64,000 bases of DNA from an uncultured archaeon (GTDB lineage: Archaea > Asgardarchaeota > Lokiarchaeia > Sigyniarchaeales > SOKP01): NCBI GenBank assembly GCA_964486045.1, contig CAZALK010000009.1, positions 32,001-96,000 on the forward strand, in the 5' to 3' direction. A program made the translations under genes and the position numbers. The first letter of the stretch is position 1. The number at the start of each line of letters is the position of its first letter. Below the pieces are notes generated by a model. It did no database searches and was not told the origin of the DNA. It saw nothing but the letters and a program-made list of their open reading frames with translations. Positions 1 through 64,000 of this stretch are shown in pieces.

Positions 1-825
1 AGATATCCAATCTATCAAAGAAGCATATTCTAACATGACAGTCTTAATACGCTTAATATCGCCTATAATAGTTTCAGCACAAATCCCTGCCTGGTCAATT
101 TGCTGTGTAAATGCATCAAAATACTCGTTTTCTGCCTTATCCCATCGATGTACTGCAGACTTTGGGAAGTTTATCTCTTCCTTATATTCATATGGGTTGT
201 GTACTATTGCTACTGAAATCAATGCTGAGATAAATAATTCACCTACAATTCCTACTTCTCTATGTGCTATCAACGCATCTTGAAGTGATAAATCCAAGCA
301 TGGTTGTAATAATTCTAGATCACTTTTGGATTTTTTATACCAGCCCCATGCAGGGAGTAACATTCCATATAATTCTCCCTTCATTTGTGCTCCAATCCAA
401 TCAGCATACTCATTCCCAAATACTTTACCATCATGTTCATATACATAATCACCCGCATGTTCCCATGGAACACCATTTTTCGCGTTATCATAAGCAGCTT
501 TTTCTGCTGTAAATACATACTGAGGGAGTAAATACTTCAACCAAAATGATCCAAGATAATCTGGTTCCAAAATTGTTCCAGCTTTAAACCTCTTCGCAAA
601 TTCTTCATCATCTAAAGCTTCTAATGCTAATATAGATATCAATTCATATTGTTCATCATCATTTATACCTTGTCTATGATGTATGCTCCATCCACTTAAA
701 GGAGGGTGCATATTAATAATAATTCTGCGATCTCTTCCCTCAACAGGCATTCCAAAAGTCCCACCTGCTACTTTGCCAGTCCAACTCCCCCAAATTTTTT
801 GGAGTAAAAAGTCTTTATCTACCAT
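1..825 (-). CDS. ADP-ribosylglycohydrolase (ARH/DraG) family protein, 3'-partial; missing from the ORF track
   Basis: Manual translation from ATG 825: MVDKDFLLQKIWGSWTGKVAGGTFGMPVEG...INDDEQY...FTAEKAAYDN...DWIGAQMKGELYG. These are family motifs, and the frame stays open to the window edge. Confidence 0.8.
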   Translation of the reverse strand, partial: MVDKDFLLQKIWGSWTGKVAGGTFGMPVEGRDRRIIINMHPPLSGWSIHHRQGINDDEQYELISILALEALDDEEFAKRFKAGTILEPDYLGSFWLKYLLPQYVFTAEKAAYDNAKNGVPWEHAGDYVYEHDGKVFGNEYADWIGAQMKGELYGMLLPAWGWYKKSKSDLELLQPCLDLSLQDALIAHREVGIVGELFISALISVAIVHNPYEYKEEINFPKSAVHRWDKAENEYFDAFTQQIDQAGICAETIIGDIKRIKTVMLEYASLIDWIS

Positions 826-997
826 AAGTAAATCTCATTTTTCTTTTTATTTTAATTTTATTTTAATTATATATGATTCAAATTAGAAGAAGTAATATAA
901 TACTGAGAGAGATTAGAACTAAGCATTACGAGTTTTACCACCTAAAATATTTTTATAGGGATTCCAAGCATCTTGAATCAATTTTGGATCATTTTTT

Positions 998-2524
998 CTA
1001 CATAATTCCATTCCAAGCAATTCTTTCTTTTCCATACGGATCATCAACTACTTTTATCTCCTTGCCCAAAATCATTGTACTACGTTTTTCTGTGTTATAT
1101 TTAGGCCATTCTGGTATACCGCTGTGAGAAGGATTTCCTGTTCGAGCAAACGCTATCCATGAATCCATAATTTTTTCACTGTGTTTCTTCGCTTCTTCAC
1201 TCGTATCCGAAAATTTGTTCCAATCTGGATTATCAAACATACCAAATACGAAAGGTATTTCACAAGTATGGAAGGCTCCGAATTTTCCGTCCATAAATGT
1301 AGAGGGCCATGTAAACAAATACATATAAGTATTAGGATTTTGTGTAGATTGAGCCTCTGCCGTTCGTATGGCAGCAATGCGAAACTCAAAGTCGGTTAAA
1401 AATGCATCTATTACTACTTGGGGGGATAAAGAGCTTTCATCTTTCCTTGTTTCTCTGTATGCATTTATTAAACTTACTACTTTATCCTCATTTTGACCGA
1501 GAGATTTCATAACAAGTTTTATCCAGTTATGCATCCCATTTTCACTTACTTCCTTGAAATCGGAATCATCGTTAGGATCAGGTTTCATCGATGTAGATTC
1601 ATTCAAATTTGTACCAACTAGCAGATCAACCTCTGCTGCAGCACCCTTACGGATCAAGTCTAGAGGGTGTTCGAGAATATACTCCCCATCAATGTAGGGG
1701 GGACTTACTAAAGGCCATGGTTTTAATTCTTTCTCTACTTTTTCTATCCAAGCTTTTGATTCAGCATTAACGAGTTCGTATGCAGAAATTTTACGTAGTG
1801 CTTCTAGATCACCATCTTGAATCCCTACTTCTGAAAGTACACGCTCGCTTAAATCTTTACCTTCAGAAACTCTGAAACCCGCAGGATTGCAGGCTCCGCT
1901 CTGGGCTATCGCTCTATGGAACAGACCCTTAGCTTCGGGTATTGTTAATAATGTTGACACAGACCAACCGCCCGCACTTTCTCCAAAAATCGTTACCCGC
2001 GCAGGATCCCCTCCGAAATTCTCGATATTATCACGAACCCATTTCAAGGCTGTAATTTGATCAAGTAATCCTACATTTGAAGTGATACCCGGTATAAAAG
2101 AAAACCCTAGAGCGTTTAATCTATAGTTTAATGTAACTACTACCACATTTCCCCTTTTTGCTAGGAATGTACCATCGTATGAACGTTGGCTATGGCTTCT
2201 TAATCCTCCACCATGGATCCAGACCATTACTGGACGTTTATCCCGATCGGTGGAAGGTGTCCAAATATTCAAGTTAAGACAATCGGGTTCACTTTGCGGA
2301 TTCGGTTGACTTAGTAATTTTGGAGAGATAACTTGAGGACAGATAGGGCCAAATTCAGTTGCTAAAAATACTCCCGGAAATCGCTTCGCGGGAACAGGGG
2401 GGTTAAAACGTAAATCTCCTACCACCCTTTCGGCATAAGGTATTCCTTTAAATATCTCTATATCCTCATCTTTAATACCCTGAATTTTACCTGCTTTTGT
2501 ATCAACGATTTTGGTTCTTTCCAT
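998..2524 (-). CDS. Carboxylesterase type B (PnbA-like)
   Basis: SEPDCLNLNIW, WIHGGG oxyanion loop, FGESAGG nucleophile elbow, GAFHTCE catalytic His. Confidence 0.93.
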   Translation of the reverse strand: MERTKIVDTKAGKIQGIKDEDIEIFKGIPYAERVVGDLRFNPPVPAKRFPGVFLATEFGPICPQVISPKLLSQPNPQSEPDCLNLNIWTPSTDRDKRPVMVWIHGGGLRSHSQRSYDGTFLAKRGNVVVVTLNYRLNALGFSFIPGITSNVGLLDQITALKWVRDNIENFGGDPARVTIFGESAGGWSVSTLLTIPEAKGLFHRAIAQSGACNPAGFRVSEGKDLSERVLSEVGIQDGDLEALRKISAYELVNAESKAWIEKVEKELKPWPLVSPPYIDGEYILEHPLDLIRKGAAAEVDLLVGTNLNESTSMKPDPNDDSDFKEVSENGMHNWIKLVMKSLGQNEDKVVSLINAYRETRKDESSLSPQVVIDAFLTDFEFRIAAIRTAEAQSTQNPNTYMYLFTWPSTFMDGKFGAFHTCEIPFVFGMFDNPDWNKFSDTSEEAKKHSEKIMDSWIAFARTGNPSHSGIPEWPKYNTEKRSTMILGKEIKVVDDPYGKERIAWNGIM

Positions 2525-2684
2525 ATTTTTTTCATCTTTTTTACAATGTGCTCTAAAAGTGGATTATTTTACAATGATTATCTAATTTATAGTTTTTTTT
2601 TTTTAAAATTGCTTAAAAAATATATTAAAGTAATGTAAATAATAGTTTAAATATAGCGTTTAATAAGTAGGAGAGAATGGTTAG

Positions 2685-3716
2685 ATGAGGTTTAGTAGTT
2701 TATCAATGATAGGCACAACACATTTAAGGTGTACGGATTGCATTATAGCTGCTTTACTTGTTCATCCAAACTATCAAATAAATAAAAATCTTATCTATGA
2801 AGCACAAAAAATTATGTTAGGTCATAGAGGAAAATGGGCTTATGCATTTCATTTACCAAAAAAAGAGGTAAAAGAAGAATTTACGAAATGCTTACCTGAC
2901 ATAATTAAGAAGCAACAATCATCTGGATTGTGGAAAAGAAAGTATGCTAAAGTTTATACTTACGGGCTATTACGAGCATTGAAGCATGCAGAGCTTCTCG
3001 AACAAGATATTTTTCGTTATGATTTATACAAAAGTTTTCGACAGAATACAGACCTTATCAGCATCCTTGTAAGGAAAAATATCATGAACGAAAATAATGT
3101 TAACATAGAAAAGGTTGTGGCAAAATTATTCTCTAATCAACAACAGAATGGTTCTTGGTTTAATAGTCTCTCCGCAACATGTTTTCAACTACTAATTTTG
3201 AACGAATTAGGTATTAGTGCTAACCATGAATTAGTTTCCTTGGCTATCAAATGGATTTTTGATCAGTTTTATAAAACATTTGAGGGAAAAGCAAAGACTT
3301 GGACATTTGATTTTGAGAATATTTTTCTGACAGATAATTATGCTGTTGAACAAAATGGTTTTCAACAAGTTGCTCCAGAACATGGTAGAAACCCTTGCAT
3401 CGGTTCTTTACTGTCTGGTGTTGATAGTTTTATCAGGCAAAATCCTCTAATAACTACTGCTATAGCACTATATACCTTGACTAGGTTAGGATATGGAAAT
3501 GATAAAAGAATAGTAGATGCATATGACAGTCTCTATAACCTTAGAGGTATTCACCTAATTAATGGGGAGATCACAGATAACATTGGTTGGTGTACTGGTT
3601 TATATCGTCCAAAATCATTACATTATGATATAGAAAGATCAGGTGTCAGTTTTGACGATTATTTACAAGTTGTAAAGGAAAGAAAAATCAAGCAAAGAAA
3701 AAATACAATTTACTAA
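2685..3716 (+). CDS. Prenyltransferase/squalene-oxidase-repeat-like (alpha/alpha toroid) hypothetical protein
   Basis: 343-aa ORF with QW-like motifs QQSSGLW and QQQNGSW followed by helical repeats. Confidence 0.5.
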   Translation: MRFSSLSMIGTTHLRCTDCIIAALLVHPNYQINKNLIYEAQKIMLGHRGKWAYAFHLPKKEVKEEFTKCLPDIIKKQQSSGLWKRKYAKVYTYGLLRALKHAELLEQDIFRYDLYKSFRQNTDLISILVRKNIMNENNVNIEKVVAKLFSNQQQNGSWFNSLSATCFQLLILNELGISANHELVSLAIKWIFDQFYKTFEGKAKTWTFDFENIFLTDNYAVEQNGFQQVAPEHGRNPCIGSLLSGVDSFIRQNPLITTAIALYTLTRLGYGNDKRIVDAYDSLYNLRGIHLINGEITDNIGWCTGLYRPKSLHYDIERSGVSFDDYLQVVKERKIKQRKNTIY

Positions 3717-3759
3717 AAATCGTAGCTCAAATCGATGTGAAATAAATTTTTTTTTTTAA

Positions 3760-3801
3760 CATAATTCCATCCCAAAACTTTCTTTCTTTTCCATATGGAT
3801 C
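3760..3801 (-). pseudogene. C-terminal remnant of a carboxylesterase paralog
   Basis: Translates DPYGKERKFWDGIM, against DPYGKERIAWNGIM at the end of 998..2524. No upstream coding part is recognisable. Confidence 0.65.
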
Positions 3802-3919
3802 ACAATTAAATGATGAAAATATTCTTTTCGTGAGGAAAATTATTTTCACCTTTACATATGCTAATTTGAGTGATAATGAAATAGAAAATTTTCAAAAATA
3901 AAGAATTATATTCATAATA

Positions 3920-4633
3920 ATGGATACTGATAAAATATGGAAAGAAGGTGAATGGACAAGTGAAGCACGTCAGATAATTGATGGGCTTAAAAAGTTTCCT
4001 GACAATTCAAAAATAATCCTAATTTTAAGACATTCTCATCGAAATGAAGCAAAAGCATTTGAGAAAGCTCAGAAAGAAAGATTAACACCCCAAGGTCATG
4101 CAATTGCTAAGAAATTCGGCGAAAATTTACCCCGAAGCAGACCTATTAAAAACTTCTATAGCATTATATGGCGATGCGAAGAAACAGCTAAAAATATACA
4201 TGAGGGGTTTAAAAGTATTGGCGGAGCAAGTGAATTAAAGGGAGAACTTAAACCTCTCCAAGATGTTGGAATTGCTGATAGACAATTTTTTTTGAATGAA
4301 TTTACTAATGTTCCTTTTTTTGACATCTTTTATCGATGGGCAGTAGGTTTTTATAATCCTAATGTTTGGACACCGTTCATAGAATATTGTCAATCAACGG
4401 CTCATATTATTCTAGACCAAGTTAAAAGCTCTCCTGAAAATGGGTTAAACATATTTGTTTCTCATGATATGAATGTAATGGCTCTTAGATTTGGATGGTT
4501 TGCGCTTCTACCAACAAAATGGGTGAAATTCCTTGGGGGATTTGCATTCTCGATAGAAGAAGATCAAATCTTACTATTAGATAATAACGAGCTAAAACCA
4601 GTAGCAATTCCACATTGGTGGAAAAAATCATGA
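3920..4633 (+). CDS. Histidine phosphatase superfamily protein
   Basis: LILRHSHR, LTPQG, RCEETA and VSHD motifs. Confidence 0.85.
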   Translation: MDTDKIWKEGEWTSEARQIIDGLKKFPDNSKIILILRHSHRNEAKAFEKAQKERLTPQGHAIAKKFGENLPRSRPIKNFYSIIWRCEETAKNIHEGFKSIGGASELKGELKPLQDVGIADRQFFLNEFTNVPFFDIFYRWAVGFYNPNVWTPFIEYCQSTAHIILDQVKSSPENGLNIFVSHDMNVMALRFGWFALLPTKWVKFLGGFAFSIEEDQILLLDNNELKPVAIPHWWKKS

Positions 4634-4657
4634 AAACTCCAAATTGACATTACTCAA

Positions 4658-5257
4658 TTATCGCCCTAACAATTTATAAAATCGGCTTTTTTGTTCTTCT
4701 GTCATCTCAGTAAGGAGTGGTACACCGTATTCTGTATGTGGAAAATCCTTAACTTCTGGTGAATGAATAAGTCGTCTCGCGGTAATATTATGAAGTCCCT
4801 CACCATCAATCCCCATGAGTGCTTCTCCAATACCAGGTGGCCATACTGGTTTACTTTTAAACGAATTTGTTTTTCTCCCTTTTCCAACCTTAGTCAAACC
4901 ATTGTTTAATATTTCTTCCTCTATAAACCGCTTATTTTGACCTTTAAGGTCGTAGATAAAGGATGAGGCATGTGCTATTAGCGCCCACTCTACACGAGCA
5001 TGAAATCCAGGAAGTTCTAGGCATTCGTCCGGTAATGATGCTCCTCCGCTGACCTTTCCCTTGTGGATCATAAAATGCCAACCTGCTATATCACGCCCAG
5101 CCAAGAGACGTTTCGGTATGAGTGTATATTCTTCGCTAAAACCCCATTCATATTTATTGAGATCTAAATTAGCTTGTTTAATGAGTTTTACACCTGTTTC
5201 AGCAGCAAACTTGCACCACTCTAAAGACCCGAACTCCCATTTTTCAATATCATTCAT
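4658..5257 (-). CDS. Hypothetical protein
   Basis: 199-aa ORF with normal composition, divergent from the PEP-utilising enzyme; no motif recognised. Confidence 0.7.
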   Translation of the reverse strand: MNDIEKWEFGSLEWCKFAAETGVKLIKQANLDLNKYEWGFSEEYTLIPKRLLAGRDIAGWHFMIHKGKVSGGASLPDECLELPGFHARVEWALIAHASSFIYDLKGQNKRFIEEEILNNGLTKVGKGRKTNSFKSKPVWPPGIGEALMGIDGEGLHNITARRLIHSPEVKDFPHTEYGVPLLTEMTEEQKSRFYKLLGR

Positions 5258-5438
5258 ATTTTTTCTCTTCTAAGATTAAATTTGATCTTAAAATACGATA
5301 GTACTGCAAAATTCATTAAATATTTTAAATTTGCTTAAAAAATTATTTAGATATGTAGCCCTCATCCAATTCATCCAATTAAAAAAATTGAAATTGAATG
5401 TATTACTTTCCTAATTATAATTCGAATAGAGGATTAAT

Positions 5439-8267
5439 ATGACTTATAACTATATAATGCCAATTGATACGAAAACATTATCCTTAGAAATGATCGGTGG
5501 TAAAGGAAAGTCTCTAGCAAAGATGGCATCTACAGGAATGTCGGTGCCTTCAGGCTTTTATCTGACGACGTCTGCATACAAGGATTTTATAGAAAAGAAT
5601 AACCTACAAGAAGCTATCATCAATCTAGCAAAGCCTGAAATCATCGGTAGGACAATATCATTCGAATCAGCATCGAAGAATATTCAAAAGCTGATAAAAG
5701 GAGTGGAACTACCTGATGAGATTACTAATGAAATCCGGCAGGCTTACGCTGCATTGAATGGACAGAATCCCGCTGTGGCCGTGCGTTCCTCAGCCAATGC
5801 TGAAGACCTCCCAGATTTATCTTTTGCCGGGCAACAGGATACCTATTTGAACATTAGTGGTGATGAGCCACTGATAACAGCTATACGTGATTGTTGGGCG
5901 TCTCTTTGGACACCACGAGCTATCAGTTACCGGCATCAAATGGGGATTAAACAAGAAGTGGTCGCTATGGCTGTGGTGGTCCAAATCATGGTACCATCGG
6001 ACGTCTCGGGGATACTTTTTACTGCTAATCCAGTTAACGGTGAAAGATCAGAAATCATTATCAATTCAAGTTTTGGTCTAGGTGAGGCGGTAGTTGGTGG
6101 ACAAGTAACACCGGACACCTATGTGGTAGATCGGAAAACACTTACTGTAAAAGAGACTATAATTGGTCCAAAGGCGCAGAAGATTATTTCCAGTGATAAA
6201 CAAGGAACAATATTGCAAGATGTCTCTGAACATGAGCGTAGCCAGTCGTCGTTGTCAGATAATTTACTCAAGGAACTGACATCAGTTGCACTTAATGTAG
6301 AACAGATTTTCGAAGGTGTCCCTCAAGATATCGAATGGGCCATATCTAACGGTAAACTTTGGATGCTACAATCCCGCCCTATAACGAATCTTCCTCCACA
6401 GCCCATAAAGGTTATTTGGGAACCTACTCCACCAGCAAAGATTCTCGCCCGGCGTCAAATCGTAGAAAATATTCCTGACCCTTGTAGTCCGTTATTTGAT
6501 GAGCTGTATCTAACTGAAGGTTTGGAATCTCCTGCAAAAGGACAGAAGCGGAAAAGTTTCTTTGTAGGGGGTGGTCCTATGTTTGTAACAGTAAATGGTT
6601 ATGCCTATCAACGTTTTGATTTTCCACAAGTTGTAGACATACAGAAAGAAATAGACAAGGCTGAAACAGAAGAAGAAAAGGAGGACGTAATTGCAAGGAT
6701 TTGGCAACAATGGGATGATACATACGCACAAATGAGAAATAAAAGCGATTCCACGATGGAACAGCATGACTTGAACTTGTTCTTGGCAGAGATTTCATCC
6801 GAAGATTTAGAGGCATTTAATGAATGGGCCAAAAACGCAGATATCAAAGATATTGCTCATGAGGTGACCATGCCTGAAAGTAAAAATCCAACTTATACCG
6901 CCTTCAATAAGACCCAGATCAATGAGAACCAAATTAAAGGATGGAGTGAAAAAGCGATGCCCGAACTTCTAGCTACGGTGGAGGAATGGCGAAATATTGA
7001 TTATAGAACAGCATCGGATGATGATTTATTGAGAGGAATTAGTGAATTGGCTATTGCTGGGGGAAGGTACTGGGCATCGAATGCGTCGCATACTTTTGGT
7101 GTTGCAAAATCAACAGATGACCAGTTACAAGCATTTCTACGAGAAAACCTACCAGATCATCATTTCATCAGTGGTCACTTCCTGAGTGGTTTTAAATCGA
7201 AAACTTTAGAAGCCAATGAGCACATGTATAAGATTGCCAAGCAGATCCAAGCAGACGATGCGCTCTATGAATTGATGGTTACAACACCGCCTAAACAAAT
7301 GATGAATGCTCTACAAAATCACCCAAACAGTGGTTCAGTGATTAAAGCTATTGAAGATTATCTCAGGATCTATGGACACTTAGGCTACAGCTTGGATTTT
7401 GTTGAATCACTTCCAATTGAAGATCCTTCCGGGCTTCTTAGCACCTTAAAAACCATGATAACTGTCAAGGATTACAACCCAAATAAACATCAAATCGATG
7501 CTGCAGGGAAGCGTGAACAAGCGATGCAGAAGATCGAGCAGCTTCTTGATGGATTGCAGTATTGGCAGTTTCGTTATAGAAATTGGTTCACCCATCGTTT
7601 TTATTTCATCCGCGAGGAAGTTATGTTTTATCTAACTAGTGGTTGGCCAACTCTTCGAATTTTAGCTCTGGAGCTCGGACAGCGTCTTGTAGATGTTGGT
7701 ACAATTAACGCTCCTGATGATGTTTTTTATCTTGTTACCGAAGAACTGACCGAAGCCATAAACGCTCGTAAAGAGAATAAAGCGATACCAGAATATCAAC
7801 AATTAACTGCAAAACGTCGAGAGTTGAGAGAAGCACGCAAACGACTACATCCCCCAGGAACTATTCCAGAAGTAGCAAGCAATAATCCCGGTGTGGCATT
7901 CAAAGAGACACAAGCACGCAATGATCCCAACAGTGATATATTGAAAGGGATTCCGGTTAGTCCCGGCACTGTCACCAGTCCAGTTAGTTTGATTAAATCA
8001 CCAGCAGAATTTGATCAAATGCAACCAGATTCAATTTTAGTCTGTCCGATGACCAACCCCGCATGGACGCCACTATTTGCCCATGCAACCGGATTAGTAA
8101 CTGATATGGGTGGTATTCTGGGGCATGGATCCATCGTTGCGAGGGAATATGGCATCCCGGCCGTTGTGGGAACCGGCACTATTACGCAACGCGTTAAACA
8201 TGGCCAGAAGATCACAGTGGACGGTGATGCTGGTACTGTTAGTCTTATTCAAGATGAAACAATATAA
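5439..8267 (+). CDS. PEP/pyruvate-binding + swivel phospho-His domain protein (rifampin phosphotransferase-like dikinase architecture)
   Basis: GGKGKSL, AVRSSANAEDL, SFAGQQDT, QDIEWA..LQSRPIT; long central helical domain; C-terminal GGILGHGSIVAREYGIPAV. Confidence 0.88.
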   Translation: MTYNYIMPIDTKTLSLEMIGGKGKSLAKMASTGMSVPSGFYLTTSAYKDFIEKNNLQEAIINLAKPEIIGRTISFESASKNIQKLIKGVELPDEITNEIRQAYAALNGQNPAVAVRSSANAEDLPDLSFAGQQDTYLNISGDEPLITAIRDCWASLWTPRAISYRHQMGIKQEVVAMAVVVQIMVPSDVSGILFTANPVNGERSEIIINSSFGLGEAVVGGQVTPDTYVVDRKTLTVKETIIGPKAQKIISSDKQGTILQDVSEHERSQSSLSDNLLKELTSVALNVEQIFEGVPQDIEWAISNGKLWMLQSRPITNLPPQPIKVIWEPTPPAKILARRQIVENIPDPCSPLFDELYLTEGLESPAKGQKRKSFFVGGGPMFVTVNGYAYQRFDFPQVVDIQKEIDKAETEEEKEDVIARIWQQWDDTYAQMRNKSDSTMEQHDLNLFLAEISSEDLEAFNEWAKNADIKDIAHEVTMPESKNPTYTAFNKTQINENQIKGWSEKAMPELLATVEEWRNIDYRTASDDDLLRGISELAIAGGRYWASNASHTFGVAKSTDDQLQAFLRENLPDHHFISGHFLSGFKSKTLEANEHMYKIAKQIQADDALYELMVTTPPKQMMNALQNHPNSGSVIKAIEDYLRIYGHLGYSLDFVESLPIEDPSGLLSTLKTMITVKDYNPNKHQIDAAGKREQAMQKIEQLLDGLQYWQFRYRNWFTHRFYFIREEVMFYLTSGWPTLRILALELGQRLVDVGTINAPDDVFYLVTEELTEAINARKENKAIPEYQQLTAKRRELREARKRLHPPGTIPEVASNNPGVAFKETQARNDPNSDILKGIPVSPGTVTSPVSLIKSPAEFDQMQPDSILVCPMTNPAWTPLFAHATGLVTDMGGILGHGSIVAREYGIPAVVGTGTITQRVKHGQKITVDGDAGTVSLIQDETI

Positions 8268-8274
8268 CTTCAAT

Positions 8275-8304
8275 GATTTTTTTTCTTTTCTTACCTTTTT
8301 CTTT
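8275..8304 (+). terminator. Archaeal oligo-T terminator
   Basis: T-rich tract (TTTTTTTTCTTTTCTTACCTTTTTCTTT) directly after the stop at 8267. Confidence 0.5.
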
Positions 8305-8477
8305 AAGAATTATAAGAACAACTTAATCTTAAATGTTTGATATAAATATTTGAGAATTGTGAGTTAGTAGAACTTTAAGATTGATTTTTTCACTAAAAAG
8401 ACTAAAGAATGACAAAAAATTTTTATTTTAAGTTTTGTTATAACCTTTATTTCAAATTTAAGAAGAACTGACAGAAA

Positions 8478-10211
8478 ATGAATCGAGAGTTTAAGATTGA
8501 AAAACAGTATTTGAATTTTCCAGTTAAACAGGGAAATGAAGGGAGTTTGATACACCTAATTATTGATGGTAATGTTGTACATGAATTTGAAATTTCGCTG
8601 GCGATAACCGAACCTGATTTCTGGATTTTTCTTGATGTTTCTGAATTTAAAGGTAAAAAAGTAACTTTACAAATCATTGAGGAAAACGAAGCATTTAATA
8701 AGATTTACTTGGATGATACATTTCCGGGGGAAGAAAATCTCTACAAAGAAAAACTGCGACCTCAATTTCATTTCTCTACCCGTCGTGGATGGATCAATGA
8801 TCCCAATGGTCTGGTTTATTATGATGGTGAATATCACCTATTTTACCAGCATAATCCCTATGATTGGCATCCTGGTACTAATGAGGTTAATATAACCTGG
8901 GGCCATGCAATAAGCAAAGATCTGATACACTGGAAAGAATTGCGTGATGCCATCCATCCGGATAACCTTGGTGTAGTCTATTCTGGTTCAGCAGTTATTG
9001 ATAAGCTGAATACTACAGGCTTTCAAAGTGGTGATGAAAAACCATTAATATGTATATATACTTCCGCAGGAGGTGGAAGCCCGTTGTCAAAAGGCAAACA
9101 TTTTACACTATCAATCGCATATAGTAATGACAGGGGTAGAACTTTCACTAAATATAGTGGAAATCCTGTTCAAGAAGAAATTGAACCATATAACCGTGAT
9201 CCAAAAGTTATTTGGCATGAGCCATCAAATCAATGGGTAATCGTGTTGTACTTAGATGGAAATGTTGTGGGTTTTTTCACTTCTAAAGACCTTAAATCTT
9301 GGGAACTTCAAAGTAAATATGGAAGAAAAACTCTTTATGAATGCCCAGAACTATTCCAAATGGCCATTGATGGAAATCAACAGAACAAGAAATGGATTCT
9401 GTATGCTGCTAATGGTCGTTATGATATAGGCCAATTTAATGGGAAAAACTTTATTCCTGATACCAAAGGGATTACTTTTAACTACGGGAATTGTTTCTAT
9501 GCATCACAGACTTTCAACAATATCCCTGAAGAAGATGGTAGACGTATTCAAATAGCATGGGGAGTAAATCCCATGCCAGGTATGCCTTTTAATCAACAGA
9601 TGCTTTTTCCTGTTGAACTTACACTAAGAACTACAGAAGATGGACCTCGACTATTTGTTCAACCTATAGATGAAATTAAGAAACTTTACGGTAAGGACTG
9701 GAAATTTCAAGATAAAGTTGTTGAAGAAGGTCACCATTCAATTTTGGAAGAAAAATATGATGAGGGTCTTTATAATATCTCAGCTGAGTTTGAAATCGGG
9801 AGTGCTGAAAGATTTGGAATTTTTATCAATGATATCCAAATTACGTATGAAATCAAGGAGCAAAAGCTCTATTGTCAAGAGCGTTATGCGGAATTAAAAC
9901 CGACGGAAGGCAAAATAAAATTCAGAATACTTGTTGATCGCACAACATTGGAACTTTTCGCCAACGATGGCCAAATCTATATGCCAATCCGTACACATAT
10001 TAACATCGCAGAGATTTCTGAGCTCTATTCAAAATTCGGTACAGATTTTAATATCACAGAACTTGTTGAGCACTTTCCATATAAATTTAATTATGCAGTG
10101 TCGTACACTAAACCTGTCATCATAGGGAAAGGTGATATTATAGTTTTTAGTGAAGGAGGAATAACTAAACTTGTTAAAATGGAAGTTCACGAGCTAAATT
10201 CAATTTGGTAG
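8478..10211 (+). CDS. Glycoside hydrolase family 32 (levanase/fructan beta-fructosidase)
   Basis: WINDPNG, YSGSA, RDPKV and YECP catalytic motifs; no signal peptide. Confidence 0.93.
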   Translation: MNREFKIEKQYLNFPVKQGNEGSLIHLIIDGNVVHEFEISLAITEPDFWIFLDVSEFKGKKVTLQIIEENEAFNKIYLDDTFPGEENLYKEKLRPQFHFSTRRGWINDPNGLVYYDGEYHLFYQHNPYDWHPGTNEVNITWGHAISKDLIHWKELRDAIHPDNLGVVYSGSAVIDKLNTTGFQSGDEKPLICIYTSAGGGSPLSKGKHFTLSIAYSNDRGRTFTKYSGNPVQEEIEPYNRDPKVIWHEPSNQWVIVLYLDGNVVGFFTSKDLKSWELQSKYGRKTLYECPELFQMAIDGNQQNKKWILYAANGRYDIGQFNGKNFIPDTKGITFNYGNCFYASQTFNNIPEEDGRRIQIAWGVNPMPGMPFNQQMLFPVELTLRTTEDGPRLFVQPIDEIKKLYGKDWKFQDKVVEEGHHSILEEKYDEGLYNISAEFEIGSAERFGIFINDIQITYEIKEQKLYCQERYAELKPTEGKIKFRILVDRTTLELFANDGQIYMPIRTHINIAEISELYSKFGTDFNITELVEHFPYKFNYAVSYTKPVIIGKGDIIVFSEGGITKLVKMEVHELNSIW

Positions 10212-10295
10212 TAAATGATTAAACATATTTAGAAGTAAAGGTATTTTTTAACAAAAATTAAAAAAAAAGTGTTAATTATAAATTTTATATTTTTT

Positions 10296-12623
10296 TTACT
10301 TTTGAGCACGTTTTCTCTTTCTATTTAGCGACAAACCGATTCCTGTAAAAGTTACTATAGTAATGGATAAAACTGCTGCCATTTCATACCCTGGGATTTG
10401 GACACCAGCACCACCACCAACCGTTCCTATATATTTAACGAATCCATATCCCAATCTTGGTAATTGCCATTCAAAATCTTTATTTATTGCAAATCCCGTC
10501 AGGCTAGAAGCTATCATGATTTCCGTATAATGCCAGGTTTGAAAGTGTTTGGTCATGTTATTCCAAACTTCTTGAGCTGTAATTTTATCTACAAACCAAG
10601 TCATATCTATCCATCGATCAACAGTCGCATTATAATGAAATCCTGTGTTAGTCAGCCCTTCGAATGGAAAGATGGCATAATCAAATGCATAATCAGCAGA
10701 TCCGGGACTCCTATAGAAATATTCAGCGACTGGGCCATATTTATAGTTTAAGCTTCCCCACTCACTGGGGAGTCCGTGAGATGTGAACCATGGAACTGAT
10801 CCTATATCTTCCCCAAACAATACAGTGTAAACATCTGGTTGTATTAATAAGTTACCATCAGGTGCTCCATTTAGACCGCCCAATACCATCCCTATATCTT
10901 TAATGGAATTTCCAAATACGCTCGCCTTGTCAAAATTGCTTATATCCCAAAGGAGCTTAAATTCAAAGATTGGATTAGAATTTGCGACACTAACCCAATC
11001 TGCAGTTGCATTATTGATATCTAAACCCCTAGCAGCTATAGTTGCATTCAAGAAAGGATCATCAATGAGAGTTTGTCGTGCTATAGTGAGATCTCTGGTT
11101 GCAAGAGGTATACTTGGGTTATAGTATTCATTTGTACTCGGAAGAAAACCATCAGATCGTACCGCACGTCCTCCTTTAATAACATTAATATATGTATCAT
11201 AATCAAACGCGTAACTAAGCGCTTTCCTCATAGCTCTATTAATTCCATCAGTATAAACCCGTCCATCAACATCATCAACATCTGCCAAGTATCTCATATC
11301 CCCAAGCCAGGGAAATTGCGAGTAGGTAGCATCTGTTAAATTAACAACAGATGGACCCCAATCTGCCCAGTCTTTCCAATACGTTTCATTGATAGAATTC
11401 AATGTAATAAAATCGCGATCTAGACCAACACCCGTTTCAACGTAATTAATATCGGGATGTGCAACCATGTCAGCATAGACCAGTTGACCGTCATCAGCGG
11501 TGTAATCTATGTCTCCTGTGACCATGGCTAAATTCCTTACCTGAAATCCTGTTGTAGTTGTTATAAAGGTAGCGACAGAAATTTTTGGTACCTTGTGTAA
11601 ATCCAAAGCTTGCATGGCAGTAGAATTCCACCAGTCATCAAATCTTTCCATAGTACCTTGTCCTAGTACATCATCGTGCTCGATAAATCTGTAAGGTCCC
11701 GTACCAATCAAATGCCCAGGAAATCCTGTAGAAGGATAACCTCCGGAAACATCTGGTTGTCCAAATCCAGAGACATCTCCCAAACCCTTTATTGGTATAT
11801 CGAAATAGTCTTTATACGCGTCCATTGAAATCATAGTATGGTCATCAACGTATAGAAATACAGCACTCCAATCATTAAAGTAAACCTTAATTTTTCCTCC
11901 AGATTGTTTATCTTCTGTTATAGTCACATTTTTAATTCTGGAATATGCACCATCATAAGCCCAATCATAAAGCCAACCCCAGACTGGGTGGGCTGAGCTA
12001 GACTTAGTAGCTCCATACTCTGCATATGATGCAGGTTGTCCAATAAATTGTGATACATTCCAAGTGTCAGTTTCAAATTGTGACCAGTGTGCGGCGGGTA
12101 ACCAATAACTAAATATCGCTTTATACATCTCATCTGTCATCAAATCAGGTGTTAATTCACCAGTTAAATTTCCAGAGATTACTATATCACGATCAATATT
12201 CCATTTCGCAACCGTTGCGTTAAAATCTGATCCATCATGAAATTTAACGCCCTCTCGCAGAGTGAATTCTATTGCCCGAACACCACCTTTGTTCATAAAT
12301 GGTCCGTCTGGGTGGTAATTCATTTCATCTGGCCACGGAGTTATGGTCCAACTTGTTGCTAGCACTGGGATCATAGTGTTAAATTCACCGTCCCAATCCG
12401 TAGGCCATTGAGCTAACGGCTCAACAGTTTCAGCGCTATAAACAGCACCAGCAAATCCTGCTGAGGCGATAGCACCATCCCAACTTCCTATTGCACCGCC
12501 AGTTACTCCTATTTTGAATGCTGGTACTTGTGCAGTTGTAGGTTGAGCTATTACAGGGAAGAAAGGTAATACAAGAGAACTAAGTAAAAGTAGTAAAATT
12601 ATTTTAGTTGAAAATTTTCGAAT
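10296..12623 (-). CDS. dppA: Peptide ABC transporter substrate-binding protein (family 5) with signal peptide and C-terminal IPGY-TM-basic anchor; probable ATT start
   Basis: LREGVKFHDGSDFNA, IGTGPY, MRKALSYAFD. The frame is open 83 codons upstream of the ORF-track ATG (12374) and encodes the signal peptide IRKFSTKIILLLLLSSLVLPFFPVIAQ. GGTGA lies 7 nt before ATT 12623. Confidence 0.85.
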   Translation of the reverse strand: MRKFSTKIILLLLLSSLVLPFFPVIAQPTTAQVPAFKIGVTGGAIGSWDGAIASAGFAGAVYSAETVEPLAQWPTDWDGEFNTMIPVLATSWTITPWPDEMNYHPDGPFMNKGGVRAIEFTLREGVKFHDGSDFNATVAKWNIDRDIVISGNLTGELTPDLMTDEMYKAIFSYWLPAAHWSQFETDTWNVSQFIGQPASYAEYGATKSSSAHPVWGWLYDWAYDGAYSRIKNVTITEDKQSGGKIKVYFNDWSAVFLYVDDHTMISMDAYKDYFDIPIKGLGDVSGFGQPDVSGGYPSTGFPGHLIGTGPYRFIEHDDVLGQGTMERFDDWWNSTAMQALDLHKVPKISVATFITTTTGFQVRNLAMVTGDIDYTADDGQLVYADMVAHPDINYVETGVGLDRDFITLNSINETYWKDWADWGPSVVNLTDATYSQFPWLGDMRYLADVDDVDGRVYTDGINRAMRKALSYAFDYDTYINVIKGGRAVRSDGFLPSTNEYYNPSIPLATRDLTIARQTLIDDPFLNATIAARGLDINNATADWVSVANSNPIFEFKLLWDISNFDKASVFGNSIKDIGMVLGGLNGAPDGNLLIQPDVYTVLFGEDIGSVPWFTSHGLPSEWGSLNYKYGPVAEYFYRSPGSADYAFDYAIFPFEGLTNTGFHYNATVDRWIDMTWFVDKITAQEVWNNMTKHFQTWHYTEIMIASSLTGFAINKDFEWQLPRLGYGFVKYIGTVGGGAGVQIPGYEMAAVLSITIVTFTGIGLSLNRKRKRAQK

Positions 12624-12812
12624 TGTTTTTTCACCTTATTTTTAAAATAGAGTTTTGTTATTAAATGTTTATGATGTGAAAATATATAAATGTTTCACAT
12701 GTTCAATTGATTTTACATAATTTAGACCACAAATAGTCGCATTAACAATAAAAAGGTATAAATAGAAATTTCAATTTTTATAAGTATTAAAGTCAGAATC
12801 TACAATTAAAAT

Positions 12813-13346
12813 ATGAGAAAAAGAAGCTCTAAAATAAAAGAAAAACCCTTAATGGAAAATAGCTCAGAATTAAAGGGACATTTTCACATGGATTGGGGAA
12901 GACAAGGAACGGTTATCATTGCATACATTGCTGTTTTATTAGGCTACTTTGGAATTGTCGCAAATATAATTTTGGTAGATGATATTGGCAATTGGATCCC
13001 ATATCCTGAAATGGATCCTACGATTTTGATCTGGACCTATAAAGTATATCCGGATACGTTCTACTTACCGATTTTATTACTATTTTTAATAAGCTTTTTA
13101 TTAACTTATAAGGAAGATATTCCCCATTATGGGATAAAAGCTTCATTATGGCTAGTACCCCCATTAATAGCTGAAGGTTTTTTGTTTTATTGGATAATGT
13201 TTGGACTCTCTGCTGAGCCTTTCATTTTACAATTTGCTCATGGGGAGGGTTATTTAAATATTTTAATACTATATGGGTGTACGTTTACTGGGGGCTTAAG
13301 TGGGATGAAATTTAAACAGTTTATTAAAAAGAGAAGAAAATTTTAA
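12813..13346 (+). CDS. Membrane protein (about 4 TM), first gene of the ABC operon
   Basis: Several hydrophobic segments and a basic C-tail; 39 nt upstream of dppB. Confidence 0.75.
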   Translation: MRKRSSKIKEKPLMENSSELKGHFHMDWGRQGTVIIAYIAVLLGYFGIVANIILVDDIGNWIPYPEMDPTILIWTYKVYPDTFYLPILLLFLISFLLTYKEDIPHYGIKASLWLVPPLIAEGFLFYWIMFGLSAEPFILQFAHGEGYLNILILYGCTFTGGLSGMKFKQFIKKRRKF

Positions 13347-13385
13347 GCAAAAAGAAGTAATTATAAAAGAGAGAGGGGTAATAAA

Positions 13386-14450
13386 TTGGCTCGGAAAGCA
13401 AAAAATATGGTAAAATATATCATTAAGCGAATTCTTATCATGTTTCCGCTGTTAATACTTGCTTTAATAAGTACATGGGTTTTATCAAACCTGATGACAG
13501 TAGATCCTACACTGAATAGAGTAGGTCTTACAGATCCAGTAGTTCTTGAACTGGAGAGAAGAAGAGTTGGATATTATGACCCTTGGCTTGTTAAACTTGG
13601 TAAGTATTTAGTAAACTTTTTCACGGGAGATTGGGGTGAATCTTATATACTCAAGCCAGGAAAACCTGTCCTTACACTTATTAGGGAGATCTTTCCTAAG
13701 ACTATTGAATTGATGATAATTCCAACGATTATAGCCCCAATTATTGCTGTCAAACTTGGGACTAGTGCAGCAAGTAACAAGTATAAAAAGAAAGATACTA
13801 TTATTCGTTTTATTGCGATAATCGGAGCGGGTTTCCCAGTTTTTTGGTTTGCTACCATTATTCAAATTGGTTTTGGTGTTTATATAACCGATTTAACCAA
13901 TGGTCAAATTGATATTCCCGTTATGTTCACAAATACACTAGGATATTCCTACCCAGGCCCCATAGATGGATTTAGAACAAACTTCCGAATAATTGATGCC
14001 ATTATATACAATGATCAAGCTTTTCTATGGGACTCAATCTCACATTTGATTCTTCCGACGGTATGTATGGTTTTTGTTTCAATATCGGGGTTAACGGCAC
14101 TAACGCGCTCAAGCATGTTAGAAGTGTTAGATCAAGATTATATTAGAACTGCTCGTGCAAAAGGAGTTGAAGAAAACGATGTTATTGATAAACATGCACT
14201 TCGCAATGCCCTACTCCCATCAAGTGACAAAATCATTGGGGGTTTATTGGGAGCATTTCTAGGATCACTTTTTATTGAGACAGTTTTTGCTTACGAAGGG
14301 TTTGGGTATTATCTTGTCCAATCAATTCTTCAAGGCGATTATTTGGTCATTAATGGTTTAACGGTATTCACCGTAATATTTACTCTTATTGGAACCTTAC
14401 TCTCTGATGTAATGTATACAATTATCGATCCGAGGATAACTTATAAATAA
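13386..14450 (+). CDS. dppB: Peptide ABC transporter permease (DppB/OppB)
   Basis: YIIKRIL, RSSMLEVLDQDYIRTARAKG EAA loop, HALRNAL, IDPRI. Confidence 0.93.
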   Translation: MARKAKNMVKYIIKRILIMFPLLILALISTWVLSNLMTVDPTLNRVGLTDPVVLELERRRVGYYDPWLVKLGKYLVNFFTGDWGESYILKPGKPVLTLIREIFPKTIELMIIPTIIAPIIAVKLGTSAASNKYKKKDTIIRFIAIIGAGFPVFWFATIIQIGFGVYITDLTNGQIDIPVMFTNTLGYSYPGPIDGFRTNFRIIDAIIYNDQAFLWDSISHLILPTVCMVFVSISGLTALTRSSMLEVLDQDYIRTARAKGVEENDVIDKHALRNALLPSSDKIIGGLLGAFLGSLFIETVFAYEGFGYYLVQSILQGDYLVINGLTVFTVIFTLIGTLLSDVMYTIIDPRITYK

Positions 14451-14477
14451 AAATTAATTAAAATAATAATTTAAAAT

Positions 14478-15479
14478 ATGACTGAACAAGATATAACAAT
14501 AGAAGAAGTAGATTATACGGATTTTTCCGTAGGTGGTAAGAAGAAATGGGTAAACCTAATGAAATTTTATTTACTTCCTACTTGGCGTAATCCAGAATTC
14601 ACTGCTTATGAAAATGAAATTGAAAAAATAAAATCAAAAAGGCGGGTATTCCGTCGTCTTCTTACACCTTTAACAATTACTGGGTTATTGTTGATTTTAT
14701 TTATTGTAGTATTAGCAGTATATGGTCCTTGGTTTACCGAGATTCCGTTACAAGAATTAACATTGCCATTTGTACCTTCTGACGGAATCCCTTTCGATGA
14801 ACCGAGTCCAGAACATCCACTAGGAACAACATTGTACGGATATGATATTTATGCTCGGATAATTTGGGGTGCTAGAACTACAGTAGGAATGGCGTTTATT
14901 CCTGTAATTATAGGAACGGGAGGTGGGCTTATTTTAGGAACAATTTCAGCTTATTTTGGTGGCCCAGTTGATTATGCTATGATGCGTTTTGTTGATTTAA
15001 TGTATATATTACCAATGGGAATTTTAGGTTTTATTCTTATTCCCACGGTTGGTGAAGATTTAATGGCTATGCTTGTAATTTTTGGGATACTCGGAATTCC
15101 TGCTAACATAAGGTTTATGCGAACAATGGTTTTGCTAGTAAAAGAAATGGTTTTTGTAAAGGCAGCAAAAACAGGTGGTGCTCTTAAATTCAAAATCATG
15201 TTTAAACATATTGTACCAAACGCGATATCTCCTATAATAATTAGTGTCTTTTGGGGAGCTGCGGGTACAGTTTTAGGTTTAGCGGGGCTTGGTTTTCTTG
15301 GTTTAGGACCCCAAACAGTTGCGACTTGGGGAACTGATGTTAATTGGGGTGCCGGTCGCTTATTAACTGGTAGAGGGGCAGCAATCTGGCCAGGTATTTT
15401 TCTCGGAATAATATCTGCAGGGTTTATGTTAGTAGGAGATGGATTGAGGGACGCTTTAGATCCACGATTTCACAAATAA
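14478..15479 (+). CDS. dppC: Peptide ABC transporter permease (DppC/OppC)
   Basis: PSPEHPLGT..G.DIYARIIWGAR, FVKAAKTGG, KHIVPN, GDGLRDALDPR. Confidence 0.93.
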   Translation: MTEQDITIEEVDYTDFSVGGKKKWVNLMKFYLLPTWRNPEFTAYENEIEKIKSKRRVFRRLLTPLTITGLLLILFIVVLAVYGPWFTEIPLQELTLPFVPSDGIPFDEPSPEHPLGTTLYGYDIYARIIWGARTTVGMAFIPVIIGTGGGLILGTISAYFGGPVDYAMMRFVDLMYILPMGILGFILIPTVGEDLMAMLVIFGILGIPANIRFMRTMVLLVKEMVFVKAAKTGGALKFKIMFKHIVPNAISPIIISVFWGAAGTVLGLAGLGFLGLGPQTVATWGTDVNWGAGRLLTGRGAAIWPGIFLGIISAGFMLVGDGLRDALDPRFHK

Positions 15480-15497
15480 AAAAAGGTAGACAATAAA

Positions 15498-17495
15498 ATG
15501 AAGAATACCAAAAGGCAATTTTGGATCCCTTCAACTATTATTCTAAACATAACGTTTTTTGGGAGTTTATTAGTAATTATTTATGTGTTTCAGCTTGGAA
15601 TGTCATTAATTGAAGCTTTGATAGCAGCTATTGTCTTATATTTAAGTGCTGGCATTCTAAATAATAATCTCCGAGAGGAAGTTCGGATTTCTAAAATTGT
15701 TCACAGGTTTAGTTCGGGTGTAAGCACCTTTATAATTTTTGGGATAATACTCATTATTCGCCTTCTTTTTGAAGCTCTCGGAAATTTTTATATTTTTGAG
15801 GATTTCTATTTATTCAGATTTTTGAATACAGATGCATTTTTATTTGCCATAATGGTTACAATATTTCTACCCTTACACGCCATTTTTTTAAAGCGATTTG
15901 CAAAATACAAATTGCATGATGATGAGAATATTATCCAGAGCGAACAATTCAGAAGAGTTTATATAAAATTTATAATACTAGCATGGATCGTTGGAGCCAT
16001 CTTTTTATCAATTCCGCTCCTCAAAATTCCTATGGGAAATCCTGATATATTTAATCTTGGTTTTGTTTGGGCTATTTTTACAATCGGTTTTGCTATTATT
16101 ATAACAATCATAGTTAATAGAACTCGTTCAACTGAAACACGTATTCCAAATTTTGTGCTTAAACAAGCTATGTATACTGGTGGATTTATCTCATTTGGAA
16201 TTTGGTCTATTCAGCTTGTTATTGTTGAACTGTATTTACGGAGATTATTCAGTATCACTCTATATATTCAGGATATTCGTATTTTAATTCTAGTTGTTAA
16301 TTCTGTATATATTGCCGTTTTTTTTATTACTTTAAAGAAAATATTTAAACCTCTATCTGCTGAAAGGAGTGAGTTAAAACTTCAGAAAGCATTTGAGATA
16401 TATGAGAAAAAACAAGGTGAAGAAATAAAGGTAGTTGGAAATCAAATTCTTTTGGATGTTCAAGATCTCACGACTTATTTTTACACAGAAGAAGGAATTG
16501 TAAAAGCTGTTGAAGGTGTTTCTTTTAAAATTCATGAGGGTGAAACTCTTGGTCTTGTTGGAGAAACTGGTTGTGGAAAATCCGTAACAGCATTATCAAT
16601 TCTACAATTAGTACGCCCACCAGGAAAGATAGAAGAAGGAAAAGTCATATTTAGGGGAGAAGATTTATTTCAAAAATCGATATCTAAAGTATTGAAATAT
16701 CGTGGAAAAGATATTACCATGATTTTTCAAGATCCCCTTAATTCTCTTAATCCTGTTTTTAAAATCGGGTCTCAAATCACTGAAGTTTATCTCTTGCATA
16801 TGGAAAATGAGTTACTCGTGGAATCGTCTAAACAGAATACAAGCATTTTTGCTGTTGCCCGAGAATGGGGTGAGAAACTTTTACGAGATTTAAATATCCC
16901 CTTCCCCAATTTAGTCTTTGATCTATACCCTCATGAACTGAGTGGGGGAATGCGACAAAGGGTTCAGATCGCTATGGGTCTTGCGTGCAAACCGAAACTT
17001 TTAATCGCGGATGAGCCTACAACAGCATTGGACGTAACCATTCAAAATCAAATTCTGAAGTTAATGAAGGATCTTAAGAGTAAATTTAATACCTCAATTT
17101 TGTTTATAACACATGATCTAGGAATAATTTCTAAAATGTGTGATAGGGTTGCTGTGATGTATTCCGGTTTTATTGTCGAAAATGGGAATATTCAAAAATT
17201 ATTTATAAAACCATATCACCCTTATACTAGAAGTCTTATAGGCTCTGTTCCTGTTGTTGGGAAGAAGAAACGCCGTCTTGAAGTTATAGGAGGAACGGTT
17301 CCAAACCTGATTTATCCACCCTCTGGATGCAGATTTCATCCTCGATGCAAATACTGCTTCGAGCCTTGCGATTCAAAAATCGTAAAAAGTATAGAGGTTG
17401 AACCAGATTATTTTGTCGCATGTCATCTTTATGATCCAGAATATAAAGAATTATCAGAAATTTCTATAAAAAAAGCGGAAGAAAAAAATCATTAA
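15498..17495 (+). CDS. dppD: Peptide ABC ATPase (DppD/OppD) fused to an N-terminal ~300-aa multi-pass membrane domain
   Basis: Walker A GETGCGKS, LSGGMRQR, IADEPT, C-terminal GCRFHPRC...C...ACH; residues 1-~280 are hydrophobic helices. Confidence 0.88.
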   Translation: MKNTKRQFWIPSTIILNITFFGSLLVIIYVFQLGMSLIEALIAAIVLYLSAGILNNNLREEVRISKIVHRFSSGVSTFIIFGIILIIRLLFEALGNFYIFEDFYLFRFLNTDAFLFAIMVTIFLPLHAIFLKRFAKYKLHDDENIIQSEQFRRVYIKFIILAWIVGAIFLSIPLLKIPMGNPDIFNLGFVWAIFTIGFAIIITIIVNRTRSTETRIPNFVLKQAMYTGGFISFGIWSIQLVIVELYLRRLFSITLYIQDIRILILVVNSVYIAVFFITLKKIFKPLSAERSELKLQKAFEIYEKKQGEEIKVVGNQILLDVQDLTTYFYTEEGIVKAVEGVSFKIHEGETLGLVGETGCGKSVTALSILQLVRPPGKIEEGKVIFRGEDLFQKSISKVLKYRGKDITMIFQDPLNSLNPVFKIGSQITEVYLLHMENELLVESSKQNTSIFAVAREWGEKLLRDLNIPFPNLVFDLYPHELSGGMRQRVQIAMGLACKPKLLIADEPTTALDVTIQNQILKLMKDLKSKFNTSILFITHDLGIISKMCDRVAVMYSGFIVENGNIQKLFIKPYHPYTRSLIGSVPVVGKKKRRLEVIGGTVPNLIYPPSGCRFHPRCKYCFEPCDSKIVKSIEVEPDYFVACHLYDPEYKELSEISIKKAEEKNH

Positions 17496-17595
17496 AACTT
17501 ATTATGATAATTAATAGAACAGAAAAACTCAAAAAATTGCAGTAAAAAACGGAATTCAATCTTAAAGTGTAAAAAAAAATGGAGGATAAATCGAA

Positions 17596-19332
17596 ATGGC
17601 AGTTAATCTGACAATACTAGTTATTACCCAACTATTACTATTCTCAGTGGGATTGTTCTATATAAAATGGCATATCAACTTGAATAGATGGGATAAACCA
17701 TTTTTTTCAGCATTAATTGTAAATGGAACTTGGTTTGTTATAGGTATGGTTGTGGGATTAACCATTTATTCATTGATTGGTCAAAATCTTTTCACCGACA
17801 TTCTCATAATAATTATCAATGCTTTTATTGGATTAGGTATCTTGATAAGTATTTACAAAAATAAATGGTTAAGATCTTTAGAAATTATAGGACTAGCTCA
17901 AATCTCTTTATTCATTACTACCATTTTTATAAATTTTCTTTTTGATATTATTGATATTTTTCTAATTGAAGGTAATGATAATTTGAATTATGCAAAATTT
18001 ACTTTTGTTCTATTTTTTCTGACTTTTCTCGGTATAACGGTATTTATATTAAGTTGGGGAGACAAAATTCAATTAGTAAAGTTAAGAAGAGTAGTCGTTA
18101 TTGTCAGTGTAATACCAGGGCTTCTCTATCTCATAGCAATGTTTATATCTCAGCAGGAAAGGTTTTTTGATAATTTTATTCCAAATTTAGTAATAAGTTT
18201 TACATTTTCAATTATAACAATGGTTGGAGCTAGAATAATCGCTTATAAAACAATACCAATTCAGGAACTCAGAGAACTCCATATTTTAGAAAAAGGAGAG
18301 TCTTTGTTAAAAGTTACAAACCTTAAAGTATATTATCCTCTACTTAAAGGGGTGCTTAAAAGGCAAATTGGAGCAGTAAAAGCGGTTGATGGTGTAACAT
18401 TTGAAATTAAAACAGGTGAAACATTAGGATTAGTTGGAGAAAGCGGATGCGGGAAAACGACTGTCGCTAACGCAATTTTAGGATTAATAGAAAAAGAAGA
18501 TGGAGAAATATTATATCATGAGGAATCCGTCCCGAACGAACTTACAAGTTATTTAAGGCAAAAAATTCAAATGGTTTTCCAAGATCCTGATGCATCTTTA
18601 AATCCACGTTTAAAAGTTACTGATATTATAGCAGAACCCCTCAAGAATTTACTTGGTATTACCAATAAACTGTCAATCAGAAGATATGTATTGAGATTGT
18701 TGAAACAGGTTTCATTAAAACGAGAACACATGGATCGTTACCCTCACGAGTTTTCAGGTGGACAAAAGCAAAGAATTATTATCGCAAGAGCACTTGCTTG
18801 TAATCCAGAATTAATCGTTCTTGATGAGCCGACATCAGCTCTAGATGTGTCTGTACAAGCACAAATTTTAAACCTAATTTTAGATTTACAGGAGGAATAT
18901 GGATACGGTTTTTTGTTTATAACACATAATTTATCCGTTGTGAATCATATTGCGGATAGAGTTGCTGTAATGTATCTCGGTAAGTTTGTTGAGATTGGGG
19001 AAACTGATCAAATTTTTTCAAATCCAGCTCATCCTTATACTCAAGCACTCCTAAAAAGTCGCTCTGAAATTGATCCTTTTGATCAAGATATTAAATATGT
19101 TATAGATGGCGAAGTTCCGAGCCCGATTGCTCCCCCACCAGGATGTACTTTTAATCCTCGATGTGTATCAGATAATCGAACACCAGAATGTGAAATTGAG
19201 ACTCCCCATCAAATAAAAATCGAGGAAGGTCATTATATCTGGTGCGTCAATCCACCAAAGGGAGTAGAGGACATAGAAGAAACTGAGTTATTTACTAGTA
19301 AAATTGAAGAAGAAGCTTATAGAAATCCATAA
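17596..19332 (+). CDS. dppF: Peptide ABC ATPase (DppF/OppF) fused to an N-terminal ~220-aa multi-pass membrane domain
   Basis: GESGCGKT, FSGGQKQR, VLDEPT, GCTFNPRC; hydrophobic N-terminus. Confidence 0.88.
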   Translation: MAVNLTILVITQLLLFSVGLFYIKWHINLNRWDKPFFSALIVNGTWFVIGMVVGLTIYSLIGQNLFTDILIIIINAFIGLGILISIYKNKWLRSLEIIGLAQISLFITTIFINFLFDIIDIFLIEGNDNLNYAKFTFVLFFLTFLGITVFILSWGDKIQLVKLRRVVVIVSVIPGLLYLIAMFISQQERFFDNFIPNLVISFTFSIITMVGARIIAYKTIPIQELRELHILEKGESLLKVTNLKVYYPLLKGVLKRQIGAVKAVDGVTFEIKTGETLGLVGESGCGKTTVANAILGLIEKEDGEILYHEESVPNELTSYLRQKIQMVFQDPDASLNPRLKVTDIIAEPLKNLLGITNKLSIRRYVLRLLKQVSLKREHMDRYPHEFSGGQKQRIIIARALACNPELIVLDEPTSALDVSVQAQILNLILDLQEEYGYGFLFITHNLSVVNHIADRVAVMYLGKFVEIGETDQIFSNPAHPYTQALLKSRSEIDPFDQDIKYVIDGEVPSPIAPPPGCTFNPRCVSDNRTPECEIETPHQIKIEEGHYIWCVNPPKGVEDIEETELFTSKIEEEAYRNP

Positions 19333-19503
19333 ATGCAATATTGTTTCCTTAGGTTATTCATTCAATCTCAATTAATTTATATGATTGCGTGGATGAGTTC
19401 CACAGATAAATATCTAAAGTCAAATTAAAAAATTTATTAATCAACTTAATATTTAAATCTATAATTTCAATAAAAACCAATTAGATAATAAAGAGGAATT
19501 TGT

Positions 19504-20418
19504 ATGCAATTTGGAACGCAGTTACTAAATTATTTTACTACATGGGAAGAGACTCTTTCAGCTATTAAGGTTATAGAGGCTGGACCGTGGCATAGTCTCT
19601 GGTTTTCAGATCATTTCCTCCCACCTTATCCAGGGAGAGGTCTGGAATCTGAGTCTGCTTTGGAGAGTTGGTCTATGGTGACCGCTACTGCTGCTGTCAC
19701 CAATCAATTACGATTAGGTATACTTGTAACAGGCAATACATATCGTAACCCGGCACTACTTGCTAAAATGGCTGCCACAGTGGACCAAATCTCGAATGGT
19801 CGGCTTATCCTCGGTGTTGGTGCTGGTTGGTTTCAACAAGAGCATGAAGCCTTCGGCTGGGAGTTTCCTGGTGTTAAGGAGAGATGTGATCGTCTAGAAG
19901 AGGCAGTAGAGTTGATCAAGATGCTGTTTACAGCTGATGGGCCAATCAATTATGATGGACAATATTATAAGCTTAAGAATGCATATTTTTCACCCTCTTG
20001 TACCCAGAAACCGCATCTTCCAATCATGGTTGGAGGAAATGGGGAGAAAAGGACCTTACGTACACTCGCTCGATTCGGTGATATTGCGAATATAGATATT
20101 AATCTCCCTGGATCTCCAGAACTATTTAGACATAAACTGGAAGTGATTGAGCGTCATTGTGAAGAATTTGGCAGGGATTCATCAGAAATCAAAAAAACAA
20201 TGGTGATTCCTTTACGAATTGAGAAAGATGAAAAAGAGGCTGAACAACTTCGCAAACGTCGTGGAAAATGGTTCTTATATGGTACAGTACCATTTATAAA
20301 TGACCGTATTCAACAATATATCGATGCTGGCGCCGAGGAGATCATATTTAGTGGTGTAGTATCTAAACCAGAGCTGTTCGAACAAATTAAAGAAGAAATT
20401 TTATCTGTCTTCAGCTGA
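19504..20418 (+). CDS. LLM-class (luciferase-like) flavin/F420-dependent oxidoreductase, copy 1
   Basis: SLWFSDHF, RLGILVTGNTYRNPALLAKMAATVDQISNGR, IMVGGNGEKRTL. Confidence 0.9.
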   Translation: MQFGTQLLNYFTTWEETLSAIKVIEAGPWHSLWFSDHFLPPYPGRGLESESALESWSMVTATAAVTNQLRLGILVTGNTYRNPALLAKMAATVDQISNGRLILGVGAGWFQQEHEAFGWEFPGVKERCDRLEEAVELIKMLFTADGPINYDGQYYKLKNAYFSPSCTQKPHLPIMVGGNGEKRTLRTLARFGDIANIDINLPGSPELFRHKLEVIERHCEEFGRDSSEIKKTMVIPLRIEKDEKEAEQLRKRRGKWFLYGTVPFINDRIQQYIDAGAEEIIFSGVVSKPELFEQIKEEILSVFS

Positions 20419-20508
20419 CCTTCTTGACTAACAGACGTAATCTTAATTAGATCTGTTAAAAGAAAAAGCAAGATTTGCATTAAAATAAGTCTTTTACATT
20501 TTTTCGAT

Positions 20509-20570
20509 CCGACACAGAAGGGCTATTGTCGAAACTGAAGCTGTTATTGGATCCTTAGGACCATTGTCGG
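20509..20570 (-). ncRNA. Candidate structured RNA element, copy 1
   Basis: Minus strand: closing stem CCGACA/UGUCGG, hairpin GGUCC-UAA-GGAUC, GU-UUCG-AC tetraloop; conserved in copy 2. Confidence 0.4.
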
Positions 20571-20800
20571 TGATTTGATTAAAACTGGAATAATCTTATA
20601 ATATAGATTTATAAATTTCTAATCCTTATACTTTTAATAATATTGTGAACCAAAATTCAAATCATTTTATCCATCACTTTTAATGGAAAATTCTCTCAGC
20701 AAGATACGCTATCTGAGTCTTATGATAAATTTAATAATCAGCTTAACATTTCATTTTATAATTGTTATAAAAACCAATTAGATATTAAAGAGGAATATGT

Positions 20801-21715
20801 ATGCAATTTGGAGCACAGTTAGTTAATTATTTTACCACATGGGAAGAATCGCTTCCAACGATTAAGTTTATAGAAGCAGGTCCTTGGTACAGTCTCTGGT
20901 TCTCAGATCATTTCCTACCACCAGTTCCAGGGGCAGGTCTGGAATCTGGAGCCTCTTTGGAAAGCTGGTCTATGATCACCGCTACCGCTGCTGTCACAGA
21001 GCGATTACGATTGGGTGTACTTGTCACAGGCAATACTTATCGTAATCCGGCACTACTTGCTAAAATGGCTTCCACTGTAGACCAAATCTCTAATGGTCGA
21101 TTTATTCTTGGTATTGGTGCGGCTTGGTTTCAACAGGAACATGAAGCTTTTGGTTGGGAGTTTCCGAGCATCAAGGAAAGATGTGATCGTCTAGAGGAGG
21201 CAGTTGAGTTGATCAAGATATTATTTACAGCAGAAGGACCTATTGACTACAACGGGCTTTATTACAAGCTTGATAAAGCTTATTTTTCCCCAGCCTGCAC
21301 ACAGAAACCGCACCTTCCAATTATGGTTGGTGGAAATGGGGAGAAAAGGACATTACGCACTCTCGTCAGATTCGGTGACATTGCGAATATTGATTTTGGT
21401 CACCCTGGATCTCCCGAAATATTTAAGCATAAAATGGAAGTGATTGAGCGTCATTGTGAAGAGTTTGGTCGCGATCCTTCTGAAATCAAAAAAACAATGG
21501 TGATTCCTTTACGAATTGAAAACGATGAGAAGAAAGCCGCCCAACTCCGTAAAAGTCGAGGTGAATGGGTATTATATGGTACGATACCATTTATAATTGA
21601 CCGAGTTCAGCAATATATCGATGCTGGTGCTGAGGAAATCATATTTGGTGGCGTACCATCCAAACCAAAACTGTTCGAGCAAATTCAAGAAGAGATTCTA
21701 TCTGCTTTCAGCTGA
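20801..21715 (+). CDS. LLM-class flavin/F420-dependent oxidoreductase, copy 2
   Basis: Same length (304 aa) and motifs as 19504..20418. Confidence 0.9.
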   Translation: MQFGAQLVNYFTTWEESLPTIKFIEAGPWYSLWFSDHFLPPVPGAGLESGASLESWSMITATAAVTERLRLGVLVTGNTYRNPALLAKMASTVDQISNGRFILGIGAAWFQQEHEAFGWEFPSIKERCDRLEEAVELIKILFTAEGPIDYNGLYYKLDKAYFSPACTQKPHLPIMVGGNGEKRTLRTLVRFGDIANIDFGHPGSPEIFKHKMEVIERHCEEFGRDPSEIKKTMVIPLRIENDEKKAAQLRKSRGEWVLYGTIPFIIDRVQQYIDAGAEEIIFGGVPSKPKLFEQIQEEILSAFS

Positions 21716-21805
21716 CCTTCTTAACCAACAGACGTAATCTCAATTATATCTGTTAAAAGAAAAAGTAAGATTTACATTAAAATAAGCCTTTTACATTTTT
21801 TTGAT

Positions 21806-21867
21806 CCGACACAGAAGAGCTTTTGTCGAGACTGAAGCTGTTATTTGATCCTTAGGACCATTGTCGG
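21806..21867 (-). ncRNA. Candidate structured RNA element, copy 2
   Basis: Same stems; tetraloop GU-CUCG-AC inside AGCUU/AAGCU. Confidence 0.4.
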
Positions 21868-21977
21868 TGATTAGTTTAATATTCTTATAATATAAATTTA
21901 AAAATTTCAAATCCTTATAGTATATAATAGAAAATTTTTATACCATATCAAAGAATCTAGAAAATAGGTTTCATAAA

Positions 21978-24434
21978 ATGGTGCAGATTGTAGAGAAAAC
22001 AGAAACTCTGTTAGAAAGGGTGTTAACTGTCCAACCAACTCAGAGAGTTGAGAGGCAGAGGCAACGCTATTTAGACCGGAAGCTTGTGTACTCAATTGAT
22101 AGAGATCGTATTGAAGCAAGGGTTATGAAGGAAACAGAAGGCGAACCCATGGTAACCCGCAAAGCGAAGCTCTTTGCAGCCGTAGTAAGGGAGTTGCCGA
22201 TCGACATCTATCCGGATGAACTTATAGTAGGTTGGTATGATCCTGTGCCTAACAACTGCCCGCTTCCTGTGAAGTGCGACCCCATGCTAGAGGCTAATCT
22301 TGATATTATTAGCAGCAGGGACCGCAATCCAATTTTCATTACTGAAGAACAGAAGCGAGAGTTAAGAGAGGAAATTATTCCGTACTGGAGGGGGGAAGGT
22401 AATTGGGAAAAAACACGACGTAGCCCTACTCATTACGACCCAGTTCCTGTTGGTTTTCCTCCTGAATTATGGTATTCTATCCAATCAGGGATGGGATCCT
22501 TCCATGTTGGCCACATTATTACTAATCATGAAAAAGTGCTGAAAAAGGGATTTTTGGGAATAAAGAAGGATGCTGAAGAGAGATTGAGTAGGATCGATCA
22601 AGCCAATCCTGAGGAGGTGAAAAAGATTCCCTTCCTTGAGGGTGTAATTATGGCTATGGAGACAGCAGCCGAGATAGGGAAAAGGTTTGCTGCTAGGGCA
22701 AATGAATTAGCCGAGGAAGAAGTTGATGGCACAAGGAGAGCGGAATTACTCAAAATAGCTGAAATGTGCAATTGGGTGCCAGCAAATCCGGCGAGAACAT
22801 TCTACGAAGCAATACAATCAATCTGGTTTACCCATATTCTCCATTGGTGGGAAACCCGTGATACCGCTTCCATAAGTCCAGGGAGAATTGACCAGCTTCT
22901 GTATCCTTATTTCGAAGCTGATATAAGAGAAGAGAGAATAACCAAAGGAAAGGCTCAGGAACTCATTGATTGCTTCCTTCTAAGGCCTTCATGGTTTCTT
23001 TATAGTGTAAACTCCCTAAATGGATATCTTCTTGTGAATACTGCCGGAATTGCTCAGCATGTTGATGTAGGTGGTCTTAGAGCAGATGGAACTGATGCTA
23101 CTAATGAGCTGTCATACATGATTCTCGAGGGTATGATGCATACCAGGTTAGTAGAGCCTGACCTAGGTGTCTTGGTCCATAGTAGAACGCCTGAAGACCT
23201 CCTAATTAAAGCCTGCCAGCTCTGTGCGCTAGGAACTGGTCATCCAATATTTCTCAATAATGATAATCTCGTGGTTAACCTCCTTGGTCGAGGGAATTTA
23301 GGCGGCGGGCCACCGATAACGCTGGAGATTGCCAGAAAGGCTAGTGCAATGGGGTGCAACGAGCCATCGTTGGTCGGTATGGATTCTGGGTATACAACCT
23401 CAGTCCATTTCCAAAATCTCCCGGGAATCGTAGAAGCGGTGCTGTCTAATGGCCGGAAGGGATTTCCCGGAGGATTATTAGGAGCGCAAACAGGGGATCC
23501 CCGGAAATTCAAATCCTTTGAAGAACTGCAGGAGGCATATAGAAAGCAACTAGCATGGGCGTTTGAAAGGGAGACAATTGGCTCTAACATTGGTGAGAGA
23601 CTAATGGCCGAGTTCGACCCAACTGTTTTCCAATCAGCACTTATAGAGGACTGCATTGAAAAAGGGATATGTAGGGAAGCAGGTGGAGCTCGTTATAATT
23701 TCGGTCCGTTTGTCGGGGGAAATGGGGCTCCTGATGCTGGCGATTCCTTGACCGCCATTAAGAAGCTTGTTTTTGAGGAAAAAAAGATTACTATGGATCA
23801 GCTGTGCGACGCTTTGGAGAAGAATTTTGAAGGTTATGACGACCTACGCCAAATGTTGTTAAATGTACCCAAGTTTGGAAACGACGATGACTATACTGAT
23901 GAACAAACAGTGTGGGTAATGCACACCTTCTGTCAGGAGGCGATAAAGCTTAAAAATACACGTGGTGGTCACAAGATCCCGGTACTCATCCCCCTCAGTA
24001 GCTATGTCAGGGCTGGTCAGGTAGTGGGAGCACTTCCTTCTGGAAGATTAGCCGGAGAACCACTATCAGATTCAATCGCACCCACTCAAGGTAGCGATGT
24101 TAGTGGTCTCACATCGGTTCTCAAGTCCGTAGGTAAGGTCGACCACGCTGAGGTTTTCGCTGGAATAACATTCAACACGAGGCTGGATCCGCTGATTTTC
24201 AAGGATGAATATGGTTTCAAAATGATGTCAGATCTAATAAGAACCTTTGTCGACCAGAAGATACATCAAATCCAGTTTAATATAATTTCCTCAGATACGT
24301 TGAAGGCGGCCCAGAAAGAGCCCGATAAATATAAAGACTTAATGGTGAGGGTAGCTGGGTATGTCGCTCGCTTTGTTGAGCTACCTAAGTCAGTTCAAGA
24401 TACTATCATTGCTCGAACGGTATACGGATTATAG
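21978..24434 (+). CDS. Glycyl radical enzyme (PFL-like family, substrate unknown)
   Basis: SPGRIDQ, Cys loop MGCNEP, PKFGNDDD, glycyl loop VRVAGY. Confidence 0.93.
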   Translation: MVQIVEKTETLLERVLTVQPTQRVERQRQRYLDRKLVYSIDRDRIEARVMKETEGEPMVTRKAKLFAAVVRELPIDIYPDELIVGWYDPVPNNCPLPVKCDPMLEANLDIISSRDRNPIFITEEQKRELREEIIPYWRGEGNWEKTRRSPTHYDPVPVGFPPELWYSIQSGMGSFHVGHIITNHEKVLKKGFLGIKKDAEERLSRIDQANPEEVKKIPFLEGVIMAMETAAEIGKRFAARANELAEEEVDGTRRAELLKIAEMCNWVPANPARTFYEAIQSIWFTHILHWWETRDTASISPGRIDQLLYPYFEADIREERITKGKAQELIDCFLLRPSWFLYSVNSLNGYLLVNTAGIAQHVDVGGLRADGTDATNELSYMILEGMMHTRLVEPDLGVLVHSRTPEDLLIKACQLCALGTGHPIFLNNDNLVVNLLGRGNLGGGPPITLEIARKASAMGCNEPSLVGMDSGYTTSVHFQNLPGIVEAVLSNGRKGFPGGLLGAQTGDPRKFKSFEELQEAYRKQLAWAFERETIGSNIGERLMAEFDPTVFQSALIEDCIEKGICREAGGARYNFGPFVGGNGAPDAGDSLTAIKKLVFEEKKITMDQLCDALEKNFEGYDDLRQMLLNVPKFGNDDDYTDEQTVWVMHTFCQEAIKLKNTRGGHKIPVLIPLSSYVRAGQVVGALPSGRLAGEPLSDSIAPTQGSDVSGLTSVLKSVGKVDHAEVFAGITFNTRLDPLIFKDEYGFKMMSDLIRTFVDQKIHQIQFNIISSDTLKAAQKEPDKYKDLMVRVAGYVARFVELPKSVQDTIIARTVYGL

Positions 24435-24441
24435 ACAACCA

Positions 24442-24492
24442 AGTGCCATGGATATATTACAAGTTGATTATATTCAACTCTAAAGTAGCACT
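24442..24492. terminator. Hairpin between the convergent GRE and VOC genes
   Basis: AGTTGA-ttatat-TCAACT (24462-24479) inside AGTGC/GCACT. Confidence 0.35.
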
Positions 24493-24560
24493 GTACAACT
24501 CTAATATCTAATCCTTTACTTAACAAATAAATCTAAATTGGGTAGTTTTAAATAATGCAG

Positions 24561-25571
24561 CTAGTCCCTTTGAATTAATTTTATCAAGGTGTTACCGTTA
24601 TTTTCACGAGCATCAAAGCAAGCAAAGGCAGGGTCGTTCTCGAGTTTACCACTAAGTACTACGGGCATGCCTCGATATATCATGGTTGCAGCTTCTTTCT
24701 CCAGATCAGTTACTGTAAAGGTCATTTCAGCGACACCTTCGCCCCTACTATCTAGAGATTCCTGATATATTGAAATTCCTTCAAGGGGTTGAATGAATTC
24801 AAAAGCCACTGGACCTACATGACCAATCCTTGCTCTCGTCTTGAAATTTAATTCCATAGTTTCACTAGGCACGTTGATTGGGTCAAGAAGGTTGCTATCA
24901 AGTTCGCTTTCGTTTTGAAAATCGATTATATCTAGGCTCTCGTAGTACTCAACCGCTTTATCAAGATTCCTTACACCAATACCAATTCCTTGGAATTTCC
25001 AATCTTTTAGATTTGGATGCGAACGATTGTGATCTATCCATGCTTTTTCATGCTTGCGTAGAGGAGGTCTGAATGATATGTCCACGTTACCATACTTGCG
25101 AGTGTCAAGGTGATTTTCCATAATAAGATCACCTTGGGTGAAACTCGACATTTCCTCGCAACCTTTTTCCAGCAGTTTGTCTGTCTCTGCGTTGATATCT
25201 GGGACGTTGAAACAAAGGTGGGTAATACCTTCAAATGGGATATCCCTAGATTGCCCAATCTCAAGTAGTAGATCCCCAACTTGGCAATCTTTATCTATAA
25301 ATTTGTATAACTCTTTTCTTTTTCGTTCGGATTCCACCTTAATAGGTTTTCCCGGCCCGGAGCCACCATTTGTCCTTAGAACTTCTTTATTAACGTAGAA
25401 CTTGGGGATTTCATTCTCTTCCCAATATGGGGGGTTCACTTGGTAATCCAAACCCATTACTTGAGGGCCAACGCTCACCCCCATTCTTGTATTTTGATAA
25501 TAATGCAAGCCGTCATTCCAGTCTCTAAAAACGAGACAAACATGATGCAATTCCCAGTCATTTTTCAACAT
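24561..25571 (-). CDS. Tandem VOC/glyoxalase-domain protein (methylmalonyl-CoA epimerase-like)
   Basis: LHHVCLVFRD, EGITHLCFNV; second repeat GIGIGVRNLDKAVEYY, FEFIQP, RGEGV. Confidence 0.75.
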   Translation of the reverse strand: MLKNDWELHHVCLVFRDWNDGLHYYQNTRMGVSVGPQVMGLDYQVNPPYWEENEIPKFYVNKEVLRTNGGSGPGKPIKVESERKRKELYKFIDKDCQVGDLLLEIGQSRDIPFEGITHLCFNVPDINAETDKLLEKGCEEMSSFTQGDLIMENHLDTRKYGNVDISFRPPLRKHEKAWIDHNRSHPNLKDWKFQGIGIGVRNLDKAVEYYESLDIIDFQNESELDSNLLDPINVPSETMELNFKTRARIGHVGPVAFEFIQPLEGISIYQESLDSRGEGVAEMTFTVTDLEKEAATMIYRGMPVVLSGKLENDPAFACFDARENNGNTLIKLIQRD

Positions 25572-25900
25572 TTTATTCTACACCTTTTTTGATCAAATAT
25601 TAATTGTTTAAGCTTTCCTAAAGAATCAAATGAAGAAATTTAAAAAAGGTTTTACTTATGCTTCCAGCTAAATTAATAAAAAAATTGATAAAAAAAACAG
25701 TAAAAAACTTACACAAACATGGATAGCTGGTGAATATTGCTTAGACTAAAATAAAAGCTTTCTTAAAAAAGAAAGAATCGTAAACCAGAAGGATAACTAT
25801 TCATATCGATATTCGAAGTTGTTAAATACAATAAAACTTAATTACATTTAATTTCTAAAAAAACAATTTTTTTGAATATAGAAACTCAAAAGTGAAACAA

Positions 25901-26659
25901 ATGGGAGTATTAGATGGGAAAGTGACTTTAATAACTGGTGGCTCCAGTGGTATTGGTAAATGTATCGCTCTAACATACGCCGAAGCAGGGGCTAATGTTG
26001 TAATTGCTAGTCGTAAACAAGAAAATCTAGATAAAGTTGCTACAAAAATCAAAGCACTTGGTAGAGAATCTCTTGCTATCGCCACTGATGTTCGGAAACC
26101 GGAACAAGTAGATAATATGGTCAAGCAAACAGTAGATCATTTTGGACAGCTTGATATAATGGTCAACAACGCAGGCCGTGGGATACCGACTCAACCACTA
26201 GAAATTTCGATTGAAGAATGGAATCATGTCATTGCTCTCAATCTTACTGGCGTTTTTCTTGGCTGTATCGCTGCTGGTAAGGTAATGATTGAACAGAAAC
26301 AGGGAAAGATTATCAATATTGCTTCAACAGCTGGAGTTAAAGGTGATCCAGGAATGATTCATTATTCAGTAGCAAAAGCAGGTGTTATCATGGTAACCAA
26401 TACTTTAGCTGCTTCATGGGCTGAACATAACATTAATGTGAATTGTATTGCTCCTGGTTTGACGGCTACCGAAGGAGTAATAAAGTGGGGAATTTTACCT
26501 CCTGATAAAAATGAAGATGGTACACCAATACCTCGATTATTACGTCCTCCGGTTCCCAAAAATATCGCAGATTTGGCTTTATTTCTTGCTTCATCAGCAT
26601 CAGATCAAATAACCGGTGAACTACTAATTATAAGAGGTCATTTTCCTTGGGACCGTTAA
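25901..26659 (+). CDS. Short-chain dehydrogenase/reductase (FabG-like)
   Basis: TGGSSGIG, NNAG, YSVAK, NCIAPG. Confidence 0.92.
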   Translation: MGVLDGKVTLITGGSSGIGKCIALTYAEAGANVVIASRKQENLDKVATKIKALGRESLAIATDVRKPEQVDNMVKQTVDHFGQLDIMVNNAGRGIPTQPLEISIEEWNHVIALNLTGVFLGCIAAGKVMIEQKQGKIINIASTAGVKGDPGMIHYSVAKAGVIMVTNTLAASWAEHNINVNCIAPGLTATEGVIKWGILPPDKNEDGTPIPRLLRPPVPKNIADLALFLASSASDQITGELLIIRGHFPWDR

Positions 26660-26746
26660 CCTCAATGTATTTTCATTCCCATTCGTTTTTGTTTAGTTTT
26701 TTCATGAAATTTTTATGAAATTACAAAAATAAAGGATGTGTAAAAA

Positions 26747-27544
26747 ATGGATTATAAATATATAATTGTTGAAAAAAAAGACCATATTACAATTGTTCGC
26801 CTGAATAGGCCAGAAGTAAGGAATGCAATTAACCCATATGTAAGCATCGAGTTAGAAGATGCTTTTGATGAGTTTGAAAATGATTCAAATGCGTGGGTTG
26901 CCATCGTAACAGGAGTAGGTGATAAAGCCTTTTCTGCAGGATTTGATTTAAAATGGGGTGCTACTGCGAGTCTCGAAGAACAGAGAGAAGCTTTTGGTAA
27001 ACTTAAATTCAAAGCTGTTACTGGAGGTTTAACCTTTAATCCAAATATTACAAAACCAGTTATCGCTGCTGTAAATGGTTTTGCCTTTGGTGGAGGATTC
27101 GAACTTGCATTAGGCTGTGATCTTATCATTGCCGCTGAACATGCTACTTTTTCATTGCCTGAACCACTAGTAGGGCGTGTTCCTACTGAAGGAGGTGTTC
27201 ATAGATTATCAAGACAAATTCCTTATCACCTGGCAATGGAAATTCTCTTTACGTATAAACGTATTTCGGCTCAAGAAGGAGTAAAATATGGTTTTGTAAA
27301 TAAAGTTGTTCCATTAGACCAATTAATGGCTGAAGCAGAGAAAATGGCACATGTTATCATGGGAGGCTCACCATTAGCTATTCGAGCAATAAAACAAATG
27401 GCAAATGATGGACTGGAAATGACATTGAGAAAAGCTTATTCTACTACCTTCCCTATATACCGAGAATTTACTCGGTCTCAAGATTTCATTGAAGGTCCAA
27501 GAGCTTTTTCAGAAAAAAGAAAACCTGTTTGGAAAGGTGGTTAA
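26747..27544 (+). CDS. Enoyl-CoA hydratase (crotonase, CaiD-like)
   Basis: AFSAGFDL, GGGFELALGCD, LPEPLVG (both catalytic Glu present). Confidence 0.92.
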   Translation: MDYKYIIVEKKDHITIVRLNRPEVRNAINPYVSIELEDAFDEFENDSNAWVAIVTGVGDKAFSAGFDLKWGATASLEEQREAFGKLKFKAVTGGLTFNPNITKPVIAAVNGFAFGGGFELALGCDLIIAAEHATFSLPEPLVGRVPTEGGVHRLSRQIPYHLAMEILFTYKRISAQEGVKYGFVNKVVPLDQLMAEAEKMAHVIMGGSPLAIRAIKQMANDGLEMTLRKAYSTTFPIYREFTRSQDFIEGPRAFSEKRKPVWKGG

Positions 27545-27580
27545 ATTAAATAGAAATTAATAATATGGAATTGAAATATT

Positions 27581-28372
27581 ATGGAGTATAAACATATATT
27601 TGTAGAAAAAAAAGAACATATTACAATTATTACCCTGAATCGACCCGAAGTATTGAACGCGCTTCATCCTTATATACAATTAGAACTTGGTCATGCATTA
27701 AACGAGTTTGAGGATGAACCTAATGCGTGGGTTGCTATTTTAACAGGAGTCGGGGAAAAAGCATTTTCTGCTGGTGCCGACTTAAAATGGGCTGCTTCAA
27801 CTAGCGCTGAAGAACAGAGAGAAGCTTATGAAAAAGTCAGAAGTCAATCAGCTTATCTAATAAGAAATTTCAGAATCACCAAACCATTAATCGCTGCAAT
27901 AAACGGTCTTGCATTTGGGGGAGGTTTTGAACTTGCTTTAAGCTGTGATCTTATGATTGCTGCTGAACATGCTACTTTTTGCCTACCCGAACCTGTAGTG
28001 GGGAGAATTCCTTCAGGAGGGGGAATTCATCGACTAGTGAGATATCTCCCATACCACTTAGCTATGGATATTCTCCTTACACGTAAACGTATGACTGCTC
28101 AAGAAGGAGTTGAATATGGCTTTGTGAAAAAAGTAGTTCCATTCGATCATTTATTGGAAGAAACAGAAAAAGTAGCTAATCTGATAATGGAAGGATCACC
28201 TCTAGCTATTCGAACAATTAAACAAATGGCAATTGATGGGCTTCAAATGACGTTAAAAGACGCACTTTTTGCGAATTTTCCCCTATTCACAAAATTTCTC
28301 CAATCTCATGATTTTAGAGAAGGTCCAAAAGCGTTTAGTGAAAAAAGAAAACCGGTTTGGAAAGGTATTTAA
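27581..28372 (+). CDS. Enoyl-CoA hydratase (tandem paralog)
   Basis: AFSAGADL, GGGFELALSCD, LPEPVVG; closely similar to 26747..27544. Confidence 0.92.
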   Translation: MEYKHIFVEKKEHITIITLNRPEVLNALHPYIQLELGHALNEFEDEPNAWVAILTGVGEKAFSAGADLKWAASTSAEEQREAYEKVRSQSAYLIRNFRITKPLIAAINGLAFGGGFELALSCDLMIAAEHATFCLPEPVVGRIPSGGGIHRLVRYLPYHLAMDILLTRKRMTAQEGVEYGFVKKVVPFDHLLEETEKVANLIMEGSPLAIRTIKQMAIDGLQMTLKDALFANFPLFTKFLQSHDFREGPKAFSEKRKPVWKGI

Positions 28373-28399
28373 ACTTAAAAATATAAGAGTGAAATTATT

Positions 28400-29581
28400 A
28401 TGACTATATCAAAACGAGAACGAGTTATCCGGTTTTTAGAGCTGGATGATGAACCTGACAAATGCCCAATCTTTACTTTTGGCTTTGAAACATCAGGTTG
28501 GGGGATGGCCCAGTACTATGCCTCCGAAGAATATAAAAAAGTCTTAGTGGAACAAGAAGATATAAATTTTGGTCCAGAAAGATTTCGGAGAAGAATTGCA
28601 TGGTTAATTACTCAGATGAAATTTTGGCACGCTGATTTAGTTTTGAGTGACCCCTTTAAAAAGTTTAAAAGGAATATTTATCCTATGCCCGATGACTACC
28701 CTAACGCAGAAAATCATAATTGGAATTGCATTAGTGGAAGAATTATGAGTGTTGGAAAAAATCCCAAAACGGGAAGATCTCATGAATGGTATGTAGATGG
28801 GTTTTTTAAAACTAAAGAGAAACTTCATGAGGTTTGGGATGAATATGGGAAACCAATTGATCGTATTACTGAAGGAGGATTTTCTCCAAAATTATGGCAA
28901 GAGTACGTTGATGGTCTAAGCCCATATGTGTACCCTATGGCAAATCTTAGTATGACTATGTCAGAATATTTATGTGAAGGCCACACTCACGGTTATGCAA
29001 TGAAATTAATGCGTAAAGATCCCCAACATATGCATTATGTCATGAATGAATACACTAAAGCTATGGAAGAAACTATAAAGAAGTTAGCTGAAGCGGGAGT
29101 TGATATAGTTTTTTTCCTAGATGATTTAGGTTATAAAGGTCGAGGTATTTTTTCACCGAAAAATTTTAAGGAATTTGTTCTTCCTTATTACAAACGTCTT
29201 TATCAAGCCGCTCGAAAGAGGGGGATGTTTATGATTCAACATAGTTGCGGATACTTGCATGATTATCTTCCTCTTATGGCAGATGCGGGTTTGAATTGTA
29301 TTCAAGCAGTACAACCAACCGCAGAAAATGATTTAGCTTATTTAGTTGAGACTTTAGGTGACAAACTTGCGTTTATGGGCTGTCTTGATGATACCCGTGT
29401 TTTAAAATTCGGCACGCCAAAGGATGTTGAAGAAGATGTTAAAAAGTTTATTCGGATTGCTGGACCAACTGGAAATTTCTGCCCTGGACCAACAAATACG
29501 GTATTAGATCCTCCCTGGGAGAATGTACTTGCTACAATTACCGCTTTAGAGAAGTATCGGAGCTATCCTTTAAAGGTTTAA
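28400..29581 (+). CDS. Uroporphyrinogen decarboxylase / MtaA-CmuA family protein
   Basis: FFLDDLG, FSPKNFKEFVLPYY, QHSCG, GTPKDVEEDVK, PGPTN. Confidence 0.85.
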   Translation: MTISKRERVIRFLELDDEPDKCPIFTFGFETSGWGMAQYYASEEYKKVLVEQEDINFGPERFRRRIAWLITQMKFWHADLVLSDPFKKFKRNIYPMPDDYPNAENHNWNCISGRIMSVGKNPKTGRSHEWYVDGFFKTKEKLHEVWDEYGKPIDRITEGGFSPKLWQEYVDGLSPYVYPMANLSMTMSEYLCEGHTHGYAMKLMRKDPQHMHYVMNEYTKAMEETIKKLAEAGVDIVFFLDDLGYKGRGIFSPKNFKEFVLPYYKRLYQAARKRGMFMIQHSCGYLHDYLPLMADAGLNCIQAVQPTAENDLAYLVETLGDKLAFMGCLDDTRVLKFGTPKDVEEDVKKFIRIAGPTGNFCPGPTNTVLDPPWENVLATITALEKYRSYPLKV

Positions 29582-29673
29582 ATTTTCATGTCTTTTTTAT
29601 TTCTTCATATTTTCTCACTTGATCAATCTTCTTAATGAATTTATTTCAAATAGAAAAACAAAAGAAAAAGAAA

Positions 29674-29802
29674 TATCATCCTAATTGCCTCTTCTTCATC
29701 GATTACTTCATTCCCATCATCGATTTTAGTTGGCAATCACATGCATCCCATCCCTAAAGCAGAAACTTCCCAATCCAATGATCCCATCTTTCTATATTTC
29801 AT
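29674..29802 (-). pseudogene. N-terminal remnant of an aldo/keto reductase with an internal TGA
   Basis: MKYRKMGSLDWEVSALGMGCM*LPTK...IDEEEAIRMI. TGA (29739-29737) replaces the conserved Arg of GCMRLP, and homology ends in T-tracts. Confidence 0.8.
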
Positions 29803-29883
29803 TTGAACTCACTTCTTGAAATTATTTTAATCAGTTAATAATAATAGAGACTAATAATAAAAAAAGGATATAAAAAATTAAAT

Positions 29884-30429
29884 TTACTTTTTTTGAGCTA
29901 AAAAGGTACACATTTTATCGCTTGGGATTTCTTGAGTTTGACTAACCTCAACATCGTCCATCTTAAGAATATCAAAAATTGTTTTCCAGGCGGTTAAACA
30001 TCCTTCTTTACATGGTAATGAGTTTAATTCTTCGTCGGATAGCGTTTCTTTTAGCTTATTGTGGACAGTGCAAGTTCCCTCTACAATCGAAAAGCTCAAT
30101 TCTTTATTGTATGCAGTTTGGATTAACACAACACTCATTAAATGTATTGATAGGCACGCAATTTCTATAAATCTTTGAGCTTCATGTGGGAATTTTACCT
30201 CGCCTGTTTTTTCAGCAACCATTTGAACCATTTCATAAAGATGATCCATATTTTCTGGTTTAACACCAAGTTCAAAAGTTTTTTCCATTAGCCCCTTTCC
30301 CCATTCCTTAAAAACCGAATCATCTTTAGATTCGAGATATTTCTCAGCAATCTTTGCACCCCCAAATTGATCTTCAATTGATTTAAATAGCTCTTCAGAG
30401 ATGTTATAATTAAATTTTGGTTGCATCAT
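29884..30429 (-). CDS. Hypothetical protein with a Cys-containing, V4R-like C-terminal half
   Basis: CTVH...LPCKEGC...CTF; ATGA overlap with the upstream ferredoxin. Confidence 0.7.
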   Translation of the reverse strand: MMQPKFNYNISEELFKSIEDQFGGAKIAEKYLESKDDSVFKEWGKGLMEKTFELGVKPENMDHLYEMVQMVAEKTGEVKFPHEAQRFIEIACLSIHLMSVVLIQTAYNKELSFSIVEGTCTVHNKLKETLSDEELNSLPCKEGCLTAWKTIFDILKMDDVEVSQTQEIPSDKMCTFLAQKK

Positions 30430-30833
30430 ATTTTTTTCAACCCCTTAAATGTTGAATCCAATTTTTCAATTATTTTTTGATTTTCCATTGCAACTTCCAT
30501 TGATTCGAATGGGTGTTTATGTGGATGTTCTCCCTCCTTTATTTCAGGAGTTTTAATTTCTATAGTTATGGCGTCCTCAGGGCAATTCTCTGTGCATTCC
30601 ATACAACCAGTGCATTTTGGGGCGGCGGATCCTGCTACTAGATAATGTTTAGGACTATTAGGATCTGGTTTCATATAAGCACCTGAAACATTCGGGTATG
30701 AATGGACATGAAAAACTCCTTGAGGACATTTTGTGAAGCATTTGTGGCTGCATATCATAGGTAGTTGACATTTTTCTCTATCTATTCTAACTCTAATACT
30801 GGGAATATCTAAATTTTTTATTTGTATTGCCAT
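30426..30833 (-). CDS. 4Fe-4S ferredoxin-like protein
   Basis: CQLPMICSHKCFTKCP and CTGCMECTENCP; ATG 30833 follows AGGGGG. Confidence 0.85.
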   Translation of the reverse strand: MAIQIKNLDIPSIRVRIDREKCQLPMICSHKCFTKCPQGVFHVHSYPNVSGAYMKPDPNSPKHYLVAGSAAPKCTGCMECTENCPEDAITIEIKTPEIKEGEHPHKHPFESMEVAMENQKIIEKLDSTFKGLKKI

Positions 30834-30844
30834 ATAATTACCCC

Positions 30845-31711
30845 CTACCAATCATATCTTAGAATCGGGAAATCTCGCCTATTTTTCAGTTCAATAGCAT
30901 CATCATTACAAACGCTTTCACAAAGTCCGCATCCAAAACACATTTGAGCATCTATTTGTACCTTGTTTTGTCGTATATCTGCAGCTATAGCCCCAAATTG
31001 ACATCTTTTAACACAATTAAAGCATCCTGTGCAATTTTCTTTATTATGGATTGCAACTCGTTCACCCTTAATTAGTTGTTTTTCACCATAACGTAATCTA
31101 TTTTCAATCGAAGAACAATCTGGTCGCGAACAATTACATAGACCACCAATGTAAGGCCCTCCATTTCTCATTCCAAAATTCATTAAGTTTTGTACCAAGC
31201 CTTTCTTATTCCATTTTATTACCCATTCTCGAGCCTCATCGTGGTCAACCCATTCCGCTCCAGCAACATATCGTGCTGGGGTTCGTTCCCATCTAAACAT
31301 TCCAATACCGAGACCTAGGCAAGTCATTTTAGAGCGATCTCTTTCAACATACCCAAATTTGGCTTTGCGACATTCACAATGAATAAAACAAATCGGTGAA
31401 CTTATATCTATTAGATCTAATGAATCTTGAAGAGTAAGTGTTTGAGCTCCTTGAACTTGAGTATGTAACCTATTAGCAGCTCGCATGAGATCAGGAAATC
31501 TCTCATCTTTAAGATTATAGGCGTCTATAGCTTGAGCAATCATAGGCCCCGCAGCGGCTTCAATAGCAGCAGTTCCACCTTTTATACGCTTAGTATTTTT
31601 TTTCGTTTGCTCTACACGAGTTCGATGATACATAAATCGAGAATACCTTTTTGCATCTTTAAACCAGAGCTTTCCAGCCCCTTTGCTGTGAGTAAAACAG
31701 TTATTACACAC
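30845..31711 (-). CDS. 4Fe-4S dicluster domain protein with additional Cys clusters
   Basis: N-terminal CNNC; CECR..TC..LCNC...DC; C-terminal CTGCFNCVKRC and CFGCGLCESVC. Confidence 0.85.
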   Translation of the reverse strand: MCNNCFTHSKGAGKLWFKDAKRYSRFMYHRTRVEQTKKNTKRIKGGTAAIEAAAGPMIAQAIDAYNLKDERFPDLMRAANRLHTQVQGAQTLTLQDSLDLIDISSPICFIHCECRKAKFGYVERDRSKMTCLGLGIGMFRWERTPARYVAGAEWVDHDEAREWVIKWNKKGLVQNLMNFGMRNGGPYIGGLCNCSRPDCSSIENRLRYGEKQLIKGERVAIHNKENCTGCFNCVKRCQFGAIAADIRQNKVQIDAQMCFGCGLCESVCNDDAIELKNRRDFPILRYDW

Positions 31712-32113
31712 GTTTAATATTACCTTTCTTATAGTATTTCATTTTTGTATTATATCATATTTAATCTCAATAAAATATAATCCTTATGATTAAAATAAAT
31801 AATTGAAAGGAAAATAAACTGTAATAAGAGAGACCAATGGAATCTATGATTAAAAAAGATTAATTTAAAATCTAAAAAGAAAATATTACACCTATAACGG
31901 TTCTGTTATAAAGCTTATAATAAAAAAAATTTAATCTGAATTTCTTAAGTCGTGGTAAATTTCTTCCATTGCGTATTTACGCGTAACCTGGTGTCGTATG
32001 ATAACTGGATAGTTGGTGCCTATTTATGATAGACAACAATCCCCAATATTTATGTACAAAAAATCCCTAGATGTAATCATCTAATATAAAACAAGAATAA
32101 CTACAAATTCACT

Positions 32114-33919
32114 ATGAAAGAATTTAAGGTTAATAATTACATTGTACTGAAGCTGGAACGAGGAAAGACTAATATTTACATTAAGAATCGCTTGTTTAAA
32201 CAATGTAAGTCTTTGGTATTGAATATTCCTAAATATAAACTTGATACATTTGATGATTTAAATTCTATCGACGATGTCGCAGATAGATTGAATAAATCAT
32301 TTAATGTTAGAAATTTTACAATTCCACCTGAATTAGAATTTTGGGGGCATTGTTCTAATCTACAAGTTTGGGTAGAAATGAATTATGACACTCGTTTGAT
32401 ACATAGTAACTTAGCTTTTCCGCTGCTCAAAAAATTAGTGGAGATTGGAGATAATATGGCTTTGAGGGTTTTTAAAGAAGAGATTGTAAAGAGATTTAAA
32501 AGTGAAAATTTCACGGTAATTAATTATCTATTAAAAGAAAATTATATTAATTATCTATCAGAGGAAGAGTTAGAACACATTTTTCTTGAAAATAACGAAA
32601 GCTTAAGAACTTTCTATGAATTAAATTCAGGATTATCCAAACCATGGAACCATAGATATCAACTCCTTATTCATTTAATGGAATTAGGCGACGTTTTAGC
32701 TCGTAAGTTTCTTAAGGAAGATATTAAAAAAAGGATTTACAATAACAACTTAAATTTTATAGAAATACTTCGTTCAAATTCTCATTTGCTCTTATTATTT
32801 TCTGAGAAAGAATTAAGTGACATTTTTCTTGAAAACAATGAACTTATCAAGGATCTTAAAAATCTTGAAAGACTGGATTTAGGATATAGAGATTTAACAA
32901 TTATTCCAAAATTTATTGAACAGTTTAAGCATCTTAAGGAACTTAACCTAAGTTTCAATAAAATAGATTCACTTGCAAATGTAATTGGAAGCCTTAAACA
33001 TCTTGAAACGCTCGATCTAAGGAATAATAACATTAGTTCGCTTCCATCATCAATTTTTTATTTAAAATCACTCCAAAATTTATACTTAGATAATAATTCT
33101 TTAAAATTTATACCAAATTCCATTGGGAAATTAAAATCTCTTAAGAAATTAGATTTAAGGAAAAATCTTTTGATAATATTACCAGATTCAATTATTAAAT
33201 TAAGAAAATTAGAGGGCCTTAACTTAAGTAATAATAAACTCATAGAATTACCGAAAAATATTGGGCAATTAATTAAGCTTAAGGAACTATATATCCATAG
33301 AAATCAGATAAAAGAATTACCAACCTCTATTGGAAATTTAAGATCTCTTAAATGCTTAAATATTTTTTATAACCGATTAAATATGATTCCATCTTCAACT
33401 GGACGGTTAGATGCACTCGAGACATTAAATCTGGAATGATATAATTTAGAACTTTTACCATCTTCTATCGGTAATTTGAAATCATTGATATCCTTACAAT
33501 TAGAATTTAATAAGCTTAAAAATATTCCAAAGTCAATTCTAAAAATAAAGAAATTACAACGTTTAACTATAACTCCTAAATTTTTAGATATTCATTCAAA
33601 AGAAATATTGAACATCTTATCTGAAAAGGATGTTCATATAGATACCCCACCTCATAATTTAAAGTTTGTATATGAATATGGTGGTGCTATGTTTTGGAGT
33701 GGGGGACATACCGGTGAGTTTTTACCTTTATCAACAGATATAGTAAAAAAGTTAAGACGATTATCTATTTTATGGGAAAGGCAATACTGGCCTCGTCTAA
33801 ATAAAGAAAGACGATGGAGTAAAGTGGAGAAGAATGAATTCAACAAACAAACGCAAGAAATAATAAAAGTGGTTAAGTCGGAGTTAGGGGAAGATTTTAT
33901 TATAGATTATATACAGTGA
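32114..33919 (+). CDS. Loki-type leucine-rich repeat protein interrupted by an in-frame TGA (33437-33439)
   Basis: N-terminal EFKVNNYIVLKLE...EFWGHCSNLQVW...SNLAFPLLKKL domain plus about 10 LxxLxLxxNxL repeats. The repeat register continues across the stop: LETLNLE*YNLELLPSSIGNLKSL. Confidence 0.8.
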
Positions 33920-34440
33920 ATGTGGGACTTACTATTTATCTTAATATCAATTCACTTTAAATATGGTCTATCTACGAATCTACTTACCCAAAAATAACAT
34001 CCTAATTTTTAAATATCCTTTTTGATATATTTGTGAGGAAAAACATGATGAAAAAGTTGAAAAATCAAAGATTACTTATTTTTTTGATCCAATATGACCA
34101 AAAAAATCATAAATTTAATTAAACGTTATTTTTTAGCTTTTGGAATTGCTTTTGGGTTATTCTACTTAATGTAATATTATATTGTATCGTACAGCTCATA
34201 GCTCACACCTTATTATATTAATCTAATGATATATTATATATAATTCAGTTATTATATTTAATATTATAATGTAGCTATTTATATAGTCTTATTGTATTAA
34301 ATCTTTTTACCCAAGAGCATTATTGGTGGAAGAGACTGGTAGAAATTAATTTATCTATTTCATCAATATTAGCTTCTTGATCAAAAGCTATAGATTGTGT
34401 TCTCGTAAAGAATTGAGCAAAAACCTCTTCTTTATCGGAT

Positions 34441-34755
34441 TTATTCTTTAGTTCTATCTTCTGAGATCTCCAGCTTTATTTTCCATTCTTTTCTTTTCTT
34501 ATACCCAAATATGATCATTAAGATCGGAATAATTACAAGTGGGATACCAATTGCTAAGAAAATTGGATTAAAAAGACTAAGGGAAATTAGGGTAGGTAAT
34601 AAAAAAATAAAAAGATATAAACCAATGCAGATTAATGAAGTTCCCCCTCTTCTTTTTCTTGTTTTATCACCTCGAACACAAGCAGAACATAATCTAAAAA
34701 AGTTTTCGTTTTGATTAACAGTTATTTCTTCTCCGCAATTTTTACAAAGAGGCAT
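34441..34755 (-). CDS. Small zinc-ribbon + 2-TM membrane protein
   Basis: CKNC...CSAC, then two hydrophobic helices and a basic tail. Confidence 0.7.
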   Translation of the reverse strand: MPLCKNCGEEITVNQNENFFRLCSACVRGDKTRKRRGGTSLICIGLYLFIFLLPTLISLSLFNPIFLAIGIPLVIIPILMIIFGYKKRKEWKIKLEISEDRTKE

Positions 34756-35222
34756 TTTAATCTCACACTAGATATTAGATTTGATAATGGATATTAATAA
34801 GATATTCTTTAAAAATGTTTTTCAAATTTCTTCAATTTGAATCTTCATTTCTTGAAGATCTGAATGCGTTCATCATATCCGTTAGAAAATGATTAAAAAT
34901 TTTATTTAAATTATCCTTCTGAGAATCTTTCGACAAATTAATCACCTATTATTTAATACATTGTAAAAATGAAAAATAAACTTTAAAGATCTAATAAGTT
35001 ATTTGGTATGCTCAATAAGAAATTTCTCAATCTTTCTAATTAACCCATTTCCTTTTTCAAAATTCGACCAAATAAACCTAAAATCTTCAAGGCGTTCTAT
35101 AATTGCTGTGGTTTATCTACTTCATTTACAACTTCTTTTAATTTATTTAGTTTTAAACTCCTCAAGTTTTCTTTTCATTATATTTAATAACAATTCAGCA
35201 ATCTCCTCCTTCCTACTCAACT

Positions 35223-35531
35223 TATGGATATCAATTCTGCGTTCAATCGTGGTTTTCATATGAGGCATACTCAGCTATTGGATATAGGGGGCAGCGCATA
35301 GCAATCTTTCCCGAATTAAGTATAATCATCGTCTTTACTTCAAATGAGGAGAATGAAGGTTATTACCTCGATTATATCATAGGAAATTTTATCCTTGCTT
35401 CTGTAGGTGTTGATTCAGGAATTATAGAATACTTAATAACAGGTTATCCTATAATAGTTATTTGGAGCTCGATAGCAGTCGGATTTCTCGGAAGTATTTA
35501 TTTGGTGAATAAGAAGTGGAAAAATATCTGA
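35223..35531 (+). pseudogene. C-terminal remnant of a beta-lactamase-family serine hydrolase with a C-terminal membrane anchor
   Basis: Frame without an upstream start: YGYQFC...YSAIGYRGQRIAIFPELSIIIVFTS...ITGYP-TM-NKKWK*. Confidence 0.7.
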
Positions 35532-35699
35532 GAGATATTGAACTATTAGAATTACATGAAGAAATGGTAGAATTATAATATCATCTAATTTTTTATTTTC
35601 CTCGTTTCTAAAAAGATAAGAAGAATGAGAATCAAAGTTTTAAATATTTTGGGAGATAAAATCAGTTAAACAAAAAAAAAATTAAGGTGAAAGTAAAAA

Positions 35700-36467
35700 A
35701 TGAGTTCAAAAGAATTTGAAACAGTTCTGTATGAAACAAATGAAGAAACTAGAGTTGGATATATTACTCTAAACAGGCCTGAAAAACATAATGCACTGAG
35801 TTATCAATTACTTGACGATATAGACGCCGTTTTTGACCATGCAGAGGCAGATACCAGTGCAAAAGTCATAGTGTTAAAAGGTGCAGGTAAGAGTTTTTGT
35901 TCGGGATTTGATCTTAAAGGATCTTATTATTTAACACCTCCCGAAGGTGGTTGGAAATACAAGAATTCCTATGATATACTTCGGAAAAAAATATATGCGA
36001 AATATACGCGTATCTTTAATTTTCCTAAGGTAACAATTGCTCAAATTCATGGTAATTGTACTGACGCGGGATGTTATCTTCAACTTTGCTGTGATATTTC
36101 AGTTGCAGCAGATGATGCAATATTAGGACATCCTGCTCAATTATGGGGTGGCTCACAAAGTCTACCACTTTGGCAAATGTACTTAGGTGAGAAAAAAGCA
36201 CGATATCTTTTGATAAGTGGGAGGAGAATTTCGGGAAAAGATGCTGCAGATATGGGACTAGTGAGTATAAGTGTTCCTAGAGATAAACTTGACGAAGAGG
36301 TTAATAAATTAGCTGCTGAAATTTCCAAAGTTCCATCCGATGGGGCTTTACATAATAAACTTGCGATGAATACCGCTCTTAAAATACAGGGTGCTGATGC
36401 TTTATTCGAATATTTTGGTCAGATGAATCGATTCACTAGATTTATACCAAGTAGATCACCAAGATAA
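35700..36467 (+). CDS. Crotonase-superfamily protein lacking the canonical catalytic glutamates
   Basis: LNRPEKHNAL, FCSGFDL, AGCYLQLCCD, GHPAQ; GGTGA SD. Confidence 0.88.
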   Translation: MSSKEFETVLYETNEETRVGYITLNRPEKHNALSYQLLDDIDAVFDHAEADTSAKVIVLKGAGKSFCSGFDLKGSYYLTPPEGGWKYKNSYDILRKKIYAKYTRIFNFPKVTIAQIHGNCTDAGCYLQLCCDISVAADDAILGHPAQLWGGSQSLPLWQMYLGEKKARYLLISGRRISGKDAADMGLVSISVPRDKLDEEVNKLAAEISKVPSDGALHNKLAMNTALKIQGADALFEYFGQMNRFTRFIPSRSPR

Positions 36468-36565
36468 TTAATGTAACGAGATTCACAGAATATATTTACC
36501 AAATTAGAATGATTAAATTTTTTTAATTTAATAATTATTTTTTTAGAAATGGAGGTTATTATAAA

Positions 36566-37399
36566 ATGAATTATGAAGAAATAATTTTTGAAAAATCAAA
36601 CCAAATTGCCACAATAACTTTGAATAGACCCAATAAACTTAATGCTATGACAAATAGGATGATGGTAGAGATTTGGGATGCAATTGGGAAAGTAGAAGAT
36701 GATCCAAACATACGAGTCACAATAATTACTGGTGCGGGAAGAGGATTTTGTGCGGGTCAAGATTTATCAAGAGGTGGTGATACTTTTGAAAATCTAGATC
36801 AACCTCAAGACGTAGCTGAGAAAGCTGAAAGGGAAGGTAGTACAATCAAGCGATATTTCTCATTGAGAAAACCTGTGATTGTGGCAATAAATGGCCCTGT
36901 TGTAGGAGTAGGAGTGACACTAATTTTACCATTTGATATCAGAATCGCTTCTGAGAGTGCCCGTATTGGGATTGTCTTTAATAAACGAGGTGTGATCCCA
37001 GAATTTGCTAGCCCATGGTTATTACCTAGGATTATTGGAATCAGCAGAGCTGCTGAATTAATGTATACTGGCAGGATTCTCAATGCCAAGGAAGCTTTAG
37101 ACTTTGGACTTGTTAGCCGAGTAGTACCTGACGATAAACTAATGGATACAGCAAGGGAATTAGCGGAAGAAATATTATTGTGTGCACCGGTAAGTGTTAC
37201 CCTTACAAAACGAATGCTTTATCAATTCCTTACTGAAACAGATATTGATAAGGCAGAAAGTATTAACCATCAATATCTTGGGTGGGTTTCAACAAAGGCA
37301 GATACTCGAGAAGGAGTAATGTCTTTCTTAGAAAAGAGAAAACCTGAATGGAAATTAAAGGTCCCTGGCGATTTACCTGATTTTTACCCATTAGAGTGA
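36566..37399 (+). CDS. Crotonase-superfamily protein (isomerase/PaaG-like)
   Basis: FCAGQDL, GVGVTLILPFD, FNKRGVIPE. Confidence 0.88.
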   Translation: MNYEEIIFEKSNQIATITLNRPNKLNAMTNRMMVEIWDAIGKVEDDPNIRVTIITGAGRGFCAGQDLSRGGDTFENLDQPQDVAEKAEREGSTIKRYFSLRKPVIVAINGPVVGVGVTLILPFDIRIASESARIGIVFNKRGVIPEFASPWLLPRIIGISRAAELMYTGRILNAKEALDFGLVSRVVPDDKLMDTARELAEEILLCAPVSVTLTKRMLYQFLTETDIDKAESINHQYLGWVSTKADTREGVMSFLEKRKPEWKLKVPGDLPDFYPLE

Positions 37400-37406
37400 T
37401 AATCCC

Positions 37407-37763
37407 GTGTGTGCAAAATTTAAAGGCATCCCTGCCCTGATTTATTCAGCATTATGGAGACGGCAGATATTCGGAAGATTAAAGAAGGATTTTCCACAAA
37501 AAATCAAATTAGTGGTATATATAACTGATCAATCTCCTGCGGTTTTAATTACTATTGAAAATGAAACCTTTCAAATGGAAAAACTAGAGGATATCAAAGA
37601 TTTTGATGAGTTAGATAATTTAGAGTGTGATGGTTATTTTGCTGCGCCACAGAATTATCTTTATGGTGGTGTTCCTGCATTAATGAAGGGAGTAGGTGAA
37701 GGAAAAGTTAAAATGAAAAATGAATCGGCAATCTTTGGGCTTCTGCGTAGAATTATTTCTTAA
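37407..37763 (+). CDS. Small SCP2 (sterol carrier)-like protein
   Basis: 118 aa; alpha/beta pattern ending in GVGEGKVKMK, resembling the SCP2 C-terminus; lipid context. Confidence 0.5.
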   Translation: MCAKFKGIPALIYSALWRRQIFGRLKKDFPQKIKLVVYITDQSPAVLITIENETFQMEKLEDIKDFDELDNLECDGYFAAPQNYLYGGVPALMKGVGEGKVKMKNESAIFGLLRRIIS

Positions 37764-37779
37764 TGAATGAGTGTTTACA

Positions 37780-38937
37780 ATGGTTAAAGTTCAGAAAATG
37801 TCTGCTCTTGAAAGAGTTCTAACCGTGTTAGAGGGAAAAATTCCAGATCGTGTTCCTAGTTTTATTTTAGGTGGAGATTGTGATTTTGTCTACAGGTTCA
37901 TGAATTCTCCTTATAAACTTTCAGAAGAGGATATGAAACAATTAGAAAAAGATAGGGTTTCATTTAGGATCCCTTTCATTCATTCTGTAATAGCTAAATT
38001 TTCCCCACCTGACATATTACACGGTGGAATTGATGCAAAAATTGATATGTGTTGGAGCACGGCTGGAGGGGGGTTGATAAAATTAGATTTCATTGATAAG
38101 GTTTTAATGAATAACGGGGGGACATTTGACACCTTTGTGAAGGATGACGGGATACCACATTCATGGTATACTGGACCTGCACTCTTAAAAAAGGAACATA
38201 TTGAAGAATATTGGGAAAAAAAAAAGGAATTAAATCCAAATCCTGCTGGATTTCGCAACTTATCAAGAATCCGAAAAACTATGTTAGAAAAATATGATAT
38301 TGTAGTTTCTCAAGGAATTACTGGTCCATTTGAAAATTGTGTATTCGGAATTGGACATGCTAATTTCACTCGGTTTGCCAGAAAAGATCCAAAATTTCTA
38401 CAACAACATATAGATTTTCAATGGGAAACAATCGAAGAACCTTCATTGAAGTTATTAATGAATCAAAAACCAGATGTTATTATGTGCGGGGATGATTATG
38501 GATTTAATAGAGGTTTACAAATAAATGTGATACAGTGGCGTAAATATATTAAACCTAAGTTAGCGAAATATGTTAAATATGTCCATGATGGTGGTGCTAA
38601 ATTTATCCTGCATAGTTGTGGCAATATTGGTCAAATTTTTCCTGATTTTGTAGAAATAGGAATAGATGGTGTTGAATCATTAAAACCAAAAAGTAATGAT
38701 TTAAAAAGGTATAGGGAGAAATATCCAGAAATTGCTCTAATTGGAACTATTGACGATTCTGAGATGCTTGTGTATGAATCTCCTAAATTTATACGAAATT
38801 CAGTTAAAGAAAGCATAAAATCCTTAGGAAAAAAAGGGGGATATATTCCAGGACCCACAAATTTTCTGTTAGATCAACCAGCCGAAAATATTGTTTCCCT
38901 ATATAAAGCAATACAGGAATATGGGAGCATATATTAA
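37780..38937 (+). CDS. Uroporphyrinogen decarboxylase / MtaA-CmuA family protein
   Basis: ERVLTVLEGKIPDRVP, CGDDYG, LHSCG, GGYIPGPTN. Confidence 0.85.
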   Translation: MVKVQKMSALERVLTVLEGKIPDRVPSFILGGDCDFVYRFMNSPYKLSEEDMKQLEKDRVSFRIPFIHSVIAKFSPPDILHGGIDAKIDMCWSTAGGGLIKLDFIDKVLMNNGGTFDTFVKDDGIPHSWYTGPALLKKEHIEEYWEKKKELNPNPAGFRNLSRIRKTMLEKYDIVVSQGITGPFENCVFGIGHANFTRFARKDPKFLQQHIDFQWETIEEPSLKLLMNQKPDVIMCGDDYGFNRGLQINVIQWRKYIKPKLAKYVKYVHDGGAKFILHSCGNIGQIFPDFVEIGIDGVESLKPKSNDLKRYREKYPEIALIGTIDDSEMLVYESPKFIRNSVKESIKSLGKKGGYIPGPTNFLLDQPAENIVSLYKAIQEYGSIY

Positions 38938-39042
38938 ACCAAATTTCTTTTTTTTTAATTCAGATCCTTCCCTAGTTCTATTATTTAAAATTAAAAATTT
39001 TTAAAAAAAAAAACTTATTTAAAATTAAGATCAGTCTATATT

Positions 39043-40914
39043 ATGAGTAAAAATCGTAATGATTCAGGAAAAAAAAGTTACTTACCGTCTAAATAGGATT
39101 ACATTAAGGCACGGCTTTTCTCTCGCCATGTGATTAAGCGAATGGAAAGTGTAGTTGATGAGGTTTTAGCTAATACTCCAGAATCGTATAATAACGTTGC
39201 AATTTTGATTGAAAAACACGCTAAAAACTATCCAAATGATGCAGCAATTCTTTTTGAAGATAAAATGTATACACATAAAGAATATAATGAATGGTGCAAC
39301 CGGTATGCTAATTATTTTAGAGATAAGGTAGGGTTAAAGAAAGGGGATATAGCTGTTGTTTTTATGACAAATCGACCAGAGATAATGTTTGCAATATACG
39401 GCTTGTCCAAAATAGGCGTTATCTCTTCCCTAATTAATACTAAGCAAAGGTTGAATCCTCTTATTCACAGTATTAACATCGATCCCGGAAGAGTCTTCAT
39501 TATTGGAGAAGAATTAGTAGAAGCTTTTGAAGAAGTTCGACAGGAACTTAAGTTATCTAAAGAACAATCCAAACATTTGTATTTTGTTCCAGATCTCGGA
39601 GAAATTAAGAAACCTGAAGGATTTCAGGATTTATCTGATATAGTTAAAAATGAAGATATATCCAATCCCCCCACTTCAAAAACACTCCAATCTAAAGATC
39701 CTTACGCTTATATTTTCACTAGTGGAACTACTGGATTACCCAAAGCGGCAATTATCACTCATGGGCATACTTACGGTTCAAGTATTTATTGGGGTGATAC
39801 CGTTGTCGGATTTGAACATAAGGATATAATATACGTTACTACACCTCTTTTTCATTCTCACGCTATAAACGTAGCATATGCGTCTTCTTTAAGATATGGC
39901 TCAACCATAGCTATACGTCGTAAATTTTCTGCCAGTAACTTCTGGGATGATGCGATAAAATTTAAGGCTACTTGCTTTAATTATATTGGTGAAATTTGCC
40001 GATATCTAAATAACCAACCTGAAAAACCTACAGATCGAAAGCATTTTATTAAAAAAATCGTGGGAAATGGTCTTAGGAATGAAATGTGGAAGGATTTCAA
40101 AAAAAGATTTGGAATTAAGCAAATTTTTGAATTTTATGGTGCAACTGAAAGATTCGCTCCAAATTTTGCTAACCGTTTCAATTTAAACTGTACGGTTGGC
40201 TTTACATTAAACCCATATGCTATAGTGAAATATGATCTAGACATAAATGAGCCTATCAGAGATGAAAGTGGGCATATGATAAAAGTAAAGGAAGGAGAAG
40301 CAGGACTTCTTGTAGGACAGATAATTGCAGATGATATTTTTATATATACAAGTAAGAATGCGGATGAAAAGAAGATTTTTAAAAACGTATTTAAGGAGGG
40401 GGATTATTACTTTAATAGCGGAGACCTTATTAAAGAAATAGGGCATCTAAAAAAGATCTATAAATTTGCTCAATTTGTTGATAGAGTTGGAGATACTTTT
40501 AGATGGAAAGGAGAAAATGTATCTACTGAAGAAGTTGAAGCAGTAATTAATGAATTTGATCAGGTTGAGATGTGTTGTGTATATGGTGTATTAATTCCTA
40601 AAACTGAAGGTAGAGCTGGAATGGTTTCGCTAGTCACAAATTCTCATATCTCTGAGGATTTTAATTTTTCAAGATTTTATTCTATGCTTCAAGAATCCTT
40701 ACCAGAATATGCCATTCCAAAATTCATTCGTTTTACTCCAGAGTTAATTACAACAGCAACTCTCAAAATTCAAAAAGGAAATTTAAAAAAGGAGTCATTT
40801 AATATTGAAGATGTTGAAGATCCTCTTTATATTCTATTACCTAACTCTTCTGGGTACGAATTACTGACAAAAGAAATATACGGAGGGATACTAAACTCAG
40901 AATTTAATTTTTAA
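39043..40914 (+). CDS. FATP-like long-chain acyl-CoA synthetase; probable leaderless ATG 39043 with in-frame TAG at codon 18 (otherwise starts at 39130/39142)
   Basis: YIFTSGTTGLPKA, YIGEICRYL, EFYGATE, DRVGDTFRWKGENVST. The upstream in-frame segment reads MSKNRNDSGKKSYLPSK*DYIKARLFSRHV. Confidence 0.85.
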
Positions 40915-41002
40915 TAAATTGAATTTATAATGATTTTGAATTTATCTTTCTTGAAGCTATAAATTGTATTACCTAATTAATTTTAGATAAATATTATCTC
41001 AT

Positions 41003-42079
41003 TTATACTATGTAATTTGTTGCCTTTTTTAAGGCAATTTCTGCATCCACTACGCATTTTTCGATAATATCTGAAACACTTTCGATACTCTTGACTACAC
41101 CGATACTCTATCCAAGAGGAACAATTCCACTTTCTACGTCACCTTCATAAATAGCATAGTTTTTAATAAATTCCTTCCTAGTTTCTTCTTTTAATTCTTC
41201 TTCACTCATTGTAGCACGTTTTTTAACGAGAGCTTGTTCCTCAGCTATTTTCTCTTCTTTTGATTTTATTAAGCCTTTTGCTGTAGAATATTTATTTCTC
41301 CACATTCGTATTATGCTTAGATTTCCAGTTTTGACAATTGTGTCTTGAGCTTTTGCAGGAGGTATTATATTCTTGTAATTTTCATGGAATTCACTATTTA
41401 TAGAAGCAATAAATCTTGATCCCATGGATATTCCATCAGCTCCTGCTGCTAGAGCTAAAGCTAATCCTGTGCCATTTGCAAATCCTCCCGCAACCATTTT
41501 TGGTATGTCTGGATATTTTTGTTGGACTTGTTGAAGTAAGGCAATACCACCCACCCTTTCATATGCTTGGTGGCCTCCTCCTTCAAATCCATCAACTAAA
41601 AGACCATCACAACCCGCCACAACACATTTATCAGCCAACCAAAGTGCTGGAGCAACATGAAAATGTTTAATCTGTGTGGTTTTCCTCAATTTTTGAAAAT
41701 CCTTGTTTTGAGGCATTCTTCTTGCTGAACCCGCGCTGGTAAGGGCATAGAGGCATTGTTCTCTTAGCTTAACATTTTCTAATATATGTCGTGAAAGTAC
41801 AGATATTAACTTATCAATCCCAGGCTCTAGCCGTGATGTTCTAATATTAAACCCAAAAATCCCTTCAGTGTGCTCAACAACGTGATCAAGATTTTTTTTC
41901 ATTGCTGCATAATAATTAGATTCAATTCCCGTAGGTGATACATTCGTATGAGAAATCATTCCTAGTCCACCCGCTTCAGCTACAGCAATACATAAATCAT
42001 TTGTTCTGAATGGTCCCATGGCTGCTGAGGCAATGGGATGTTTTATCCCAAACATTTCAGTAATTTTCGTTTTTAACAT
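41003..42079 (-). CDS. Nitronate monooxygenase / FabK-family flavoprotein interrupted by an in-frame TAG (41110-41108)
   Basis: EGGGHQ, AGGFANG, MGSRF. Past the TAG, 34 codons (SIGVVKSIESVSDII...YIV*) align without gaps to paralog 44009. Confidence 0.88.
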
Positions 42080-42303
42080 AACTCGAACCTTTCTTTTTTA
42101 GGTTCCTAATTTATAATTTAAATAATTATTTTTTTACAATTATTACTAAATTATTATTTTAAGGATAATAACCCTTTTCACTATAGAAAAACTTCTTTGA
42201 ATTTTAAAAAGGGAAAAAAAAATATATAAAAAGATCTAATCATTCACCAATGTTATAATCCAATCGTATAATGAATTAATCAGAAAAAAATAATGAGTAA
42301 AAT

Positions 42304-43842
42304 ATGATCGATCTCAATAAAAGAGCACTCGAAAACCCTGATAAACCTGCCTACATAATGGCAGGCAGCGGTGAGGTGATTACAAATCTGCAACTTGAGG
42401 AAAGAGCAAATCAATGTGCACATATGTTCCGGGACATGGGCCTGAAAATTGGAGACCATATAGCTATGTTTATGGAAAATAACCGGCATTTCCTGGAAAT
42501 CTGCTGTGCGGCGGCCCGAGCTGGTCTTTTTTATACACCTATTAGTTCCTTTCTCAAAACTTCAGAAATTGAATACATAATAAACAACTCACGTGCGAAA
42601 TTGTTTATTACATCAGCAGCAAAAAGTGAAATGGCAGCAAAACTTACTGACCTTATGCCCAATGTAGCAAAACGCCTGATTGTTGGAGAAGTTATATACG
42701 GTTATAGTTCTTATGATGAGATAATTGCCCAGTACCCTGTTACTCCCATTGATGACCAGATGGCAGGGAATGACATGCTTTATTCCTCAGGGACTACCGG
42801 ACGTCCGAAGGGAATAAAAACAGCCACTGAACTCCTTCCGTATGGCGAAATTACAGCTGGTGGTAAAGGACTTCTTGCCCTTTTTAGCTTTACTGAAAAA
42901 ACCATTTATCTTTCACCCGCACCGCTTTATCATGCTGCTCCACTCAGGTTTTGTATGTCAGTTCTATATGTAGGTGGGACTATCATTGTTATGGAGAGAT
43001 TTAATGCACTCAAATCACTTGAACTAATAGAAAAATACAATGTAAATAACAGTCAGTGGGTACCTACCATGTTCGTGCGAATGCTAAAACTCCCTGAAGA
43101 AGAACGCAATCGATACGATATATCGAGTCTGAAAATTGCCATTCATGCAGCGGCACCTATACCTATACCGGTTAAAGAAAAAATGATTTCGTGGTGGGGA
43201 CCCGTATTAATTGAATATTATGCTGGCACCGAGGGTAATGGGCTTACATTTATAACATCAAAAGAATGGCTGTCACATAAGGGATCAGTAGGGCGCGCAA
43301 TTCTTGGAAAGCTCCACATACTTGATGAAACGGGCAATGAGCTTCCACCGGGAGATCCGGGTGTTATATATTTCTCAGATGGTCCAGAATTCGAGTATTA
43401 TGATGACCCGGAAAAAACTGCTGCTTCACGCAGTCCCCAAGGCTGGTCTACTCTAAATGATGTGGGTTATATGGATAAGGAGGGTTTCCTATATCTTACT
43501 GATCGAACTACAAACATGATTATCTCAGGCGGAGTAAATATATACCCCCAGGAAACGGAAAATATTCTTGTTATGCACCCTAAGGTGATGGACGCCGCAG
43601 TGATAGGTGTTCCCAATGATGTATACGGAGAAGAGGTAAAAGCAATAATACAACTGAGAAATATGACCGATGCAGGTCTGGACTTGGAAAGAGAACTCAT
43701 AGCTTACTGCCATTCAAAACTATCCAAATTAAAATGTCCGGTAAGTGTCGATTTTGAGGCAGAACTTCCAAGAACTCCCACAGGTAAGTTATTGAAAAGA
43801 CTTTTGAAAGAACGCTACTGGAAAGAAGGAAAAATGATTTAA
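42304..43842 (+). CDS. Acyl-CoA synthetase (AMP-binding, FadD-like)
   Basis: LYSSGTTGRPKG, PLYHAAP, EYYAGTE, ISGGVNIYP, PRTPTGK. Confidence 0.92.
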   Translation: MIDLNKRALENPDKPAYIMAGSGEVITNLQLEERANQCAHMFRDMGLKIGDHIAMFMENNRHFLEICCAAARAGLFYTPISSFLKTSEIEYIINNSRAKLFITSAAKSEMAAKLTDLMPNVAKRLIVGEVIYGYSSYDEIIAQYPVTPIDDQMAGNDMLYSSGTTGRPKGIKTATELLPYGEITAGGKGLLALFSFTEKTIYLSPAPLYHAAPLRFCMSVLYVGGTIIVMERFNALKSLELIEKYNVNNSQWVPTMFVRMLKLPEEERNRYDISSLKIAIHAAAPIPIPVKEKMISWWGPVLIEYYAGTEGNGLTFITSKEWLSHKGSVGRAILGKLHILDETGNELPPGDPGVIYFSDGPEFEYYDDPEKTAASRSPQGWSTLNDVGYMDKEGFLYLTDRTTNMIISGGVNIYPQETENILVMHPKVMDAAVIGVPNDVYGEEVKAIIQLRNMTDAGLDLERELIAYCHSKLSKLKCPVSVDFEAELPRTPTGKLLKRLLKERYWKEGKMI

Positions 43843-44008
43843 AAAAATTATTTTTTAATCATGTATGATATTTTACTTCAATTATTTTAGGTTTTTTAAA
43901 TTAATAGGTGGAAGTACCAAAAAAATTTGAGAAAAGTAGACATCTCTACCTTTAATAATTTTTCTTAATTATTTAAGCTAATATTAAAAACGTATATGTG
44001 AAGTTAAT

Positions 44009-45061
44009 ATGGTTTTAGAAACAAATGTAACAAAAATGCTAGGGATTACGCATCCCATAATCGCTGCCCCAATGGGGCCATTCTATACAACCGAGTTAAC
44101 CATTGCCGTTTCAGAAGCTGGTGGACTTGGTGTATTAAGCCATAGTGGTTTAATGAGTGACTTCCAAGCCAGAAAAATTCCTTTAGATATAATGAAGGAA
44201 AATATGCTTGAAGTTGTTGAACACACGGATAAGCCATTTGGGTTTAACATCAGGACTTCCCGAAATGACCCAAGTGCAGTAAATCTTTGCAATGAAATCC
44301 CAAAATTTATCTTAGAGAATCAAAAAATAAAAGAGCAGTGCATTTATGCCGTTACAAGTGCAGGATCTTCAAAGATGTTACCCCAATCAAAATCTTTCCA
44401 AAAGTTAAAAGAAAGTGGTTCTAATATTAAACATTTTCATGTAGCTCCAGCCTTATGGCTTGCTGATAAATGTGTTGCGACGGGAGTAGATGGATTAGTA
44501 ATTACTGGAGGTGAAGGAGGGGGACATCAGTCTTATGAAAGAGTTAGCACCTTAGTTTTGCTTCAACAAGCTATACAAAAACATCCTGATTACCCTATAG
44601 TAGCATGTGGAGGGTTTGCTACAGGTCAAAGTTTAGCAGCTGCTTTAGCTATGGGTGCAGGAGCAGTTGCAATGGGATCAAGATTCATTGCTTCTAAAGA
44701 GAGCGAATTTCATGAAGCATTTAAGAATATTATTCCTCCCGCAAAAGCTCAAGATACAGTCTTAACTACTGGTGCACTAGGCTTAATTCGTTTATGGAAA
44801 AATGATTATTCATTACATCATGAACTAGTAGCAAATAAGGAGGAAAAAATGGCTCAAGAAGCGGCAATCACCCCAGAAGCGGCACTTGAAATGGGAATAA
44901 AATATGGATTAGCTTATAAAGGAAATATAAAGGATGGAGCTGTTCCATTAGGACAAAGCATCGGAATTGCCAATCAAATAGAATCCGTCCCAGATATTAT
45001 TGAAACAATAATGAGAGATGCTGAAAAACACATCAAAAGGGCTTCTAGCTACATAAAATAA
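44009..45061 (+). CDS. Nitronate monooxygenase / FabK-family flavoprotein
   Basis: HPIIAAPMG, EAGGLG, EGGGHQ, CGGFATG, MGSRF. Confidence 0.9.
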   Translation: MVLETNVTKMLGITHPIIAAPMGPFYTTELTIAVSEAGGLGVLSHSGLMSDFQARKIPLDIMKENMLEVVEHTDKPFGFNIRTSRNDPSAVNLCNEIPKFILENQKIKEQCIYAVTSAGSSKMLPQSKSFQKLKESGSNIKHFHVAPALWLADKCVATGVDGLVITGGEGGGHQSYERVSTLVLLQQAIQKHPDYPIVACGGFATGQSLAAALAMGAGAVAMGSRFIASKESEFHEAFKNIIPPAKAQDTVLTTGALGLIRLWKNDYSLHHELVANKEEKMAQEAAITPEAALEMGIKYGLAYKGNIKDGAVPLGQSIGIANQIESVPDIIETIMRDAEKHIKRASSYIK

Positions 45062-45142
45062 ATTCTTCAATTCTATTTTTCAATTCTAATTTTATTTTCC
45101 TTGAATAATGTATGATTAGGAGTTCAGCGTAATAGAGATTAT

Positions 45143-46960
45143 TTAAAATTTGTATTTCCGTTGATTTATCCTTTCTAAGATGTTTTTTGTTAAAATCGTA
45201 TATTTAGATTCATTGGGTAATAGGATATATACTTGATCTCTCATTGTTTCAAATTTAAAACCTTCTTTTTTTAAATCCACTTTCCTAAATTTAAACGTTG
45301 AAGTGGCTGATAAACCGGATTTAAACCTAATAAAAATGGGGATCGCATATGAGGGAAGATTACTTTTTAGATGAATAATTAGATTATTAAAATCAAAATC
45401 CTTAATTTCGACATTTGAAACAATAGAAGCCATTCCAGCACGTCCGTCAGTACCAGGAATTTTTACACCATATGCAGAAGACATAGATATTTGTTCAAAA
45501 ACATTAAGAACTTCTTCTACTTCAGTCGTAGAAACATTTTGAGCTTTCCAACGGAATGTATCCCCTAAACGATCTATAAATTGAACATGATTACAACCCT
45601 GATCTCTCATTAAGTCTCCCGAATTGAAATAATTATCCCCTTTTTTAAATACATTTCGAAAAATCTTCCTTTCTGTAGCTTCTTTATTTGTATAACCACG
45701 AAAAACTGTTTCGTCATCAATTTCCCAGAGTAGCAGACCTGTTCCGCCAAGTCCGATTATATCCATGAATCCATCTTTGTTAAATATTGGTTTTTCCTCT
45801 TCTATGTTATATTTGACAATTGCATAAGAGTTAGAGCTGAAACCAACGGTGCAATCAAAGTTAAGCAAATTCCCAAATCCTCTACTAATTTCAGATGCTC
45901 CATAAACTTCAACCACATTTTGGATATCAAAACGTTTCTTAAATTTCTTCCATATATCAGGTCTTAATCCATTTCCAATAATGGTTTTTACATTGTTCTC
46001 TTTATCATAAGGCGTAGGGACTTTGTTTAAAAGATATCGGCATACTTCGCCAACATAACAAAAGGCTGTAGCTTCAAATTTTTTTATATCATCCCAAAAT
46101 CGGGAGATCGTTAATTTTCGACTTAAAGCGACGGCTGCACCAGGACCTACAGCAACTCCCCACCCTACAAGCAATGCTGTAGTGTGGAAAAATGGTAATG
46201 GAATATAAATTATATCATCCGAGGTGAATTTTAGGGCATAAAATCCACCATAGCATGCACCAACCATACGAGAATGAGAAAATATTGATGCTTTTGGTAA
46301 ACCTGTAGTCCCCGATGTAAATATATAAGCTAATTGATCAGAACCCTTTACTTTAGATGTTGTGACAGGATTTTTTATGGAGAAATCTCTTACAGTCTTA
46401 GAAAGATCAATAAATCCCTTTGGGAGTGGAATCTTGCCTTTGTCATGTAAAAATAAGAGTACATGTTCCGATGATAGATTCAATGTAGGTTGAACACTTT
46501 TGAATGCTTCATAAGATATTTCATCTACTATGATAAATCTTTCAAGGGTTAACTTTAAACTATGAACAAGAGAACTTTTACGTTGATCTGTATTGATTAA
46601 TGAACCTATAGCCCCAATTTTCCCTAAAGCCGTAAATATAAATAAGTATTCTGGTCTGTTGGTCACCAATACTTCTATTACTTCACCTTTTTTCACTCCT
46701 TTTGAAATAAAATAATTAGCGTATCGATTTACCCATTCATTAAATTCTTTGTGAGTTAAACTGATTTCTTCAAATTTAAGAGCAGTCTTATCTGAATATA
46801 TTCGAGCATTTCTTTCAATCATTGTACCCCACGAAGTTTTATTTTCAACAAGGGTTTTTATTGAATCTTCGATAACTGAAGCGTATTTTTTGTTAAATTC
46901 TTCCAATCTCTTAACAAATTCTTTTTCATCAATTAGATCTAATTCTTTTAGCTCTTGCAT
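45143..46960 (-). CDS. FATP-like long-chain acyl-CoA synthetase
   Basis: YIFTSGTTGLPKA, YVGEVCRYL, GNGLRPDIW, DRLGDTFRWK. Confidence 0.92.
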   Translation of the reverse strand: MQELKELDLIDEKEFVKRLEEFNKKYASVIEDSIKTLVENKTSWGTMIERNARIYSDKTALKFEEISLTHKEFNEWVNRYANYFISKGVKKGEVIEVLVTNRPEYLFIFTALGKIGAIGSLINTDQRKSSLVHSLKLTLERFIIVDEISYEAFKSVQPTLNLSSEHVLLFLHDKGKIPLPKGFIDLSKTVRDFSIKNPVTTSKVKGSDQLAYIFTSGTTGLPKASIFSHSRMVGACYGGFYALKFTSDDIIYIPLPFFHTTALLVGWGVAVGPGAAVALSRKLTISRFWDDIKKFEATAFCYVGEVCRYLLNKVPTPYDKENNVKTIIGNGLRPDIWKKFKKRFDIQNVVEVYGASEISRGFGNLLNFDCTVGFSSNSYAIVKYNIEEEKPIFNKDGFMDIIGLGGTGLLLWEIDDETVFRGYTNKEATERKIFRNVFKKGDNYFNSGDLMRDQGCNHVQFIDRLGDTFRWKAQNVSTTEVEEVLNVFEQISMSSAYGVKIPGTDGRAGMASIVSNVEIKDFDFNNLIIHLKSNLPSYAIPIFIRFKSGLSATSTFKFRKVDLKKEGFKFETMRDQVYILLPNESKYTILTKNILERINQRKYKF

Positions 46961-47109
46961 TTTTTGTAATCGCGTTTAATTAATTATTTAAGTCATTTTT
47001 CAGATCTCTATAGAACTTTTTGTTAAAAGAATAAAGATCTATTAAATTATTTAAATTTTATCTATATTGAAAAAAAATTTTATGACGCAACCTTTCCTGA
47101 AATTCATAA

Positions 47110-47244
47110 TTAGTTTCATTAGGACTTCCATTAGGACAAAGTATTAGAATTGTTAATAAAATAGAAAAAATGTCTGAAATCGTAAATAAGATAATAAAAG
47201 ATGCTGAGAAAAACTTGAGCAAAGCTTATACGTATTTAAAATAA
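47110..47244 (+). pseudogene. C-terminal remnant of a fourth NMO/FabK paralog
   Basis: PLGQSIRIVNKIEKMSEIVNKIIKDAEKNLSKAYTYLK*, preceded by a TAA; 9-bp direct repeat CATTAGGAC (47117, 47129) at the breakpoint. Confidence 0.8.
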
Positions 47245-47368
47245 CAATATTTTTTTCTATCTTTATATATATAGAATAAATTTTAAAAGATTTAGGAATA
47301 ATCTGGTTATCCGTCGTTACTAAAGAATTTGAGGAATAAATAGAAATTAAAAAATAAAAAATAAATTT

Positions 47369-47926
47369 TTAAACCTTTTTTGGCTTGAAAACAATAGAAG
47401 GTTTTGTTCTTTCGGAGTATTTAAATCCTGATGTTTCTTGAATATTACCATATTTTGATTTTAGATCATCTAACGATCCAGAATCTAGAGCTCTCGTGTA
47501 ACATGTTTCAACACATATAGGTTTCTGATTATTCAAGTGACGTTCAAGACAAAAGTTGCATTTTCGCATTTTCGCACCTTCTTCTAACCCGAACTGTGGT
47601 GAATTATATGGGCATGCTTTTAGACATTTCACATTGCATTCTTTATTGCCTAAGCATACTTCACTATTTACAACTACAATTCCATCTTCATCTCTCTTAG
47701 AAATTGCCTTTGGTGGACACACTGGCATGCAAACGGGATCTTCGCAATGATAACATGGAGAGATTAAATAACTTACGAAGAGATCTGGTATATCACCACT
47801 CTCTTCGTATAAAATTCTCATCCAATTTTCGGGACCCGCATCGATATCATTCCAATCTTTACACGCAACACTACAAGCTTTACAGCCCGTGCATCTAGTT
47901 TGGTTAAAATAGAATCCCATTTGCAT
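47369..47926 (-). CDS. dmsB: DMSO reductase-family Fe-S subunit B
   Basis: CTGCKACSVACK, CYHCEDPVCMPVCP, CLKACPY, KCNFCLER..PICVETC. Confidence 0.88.
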   Translation of the reverse strand: MQMGFYFNQTRCTGCKACSVACKDWNDIDAGPENWMRILYEESGDIPDLFVSYLISPCYHCEDPVCMPVCPPKAISKRDEDGIVVVNSEVCLGNKECNVKCLKACPYNSPQFGLEEGAKMRKCNFCLERHLNNQKPICVETCYTRALDSGSLDDLKSKYGNIQETSGFKYSERTKPSIVFKPKKV

Positions 47927-50241
47927 TATTTGGAACCTCCAATTTCTAGTTTTACTTGAACTAAGGCTGTTTTAAGAGTAACAGCACCACCTTCCGAAAA
48001 TTCATCCTTTGTAAGCGTATTTGCGCAAGCTCCTCTATCTATCCCATTCTGGTCGGGAGTATACCATGTTCCTTCTTTAATGCTTACTACTCCTGGGATG
48101 ATGCGCTTAGTTACCCACGCTTCAATTGCAACAATACCCCGGTCATTAAAAGCTAAGCAATTATCTCCATTTTTTATTCCCCTTGGTTCAGCGTCGACTG
48201 GGTTTATCCACATCCTATGAGGAAACGCTTCTTGAAGCCATTTTACCTTGTATAATTCTGAATGAACCTGGTTTCTGGGATGAGGCGTAAGTAATTGAAG
48301 AGGATATTTTTCTACTAGAGAGTCATCTCTATTTTCCCAAGTAGGAACATATTTTGCAACTGGAGGGCATAGAGGGTTGTTAAAACTCGCTATCTGATCA
48401 GAAAATAATTCTATTTTGCCCGATGGAGTTGGAAATGGGTTGTTTTCAAAATCGTCTATATTCTTCTTGAAAGCCACGTAGGGTTCTTTCAGATCAACCC
48501 TTTGAATGCCGTCTTCTCTGTATTTCTTATAATCCTTGATATTTTCTCTTAAATCTTGTGCCATCACAACAAATAATCTTAGGAATTTATCATTTATATC
48601 ATCATATCCTTCGACTAGATCTTTCACTTTACCTGGCATATTTTTGAGGAAAGCATGGAGTACATGTTCCCTTTTGAAATTCTCAATTCCTAATTTTTCT
48701 GCTAATTCTTCAGCGATCTGAATGTCAGGTTTACATTCACCTATTGGTTCAATTGCTTTATTCATATGACCATAATAGGGACCTGAAGGCCATGGTCTTG
48801 TAAGATCGGTCTTTTCAGCAAAACTAGTGACCGGTAGAACAATGTCAGCATATTGGGCAGTAGGAGTTAACCACAATTCAGGGACAACCACAAATAGGTC
48901 TTCCCTTTTCATAGCTTTAGCTGATTTATTGCAATTCCCCATTTGATTTAAAAAATTGCATCCCACAAACATGGCAAATTTTACGTCAAATGGATATCCT
49001 CCAGATTTACCTTTAAGAATAGCATCAAACAACTTATTGACATGAACTCTTGTGTCTAATCGGTCCCTTGGGTTGATATTTCCTCTTAGAGATTTTCCTT
49101 TAGGGAAAGCTTTATTAACCCCAGGAGGAATTGCTATACCTCTAAACATGTGAGCCCAAGGAATTCCGTGAAGACCACCACACGCACTTCCTCCATTTAT
49201 TCCTATATTCCCTGTCATTGCGGAAAGTGTAATTGCACCTCTTGTATATTGTCCACCCATTGCTGAACGTGCTGGACCTTGACAATCTTCTAATGCAGCT
49301 GGTTTGGTAGTTGCATATTCACGAGCTAATTGTTCTATTACTTGAGCTTTCACTCCGCAAATCTTTTCTGCCCACTCAGGAGATTTTGGTATTCCATCCT
49401 CATCTCCTAGGACATAATCCTTGTATTTATCGAATCCATGTGTAAATCTATCAAGATATGCTTGATCGTGGAGATTTTCATTGATCATTACGTATGCCAT
49501 GGCGGCCATCATGGCAGTATCGGTTCCCGGGATAATGGGGATCCATTGATCTGCTGCGATAACAGCACTATCAGAATAACGAGGGTCAATTACAATAATC
49601 TTCGTACCATTTTCTTTCGCTTTAATAAGCCAGTAAGTAGTATTGGTACCGGCAATCATCCTTGCGGGGTCCCAACCCCACATGATGATAAGTTTAGTGT
49701 TCATCCAATCTTCACGGCTGTGTCCTACGAAAATTTGACCAAAACCGTATGATGCTTGAGTGCCAAAAACTGCTCCTTGCGATGAGGGGTTTCCATATGT
49801 AGTTGAAAATCCACCTAAAGCGTTAATTAACCTAGCATAAGCTACAGTAGGATTATGCAAAGCTCCCAAATATCCTCCACCCCCAGCCATAAACACACTC
49901 TGATTCCCATATTTTTCTATAACTTCTTTTAGCTTACTAGCAATAGTTTCATAAGCTTCATCCCAAGTAATTCTCTCAAATTTACCCGAACCTTTTGGAC
50001 CTGCCCTTTTTAAAGGATATTTCAGACGTTCTGGATTATAGACATATTGCCGTATTGCTCTGCATCTAATACAAGTTCTTAGTTGTTTATCAGAACCAGC
50101 GCTATCATCTCCCTCAACTTTAATTATTTTTCCATCTTTCACATGAAGTCTTAAGGGACATCTTCCACCACAATCGAATGCTGAAGTTGTCCTTACTATC
50201 TTAAGGTCTCCTTCATTTGTACTACTTATTTGATTTTCCAT
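47926..50241 (-). CDS. dmsA: Molybdopterin oxidoreductase catalytic subunit (DmsA-like, no Tat signal)
   Basis: SAFDCGGRC..C, RLKYPLKR, FERITWDEA, PGTD, ADIVLP, INPVDAE..GI; ATG 50241 lies 4 nt after GGTGA. Confidence 0.85.
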   Translation of the reverse strand: MENQISSTNEGDLKIVRTTSAFDCGGRCPLRLHVKDGKIIKVEGDDSAGSDKQLRTCIRCRAIRQYVYNPERLKYPLKRAGPKGSGKFERITWDEAYETIASKLKEVIEKYGNQSVFMAGGGGYLGALHNPTVAYARLINALGGFSTTYGNPSSQGAVFGTQASYGFGQIFVGHSREDWMNTKLIIMWGWDPARMIAGTNTTYWLIKAKENGTKIIVIDPRYSDSAVIAADQWIPIIPGTDTAMMAAMAYVMINENLHDQAYLDRFTHGFDKYKDYVLGDEDGIPKSPEWAEKICGVKAQVIEQLAREYATTKPAALEDCQGPARSAMGGQYTRGAITLSAMTGNIGINGGSACGGLHGIPWAHMFRGIAIPPGVNKAFPKGKSLRGNINPRDRLDTRVHVNKLFDAILKGKSGGYPFDVKFAMFVGCNFLNQMGNCNKSAKAMKREDLFVVVPELWLTPTAQYADIVLPVTSFAEKTDLTRPWPSGPYYGHMNKAIEPIGECKPDIQIAEELAEKLGIENFKREHVLHAFLKNMPGKVKDLVEGYDDINDKFLRLFVVMAQDLRENIKDYKKYREDGIQRVDLKEPYVAFKKNIDDFENNPFPTPSGKIELFSDQIASFNNPLCPPVAKYVPTWENRDDSLVEKYPLQLLTPHPRNQVHSELYKVKWLQEAFPHRMWINPVDAEPRGIKNGDNCLAFNDRGIVAIEAWVTKRIIPGVVSIKEGTWYTPDQNGIDRGACANTLTKDEFSEGGAVTLKTALVQVKLEIGGSK

Positions 50242-50452
50242 AAGATCACCTTCATTACTATCTATATAACTTAATAAAAAACATTTTTTATAATTTAAAT
50301 TTATAAATAAAATTAAGCTATCCAAGAGAAATTTTTCTCAACTAAAAAGTTTAATAAGTTTATCTAAAAATATTCAATATTTTGTAATACTCATAGACTA
50401 AAAAGAAAAAAAAATGATTATACTAATTTTTGTTTAACATTTATTGTGTAAG

Positions 50453-51757
50453 TTAAAGTGCTTCAACTATGGTGGCAATTCCTACGCCAAACCCACCACA
50501 CATTAATTGAACGCCATATTTCTTATTGTAATTCTTAAGGTAGTGTATCATTTCTCCAAAATAAATTACTCCACTCGCTCCAATCGGATGACCTATTGCA
50601 ATTGCACCCCCTGTCGGGTTAACTCTAGGATCATCAAATTCATAACCAAAGTCCTTCGAAAAAGCCAAGCAAGGACTTGCAAAAGCTTCATTGGGTTCAA
50701 TTACATCCATATCGTCCACTGTAAGATCTGCTCGTTGTAATGCTTTTTTCATTGCAGGGATCGGTGCTAACAACATGATAATAGGTTCTCCACCAGCTAC
50801 AGCAGTTGATAGAATTCTAGCCATTGGTTTTAATCCTAACTCATCTGCCTTCTCTCGGGACATTAAAAGTGTTGCTGAAGCTCCATCGACTATTTGTGAA
50901 GAATTTCCTGCAGTTGTCATACCACCTTTTTCAGGGGTTCTAAACACGGGTTTCAAACTGCTTATCATTCCCCATCCTTTATCGGGATCATCTAAGTATA
51001 CAGAACGTACTGTCTGATCCTTTGTAATTGTAACTTCTTCGACTATCTGCTTTCCAGTTTTCTCATCCTTTATTGGCTTCATATTTTCATCGGTATGTCT
51101 TTTATCATAAGTCACCGGAACCACACGCTTAAAGTACTCTTCTTCATTCCTCATAGCTTTAGTTGCTTTTTGATGGCTCCACATGCCAAATCGGTCTAAT
51201 TCTTCTCTTTTAAATCCATACCTATCATTGATCATCTCTGATGAAACTCCTTGAGGTACCAAACCAAGCTTTCCAAACCCTGAAGACAACATCACGGGAT
51301 AGTTGGGAACTTGTCTGATAATCTGCATGTCTGAACCCATCGCATAATGGGTCATCGACTCAACCCCAGCTGCAATGCAAATGTCTCCATCGCCTACTCG
51401 AATAGCATTAGCCGCCGTATTAACTGCTTGGAGCCCTGAATTACAATATCTATTCACTGTTGCTCCAGCTATTTCTTGAGGTAACCCAGCAAGCATTAAT
51501 GCAATCCGTGCAATGTTCCCACCTTGTTCTCCTAATTGAGATAGACATCCAACTTGACAATCTTCGATTTCTTTAGGATCAAAGTCTGCACTTTTTGCCT
51601 GGGTTCTCTCAACAACTGATTTTAACACTGTCACCAGTAAATCTTGAGCTGAAATTTCTCGGAATGCTCCTCCGAGTTTTTTCATCTGAGCCCTACCAGA
51701 TTTGCCAATAGGGGTGCGAACTGCATCAATAACTACACATTCTTTTAATTCTTTCAT
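50453..51757 (-). CDS. Thiolase (acetyl-CoA C-acyltransferase)
   Basis: NRYCNSG, NEAF, GGAIAIGHPIGASG, CGGFG. Confidence 0.95.
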   Translation of the reverse strand: MKELKECVVIDAVRTPIGKSGRAQMKKLGGAFREISAQDLLVTVLKSVVERTQAKSADFDPKEIEDCQVGCLSQLGEQGGNIARIALMLAGLPQEIAGATVNRYCNSGLQAVNTAANAIRVGDGDICIAAGVESMTHYAMGSDMQIIRQVPNYPVMLSSGFGKLGLVPQGVSSEMINDRYGFKREELDRFGMWSHQKATKAMRNEEEYFKRVVPVTYDKRHTDENMKPIKDEKTGKQIVEEVTITKDQTVRSVYLDDPDKGWGMISSLKPVFRTPEKGGMTTAGNSSQIVDGASATLLMSREKADELGLKPMARILSTAVAGGEPIIMLLAPIPAMKKALQRADLTVDDMDVIEPNEAFASPCLAFSKDFGYEFDDPRVNPTGGAIAIGHPIGASGVIYFGEMIHYLKNYNKKYGVQLMCGGFGVGIATIVEAL

Positions 51758-51763
51758 ATTTTA

Positions 51764-52918
51764 TCACTCCAATATTACATTTTCTTCTTTTTTAACCTTT
51801 GTAGGTAAGTTTAGTATAATTTCTGTCGCTTCAGTCATTATATCTTGAATTAAATCATGAACAGTTGGTATCGAGTGAATCCTACCAGTGACAACTCCCG
51901 CATTCATAAGGCTTTTATTCTCATCCTCATCAAGTAATTTCTTGAATCCCTTTTCTTCTAGAATACGGATTTTGTCTGTACTTGGACATGGTTTTCCACG
52001 ATAAAGATCTGAAGCCCCATCAATAGTCGCATCTATAACTTCTAGAGATGCTGGATTTATTAAAAACCTCATTGGACCAAATATCCCTCGTCCCACAATT
52101 GTGTCAAATTCTGTGGCTTTTACTAGCTGTTCTTTCCACATCTGTTCGAAATCAGCTTCTTGAGTAGCGATAAACCGAGTTCCCATCTGAACTCCAATCG
52201 CACCTAAAGCAAGAGCTGCTGCTAGAGTTGCACCATCAGCAAACCCTCCTGCACCAACAACAGGTAAATTAACAGTTCTTACAACTTCGGGAAGAAGTAC
52301 CATAGATGAAGTATCTCTCCAAGCACAATGTGCTCCTCCTTCCCTTCCAGAAGCAATAATTATATCTACACCTGTTCTTTCAGCTCTTTTTGCACCTCTT
52401 ACATTTGGACACACTTGACACCATATTATATCAGGTAATTCTTTTTTTACTTCGAGGAATGCCTTTTTTGATCCCTTCTCTTTGGCATTTATCGCCCAAG
52501 GAAGTGGATCACCAGCAGACGTAACCATTACCCTTAGTTTTTTCTTAATTTCAGGTGTTTCATTAAAAATCTCGATAACAGCTAGCATAAATTGTTTTGA
52601 AACCATAGTAAACTCCTTAGCTATCGGTATATTGACACCGAATTTAGCATCGGGGTAATCTTCAAGTTTTTCATAAACATATCTTATCGTTTGTTTGAGA
52701 ACATTTTTAGCACTACCACCAACCCCAAAATCCAGCTTTCGATCTTCTTCAGGTATAAAGTTCACGTCTGGTCCTGCCATACCAATTGTTGAGATCAGAC
52801 CTAAACCACCTTCTTTTGCTACAGCGATACATAATTTTGTTGTTGCGTATGGTCCCATCCCTGCTTGTATAATTGGATATTTTGTTCCAATAATTTCTTG
52901 GAATTTTGTTTGTATCAT
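51764..52918 (-). CDS. Nitronate monooxygenase / FabK-family flavoprotein, upstream of the thiolase
   Basis: YPIIQAGMG, EGGAHC, AGGFADG, GVQMGTRF; 6 nt from the thiolase. Confidence 0.9.
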   Translation of the reverse strand: MIQTKFQEIIGTKYPIIQAGMGPYATTKLCIAVAKEGGLGLISTIGMAGPDVNFIPEEDRKLDFGVGGSAKNVLKQTIRYVYEKLEDYPDAKFGVNIPIAKEFTMVSKQFMLAVIEIFNETPEIKKKLRVMVTSAGDPLPWAINAKEKGSKKAFLEVKKELPDIIWCQVCPNVRGAKRAERTGVDIIIASGREGGAHCAWRDTSSMVLLPEVVRTVNLPVVGAGGFADGATLAAALALGAIGVQMGTRFIATQEADFEQMWKEQLVKATEFDTIVGRGIFGPMRFLINPASLEVIDATIDGASDLYRGKPCPSTDKIRILEEKGFKKLLDEDENKSLMNAGVVTGRIHSIPTVHDLIQDIMTEATEIILNLPTKVKKEENVILE

Positions 52919-53338
52919 TATATTTCAGTTTTTTTTGTTTTTTTTGATAATTTACAACCTAAAATGTAATTATTGTAATAAATTTTACATCCTTTCTAAA
53001 TAAAACTATCTGACTTTATAAACAACTAATTCATGATTCTCAACTTCCAATCCAGGTTAAGCAATTTCTAATGATTTAGGAATTCTACTCGTCTTTTAAA
53101 CCCGCAATTTCTTTCATCTTAATAAAAATAGTCATAATATTTATTTCAAATGAAGGTTCTTCTATGGGATCGATTAAACAGTTGAGTCATTCTAACACCC
53201 TTATTTTTATATATATTTTTTCTTAAGTTGGAATAAATCTTTATTGAAATGATTATTTTTAAAGAATAATCAAACCTTAATATAAATTTTCTTAATACCC
53301 CATTACAGTTTCAGAAAACAAATCAATTGGAATTTGGA

Positions 53339-54235
53339 TTATTTCCCTTCTTTTCGAAGTGCATTTTCTTTCATCTGAATAAAAAATTCCCTAGCTTTTA
53401 TCACTTCAGGAGGTTCTTCCAAGGGATTAATAATGCGATTAAGAAATAAAAATCCATTTGGGATCCTTTCTCTAAATGAGACTCCTAAGTGATCAGCTCC
53501 ATAAACATAACGAAATTCATGACAAATATTACGATCAAACAGAGATCTATGTAAAAATTCTGCTCCCCTAAAGAGTCCAAAAAAATCCTCTGTACCAACT
53601 TCAAGATAAATCTTTATTTCAGATCCACGTATTTTTTCAGAGTTTTCTCTAACTATATAGGCAGGATTATTATTATTCCAATAATCTTCATCGATAGGAG
53701 AACCGAATATCTTTTCCATGAAATCCTTTTGACGATAAAATTTATCTACAGATTTTACTTCCTTCCATTCAAATGCAGGTTCAATTCCTGGCTCGAATGA
53801 TACAATAGCCCCAAATTTTTCCGGATACTTAAATCCCAATCTTAGAGAACCTAAACCACCCATAGAAATCCCACCAATGAATAATCTATCCAGATTAGTT
53901 TCAACCCTGTACTCTTTTTGAAGATAAGGTAGGAATTCATGGATTATGAATGATTCCCATTTCTCGGATTCATCTTTATAATCCATGTAAAGAGATCTAT
54001 CACAGCTGGGAGTCACAATCACCATTTCTGGAACAATTTTCTTCTCCCATAAACCCCAAATCATAGGACCTATTGAGTTAAGAAATACATTACTTTTATT
54101 TCCACCGCCATGTAGAAATAACATAAGAGGATATGATTCTTCCGTATTATCATATCCTTTAGGAAACAATACATCATATTCTACAGGAGTAGGGACAAGT
54201 TCAGATTTTATCTTGAAACTTTTGACTTTAAATAT
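53339..54235 (-). CDS. Esterase (alpha/beta hydrolase, FrmB/Fes-like); probable ATA start
   Basis: LHGGG, GISMGG, GTED, GADH. The frame extends 22 codons above TTG 54169 (FKVKSFKIKSELVPTPVEYDV), and GGTGA lies 6 nt before ATA 54235. Confidence 0.85.
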   Translation of the reverse strand: MFKVKSFKIKSELVPTPVEYDVLFPKGYDNTEESYPLMLFLHGGGNKSNVFLNSIGPMIWGLWEKKIVPEMVIVTPSCDRSLYMDYKDESEKWESFIIHEFLPYLQKEYRVETNLDRLFIGGISMGGLGSLRLGFKYPEKFGAIVSFEPGIEPAFEWKEVKSVDKFYRQKDFMEKIFGSPIDEDYWNNNNPAYIVRENSEKIRGSEIKIYLEVGTEDFFGLFRGAEFLHRSLFDRNICHEFRYVYGADHLGVSFRERIPNGFLFLNRIINPLEEPPEVIKAREFFIQMKENALRKEGK

Positions 54236-54469
54236 AAGAATTCACCATTTTGAATTTTTATTTATTTATCTATATCTTTACGAGATTTTGTGCTTTTTCT
54301 TTTATTAATTTTTCCTCAAATTTGACATTGTTAGCTATTCTCTTTGCTAAGAAATTAAGGATAATATTGCCTTAGTCACAAAAGCCATAAGTGTATAGGA
54401 TTTAAATTGCTAAAAGTCCAGTTAAAGAGGGAAGAAATTCTTTTTCACATCCGTAATCGGATTTAAATA

Positions 54470-55267
54470 TTATGAAAATATCCGTAGGTTGATATAATCA
54501 TCAGAATTTTTCTTGCGAAGCTCAGTTAGTTCCTTTATATTATACTCTCCAGCAACTACTATGGGAATATAAGGGTCAGCATTCAAAGACTTTAATGAGA
54601 TGGATGTAAGATCTTCGACAGTCATCCAAGCTTCCTTCGGAAACCATTCACGTTTGAATTTACCTTTGGCTATTTGTTCATCGTGCATTTCAGTAAGTGT
54701 TAAACCAGGGAGAAGACTTTGAACCAAAATCCCTTTTTTATACATTTTTTCATGCAGTTTCTCTGAAAAGGACACCAAAGCGCTCTTTGTTGTGTAATAA
54801 GATACACCCGGTTTTCTATCTATAACTCCTGATGAAGAAATATTAATTATAATTCCACGTTTGCTCTGTATCATCAATGGCAAAGCTGCATGGCAAAAAA
54901 CAATTGGTGCGGTAAAATTTACATTGATATAATCAAAATGCTGATTTAATTCGATACCCAAAAATGACCTCCAAATTGCATATCCTGCTGAATTGACCAA
55001 ACATTCAACATCGCCTTTATTTTTTATATAAGATACGACCTTCTCAATATCGGACATTTTAGACAGATCAGCGGTTAACACTGAAGCTTCAATATTATGG
55101 TTTTCCTTTAATTCGGTTGCTAATTTTTCTAACTTATCCTTTCTTCGAGCAACTAATACAACGTTAAATCCTTGTTCGGCTAATTTTTTTGCAAATCCTT
55201 CCCCAATACCAGAACTAGCTCCAGTAATTAAGGCTGTTTTCTTATTATCCCACTCCAATTTATCCAT
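54470..55267 (-). CDS. Short-chain dehydrogenase/reductase (DltE-like)
   Basis: TGASSGIG, VARR, NSAG, YYTTK. Confidence 0.9.
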   Translation of the reverse strand: MDKLEWDNKKTALITGASSGIGEGFAKKLAEQGFNVVLVARRKDKLEKLATELKENHNIEASVLTADLSKMSDIEKVVSYIKNKGDVECLVNSAGYAIWRSFLGIELNQHFDYINVNFTAPIVFCHAALPLMIQSKRGIIINISSSGVIDRKPGVSYYTTKSALVSFSEKLHEKMYKKGILVQSLLPGLTLTEMHDEQIAKGKFKREWFPKEAWMTVEDLTSISLKSLNADPYIPIVVAGEYNIKELTELRKKNSDDYINLRIFS

Positions 55268-55277
55268 CCTATTTCAC

Positions 55278-56240
55278 CTATAGTTTGTAGGTTTTTTCCC
55301 TATGTTTTAAACAGAGATAAGCATAAAATGTAATCCATTTGTTTGCTAAGCTGCTTTTCCCAATTTTCCAATATTTATTATTATGAACCCCATCACATAT
55401 ATATTTTCCTTCTTGCGTTTTGTGCCGTGCGAGAACCTTCCATGCGAAATCCATTCTCGAGTCATTCCCAAATCCCATTATAGCTAAAGGTAGTAATACA
55501 TCTATTAATCCGAATCGCCAATAAAAAGGAAAAATCGTTGATCCTGCATCGGTGTTAACATAAGTTTCCGTATCTGTCGTTTTAAATAATATATTGCGAT
55601 TAAGAAAATATTCAACTATTTTTTTACTGAAGGGTTCATCCCATAATTCTGCCAATTGACCTAAAGCAAATAATACTTTTACAGAACCTCTAACACATGA
55701 TTTAACTGGTCTTCCCTTCTTACGCTTTCCTTCATGGGTGTCACATAAATATCCGTTATCATATCTAACCGAATTTACCATTAAATCAATAGTTTTTTTA
55801 AGGCGAGGATCATCCTTAAATCCAAGAAGCATAAAAGTTCTGATATTCATTCCAAACAAACACGAAAAATGCCTAAAAAAGTCACCATCGGATTGTTGTA
55901 GAGATAGATAACGATTGGCAGCTTTCTCGATTTTGGGCTCTTCTCTTGTCATACCAAGTTCAGCAAGATAACTAAGAATAAAATGTGTCGAATTTTGCCT
56001 ATAATCCACTCCTTTTCCATAAGATTTTTTGGTACTTGGACTAATAACTTCCCAATACCCGTCTGGATGCATTCCCTCTAACATATTCTTTACAGGACGG
56101 TAGGTTGTAATCTGTTTTCTAGTAGATTGAAGTTCTGGATCAGAATCGGAAAACTCTTGAAGTTCTCGCATAGTACGATAACGAATCGAAGGATTTCCCT
56201 CCTCTAACAACCATTCTATAACATTTTGTGGAATGTTCAT
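55278..56240 (-). CDS. Prenyltransferase/squalene-oxidase-repeat-like hypothetical protein
   Basis: WLLEEGNPSIRY, MHPDGYW, QQSDGDF, NKWITFYAY. Confidence 0.6.
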   Translation of the reverse strand: MNIPQNVIEWLLEEGNPSIRYRTMRELQEFSDSDPELQSTRKQITTYRPVKNMLEGMHPDGYWEVISPSTKKSYGKGVDYRQNSTHFILSYLAELGMTREEPKIEKAANRYLSLQQSDGDFFRHFSCLFGMNIRTFMLLGFKDDPRLKKTIDLMVNSVRYDNGYLCDTHEGKRKKGRPVKSCVRGSVKVLFALGQLAELWDEPFSKKIVEYFLNRNILFKTTDTETYVNTDAGSTIFPFYWRFGLIDVLLPLAIMGFGNDSRMDFAWKVLARHKTQEGKYICDGVHNNKYWKIGKSSLANKWITFYAYLCLKHREKTYKL

Positions 56241-56271
56241 AACTTTATAGTCTTATTTTCATCTATTTATT

Positions 56272-56460
56272 TTATTGTAATAGTTTTCCAACTTCAACGA
56301 GCTCCTGAATCGCTTCTATTTCATAATTTAAGGCCTGTTTGTTAGCGTTGGATCCTTTCCAACGTTACTCGATAGATGACTTTGTAGCATTATCAATATG
56401 ATGGCCGAATAAATCATATAATTCTTGCCATTGCTTGAAAGCATCCTTATACAAATTGTG
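56272..56460 (-). pseudogene. Probable C-terminal gene remnant with an internal TAA
   Basis: HNLYKDAFKQWQELYDLFGH...IE*RWKG...ALNYEIEAIQELVEVGKLLQ*; looks helical and coding, with no clear start. Confidence 0.4.
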
Positions 56461-56618
56461 TATTTTTAGATTAAAAATCTAATAAAATTTATGAATATTT
56501 TTATTGAGATGATATCAATCGAAATATAGAAACTCCTGCGACTCTTCCTATTTAGGTACTAAAAACTCTCCTATAATATTCTTTAGAACTTATGTCCATC
56601 CTGTTAAAATCATTTTTT

Positions 56619-57818
56619 TTAAAATTTTGAATCTATTAATTTCCGATCTTTATCGATGTAATAAACCCAGGCATTTCGAGACATTAAGCAATAATCATCA
56701 GCGCCGAGTTTCTTTAATAGTTCAATCCGCAATTTTCTCGCTTCAATATTTTCTGGATCTGCTTGAATTAAAACATCTAAGATTTCCAATGCTAACTGGG
56801 CTTTATTTTGAGATAATAGTTCTTTTGCCCTTTTTATAATCTTCTCAGGGTCACCTATAAGGTTATTAAGTTCCCGCATGACTTCTTTTTCTGGTCTTGG
56901 TAAGAGGTGGGCAATATTACCATCAAAATAGCCATGATACCAGCGATATACATTAAAAACAAAAAATTCTGTTCTAGAATACAACGGTCTTAAATAAGGT
57001 GATTTTGCAAGGTGGTCTGGAAGTTTAACCTTATGAATCATTTCTGTAATATGGGTTCCTTTATTTATATGTTCAACGACTTGATCGTGAAGTGAATATA
57101 TTGATTCTATGTTTAAGTCCAATATTTTTAGGGCTTTATCTCCCGTATAATAAAAACCAGCGCCATTGCAAAATACATGTTCGGGATTAAGAGCTCTTAC
57201 ATCTTCTAAAATTTTTGCCCAATCTAATGCAAAACGAGTTGGTTTCCATGGATTACCTACATTCGGCAAGCCTGCAATAATAAGATCTCCTATAAACGCA
57301 GCCTTAATTTCAGGAATATATACCCACACCGCATCATCTGTTTCTGCTCGAACAGCATGAAGTTCAAAGGTTTTATCCCCAAGTTTTACTATCATATCTC
57401 CTAAAAATGTTTTCGTGGGATATACAAATTCTGGAGTTCTGACAACTTCTGGAACATTGAATTGTACCGCTGTTATATGCGATCTATGAGGAGCAAGCAT
57501 TTTGTATTTATCTAATCGATCAGGTAAATATTTGCTTGCAATTATTTCCGGATTATCTTTTAAGTAAGCTGCTGCACCACCTACATGATCAGTATGCCCG
57601 TGAGTGTAAATAATGTATTTAATTGTACCATTTATTTGTTTAAAAACTTCCCTTCCTACATTAACTCTTGCTATAGTATCTATTAGAACAACCCCATCTG
57701 TAGTTTCTACCCAAGCACAACCTGCTATTGGTAACCTGGCAGTATAAACATCTTTTATAGGATTAGTAAAACTCGCATTTGGAGCACCTAAAATTCGAGT
57801 ACCTTTAATTTCATTCAT
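56619..57818 (-). CDS. Alkyl/aryl sulfatase-like metallo-beta-lactamase
   Basis: YTHGHTDH, RAETDD, GDL..PNVGNP, YRWYHGYFDGN. Confidence 0.85.
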   Translation of the reverse strand: MNEIKGTRILGAPNASFTNPIKDVYTARLPIAGCAWVETTDGVVLIDTIARVNVGREVFKQINGTIKYIIYTHGHTDHVGGAAAYLKDNPEIIASKYLPDRLDKYKMLAPHRSHITAVQFNVPEVVRTPEFVYPTKTFLGDMIVKLGDKTFELHAVRAETDDAVWVYIPEIKAAFIGDLIIAGLPNVGNPWKPTRFALDWAKILEDVRALNPEHVFCNGAGFYYTGDKALKILDLNIESIYSLHDQVVEHINKGTHITEMIHKVKLPDHLAKSPYLRPLYSRTEFFVFNVYRWYHGYFDGNIAHLLPRPEKEVMRELNNLIGDPEKIIKRAKELLSQNKAQLALEILDVLIQADPENIEARKLRIELLKKLGADDYCLMSRNAWVYYIDKDRKLIDSKF

Positions 57819-57875
57819 TTTTGATTTTCACTTTTAATTTAATAAAATAAAATTTTTTGTAGTTAAAATTAATTC

Positions 57876-58925
57876 CTACTTGTTAGGATTTTTGTAGATT
57901 TCTTCCCAAACTGATTCAACGGGTAAAGGTTGATAAGGTTTTATTTCAAATTGTTTCTTACTTAGCTCATAAATTCCTCTGTTAAATGGAATGTTAATGT
58001 CGAATGAGTTCGCTAATTTCACAAAATATCCGGTTAACGATTCAAGTTCAGATTGATTTTTCTGTCGATGAATCATATCCTGAGCCATGCTATTAAACCA
58101 TGAATATTTAAAATATTTTTTGAAATTAATGATTGCTGTCGCTTTATCGATGTTTTTACGTAATTCTGTTCTTTCCCAAGAGGGCAATCCCTTTAATTCA
58201 AATTCTTGATACCCTGCAGCTTTTACAACGTTCACACCCTCAAGGTATACATTCATATAAATGGTCCAAAGCTTGAAGATCGCATCATCATCTTTAAGGT
58301 CTGAACTTATTAGCGTAAAAGTAGCATTTGAAAGGTTAACTATTAATTTTGAATGAGTAGCATCTTGAAATTGTTGTGTTGTTATTGTTGGGATTCCAAG
58401 GTTTAAAATTTTTGCAGCTCTCTCTGTAATTTTTGGATTTTCATTTTCAGGAGTTCCAAGTGTAAGGTGTCCTTTACCTCTGGTCCCAAATCTTCCTGGT
58501 TCTTCCCGCCAACCAGATTGGACAACGACAGCATAAACAGTTTTCGTAAAATATTTTGGTAAAATTCTTTGATTCTCAAATCCATTCTGTAATCCAACTA
58601 CAATCGGTGCATCTCCAAATTTTATGGAAATATCCTTAGCAACCTCATCTAAATCATAATTTTTAACGGCGATTACTACGACATCTACATTAGCGAGTTC
58701 ATTTAAATCTTCAATTACTTTAACTGGTATTGTTACTAAATTATCGCTTACTACATTATTAAGAATTAAACCATCCTTTTTAAGCGTTTTGGCATTTTCT
58801 CCACGTGCTAATAAGTAAACATCATCACTTTCTTGTGTTAACCATCCTCCAAGAGTAGCACCTATTCCACCAATCCCATAGATTACCACAGTTAAATCAT
58901 TAATGTTTTTCTCCACTAAATTCAA
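57876..58925 (-). CDS. panE: 2-dehydropantoate 2-reductase family protein
   Basis: GIGGIG, AVKNYD, LQNG, KLIVN, SMAQD...SELESLTG. Confidence 0.8.
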   Translation of the reverse strand: MNLVEKNINDLTVVIYGIGGIGATLGGWLTQESDDVYLLARGENAKTLKKDGLILNNVVSDNLVTIPVKVIEDLNELANVDVVVIAVKNYDLDEVAKDISIKFGDAPIVVGLQNGFENQRILPKYFTKTVYAVVVQSGWREEPGRFGTRGKGHLTLGTPENENPKITERAAKILNLGIPTITTQQFQDATHSKLIVNLSNATFTLISSDLKDDDAIFKLWTIYMNVYLEGVNVVKAAGYQEFELKGLPSWERTELRKNIDKATAIINFKKYFKYSWFNSMAQDMIHRQKNQSELESLTGYFVKLANSFDINIPFNRGIYELSKKQFEIKPYQPLPVESVWEEIYKNPNK

Positions 58926-59230
58926 CTCATTTTAGAAATATAATCTCTATCCCATTTTTGATTAAACTTAACTCAAAAACTATAATAATATTTCTTAATT
59001 AAAACATAAAAAAATTTTCGATTTAAAAAATGTGATTAAAAGGAATTGTACAAGAAGGATATTTTAATCTCCATTACGTTATTTTTTTGATTATTAACAA
59101 AAAATTAGTTTAAGTTCCAAATAGGGAGTAAAATATTTACATTGCAAAAAATTCCTTTATCTAAATTTTATTTTTTCTTTTTTCTCATGGATTAACATAA
59201 TTAAAAAAATAAAAGAATAAGTGTGTTAAA

Positions 59231-60388
59231 GTGAAAAATATTGTTGTAATTGGCGTAGGATTGATGGGTACTGGCATTGCTCAAGTTTCACTAATGGCAG
59301 GAAACAATGTAACTCTCGTTGACTTGTCCCAGGAAATTAATGATAAAGCCTATGAAAATATTAAAGGTGGATTAAATAAGCTTGAATCAAAGGGAGTATT
59401 AAATGCCGCAGAAAATATCGCACGGATGAAGACAAATCTAGATATAGTTTCAGCTGTTAAAGATGCTGATATAATAATCGAAGCTGTTATTGAAGATATG
59501 GACGAAAAGAAAACTGTTTTCAAAACATGTGATGAAAATGCACCTTCTCACGCTGTTTTTGCATCAAATACATCTACAATGTCCATTACAGAAATAGCGA
59601 CTGCGACTAATAGAGATGATAAATGCATAGGTATGCATTTTTTCAATCCAGCACCTTTAATGAGGTTAATAGAGGTTATTGCTGGTGAAAAATCTTCAGA
59701 AGAATCCATGGAAATTGGTGTAAAGTTAAGTGAAAGTTTGCCGTGTCTGAGAGGTGAAAGATATATTGCAAAAGTCTTAAAAGACCGTCCAGGGTTTATT
59801 GTAAATAGGCTTAATGCTCCGGGGGGAATCTATATGAATTATCTTCTCGATACGTGTCTAGAAAAAGGAATTCCTTTTGAATCTTTAGATGCTGATTTTG
59901 GAAGCGGTGGACCGATGTCTCCATTAGTTTTGTCTGATTATACTGGAATTGATACTGGGTTTCATGTGCGAAATTATTATGCTGAAACTTTACATGAAGA
60001 CTTTAGACCGGGGAAAGTAGTCACCAAAATGTTTAATGAAGGAAAATTGGGTAGAAAAACAGGACAAGGATTCTATGATTGGTCTAATGGAAGACCAAAG
60101 CCAGATTTCTCTAAAATCGAAAAAGCGGGATTAGTAAATCCCGGGATTGGACTTGCTATCCGTTTAAATGAAGGATGTAGAATCTTAGAAGAAGGAATAG
60201 CTTCAGGTTGGAAAGTAATAGATGATGCTAATATGGCTGGTATGAACTTTCCAGGACCTTTTGAATATGGAATAAAGAATTGGCAAAATCTCGTTAAAGT
60301 GCTCGAAGATTTCGCTAAAAAAATTGGTAGTGAATATCTTAAACCGTGTGAGCTCTTTAAAAGTGGAAAATTTGTTGATATGAAATGA
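59231..60388 (+). CDS. 3-hydroxyacyl-CoA dehydrogenase
   Basis: GVGLMGTGIA, EAVIE, SNTS, GMHFFNP, PGFIVNR, GKLGRKTGQGFY. Confidence 0.93.
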   Translation: MKNIVVIGVGLMGTGIAQVSLMAGNNVTLVDLSQEINDKAYENIKGGLNKLESKGVLNAAENIARMKTNLDIVSAVKDADIIIEAVIEDMDEKKTVFKTCDENAPSHAVFASNTSTMSITEIATATNRDDKCIGMHFFNPAPLMRLIEVIAGEKSSEESMEIGVKLSESLPCLRGERYIAKVLKDRPGFIVNRLNAPGGIYMNYLLDTCLEKGIPFESLDADFGSGGPMSPLVLSDYTGIDTGFHVRNYYAETLHEDFRPGKVVTKMFNEGKLGRKTGQGFYDWSNGRPKPDFSKIEKAGLVNPGIGLAIRLNEGCRILEEGIASGWKVIDDANMAGMNFPGPFEYGIKNWQNLVKVLEDFAKKIGSEYLKPCELFKSGKFVDMK

Positions 60389-60532
60389 TTTAAATTTTTT
60401 TTTTCATTTTTAATTGTATTTTTTCTTAAAATCAAGGAAATAAATTCTATTGACACAGAATTTGTAAATTCATAGAAATAAAAAATAACACATTATAGGA
60501 AGTAAAAAAACTAATAATTCATTATAATAATT

Positions 60533-61729
60533 ATGTCAGGTATTCAAGTTTTAAGAGGACAGAGAGTTAAATTTCAAAATCCTCTAAAAGATGTTCATAC
60601 AGCAGTTTTACCAATTGCAGGATGTGCATGGATCGACACAGAAGATGGAGTTGTAGTAATTGATACCTTGATAAATCCTGCTGCAGCCAAAAAGACTAGA
60701 GAACAAATTAAGGGAAAGATAAAATATATAATATACACTCATGGGCATTTGGACCACCTTTTGGGCACCAGTGAATTTATGGATGACGGAACTGAAGTTA
60801 TTGCAAACAAATATTTGCCAGATCGTTTAGATCGATATAAACTACTTGCTCCCTACCGATCACATATCTCAGCGGTTCAATTCAATATTCCTGAAGTCGT
60901 TTTTCCTATGAAATTTGTGTACCCCACAAAAACCTTCTTAGGAGATATAAACATAAAATTGGGAGGTAAAACCTTTGAACTTCATACCGCGAGAGCAGAA
61001 ACAGATGATGTTTGTTGGATATATGTGCCAGAACTGAAAGCAGCGTTCATAGGAGATCTTATTATTGGGAGAAGTTTTCCAAACATAGGTAACCCTTGGA
61101 AACCAACTCGATTTGCTTTAGATTGGGCAAAAACATTAGAGAAAGTTAGAGCATTAAATCCTGAATATGTTTTTTGCAATGGAGCAGGTGTAATGTTTAA
61201 AGGGGAAGAGGTACGGGAAGCTTTAGATGCAAATATTGAAGTTATTCAGAATTTACATCAACAAGTAGTAGACTATATTAATGAAGGAGTGCACATTACA
61301 GAAATGATTCATAAAGTAAAAATCCCAGATCATCTTAAGGATAGCCCTTATTTAAATCCTTCATATTCTCGACCAGAGTTTTTCACATTTAATGTTTATC
61401 GTTGGTTACACGGATATATGGATAATAATCCTGCCCATCTATTACCTCGCCCAAAAACAGAAGTTATGGGGGAACTTTACAAGCTTATAGGAAGTTCTGA
61501 TAAAATATTAAAAAGAGCAAAAACACTCCTGGATCAAGATCAAGCGCAGTTAGCATTAGAAGTATTGGATGTGTTAATTCAAGCAGATCCAGAAAATATT
61601 GAAGCAAGAAAGGTGAGAATTAAACTCCTTGAAAAGATTGGGAAAGCCGACTACTGTCTTATGTCTCGAAATGCGTGGATTTACTTTATGAATAAGGATA
61701 ATGCCTTTCTTAAAGCAAAAAAAAAGTAG
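60533..61729 (+). CDS. Alkyl/aryl sulfatase-like metallo-beta-lactamase (paralog of 56619..57818)
   Basis: YTHGHLDH, RAETDD, PNIGNPWKPTRFALDWAK. Confidence 0.85.
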   Translation: MSGIQVLRGQRVKFQNPLKDVHTAVLPIAGCAWIDTEDGVVVIDTLINPAAAKKTREQIKGKIKYIIYTHGHLDHLLGTSEFMDDGTEVIANKYLPDRLDRYKLLAPYRSHISAVQFNIPEVVFPMKFVYPTKTFLGDINIKLGGKTFELHTARAETDDVCWIYVPELKAAFIGDLIIGRSFPNIGNPWKPTRFALDWAKTLEKVRALNPEYVFCNGAGVMFKGEEVREALDANIEVIQNLHQQVVDYINEGVHITEMIHKVKIPDHLKDSPYLNPSYSRPEFFTFNVYRWLHGYMDNNPAHLLPRPKTEVMGELYKLIGSSDKILKRAKTLLDQDQAQLALEVLDVLIQADPENIEARKVRIKLLEKIGKADYCLMSRNAWIYFMNKDNAFLKAKKK

Positions 61730-61736
61730 AATAAAA

Positions 61737-63041
61737 TTATTCCACTGTTTTCAGATCTACATTATAGCTTTCTGGTATATAGATTAAAACAAGTGGAATT
61801 ATTGGGAACATAAAGCACGTTAGAATGAGAGCTATCAACTGGATTCCTAATAGTGGAAATAATGGGGCTATTGTAAAACCTAAAACTACTCCAGCTATGT
61901 TCATTAGTAAAACCAAGAGACCATTCCCAATCCCTCTTACTTCTGTAGGTATAACTTCAATTGAAACTATCATTAACAACGCCCATAATCCAGCTCTAGT
62001 CGACATTCCAAGAATTTTTAATATTACCATTATAATAAATCTCGATTGGTTAGATGGAATATGAGCACCCCAAGTAAATTGTAATATTACTGATATAGGG
62101 TATACAAAACTATAGATGATTAATAAAATTCTTCTACCGGAGCGATCTGCTATTTTTCCTGTTAGAATATAAAAAAATATGAGCCCAAATAACCCTAGCA
62201 TTGAAATAATACTAAATTCTTCAGATGTCATTTGTGAGTAGTTCATCATATACGGTTCTAATAAATTTCCTGATCCGACTGCAATACTAAACAAAACTGA
62301 TATAACAATTAATACAACATAACTCTTCTTTCTCCCTTTCCCAAAAATTATATTAATACTTTTCTTAAAAGAAAAATTACTTTGAGGCTTCTCATTTAAT
62401 TCTCCATCTCCTAAAATTTTCTTTAATAGATAGGCCGAAGTTTCTTTTATTGTAAAAATTATCAATAAAGTAGTGATTAATCCTAAAATTACTGAGAAAT
62501 ATAAAACGCCTTTCCAGTGTAAAATGGTAAAGATTTTATCATTAGTGATGAAAATTGAACGATTTATATAAAAAATTATAGGACCAATAATTCCTATTAG
62601 TAGAATAATCGTCGACTATCTCGCATTTTTTCCTTTTGGAGATTCCTCGTTTACATAGATCATCCATACATTAACATTTGCTGCCAATATCAAAAAAAAA
62701 GTAGTAATTGTAAAAATAAGAAGAGAACTAGTTAAAATTTGAATTAATGGCATTACAGTTAAAATAATACTAATAAAAATCAAAATAGGCTTTCTTCCTA
62801 CCTTATCTGCAAATCTTTGGATAAAAATAGAAAGAAAAGTCCCCAATCCTGCAATAGCTCCAATATAAGAAAAATATGTCAATCCGGTTTCGAAATCTAA
62901 ATTCGGAAAAAAATACCAAACAAGAGCAGTAGTTTTTGGTCCATCTAGTGTGTATGAGCGAAAAGCTGTGAATAAAGATAAAATCCCTAAAAGATAATAT
63001 AAATATTTCTTAGTCCGTAAAGCTTCAGTTTGTTTATTCAC
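61737..63041 (-). CDS. MFS transporter interrupted by an in-frame TAG (62618-62616)
   Basis: Two track ORFs in the same frame joined by a stop-free hydrophobic linker. Motif A occurs in both halves (ADKVGRK, ADRSGRR), and the full 434 aa is normal MFS length. Confidence 0.85.
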
Positions 63042-63161
63042 AGTAATTTTTTTTATTGGGTTTTTAGACTGTTAAAATAATAAAAAAGAGTAAATTAATA
63101 AGGAAACTGCCAAAAATTTAGAAAAAAAACGTATTTCTCCTAATTTAAGGTCATATACATG

Positions 63162-63998
63162 TTATATTTCCTGAAGAGGTGCTTTTTTTTGTTCCTTTCT
63201 GAGGTTCTTAAAGATATCGTTGACAATTTTTTCAAATGTTTGGCGTCTTTCAGAGGTTTTTATGTAGGGATCAGTAATTTTTCCAGCTTTTTCCAGTTCA
63301 TCTGCTTCTTCCTTTGATACTATAATATTATCCCCATTTTCTTTGGTTATAACACAACCTGAATTTGTAAGTATACGATAGTTTTCATCGGTTTCATCAT
63401 GATTACCTGAGCAAATTAATTGGCAGTTACCACAGGTCAAGATAAAATTTTCTGTAAATGTATTTGATGCTATTTCACCGGATGTTATATATTCTCGAGC
63501 AACTTTATCATTTATCAATTTGGATTCCCCGTAAGTACCTTCTTCACCAGCTAGACGTAATTTTTCTACTGGATGTGTGAATAAATGAACAAAAGTGCGA
63601 TCCGCATCTTCAAATGTTTCGGGATATGGAGTCCTACCAGGAGACCATGTAGACCATTCTCCTGTTTTATCCAAACCAGAGAGTCCTCCACAAACAGCAT
63701 AACAACGTGATACATTATTTCGTTTTGAAAATGAAAAAGTGTATCCACCCATTGTATATGAGTCCTCCTCCTTCTTATCAAACATTCTATAGGCACAAAC
63801 ATTTACGCAGAGCTTGCATTTATCGCAGGGTGATTCTTCAGGAGGGATCGGATCTGTGGGTTCTAATTTTGCTGACGTAACGAGTGCTCCTAATAAAACA
63901 CCGGCTCCGTGTCCTTTAACTAATATATTCCCGGACCAACCTATTGAGCCGACTCCTGATCTGGCTGCTACTAGTCTCAGGGCGAGAAGAGGTGGTAA
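63162..63998 (-). CDS. Epoxyqueuosine reductase/reductive dehalogenase-like Fe-S protein, 5'-partial
   Basis: The frame is open to the window edge: AARSGVGSIGWSGN...LGALVTSAKLEP...CDKCKLCVNVCA...RCYAVC...TCGNCQLIC. Confidence 0.75.
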   Translation of the reverse strand, partial: LPPLLALRLVAARSGVGSIGWSGNILVKGHGAGVLLGALVTSAKLEPTDPIPPEESPCDKCKLCVNVCAYRMFDKKEEDSYTMGGYTFSFSKRNNVSRCYAVCGGLSGLDKTGEWSTWSPGRTPYPETFEDADRTFVHLFTHPVEKLRLAGEEGTYGESKLINDKVAREYITSGEIASNTFTENFILTCGNCQLICSGNHDETDENYRILTNSGCVITKENGDNIIVSKEEADELEKAGKITDPYIKTSERRQTFEKIVNDIFKNLRKEQKKAPLQEI

Positions 63999-64000
63999 TT

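Follow-up and report, generated by a model that had tools for sequence, protein, structure and literature searches.

The window analysed here is a stretch of 64,000 nucleotides from the genome of an uncultured Lokiarchaeial archaeon. Positions 10296-19332 hold a divergent gene for a family-5 substrate-binding protein (SBP) and an operon of five genes in the order p177, DppB-like, DppC-like, OppD-like and OppF-like; all open reading frames lie where an earlier sequence-only reading had placed them. The SBP gene is on the minus strand and the operon on the plus strand.

The DppB/OppB-like permease (13386..14450, plus strand, 354 aa) and the DppC/OppC-like permease (14478..15479, plus strand, 333 aa) both carry a BPD_transp_1 domain (PF00528, E=5e-35 and E=2e-26, respectively). 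A motif search located the EAA loop as IRTARAKG at residue 256 of the former and VKAAKTGG at residue 229 of the latter; normal permeases are present, as first noticed. The NCBIfam matches of the DppB-like protein were to OppB/NikB/DppB-type models, every one under its curated cut-off. The DppC-like protein likewise matched OppC-type NCBIfam models below their curated cut-offs, and its OppC_N match was sub-threshold (20 bits against a cut-off of 23.9).

The OppD-like ATPase is encoded at 15498-17495 (665 aa) and the OppF-like ATPase at 17596-19332 (578 aa), both on the plus strand and each, as first noticed, in one continuous frame. In the OppD-like protein the Pfam and NCBIfam matches to ABC_tran and oligo_HPY are confined to residues ~318-645, in the OppF-like protein to residues ~232-551. 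The OppD-type nucleotide-binding domain (NBD) with its oligo_HPY tail (16446..17495, plus strand; PF00005, PF08352) matched the OppD model NF007010 with E=6e-97, and the OppF/DppF-type NBD with its tail (18301..19332, plus strand; PF00005, PF08352) matched the DppF model NF008453 with E=3e-109, both matches falling below the equivalog cut-offs. Walker A and B, Q-loop, signature and H-loop are intact in both ATPases. The [4Fe-4S] ligands of Escherichia coli DppD are Cys 284, 290, 297 and 315 (PMC12136057), and Cys 611, 617, 624 and 642 of the OppD-like protein have identical spacing; the OppF-like ATPase has four Cys at 517, 523, 532 and 550, and both tails are predicted to carry an Fe-S-type four-Cys site. 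In every related operon these OppD/OppF NBDs are the sole ATPases available to the DppB/DppC pair.

The importer belongs to the Opp/Dpp (PepT, TC 3.A.1.5) type I ABC importers, as a variant specific to its lineage. With PepT systems it shares the cluster C, family-5 SBP, the pair of EAA-loop permeases with BPD_transp_1 domains and the two ABC_tran plus oligo_HPY ATPases with four-Cys sites. It is classed as a variant because its ATPases are not the soluble, peripheral subunits of ~330 aa expected of that family: they measure 665 and 578 aa, and 8 and 7 membrane helices, respectively, precede their NBDs. E. coli DppABCDF and Mycobacterium tuberculosis OppABCD/DppABCD (PMC12136057) share with it the family-5 SBP, two EAA-loop permeases and OppD/OppF-class ATPases whose oligo_HPY tails have four Cys in [4Fe-4S]-ligand spacing. 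Their ATPases are soluble and ~330 aa long, or two fused NBDs (M. tuberculosis), whereas the Lokiarchaeial importer has a membrane domain of 7-8 helices ahead of each ATPase and an extra four-helix protein. The long forms of OppD and OppF in Mycoplasma (NCBIfam NF043079 and NF043078, profiles of 561 and 649 positions) are likewise far above 330 aa. Their added length appears to lie inside the NBD, since the window ATPases match these two models only in two separate pieces; we take it to consist of insertions and not of N-terminal membrane domains. Insertions of this kind occur in the NBDs of sister operons.

The N-terminal membrane domains of the two ATPases (N-domains) were delimited by hydropathy and AlphaFold2 models as residues 1-316 of the OppD-like protein (15498..16445, plus strand) and residues 1-235 of the OppF-like protein (17596..18300, plus strand). 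Hydropathy, AlphaFold2 and positive-inside counts predict 8 helices, with a conserved core of 7, in the first ~290 residues of the former and 7 helices in the first ~220 residues of the latter, in agreement with the earlier estimate of roughly 8 and 6-7. The OppD N-domain ends in a charged linker helix, and its conservation peaks at TM7-loop-TM8 (GGFISFGIWSIQL..ELYL..QDIR). The OppF N-domain is predicted to be N-out/C-in, with its conservation peak in the cytoplasmic loop GDKIQLVKLRR. According to the models and the alignment, a conserved helical linker leads from the last membrane helix straight into the NBD. The N-domains are 30-80% identical among relatives.

No described relatives of the N-domains were found. 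The N-terminal ~310 (OppD) and ~230 (OppF) residues have no Pfam or NCBIfam match, and Foldseek against the PDB found neither a known fold, with best TM-scores of ~0.3 or lower, nor any similarity to the TMD0 of TAP or ABCC proteins. A known fold may have been missed, the models being moderate (pLDDT 79 and pTM 0.68 for OppD, pLDDT 76 and pTM 0.67 for OppF) and the comparison being Foldseek against the PDB. The two N-domains are also unlike each other (BLASTP E=7, hhalign probability 0.1%), as they had appeared at first sight. Homology or internal duplication among the N-domains and p177 was rejected at the same hhalign probability. An MFS_1 identity was rejected as well: 3 of 11 OppD-domain homologues matched at 9-23 bits against the Pfam cut-off of 33.4, and the window protein had no match. 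An exporter half-transporter identity found no Pfam or NCBIfam match in the N-domains (PF00664 ABC_membrane, ABC2), and the Foldseek matches to MsbA, PCAT1 and ABCD3 had E=7-10 and TM-scores of ~0.23. An archaeosortase/exosortase-like identity of the N-domains or p177 was discarded, as PF09721 is absent from the whole genome and neither N-domain contains Cys.

Both ATPase fusions are genuine and not artefacts. Homologues of the OppD N-domain form 144 protein clusters, all fused to ABC_tran, and those of the OppF N-domain 65 clusters, all with ABC_tran. A profile of the OppD N-domain run against 1.84 billion representatives retrieved only 53 clusters, of which the complete ones measure 645-1008 aa. 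The short matches sampled (~250-300 aa) are fragments, since they end inside the NBD or enter the second membrane region of a ~1000-aa type. A complete stand-alone N-domain protein was found neither among the homologue clusters and profile matches nor at the genome loci. In the species genomes we found 37 loci of the fused architecture, all Asgard, and 21 operons in 15 genomes retain the order p177-DppB-DppC-TM-OppD-TM-OppF with a divergent SBP. The survey of Asgard genomes also addressed whether orthologues are split, and in every complete homologue a single frame spans both membrane domain and ATPase. An internal start that would yield separately translated NBDs was rejected, as the window genes have no internal Shine-Dalgarno sequence with a start codon at the domain boundary. 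That the long frames arose from a lost stop, an assembly error or a wrong start, the ATPases really being soluble, finds no support and is refuted almost beyond doubt by the comparative data: the same single frames recur in independent assemblies from many studies, the domain boundary has no internal ribosome-binding site and start, the N-domains are conserved, and an open frame of 310 codons is unexpected by chance at 32-35% G+C.

The taxonomic range of the design is narrow. Both N-domains and p177 are found in one family of Lokiarchaeia and in its sister family, and the listed Opp ATPase frames of other Asgard families measure 316-450 aa, with one of 524. The OppD and OppF N-domains are present in nearly identical genome sets. 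HMM analysis of the ~1000-aa OppD forms located the N-terminal half of the OppF domain inside OppD, and in at least one operon with such an OppD, OppF retains just the C-terminal half of its membrane domain. A full-text search of the literature outside subscription journals returned no description of membrane-domain OppD or OppF. With orthologues never split and N-domains that match no described family, fold or NBD fusion, the suggestion of an undescribed importer architecture with membrane-tethered NBDs holds.

The 177-aa membrane protein that had been seen to lead the operon, p177 (12813..13346, plus strand), has 4 helices and is predicted to be N-in/C-in from hydropathy and positive-inside counts, with an invariant cytoplasmic loop, EDIPHYGIKASLW. 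It has no Pfam or NCBIfam match and no PDB fold, and its 342 homologues, every one labelled hypothetical, come from Asgard metagenomes. The gene heads 19 of the 21 related operons, and a p177-like form, 25-35% identical, heads sister operons with soluble ATPases.

The SBP (10296..12623, minus strand, 775 aa; PF00496 E=7e-24) is longer than its listed frame, which is open upstream of the listed ATG to 12623. Its start is an ATT at 12623-12621, with GGTGA 7 nt ahead, and aligns with the ATG of three orthologues; this is the sole start-codon anomaly of the locus. The N-terminus is a Sec-type signal peptide, and hydropathy places a C-terminal anchor at 10299..10403 (minus strand), composed of IPGY, a hydrophobic helix and the K/R-rich tail RKRKRAQK. 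The divergent SBP is thus large and C-terminally anchored, as had been proposed, but this is not unusual in itself, since archaeal Opp-class binding proteins usually take this form (PMC3387779). In the crenarchaeal Opp-class transporters of S. solfataricus and A. pernix, the SBP likewise combines a signal peptide of the SPase I type with a transmembrane anchor at the C-terminus (PMC3387779). All 19 SBPs beside membrane-domain ATPase pairs (18 from the same family as the window, 1 from the sister family) have a cleavable-type signal peptide and an IPG[FY] or LIPGxP motif, a transmembrane helix and a basic tail. In sister operons with soluble ATPases, the SBPs whose N-terminus lies inside the locus are anchored solely at that end, and a C-terminal helix is seen in none.

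The SBP tails resemble the Loki-CTERM signal NF033507 yet score below its cut-off (13.2-18.5 bits against 19.9), and are therefore probably a distinct variant; the genome-wide list of 38 NF033507 matches, ~30 of them above the cut-off, does not include the SBPs. No mention of 'Loki-CTERM' was found in the full-text search of the literature outside subscription journals. In the cultured Asgard archaeon P. syntrophicum, the most abundant protein is a family-5 SBP, DSAG12_03090 (PMC11284389). An SBP of the sister family (locus L039) was considered as its counterpart and rejected, as the published glycosites N157, N398, N474 and N483 misfit its sequons at all offsets.

Next to the SBP gene lies a GH32 glycoside hydrolase gene (8478..10211, plus strand, 577 aa; PF00251 E=2e-61, and PF08244), whose product is putatively cytoplasmic, with no hydrophobic N-terminus evident in its sequence. 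Each of the three closest orthologous operons is flanked by a GH32 copy of 68-77% identity, with two arrangements among them. Because the closest orthologues adjoin this gene, the substrate, instead of a peptide, may be an oligosaccharide derived from fructan, and the original label of peptide importer is unproven. Some crenarchaeal Opp-class transporters import oligosaccharides, which fits the GH32 neighbour.

We give an even chance to the reading in which the importer is a PepT variant with accessory, non-translocating modules that serve as scaffold or tether; their association and role, like the substrate, are what we infer from the comparisons above and below. In such a complex the membrane-anchored family-5 SBP would hand substrate to the DppB/DppC heterodimer, whose EAA loops would couple to the catalytically intact OppD/OppF heterodimer with its Fe-S-type Cys tails. 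The ~19 added membrane helices would belong to three unrelated modules, namely the OppD domain (7-8), the OppF domain (7) and p177 (4). These would make the ATPases permanent integral subunits and build an outer scaffold around the 12-helix core, with the OppD and OppF N-domains acting jointly in one complex. Joint action is supported by the OppF half-domain found inside the ~1000-aa OppD and by the near-identical genome sets. In a mirror-tree analysis corrected for NBD distance, the strongest residual co-variation was that between the OppD and OppF N-domains (r=0.68, from 11 related operons and confounded by shared fast rates). The strong conservation of cytoplasmic loops in the OppF domain and p177, together with invariant polar residues, is read as selection on specific surfaces.

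The TMD0 of ABC exporters such as TAP1/TAP2, SUR1 and MRP1 is an extra N-terminal membrane domain off the translocation path that acts as a docking or assembly module. Its likeness to the Lokiarchaeial domains is an analogy of role only, with no sequence or fold similarity found, and TMD0 sits before the core TMD in type IV exporters, whereas the Lokiarchaeial domain sits before the NBD of a type I importer. As counterpoints to a scaffold, N207, Q239, E244, D259 and R261, invariant polar residues within or at the ends of OppD-domain helices, exceed the needs of a passive anchor, and sister operons function with p177-like proteins and soluble ATPases. From this combination in the sister operons it follows that tethering is not essential for the transporter class.

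A possible but clearly less probable reading is that the ATPase-borne domains, with or without p177, are a dedicated intramembrane receptor for the variant sorting-signal-like anchor (IPG[FY]-helix-basic) at the C-terminus of the cognate SBP. The SBP would thereby be kept on the translocator in cells without a periplasm, a function like that of the SBD-TMD fusions OpuA and GlnPQ; in those the binding domain is tethered by being covalently fused to the permease, whereas any Lokiarchaeial tether would be non-covalent and run through membrane helices. Membrane-domain ATPases pair with C-anchored SBPs (18 + 1) and soluble ATPases with N-anchored ones, and the SBP tails are probably a variant distinct from Loki-CTERM. 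An invariant charged cluster of the OppD domain (D183, E244, Q258, D259 and R261) is predicted at the outer membrane face, and the SBP tail shows residual co-variation of r=0.36 with the OppD domain against <=0.16 with DppB, DppC and p177. This co-variation is weak and confounded by rate, however, and crenarchaeal Opp-class SBPs are C-anchored too (PMC3387779). The association of ATPase and anchor type also represents one or two evolutionary events and not ~30 independent ones. The crenarchaeal systems have, to our knowledge, soluble ATPases and no p177-like gene, and in this the Lokiarchaeial importer would differ from them. If an anchor receptor does exist, Lokiarchaeia, of which one cultured species yielded no S-layer protein in a proteomic study, would keep each SBP at its own translocator through helix-helix recognition; this would be a previously unknown way to assemble a binding-protein-dependent importer, and a hint at how Loki-CTERM-type tails are read where no archaeosortase was found.

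It is improbable that the membrane domains are regulatory sensors that detect a signal in the membrane or outside the cell (lipid state, potential or a ligand) and control ATP hydrolysis by way of the linker helix, in the manner of the C-terminal regulatory domains of MalK, MetN and OpuA. The invariant polar residues in the helices, the conserved linker into the NBD and the position of the best-conserved OppF-domain and p177 loops on the cytoplasmic side, where the NBDs lie, would suit a sensor. Yet the N-domains resemble no known sensor domain, the operon has no conserved regulator gene, and a sensor would be oddly designed if spread over two unrelated domains, one per ATPase, and a third protein.

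Least likely among the proposed functions, and very doubtful, is the second substrate path offered by the sequence-only reading, with the N-domains together forming an added translocation route; equally doubtful is that the proteins are exporter-type half-transporters in an importer operon. The order of membrane domain and NBD and the length of ~580-665 aa mimic half-transporters, some fragments are automatically annotated as 'fused ATPase/permease', and a minority of OppD-domain homologues gave the weak MFS_1 matches. These matches fall far short of the cut-off, however, ABC_membrane and ABC2 are unmatched, the Foldseek TM-scores are low, and the NBDs are of the OppD/OppF class with oligo_HPY tails and alone serve DppB and DppC. 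Canonical EAA-loop permeases are present, and the N-domains, unrelated, of different size, devoid of an EAA-type motif and matching no transporter fold, would not make a translocator pair.

New findings of this analysis are the OppF half-domain in OppD, p177 heading sister operons with soluble ATPases, the pairing of ATPase type with SBP anchor and the GH32 neighbour. The last is a caution against the default reading of Opp-type operons as peptide uptake in Asgard metabolic reconstructions. Few membrane machines are as well understood as type I ABC importers, whose textbook ATPases are soluble peripheral subunits. The two ATPases of the Lokiarchaeial importer are integral to the membrane through unrelated domains of no recognised fold, and an extra conserved subunit accompanies them. 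This design has long been maintained in archaea that draw interest for their relationship to eukaryotes. It implies that a classic transporter is either assembled or regulated in a new manner, or that archaea lacking a wall tether their binding proteins in a new way. It also defines, in a clear genomic context, three families of membrane proteins that are as yet uncharacterised.

The plus-strand operon comprises p177, a four-helix protein of 177 aa (12813-13346), two permeases, one DppB-like (13386-14450) and one DppC-like (14478-15479), and two ATPases, one OppD-like with 665 aa (OppD-665; 15498-17495) and one OppF-like with 578 aa (OppF-578; 17596-19332), all from the ORF list, with intergenic gaps of 18-100 nt. 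A family-5 substrate-binding protein (SBP) gene lies divergent from it on the minus strand (10296-12623). ABC_tran and the Opp-specific oligo_HPY domain were located with Pfam and NCBIfam at residues ~318-645 of OppD-665 and ~232-551 of OppF-578; Walker A, Q-loop, signature, Walker B and H-loop are all intact in both ATPases, and EAA loops are present in both permeases. The tail of OppD-665 carries four cysteines with exactly the spacing of the [4Fe-4S] ligands of E. coli DppD (PMC12136057), and that of OppF-578 also has four, at slightly different spacing. Judged from sequence, the intact ATPase motifs, tail cysteines and EAA loops identify a canonical Opp/Dpp-type importer core.

Three membrane modules are added to this core: p177 and the N-terminal domains (N-domains) that precede the nucleotide-binding domain (NBD) of each ATPase. 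Their helices were assigned from hydropathy, positive-inside counts on family alignments and AlphaFold2 models (pLDDT 79 and pTM 0.68 for the OppD N-domain, pLDDT 76 and pTM 0.67 for that of OppF), all of which agree. The OppD domain has a conserved 7-helix core, predicted N-out and C-in, with one further N-terminal helix in the window protein and its closest orthologue, and a long charged helix connects it to the NBD. Seven helices, likewise predicted N-out and C-in, form the OppF domain, and p177 has four, with both ends predicted inside. The modules, which are mutually unrelated (BLASTP E=7; hhalign probability 0.1%), contribute ~19 helices beyond the 12 in DppB/DppC. The OppD domain is best conserved in TM7-loop-TM8, and D183, T203, N207, Q239, E244, Q258, D259 and R261 are invariant in the domain; the best conserved parts of the OppF domain and p177 are predicted cytoplasmic loops, GDKIQLVKLRR and EDIPHYGIKASLW, respectively. 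Neither N-domain contains a cysteine.

In line with the undescribed importer architecture proposed in the sequence-only reading, the N-domains match no described family or fold in the sources searched. The first ~310 residues of OppD-665, the first ~230 of OppF-578 and p177 had no Pfam or NCBIfam match, and Foldseek against the PDB returned no match at E<=0.001 for either N-domain model, with best TM-scores of ~0.3 or lower. An MFS relationship of the OppD domain was rejected, as scanning all 11 alignment members against Pfam gave MFS_1 below threshold only, in three of them. OppD or OppF proteins with membrane domains were not described in the literature searched, including an Asgard transportome survey (PMC7997004) and the E. 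coli DppABCDF structure paper (PMC12136057).

The gene order p177-DppB-DppC, then OppD and OppF each with its membrane domain, plus the divergent SBP gene, is shared by 21 operons, which come from 15 genomes. Most of them have p177 immediately upstream, and in others it lies beyond the SBP gene; it is missing from the retrieved stretch of two operons, one of which is on a contig too short for a decision. Modular variation was read with HMMs of both N-domains. In short OppF forms (432-487 aa), just the C-terminal half of the membrane domain is retained. In OppD forms of ~1000 aa, the OppD domain is followed by a partial repeat of itself and then by the OppF domain's N-terminal half, after which come the last OppD-domain hairpin and the NBD. 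One of these is the 1008-aa composite OppD of a paralogous operon in the same genome (L006; contig 19: 48000-66000), which also encodes a 585-aa OppF; downstream of that operon lies a 961-aa ORF without a Pfam match (2680-5565 of the locus, minus strand). At another operon with a ~1000-aa OppD (L029), OppF has the C-terminal half only, and therefore a half-domain moved between the two polypeptides. This transfer is Rosetta-stone-type evidence that both membrane domains belong to one assembly, and the arrangement suggests that what has to sit next to the NBD is the last hairpin with the linker. The best supported reading, which we rate at about even probability, is that a canonical type I importer core is ringed by accessory membrane modules that would make the ATPases integral subunits and would scaffold the complex.

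The SBPs beside membrane-domain ATPases (18/18 in the window organism's family, plus a single sister-family example) are 619-850 aa long; each has a signal peptide of the cleavable type and a tail in which IPG[FY] or LIPGxP precedes a hydrophobic helix and K/R residues. Those of soluble-ATPase operons have 558-637 aa where complete and only an N-terminal anchor where the N-terminus lies in the locus, and none has a C-terminal helix. This clean pairing of C-anchored SBPs with membrane-domain ATPases is suggestive but reflects very few independent events. The large SBP with a C-terminal anchor, singled out in the sequence-only reading, does carry the tail, but the anchor is unremarkable by itself, being normal among archaeal Opp-class SBPs (PMC3387779). 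Distance matrices of 11 operons, corrected for NBD divergence, gave the top residual correlation for the OppD domain with the OppF domain (r=0.68), moderate values for the N-domains with the SBP (0.53-0.55) and a weak one for the SBP tail with the OppD domain (0.36), all of which are a hint only because fast-evolving parts share non-linear residuals. Recognition of the SBP's C-terminal anchor by the modules is a tentative alternative to accessory modules that integrate and scaffold the ATPases; a sensor role for the membrane domains is unlikely, and a second translocation path highly improbable.

The SBP tails resemble the NCBIfam model Loki-CTERM, but score 13-18.5 bits, below its cut-off of 19.9. 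A genome-wide search with this model gave 38 matches, about 30 above the cut-off and the SBPs not included; ORFs ending in Loki-CTERM occur, for example, at contig 24:45149-45223 and contig 13:42005-42085. This genome, which is 99% complete, gave no match to exosortase/archaeosortase (PF09721), and the term Loki-CTERM was absent from the full-text literature searched.

The SBP gene has ATT (12621-12623, minus strand) at the place of the ATG start codon of the three closest orthologues, in an otherwise identical context (aaaaaaca ATG/ATT CGA AAA TTT TCA ACT AAA). GGTGA lies 7 nt upstream, and the frame has no ATG, GTG or TTG for 83 further codons; either ATT serves as the start or the gene is weakened. 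At two loci (L013, G252:C14; L014, G225:C67) the conserved first N-domain core helix (LNYG.A.IES...) is in frame upstream of the OppD homologue's first ATG, GTG or TTG; together with the window SBP, these hint at non-canonical start codons in the lineage.

The ATPase-membrane domain fusion is real. Queries with the N-domains only returned 144 (OppD) and 65 (OppF) protein clusters from many independent metagenome studies, all with ABC_tran except three short entries (319-381 aa) without a recorded domain. The OppD N-domain profile matched only 53 clusters among 1.84 billion representatives; complete members have 645-1008 aa, and the short matches inspected stop inside the NBD or inside the long type's second membrane region and are therefore fragments. 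All 37 loci in species-representative genomes are from Asgard MAGs, mostly named Promethearchaeia or Promethearchaeota. Complete homologues are fused, and neither N-domain/NBD boundary has an in-frame start paired with a Shine-Dalgarno-like site; the earlier observation of two continuous ATPases with N-terminal membrane domains therefore holds, and an artefact can be dismissed as exceedingly improbable.

The label "peptide" given to the importer from sequence is unproven, because the neighbouring GH32 glycoside hydrolase gene is conserved and Opp-class systems of archaea and thermophiles often import oligosaccharides. This gene (8478-10211, plus strand) adjoins the SBP gene, and its protein has no evident hydrophobic N-terminus. 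Copies also adjoin the three closest orthologous operons (L019:488-2254, L020:11310-13043, L021:12650-13000), in two different arrangements. A fructan-derived oligosaccharide is a reasonable alternative to peptide for this orthologue group.

A p177-like gene (25-35% identical) also heads sister operons. In the organism's own family these encode soluble ATPases without an N-terminal membrane domain: an OppD of ~420 aa with a long charged insertion and an OppF of 342-596 aa, several with one to three hydrophobic segments between Walker A and Q-loop (L041, L043, L044, L046, L048, and L018 on contig 15: 76000-90000 of the same genome, whose OppF, at 9842-11188, has one). These inserts may anchor the ATPase in the membrane by a second, independent route. 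The ATPases of sister-family operons with a p177-like gene do have membrane domains; they are divergent and measure 663-672 and 454-484 aa. Since it accompanies soluble and membrane-domain ATPases alike, p177 seems to serve Opp-type importers of this lineage generally as an accessory subunit, and the N-domains seem to have been added in one branch.

Of 301 genomes across the phylum, 21 have the OppD domain and 22 the OppF domain, and these are largely the same genomes; both are found in 19 of the 68 sampled members of the own family, with single matches in the sister family and one other family. Relatives of p177 occur in 57 genomes (own family 53/68, sister family 3/7). Opp-type ATPase frames of other Asgard families have 316-450 aa, and one 524 aa, among the 150 matches listed of 256. 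The organism itself has three Opp-type systems, with membrane-domain ATPases in the window and on contig 19 and soluble ones on contig 15. Several stop codons interrupt membrane-domain copies of OppF or OppD type at G049:C50:10737-11186, G264:C93:1223-1801, G270:C255:9142-9591 and G264:C126:109533-110444. These are apparently decaying paralogues, which show turnover of these operons inside genomes.
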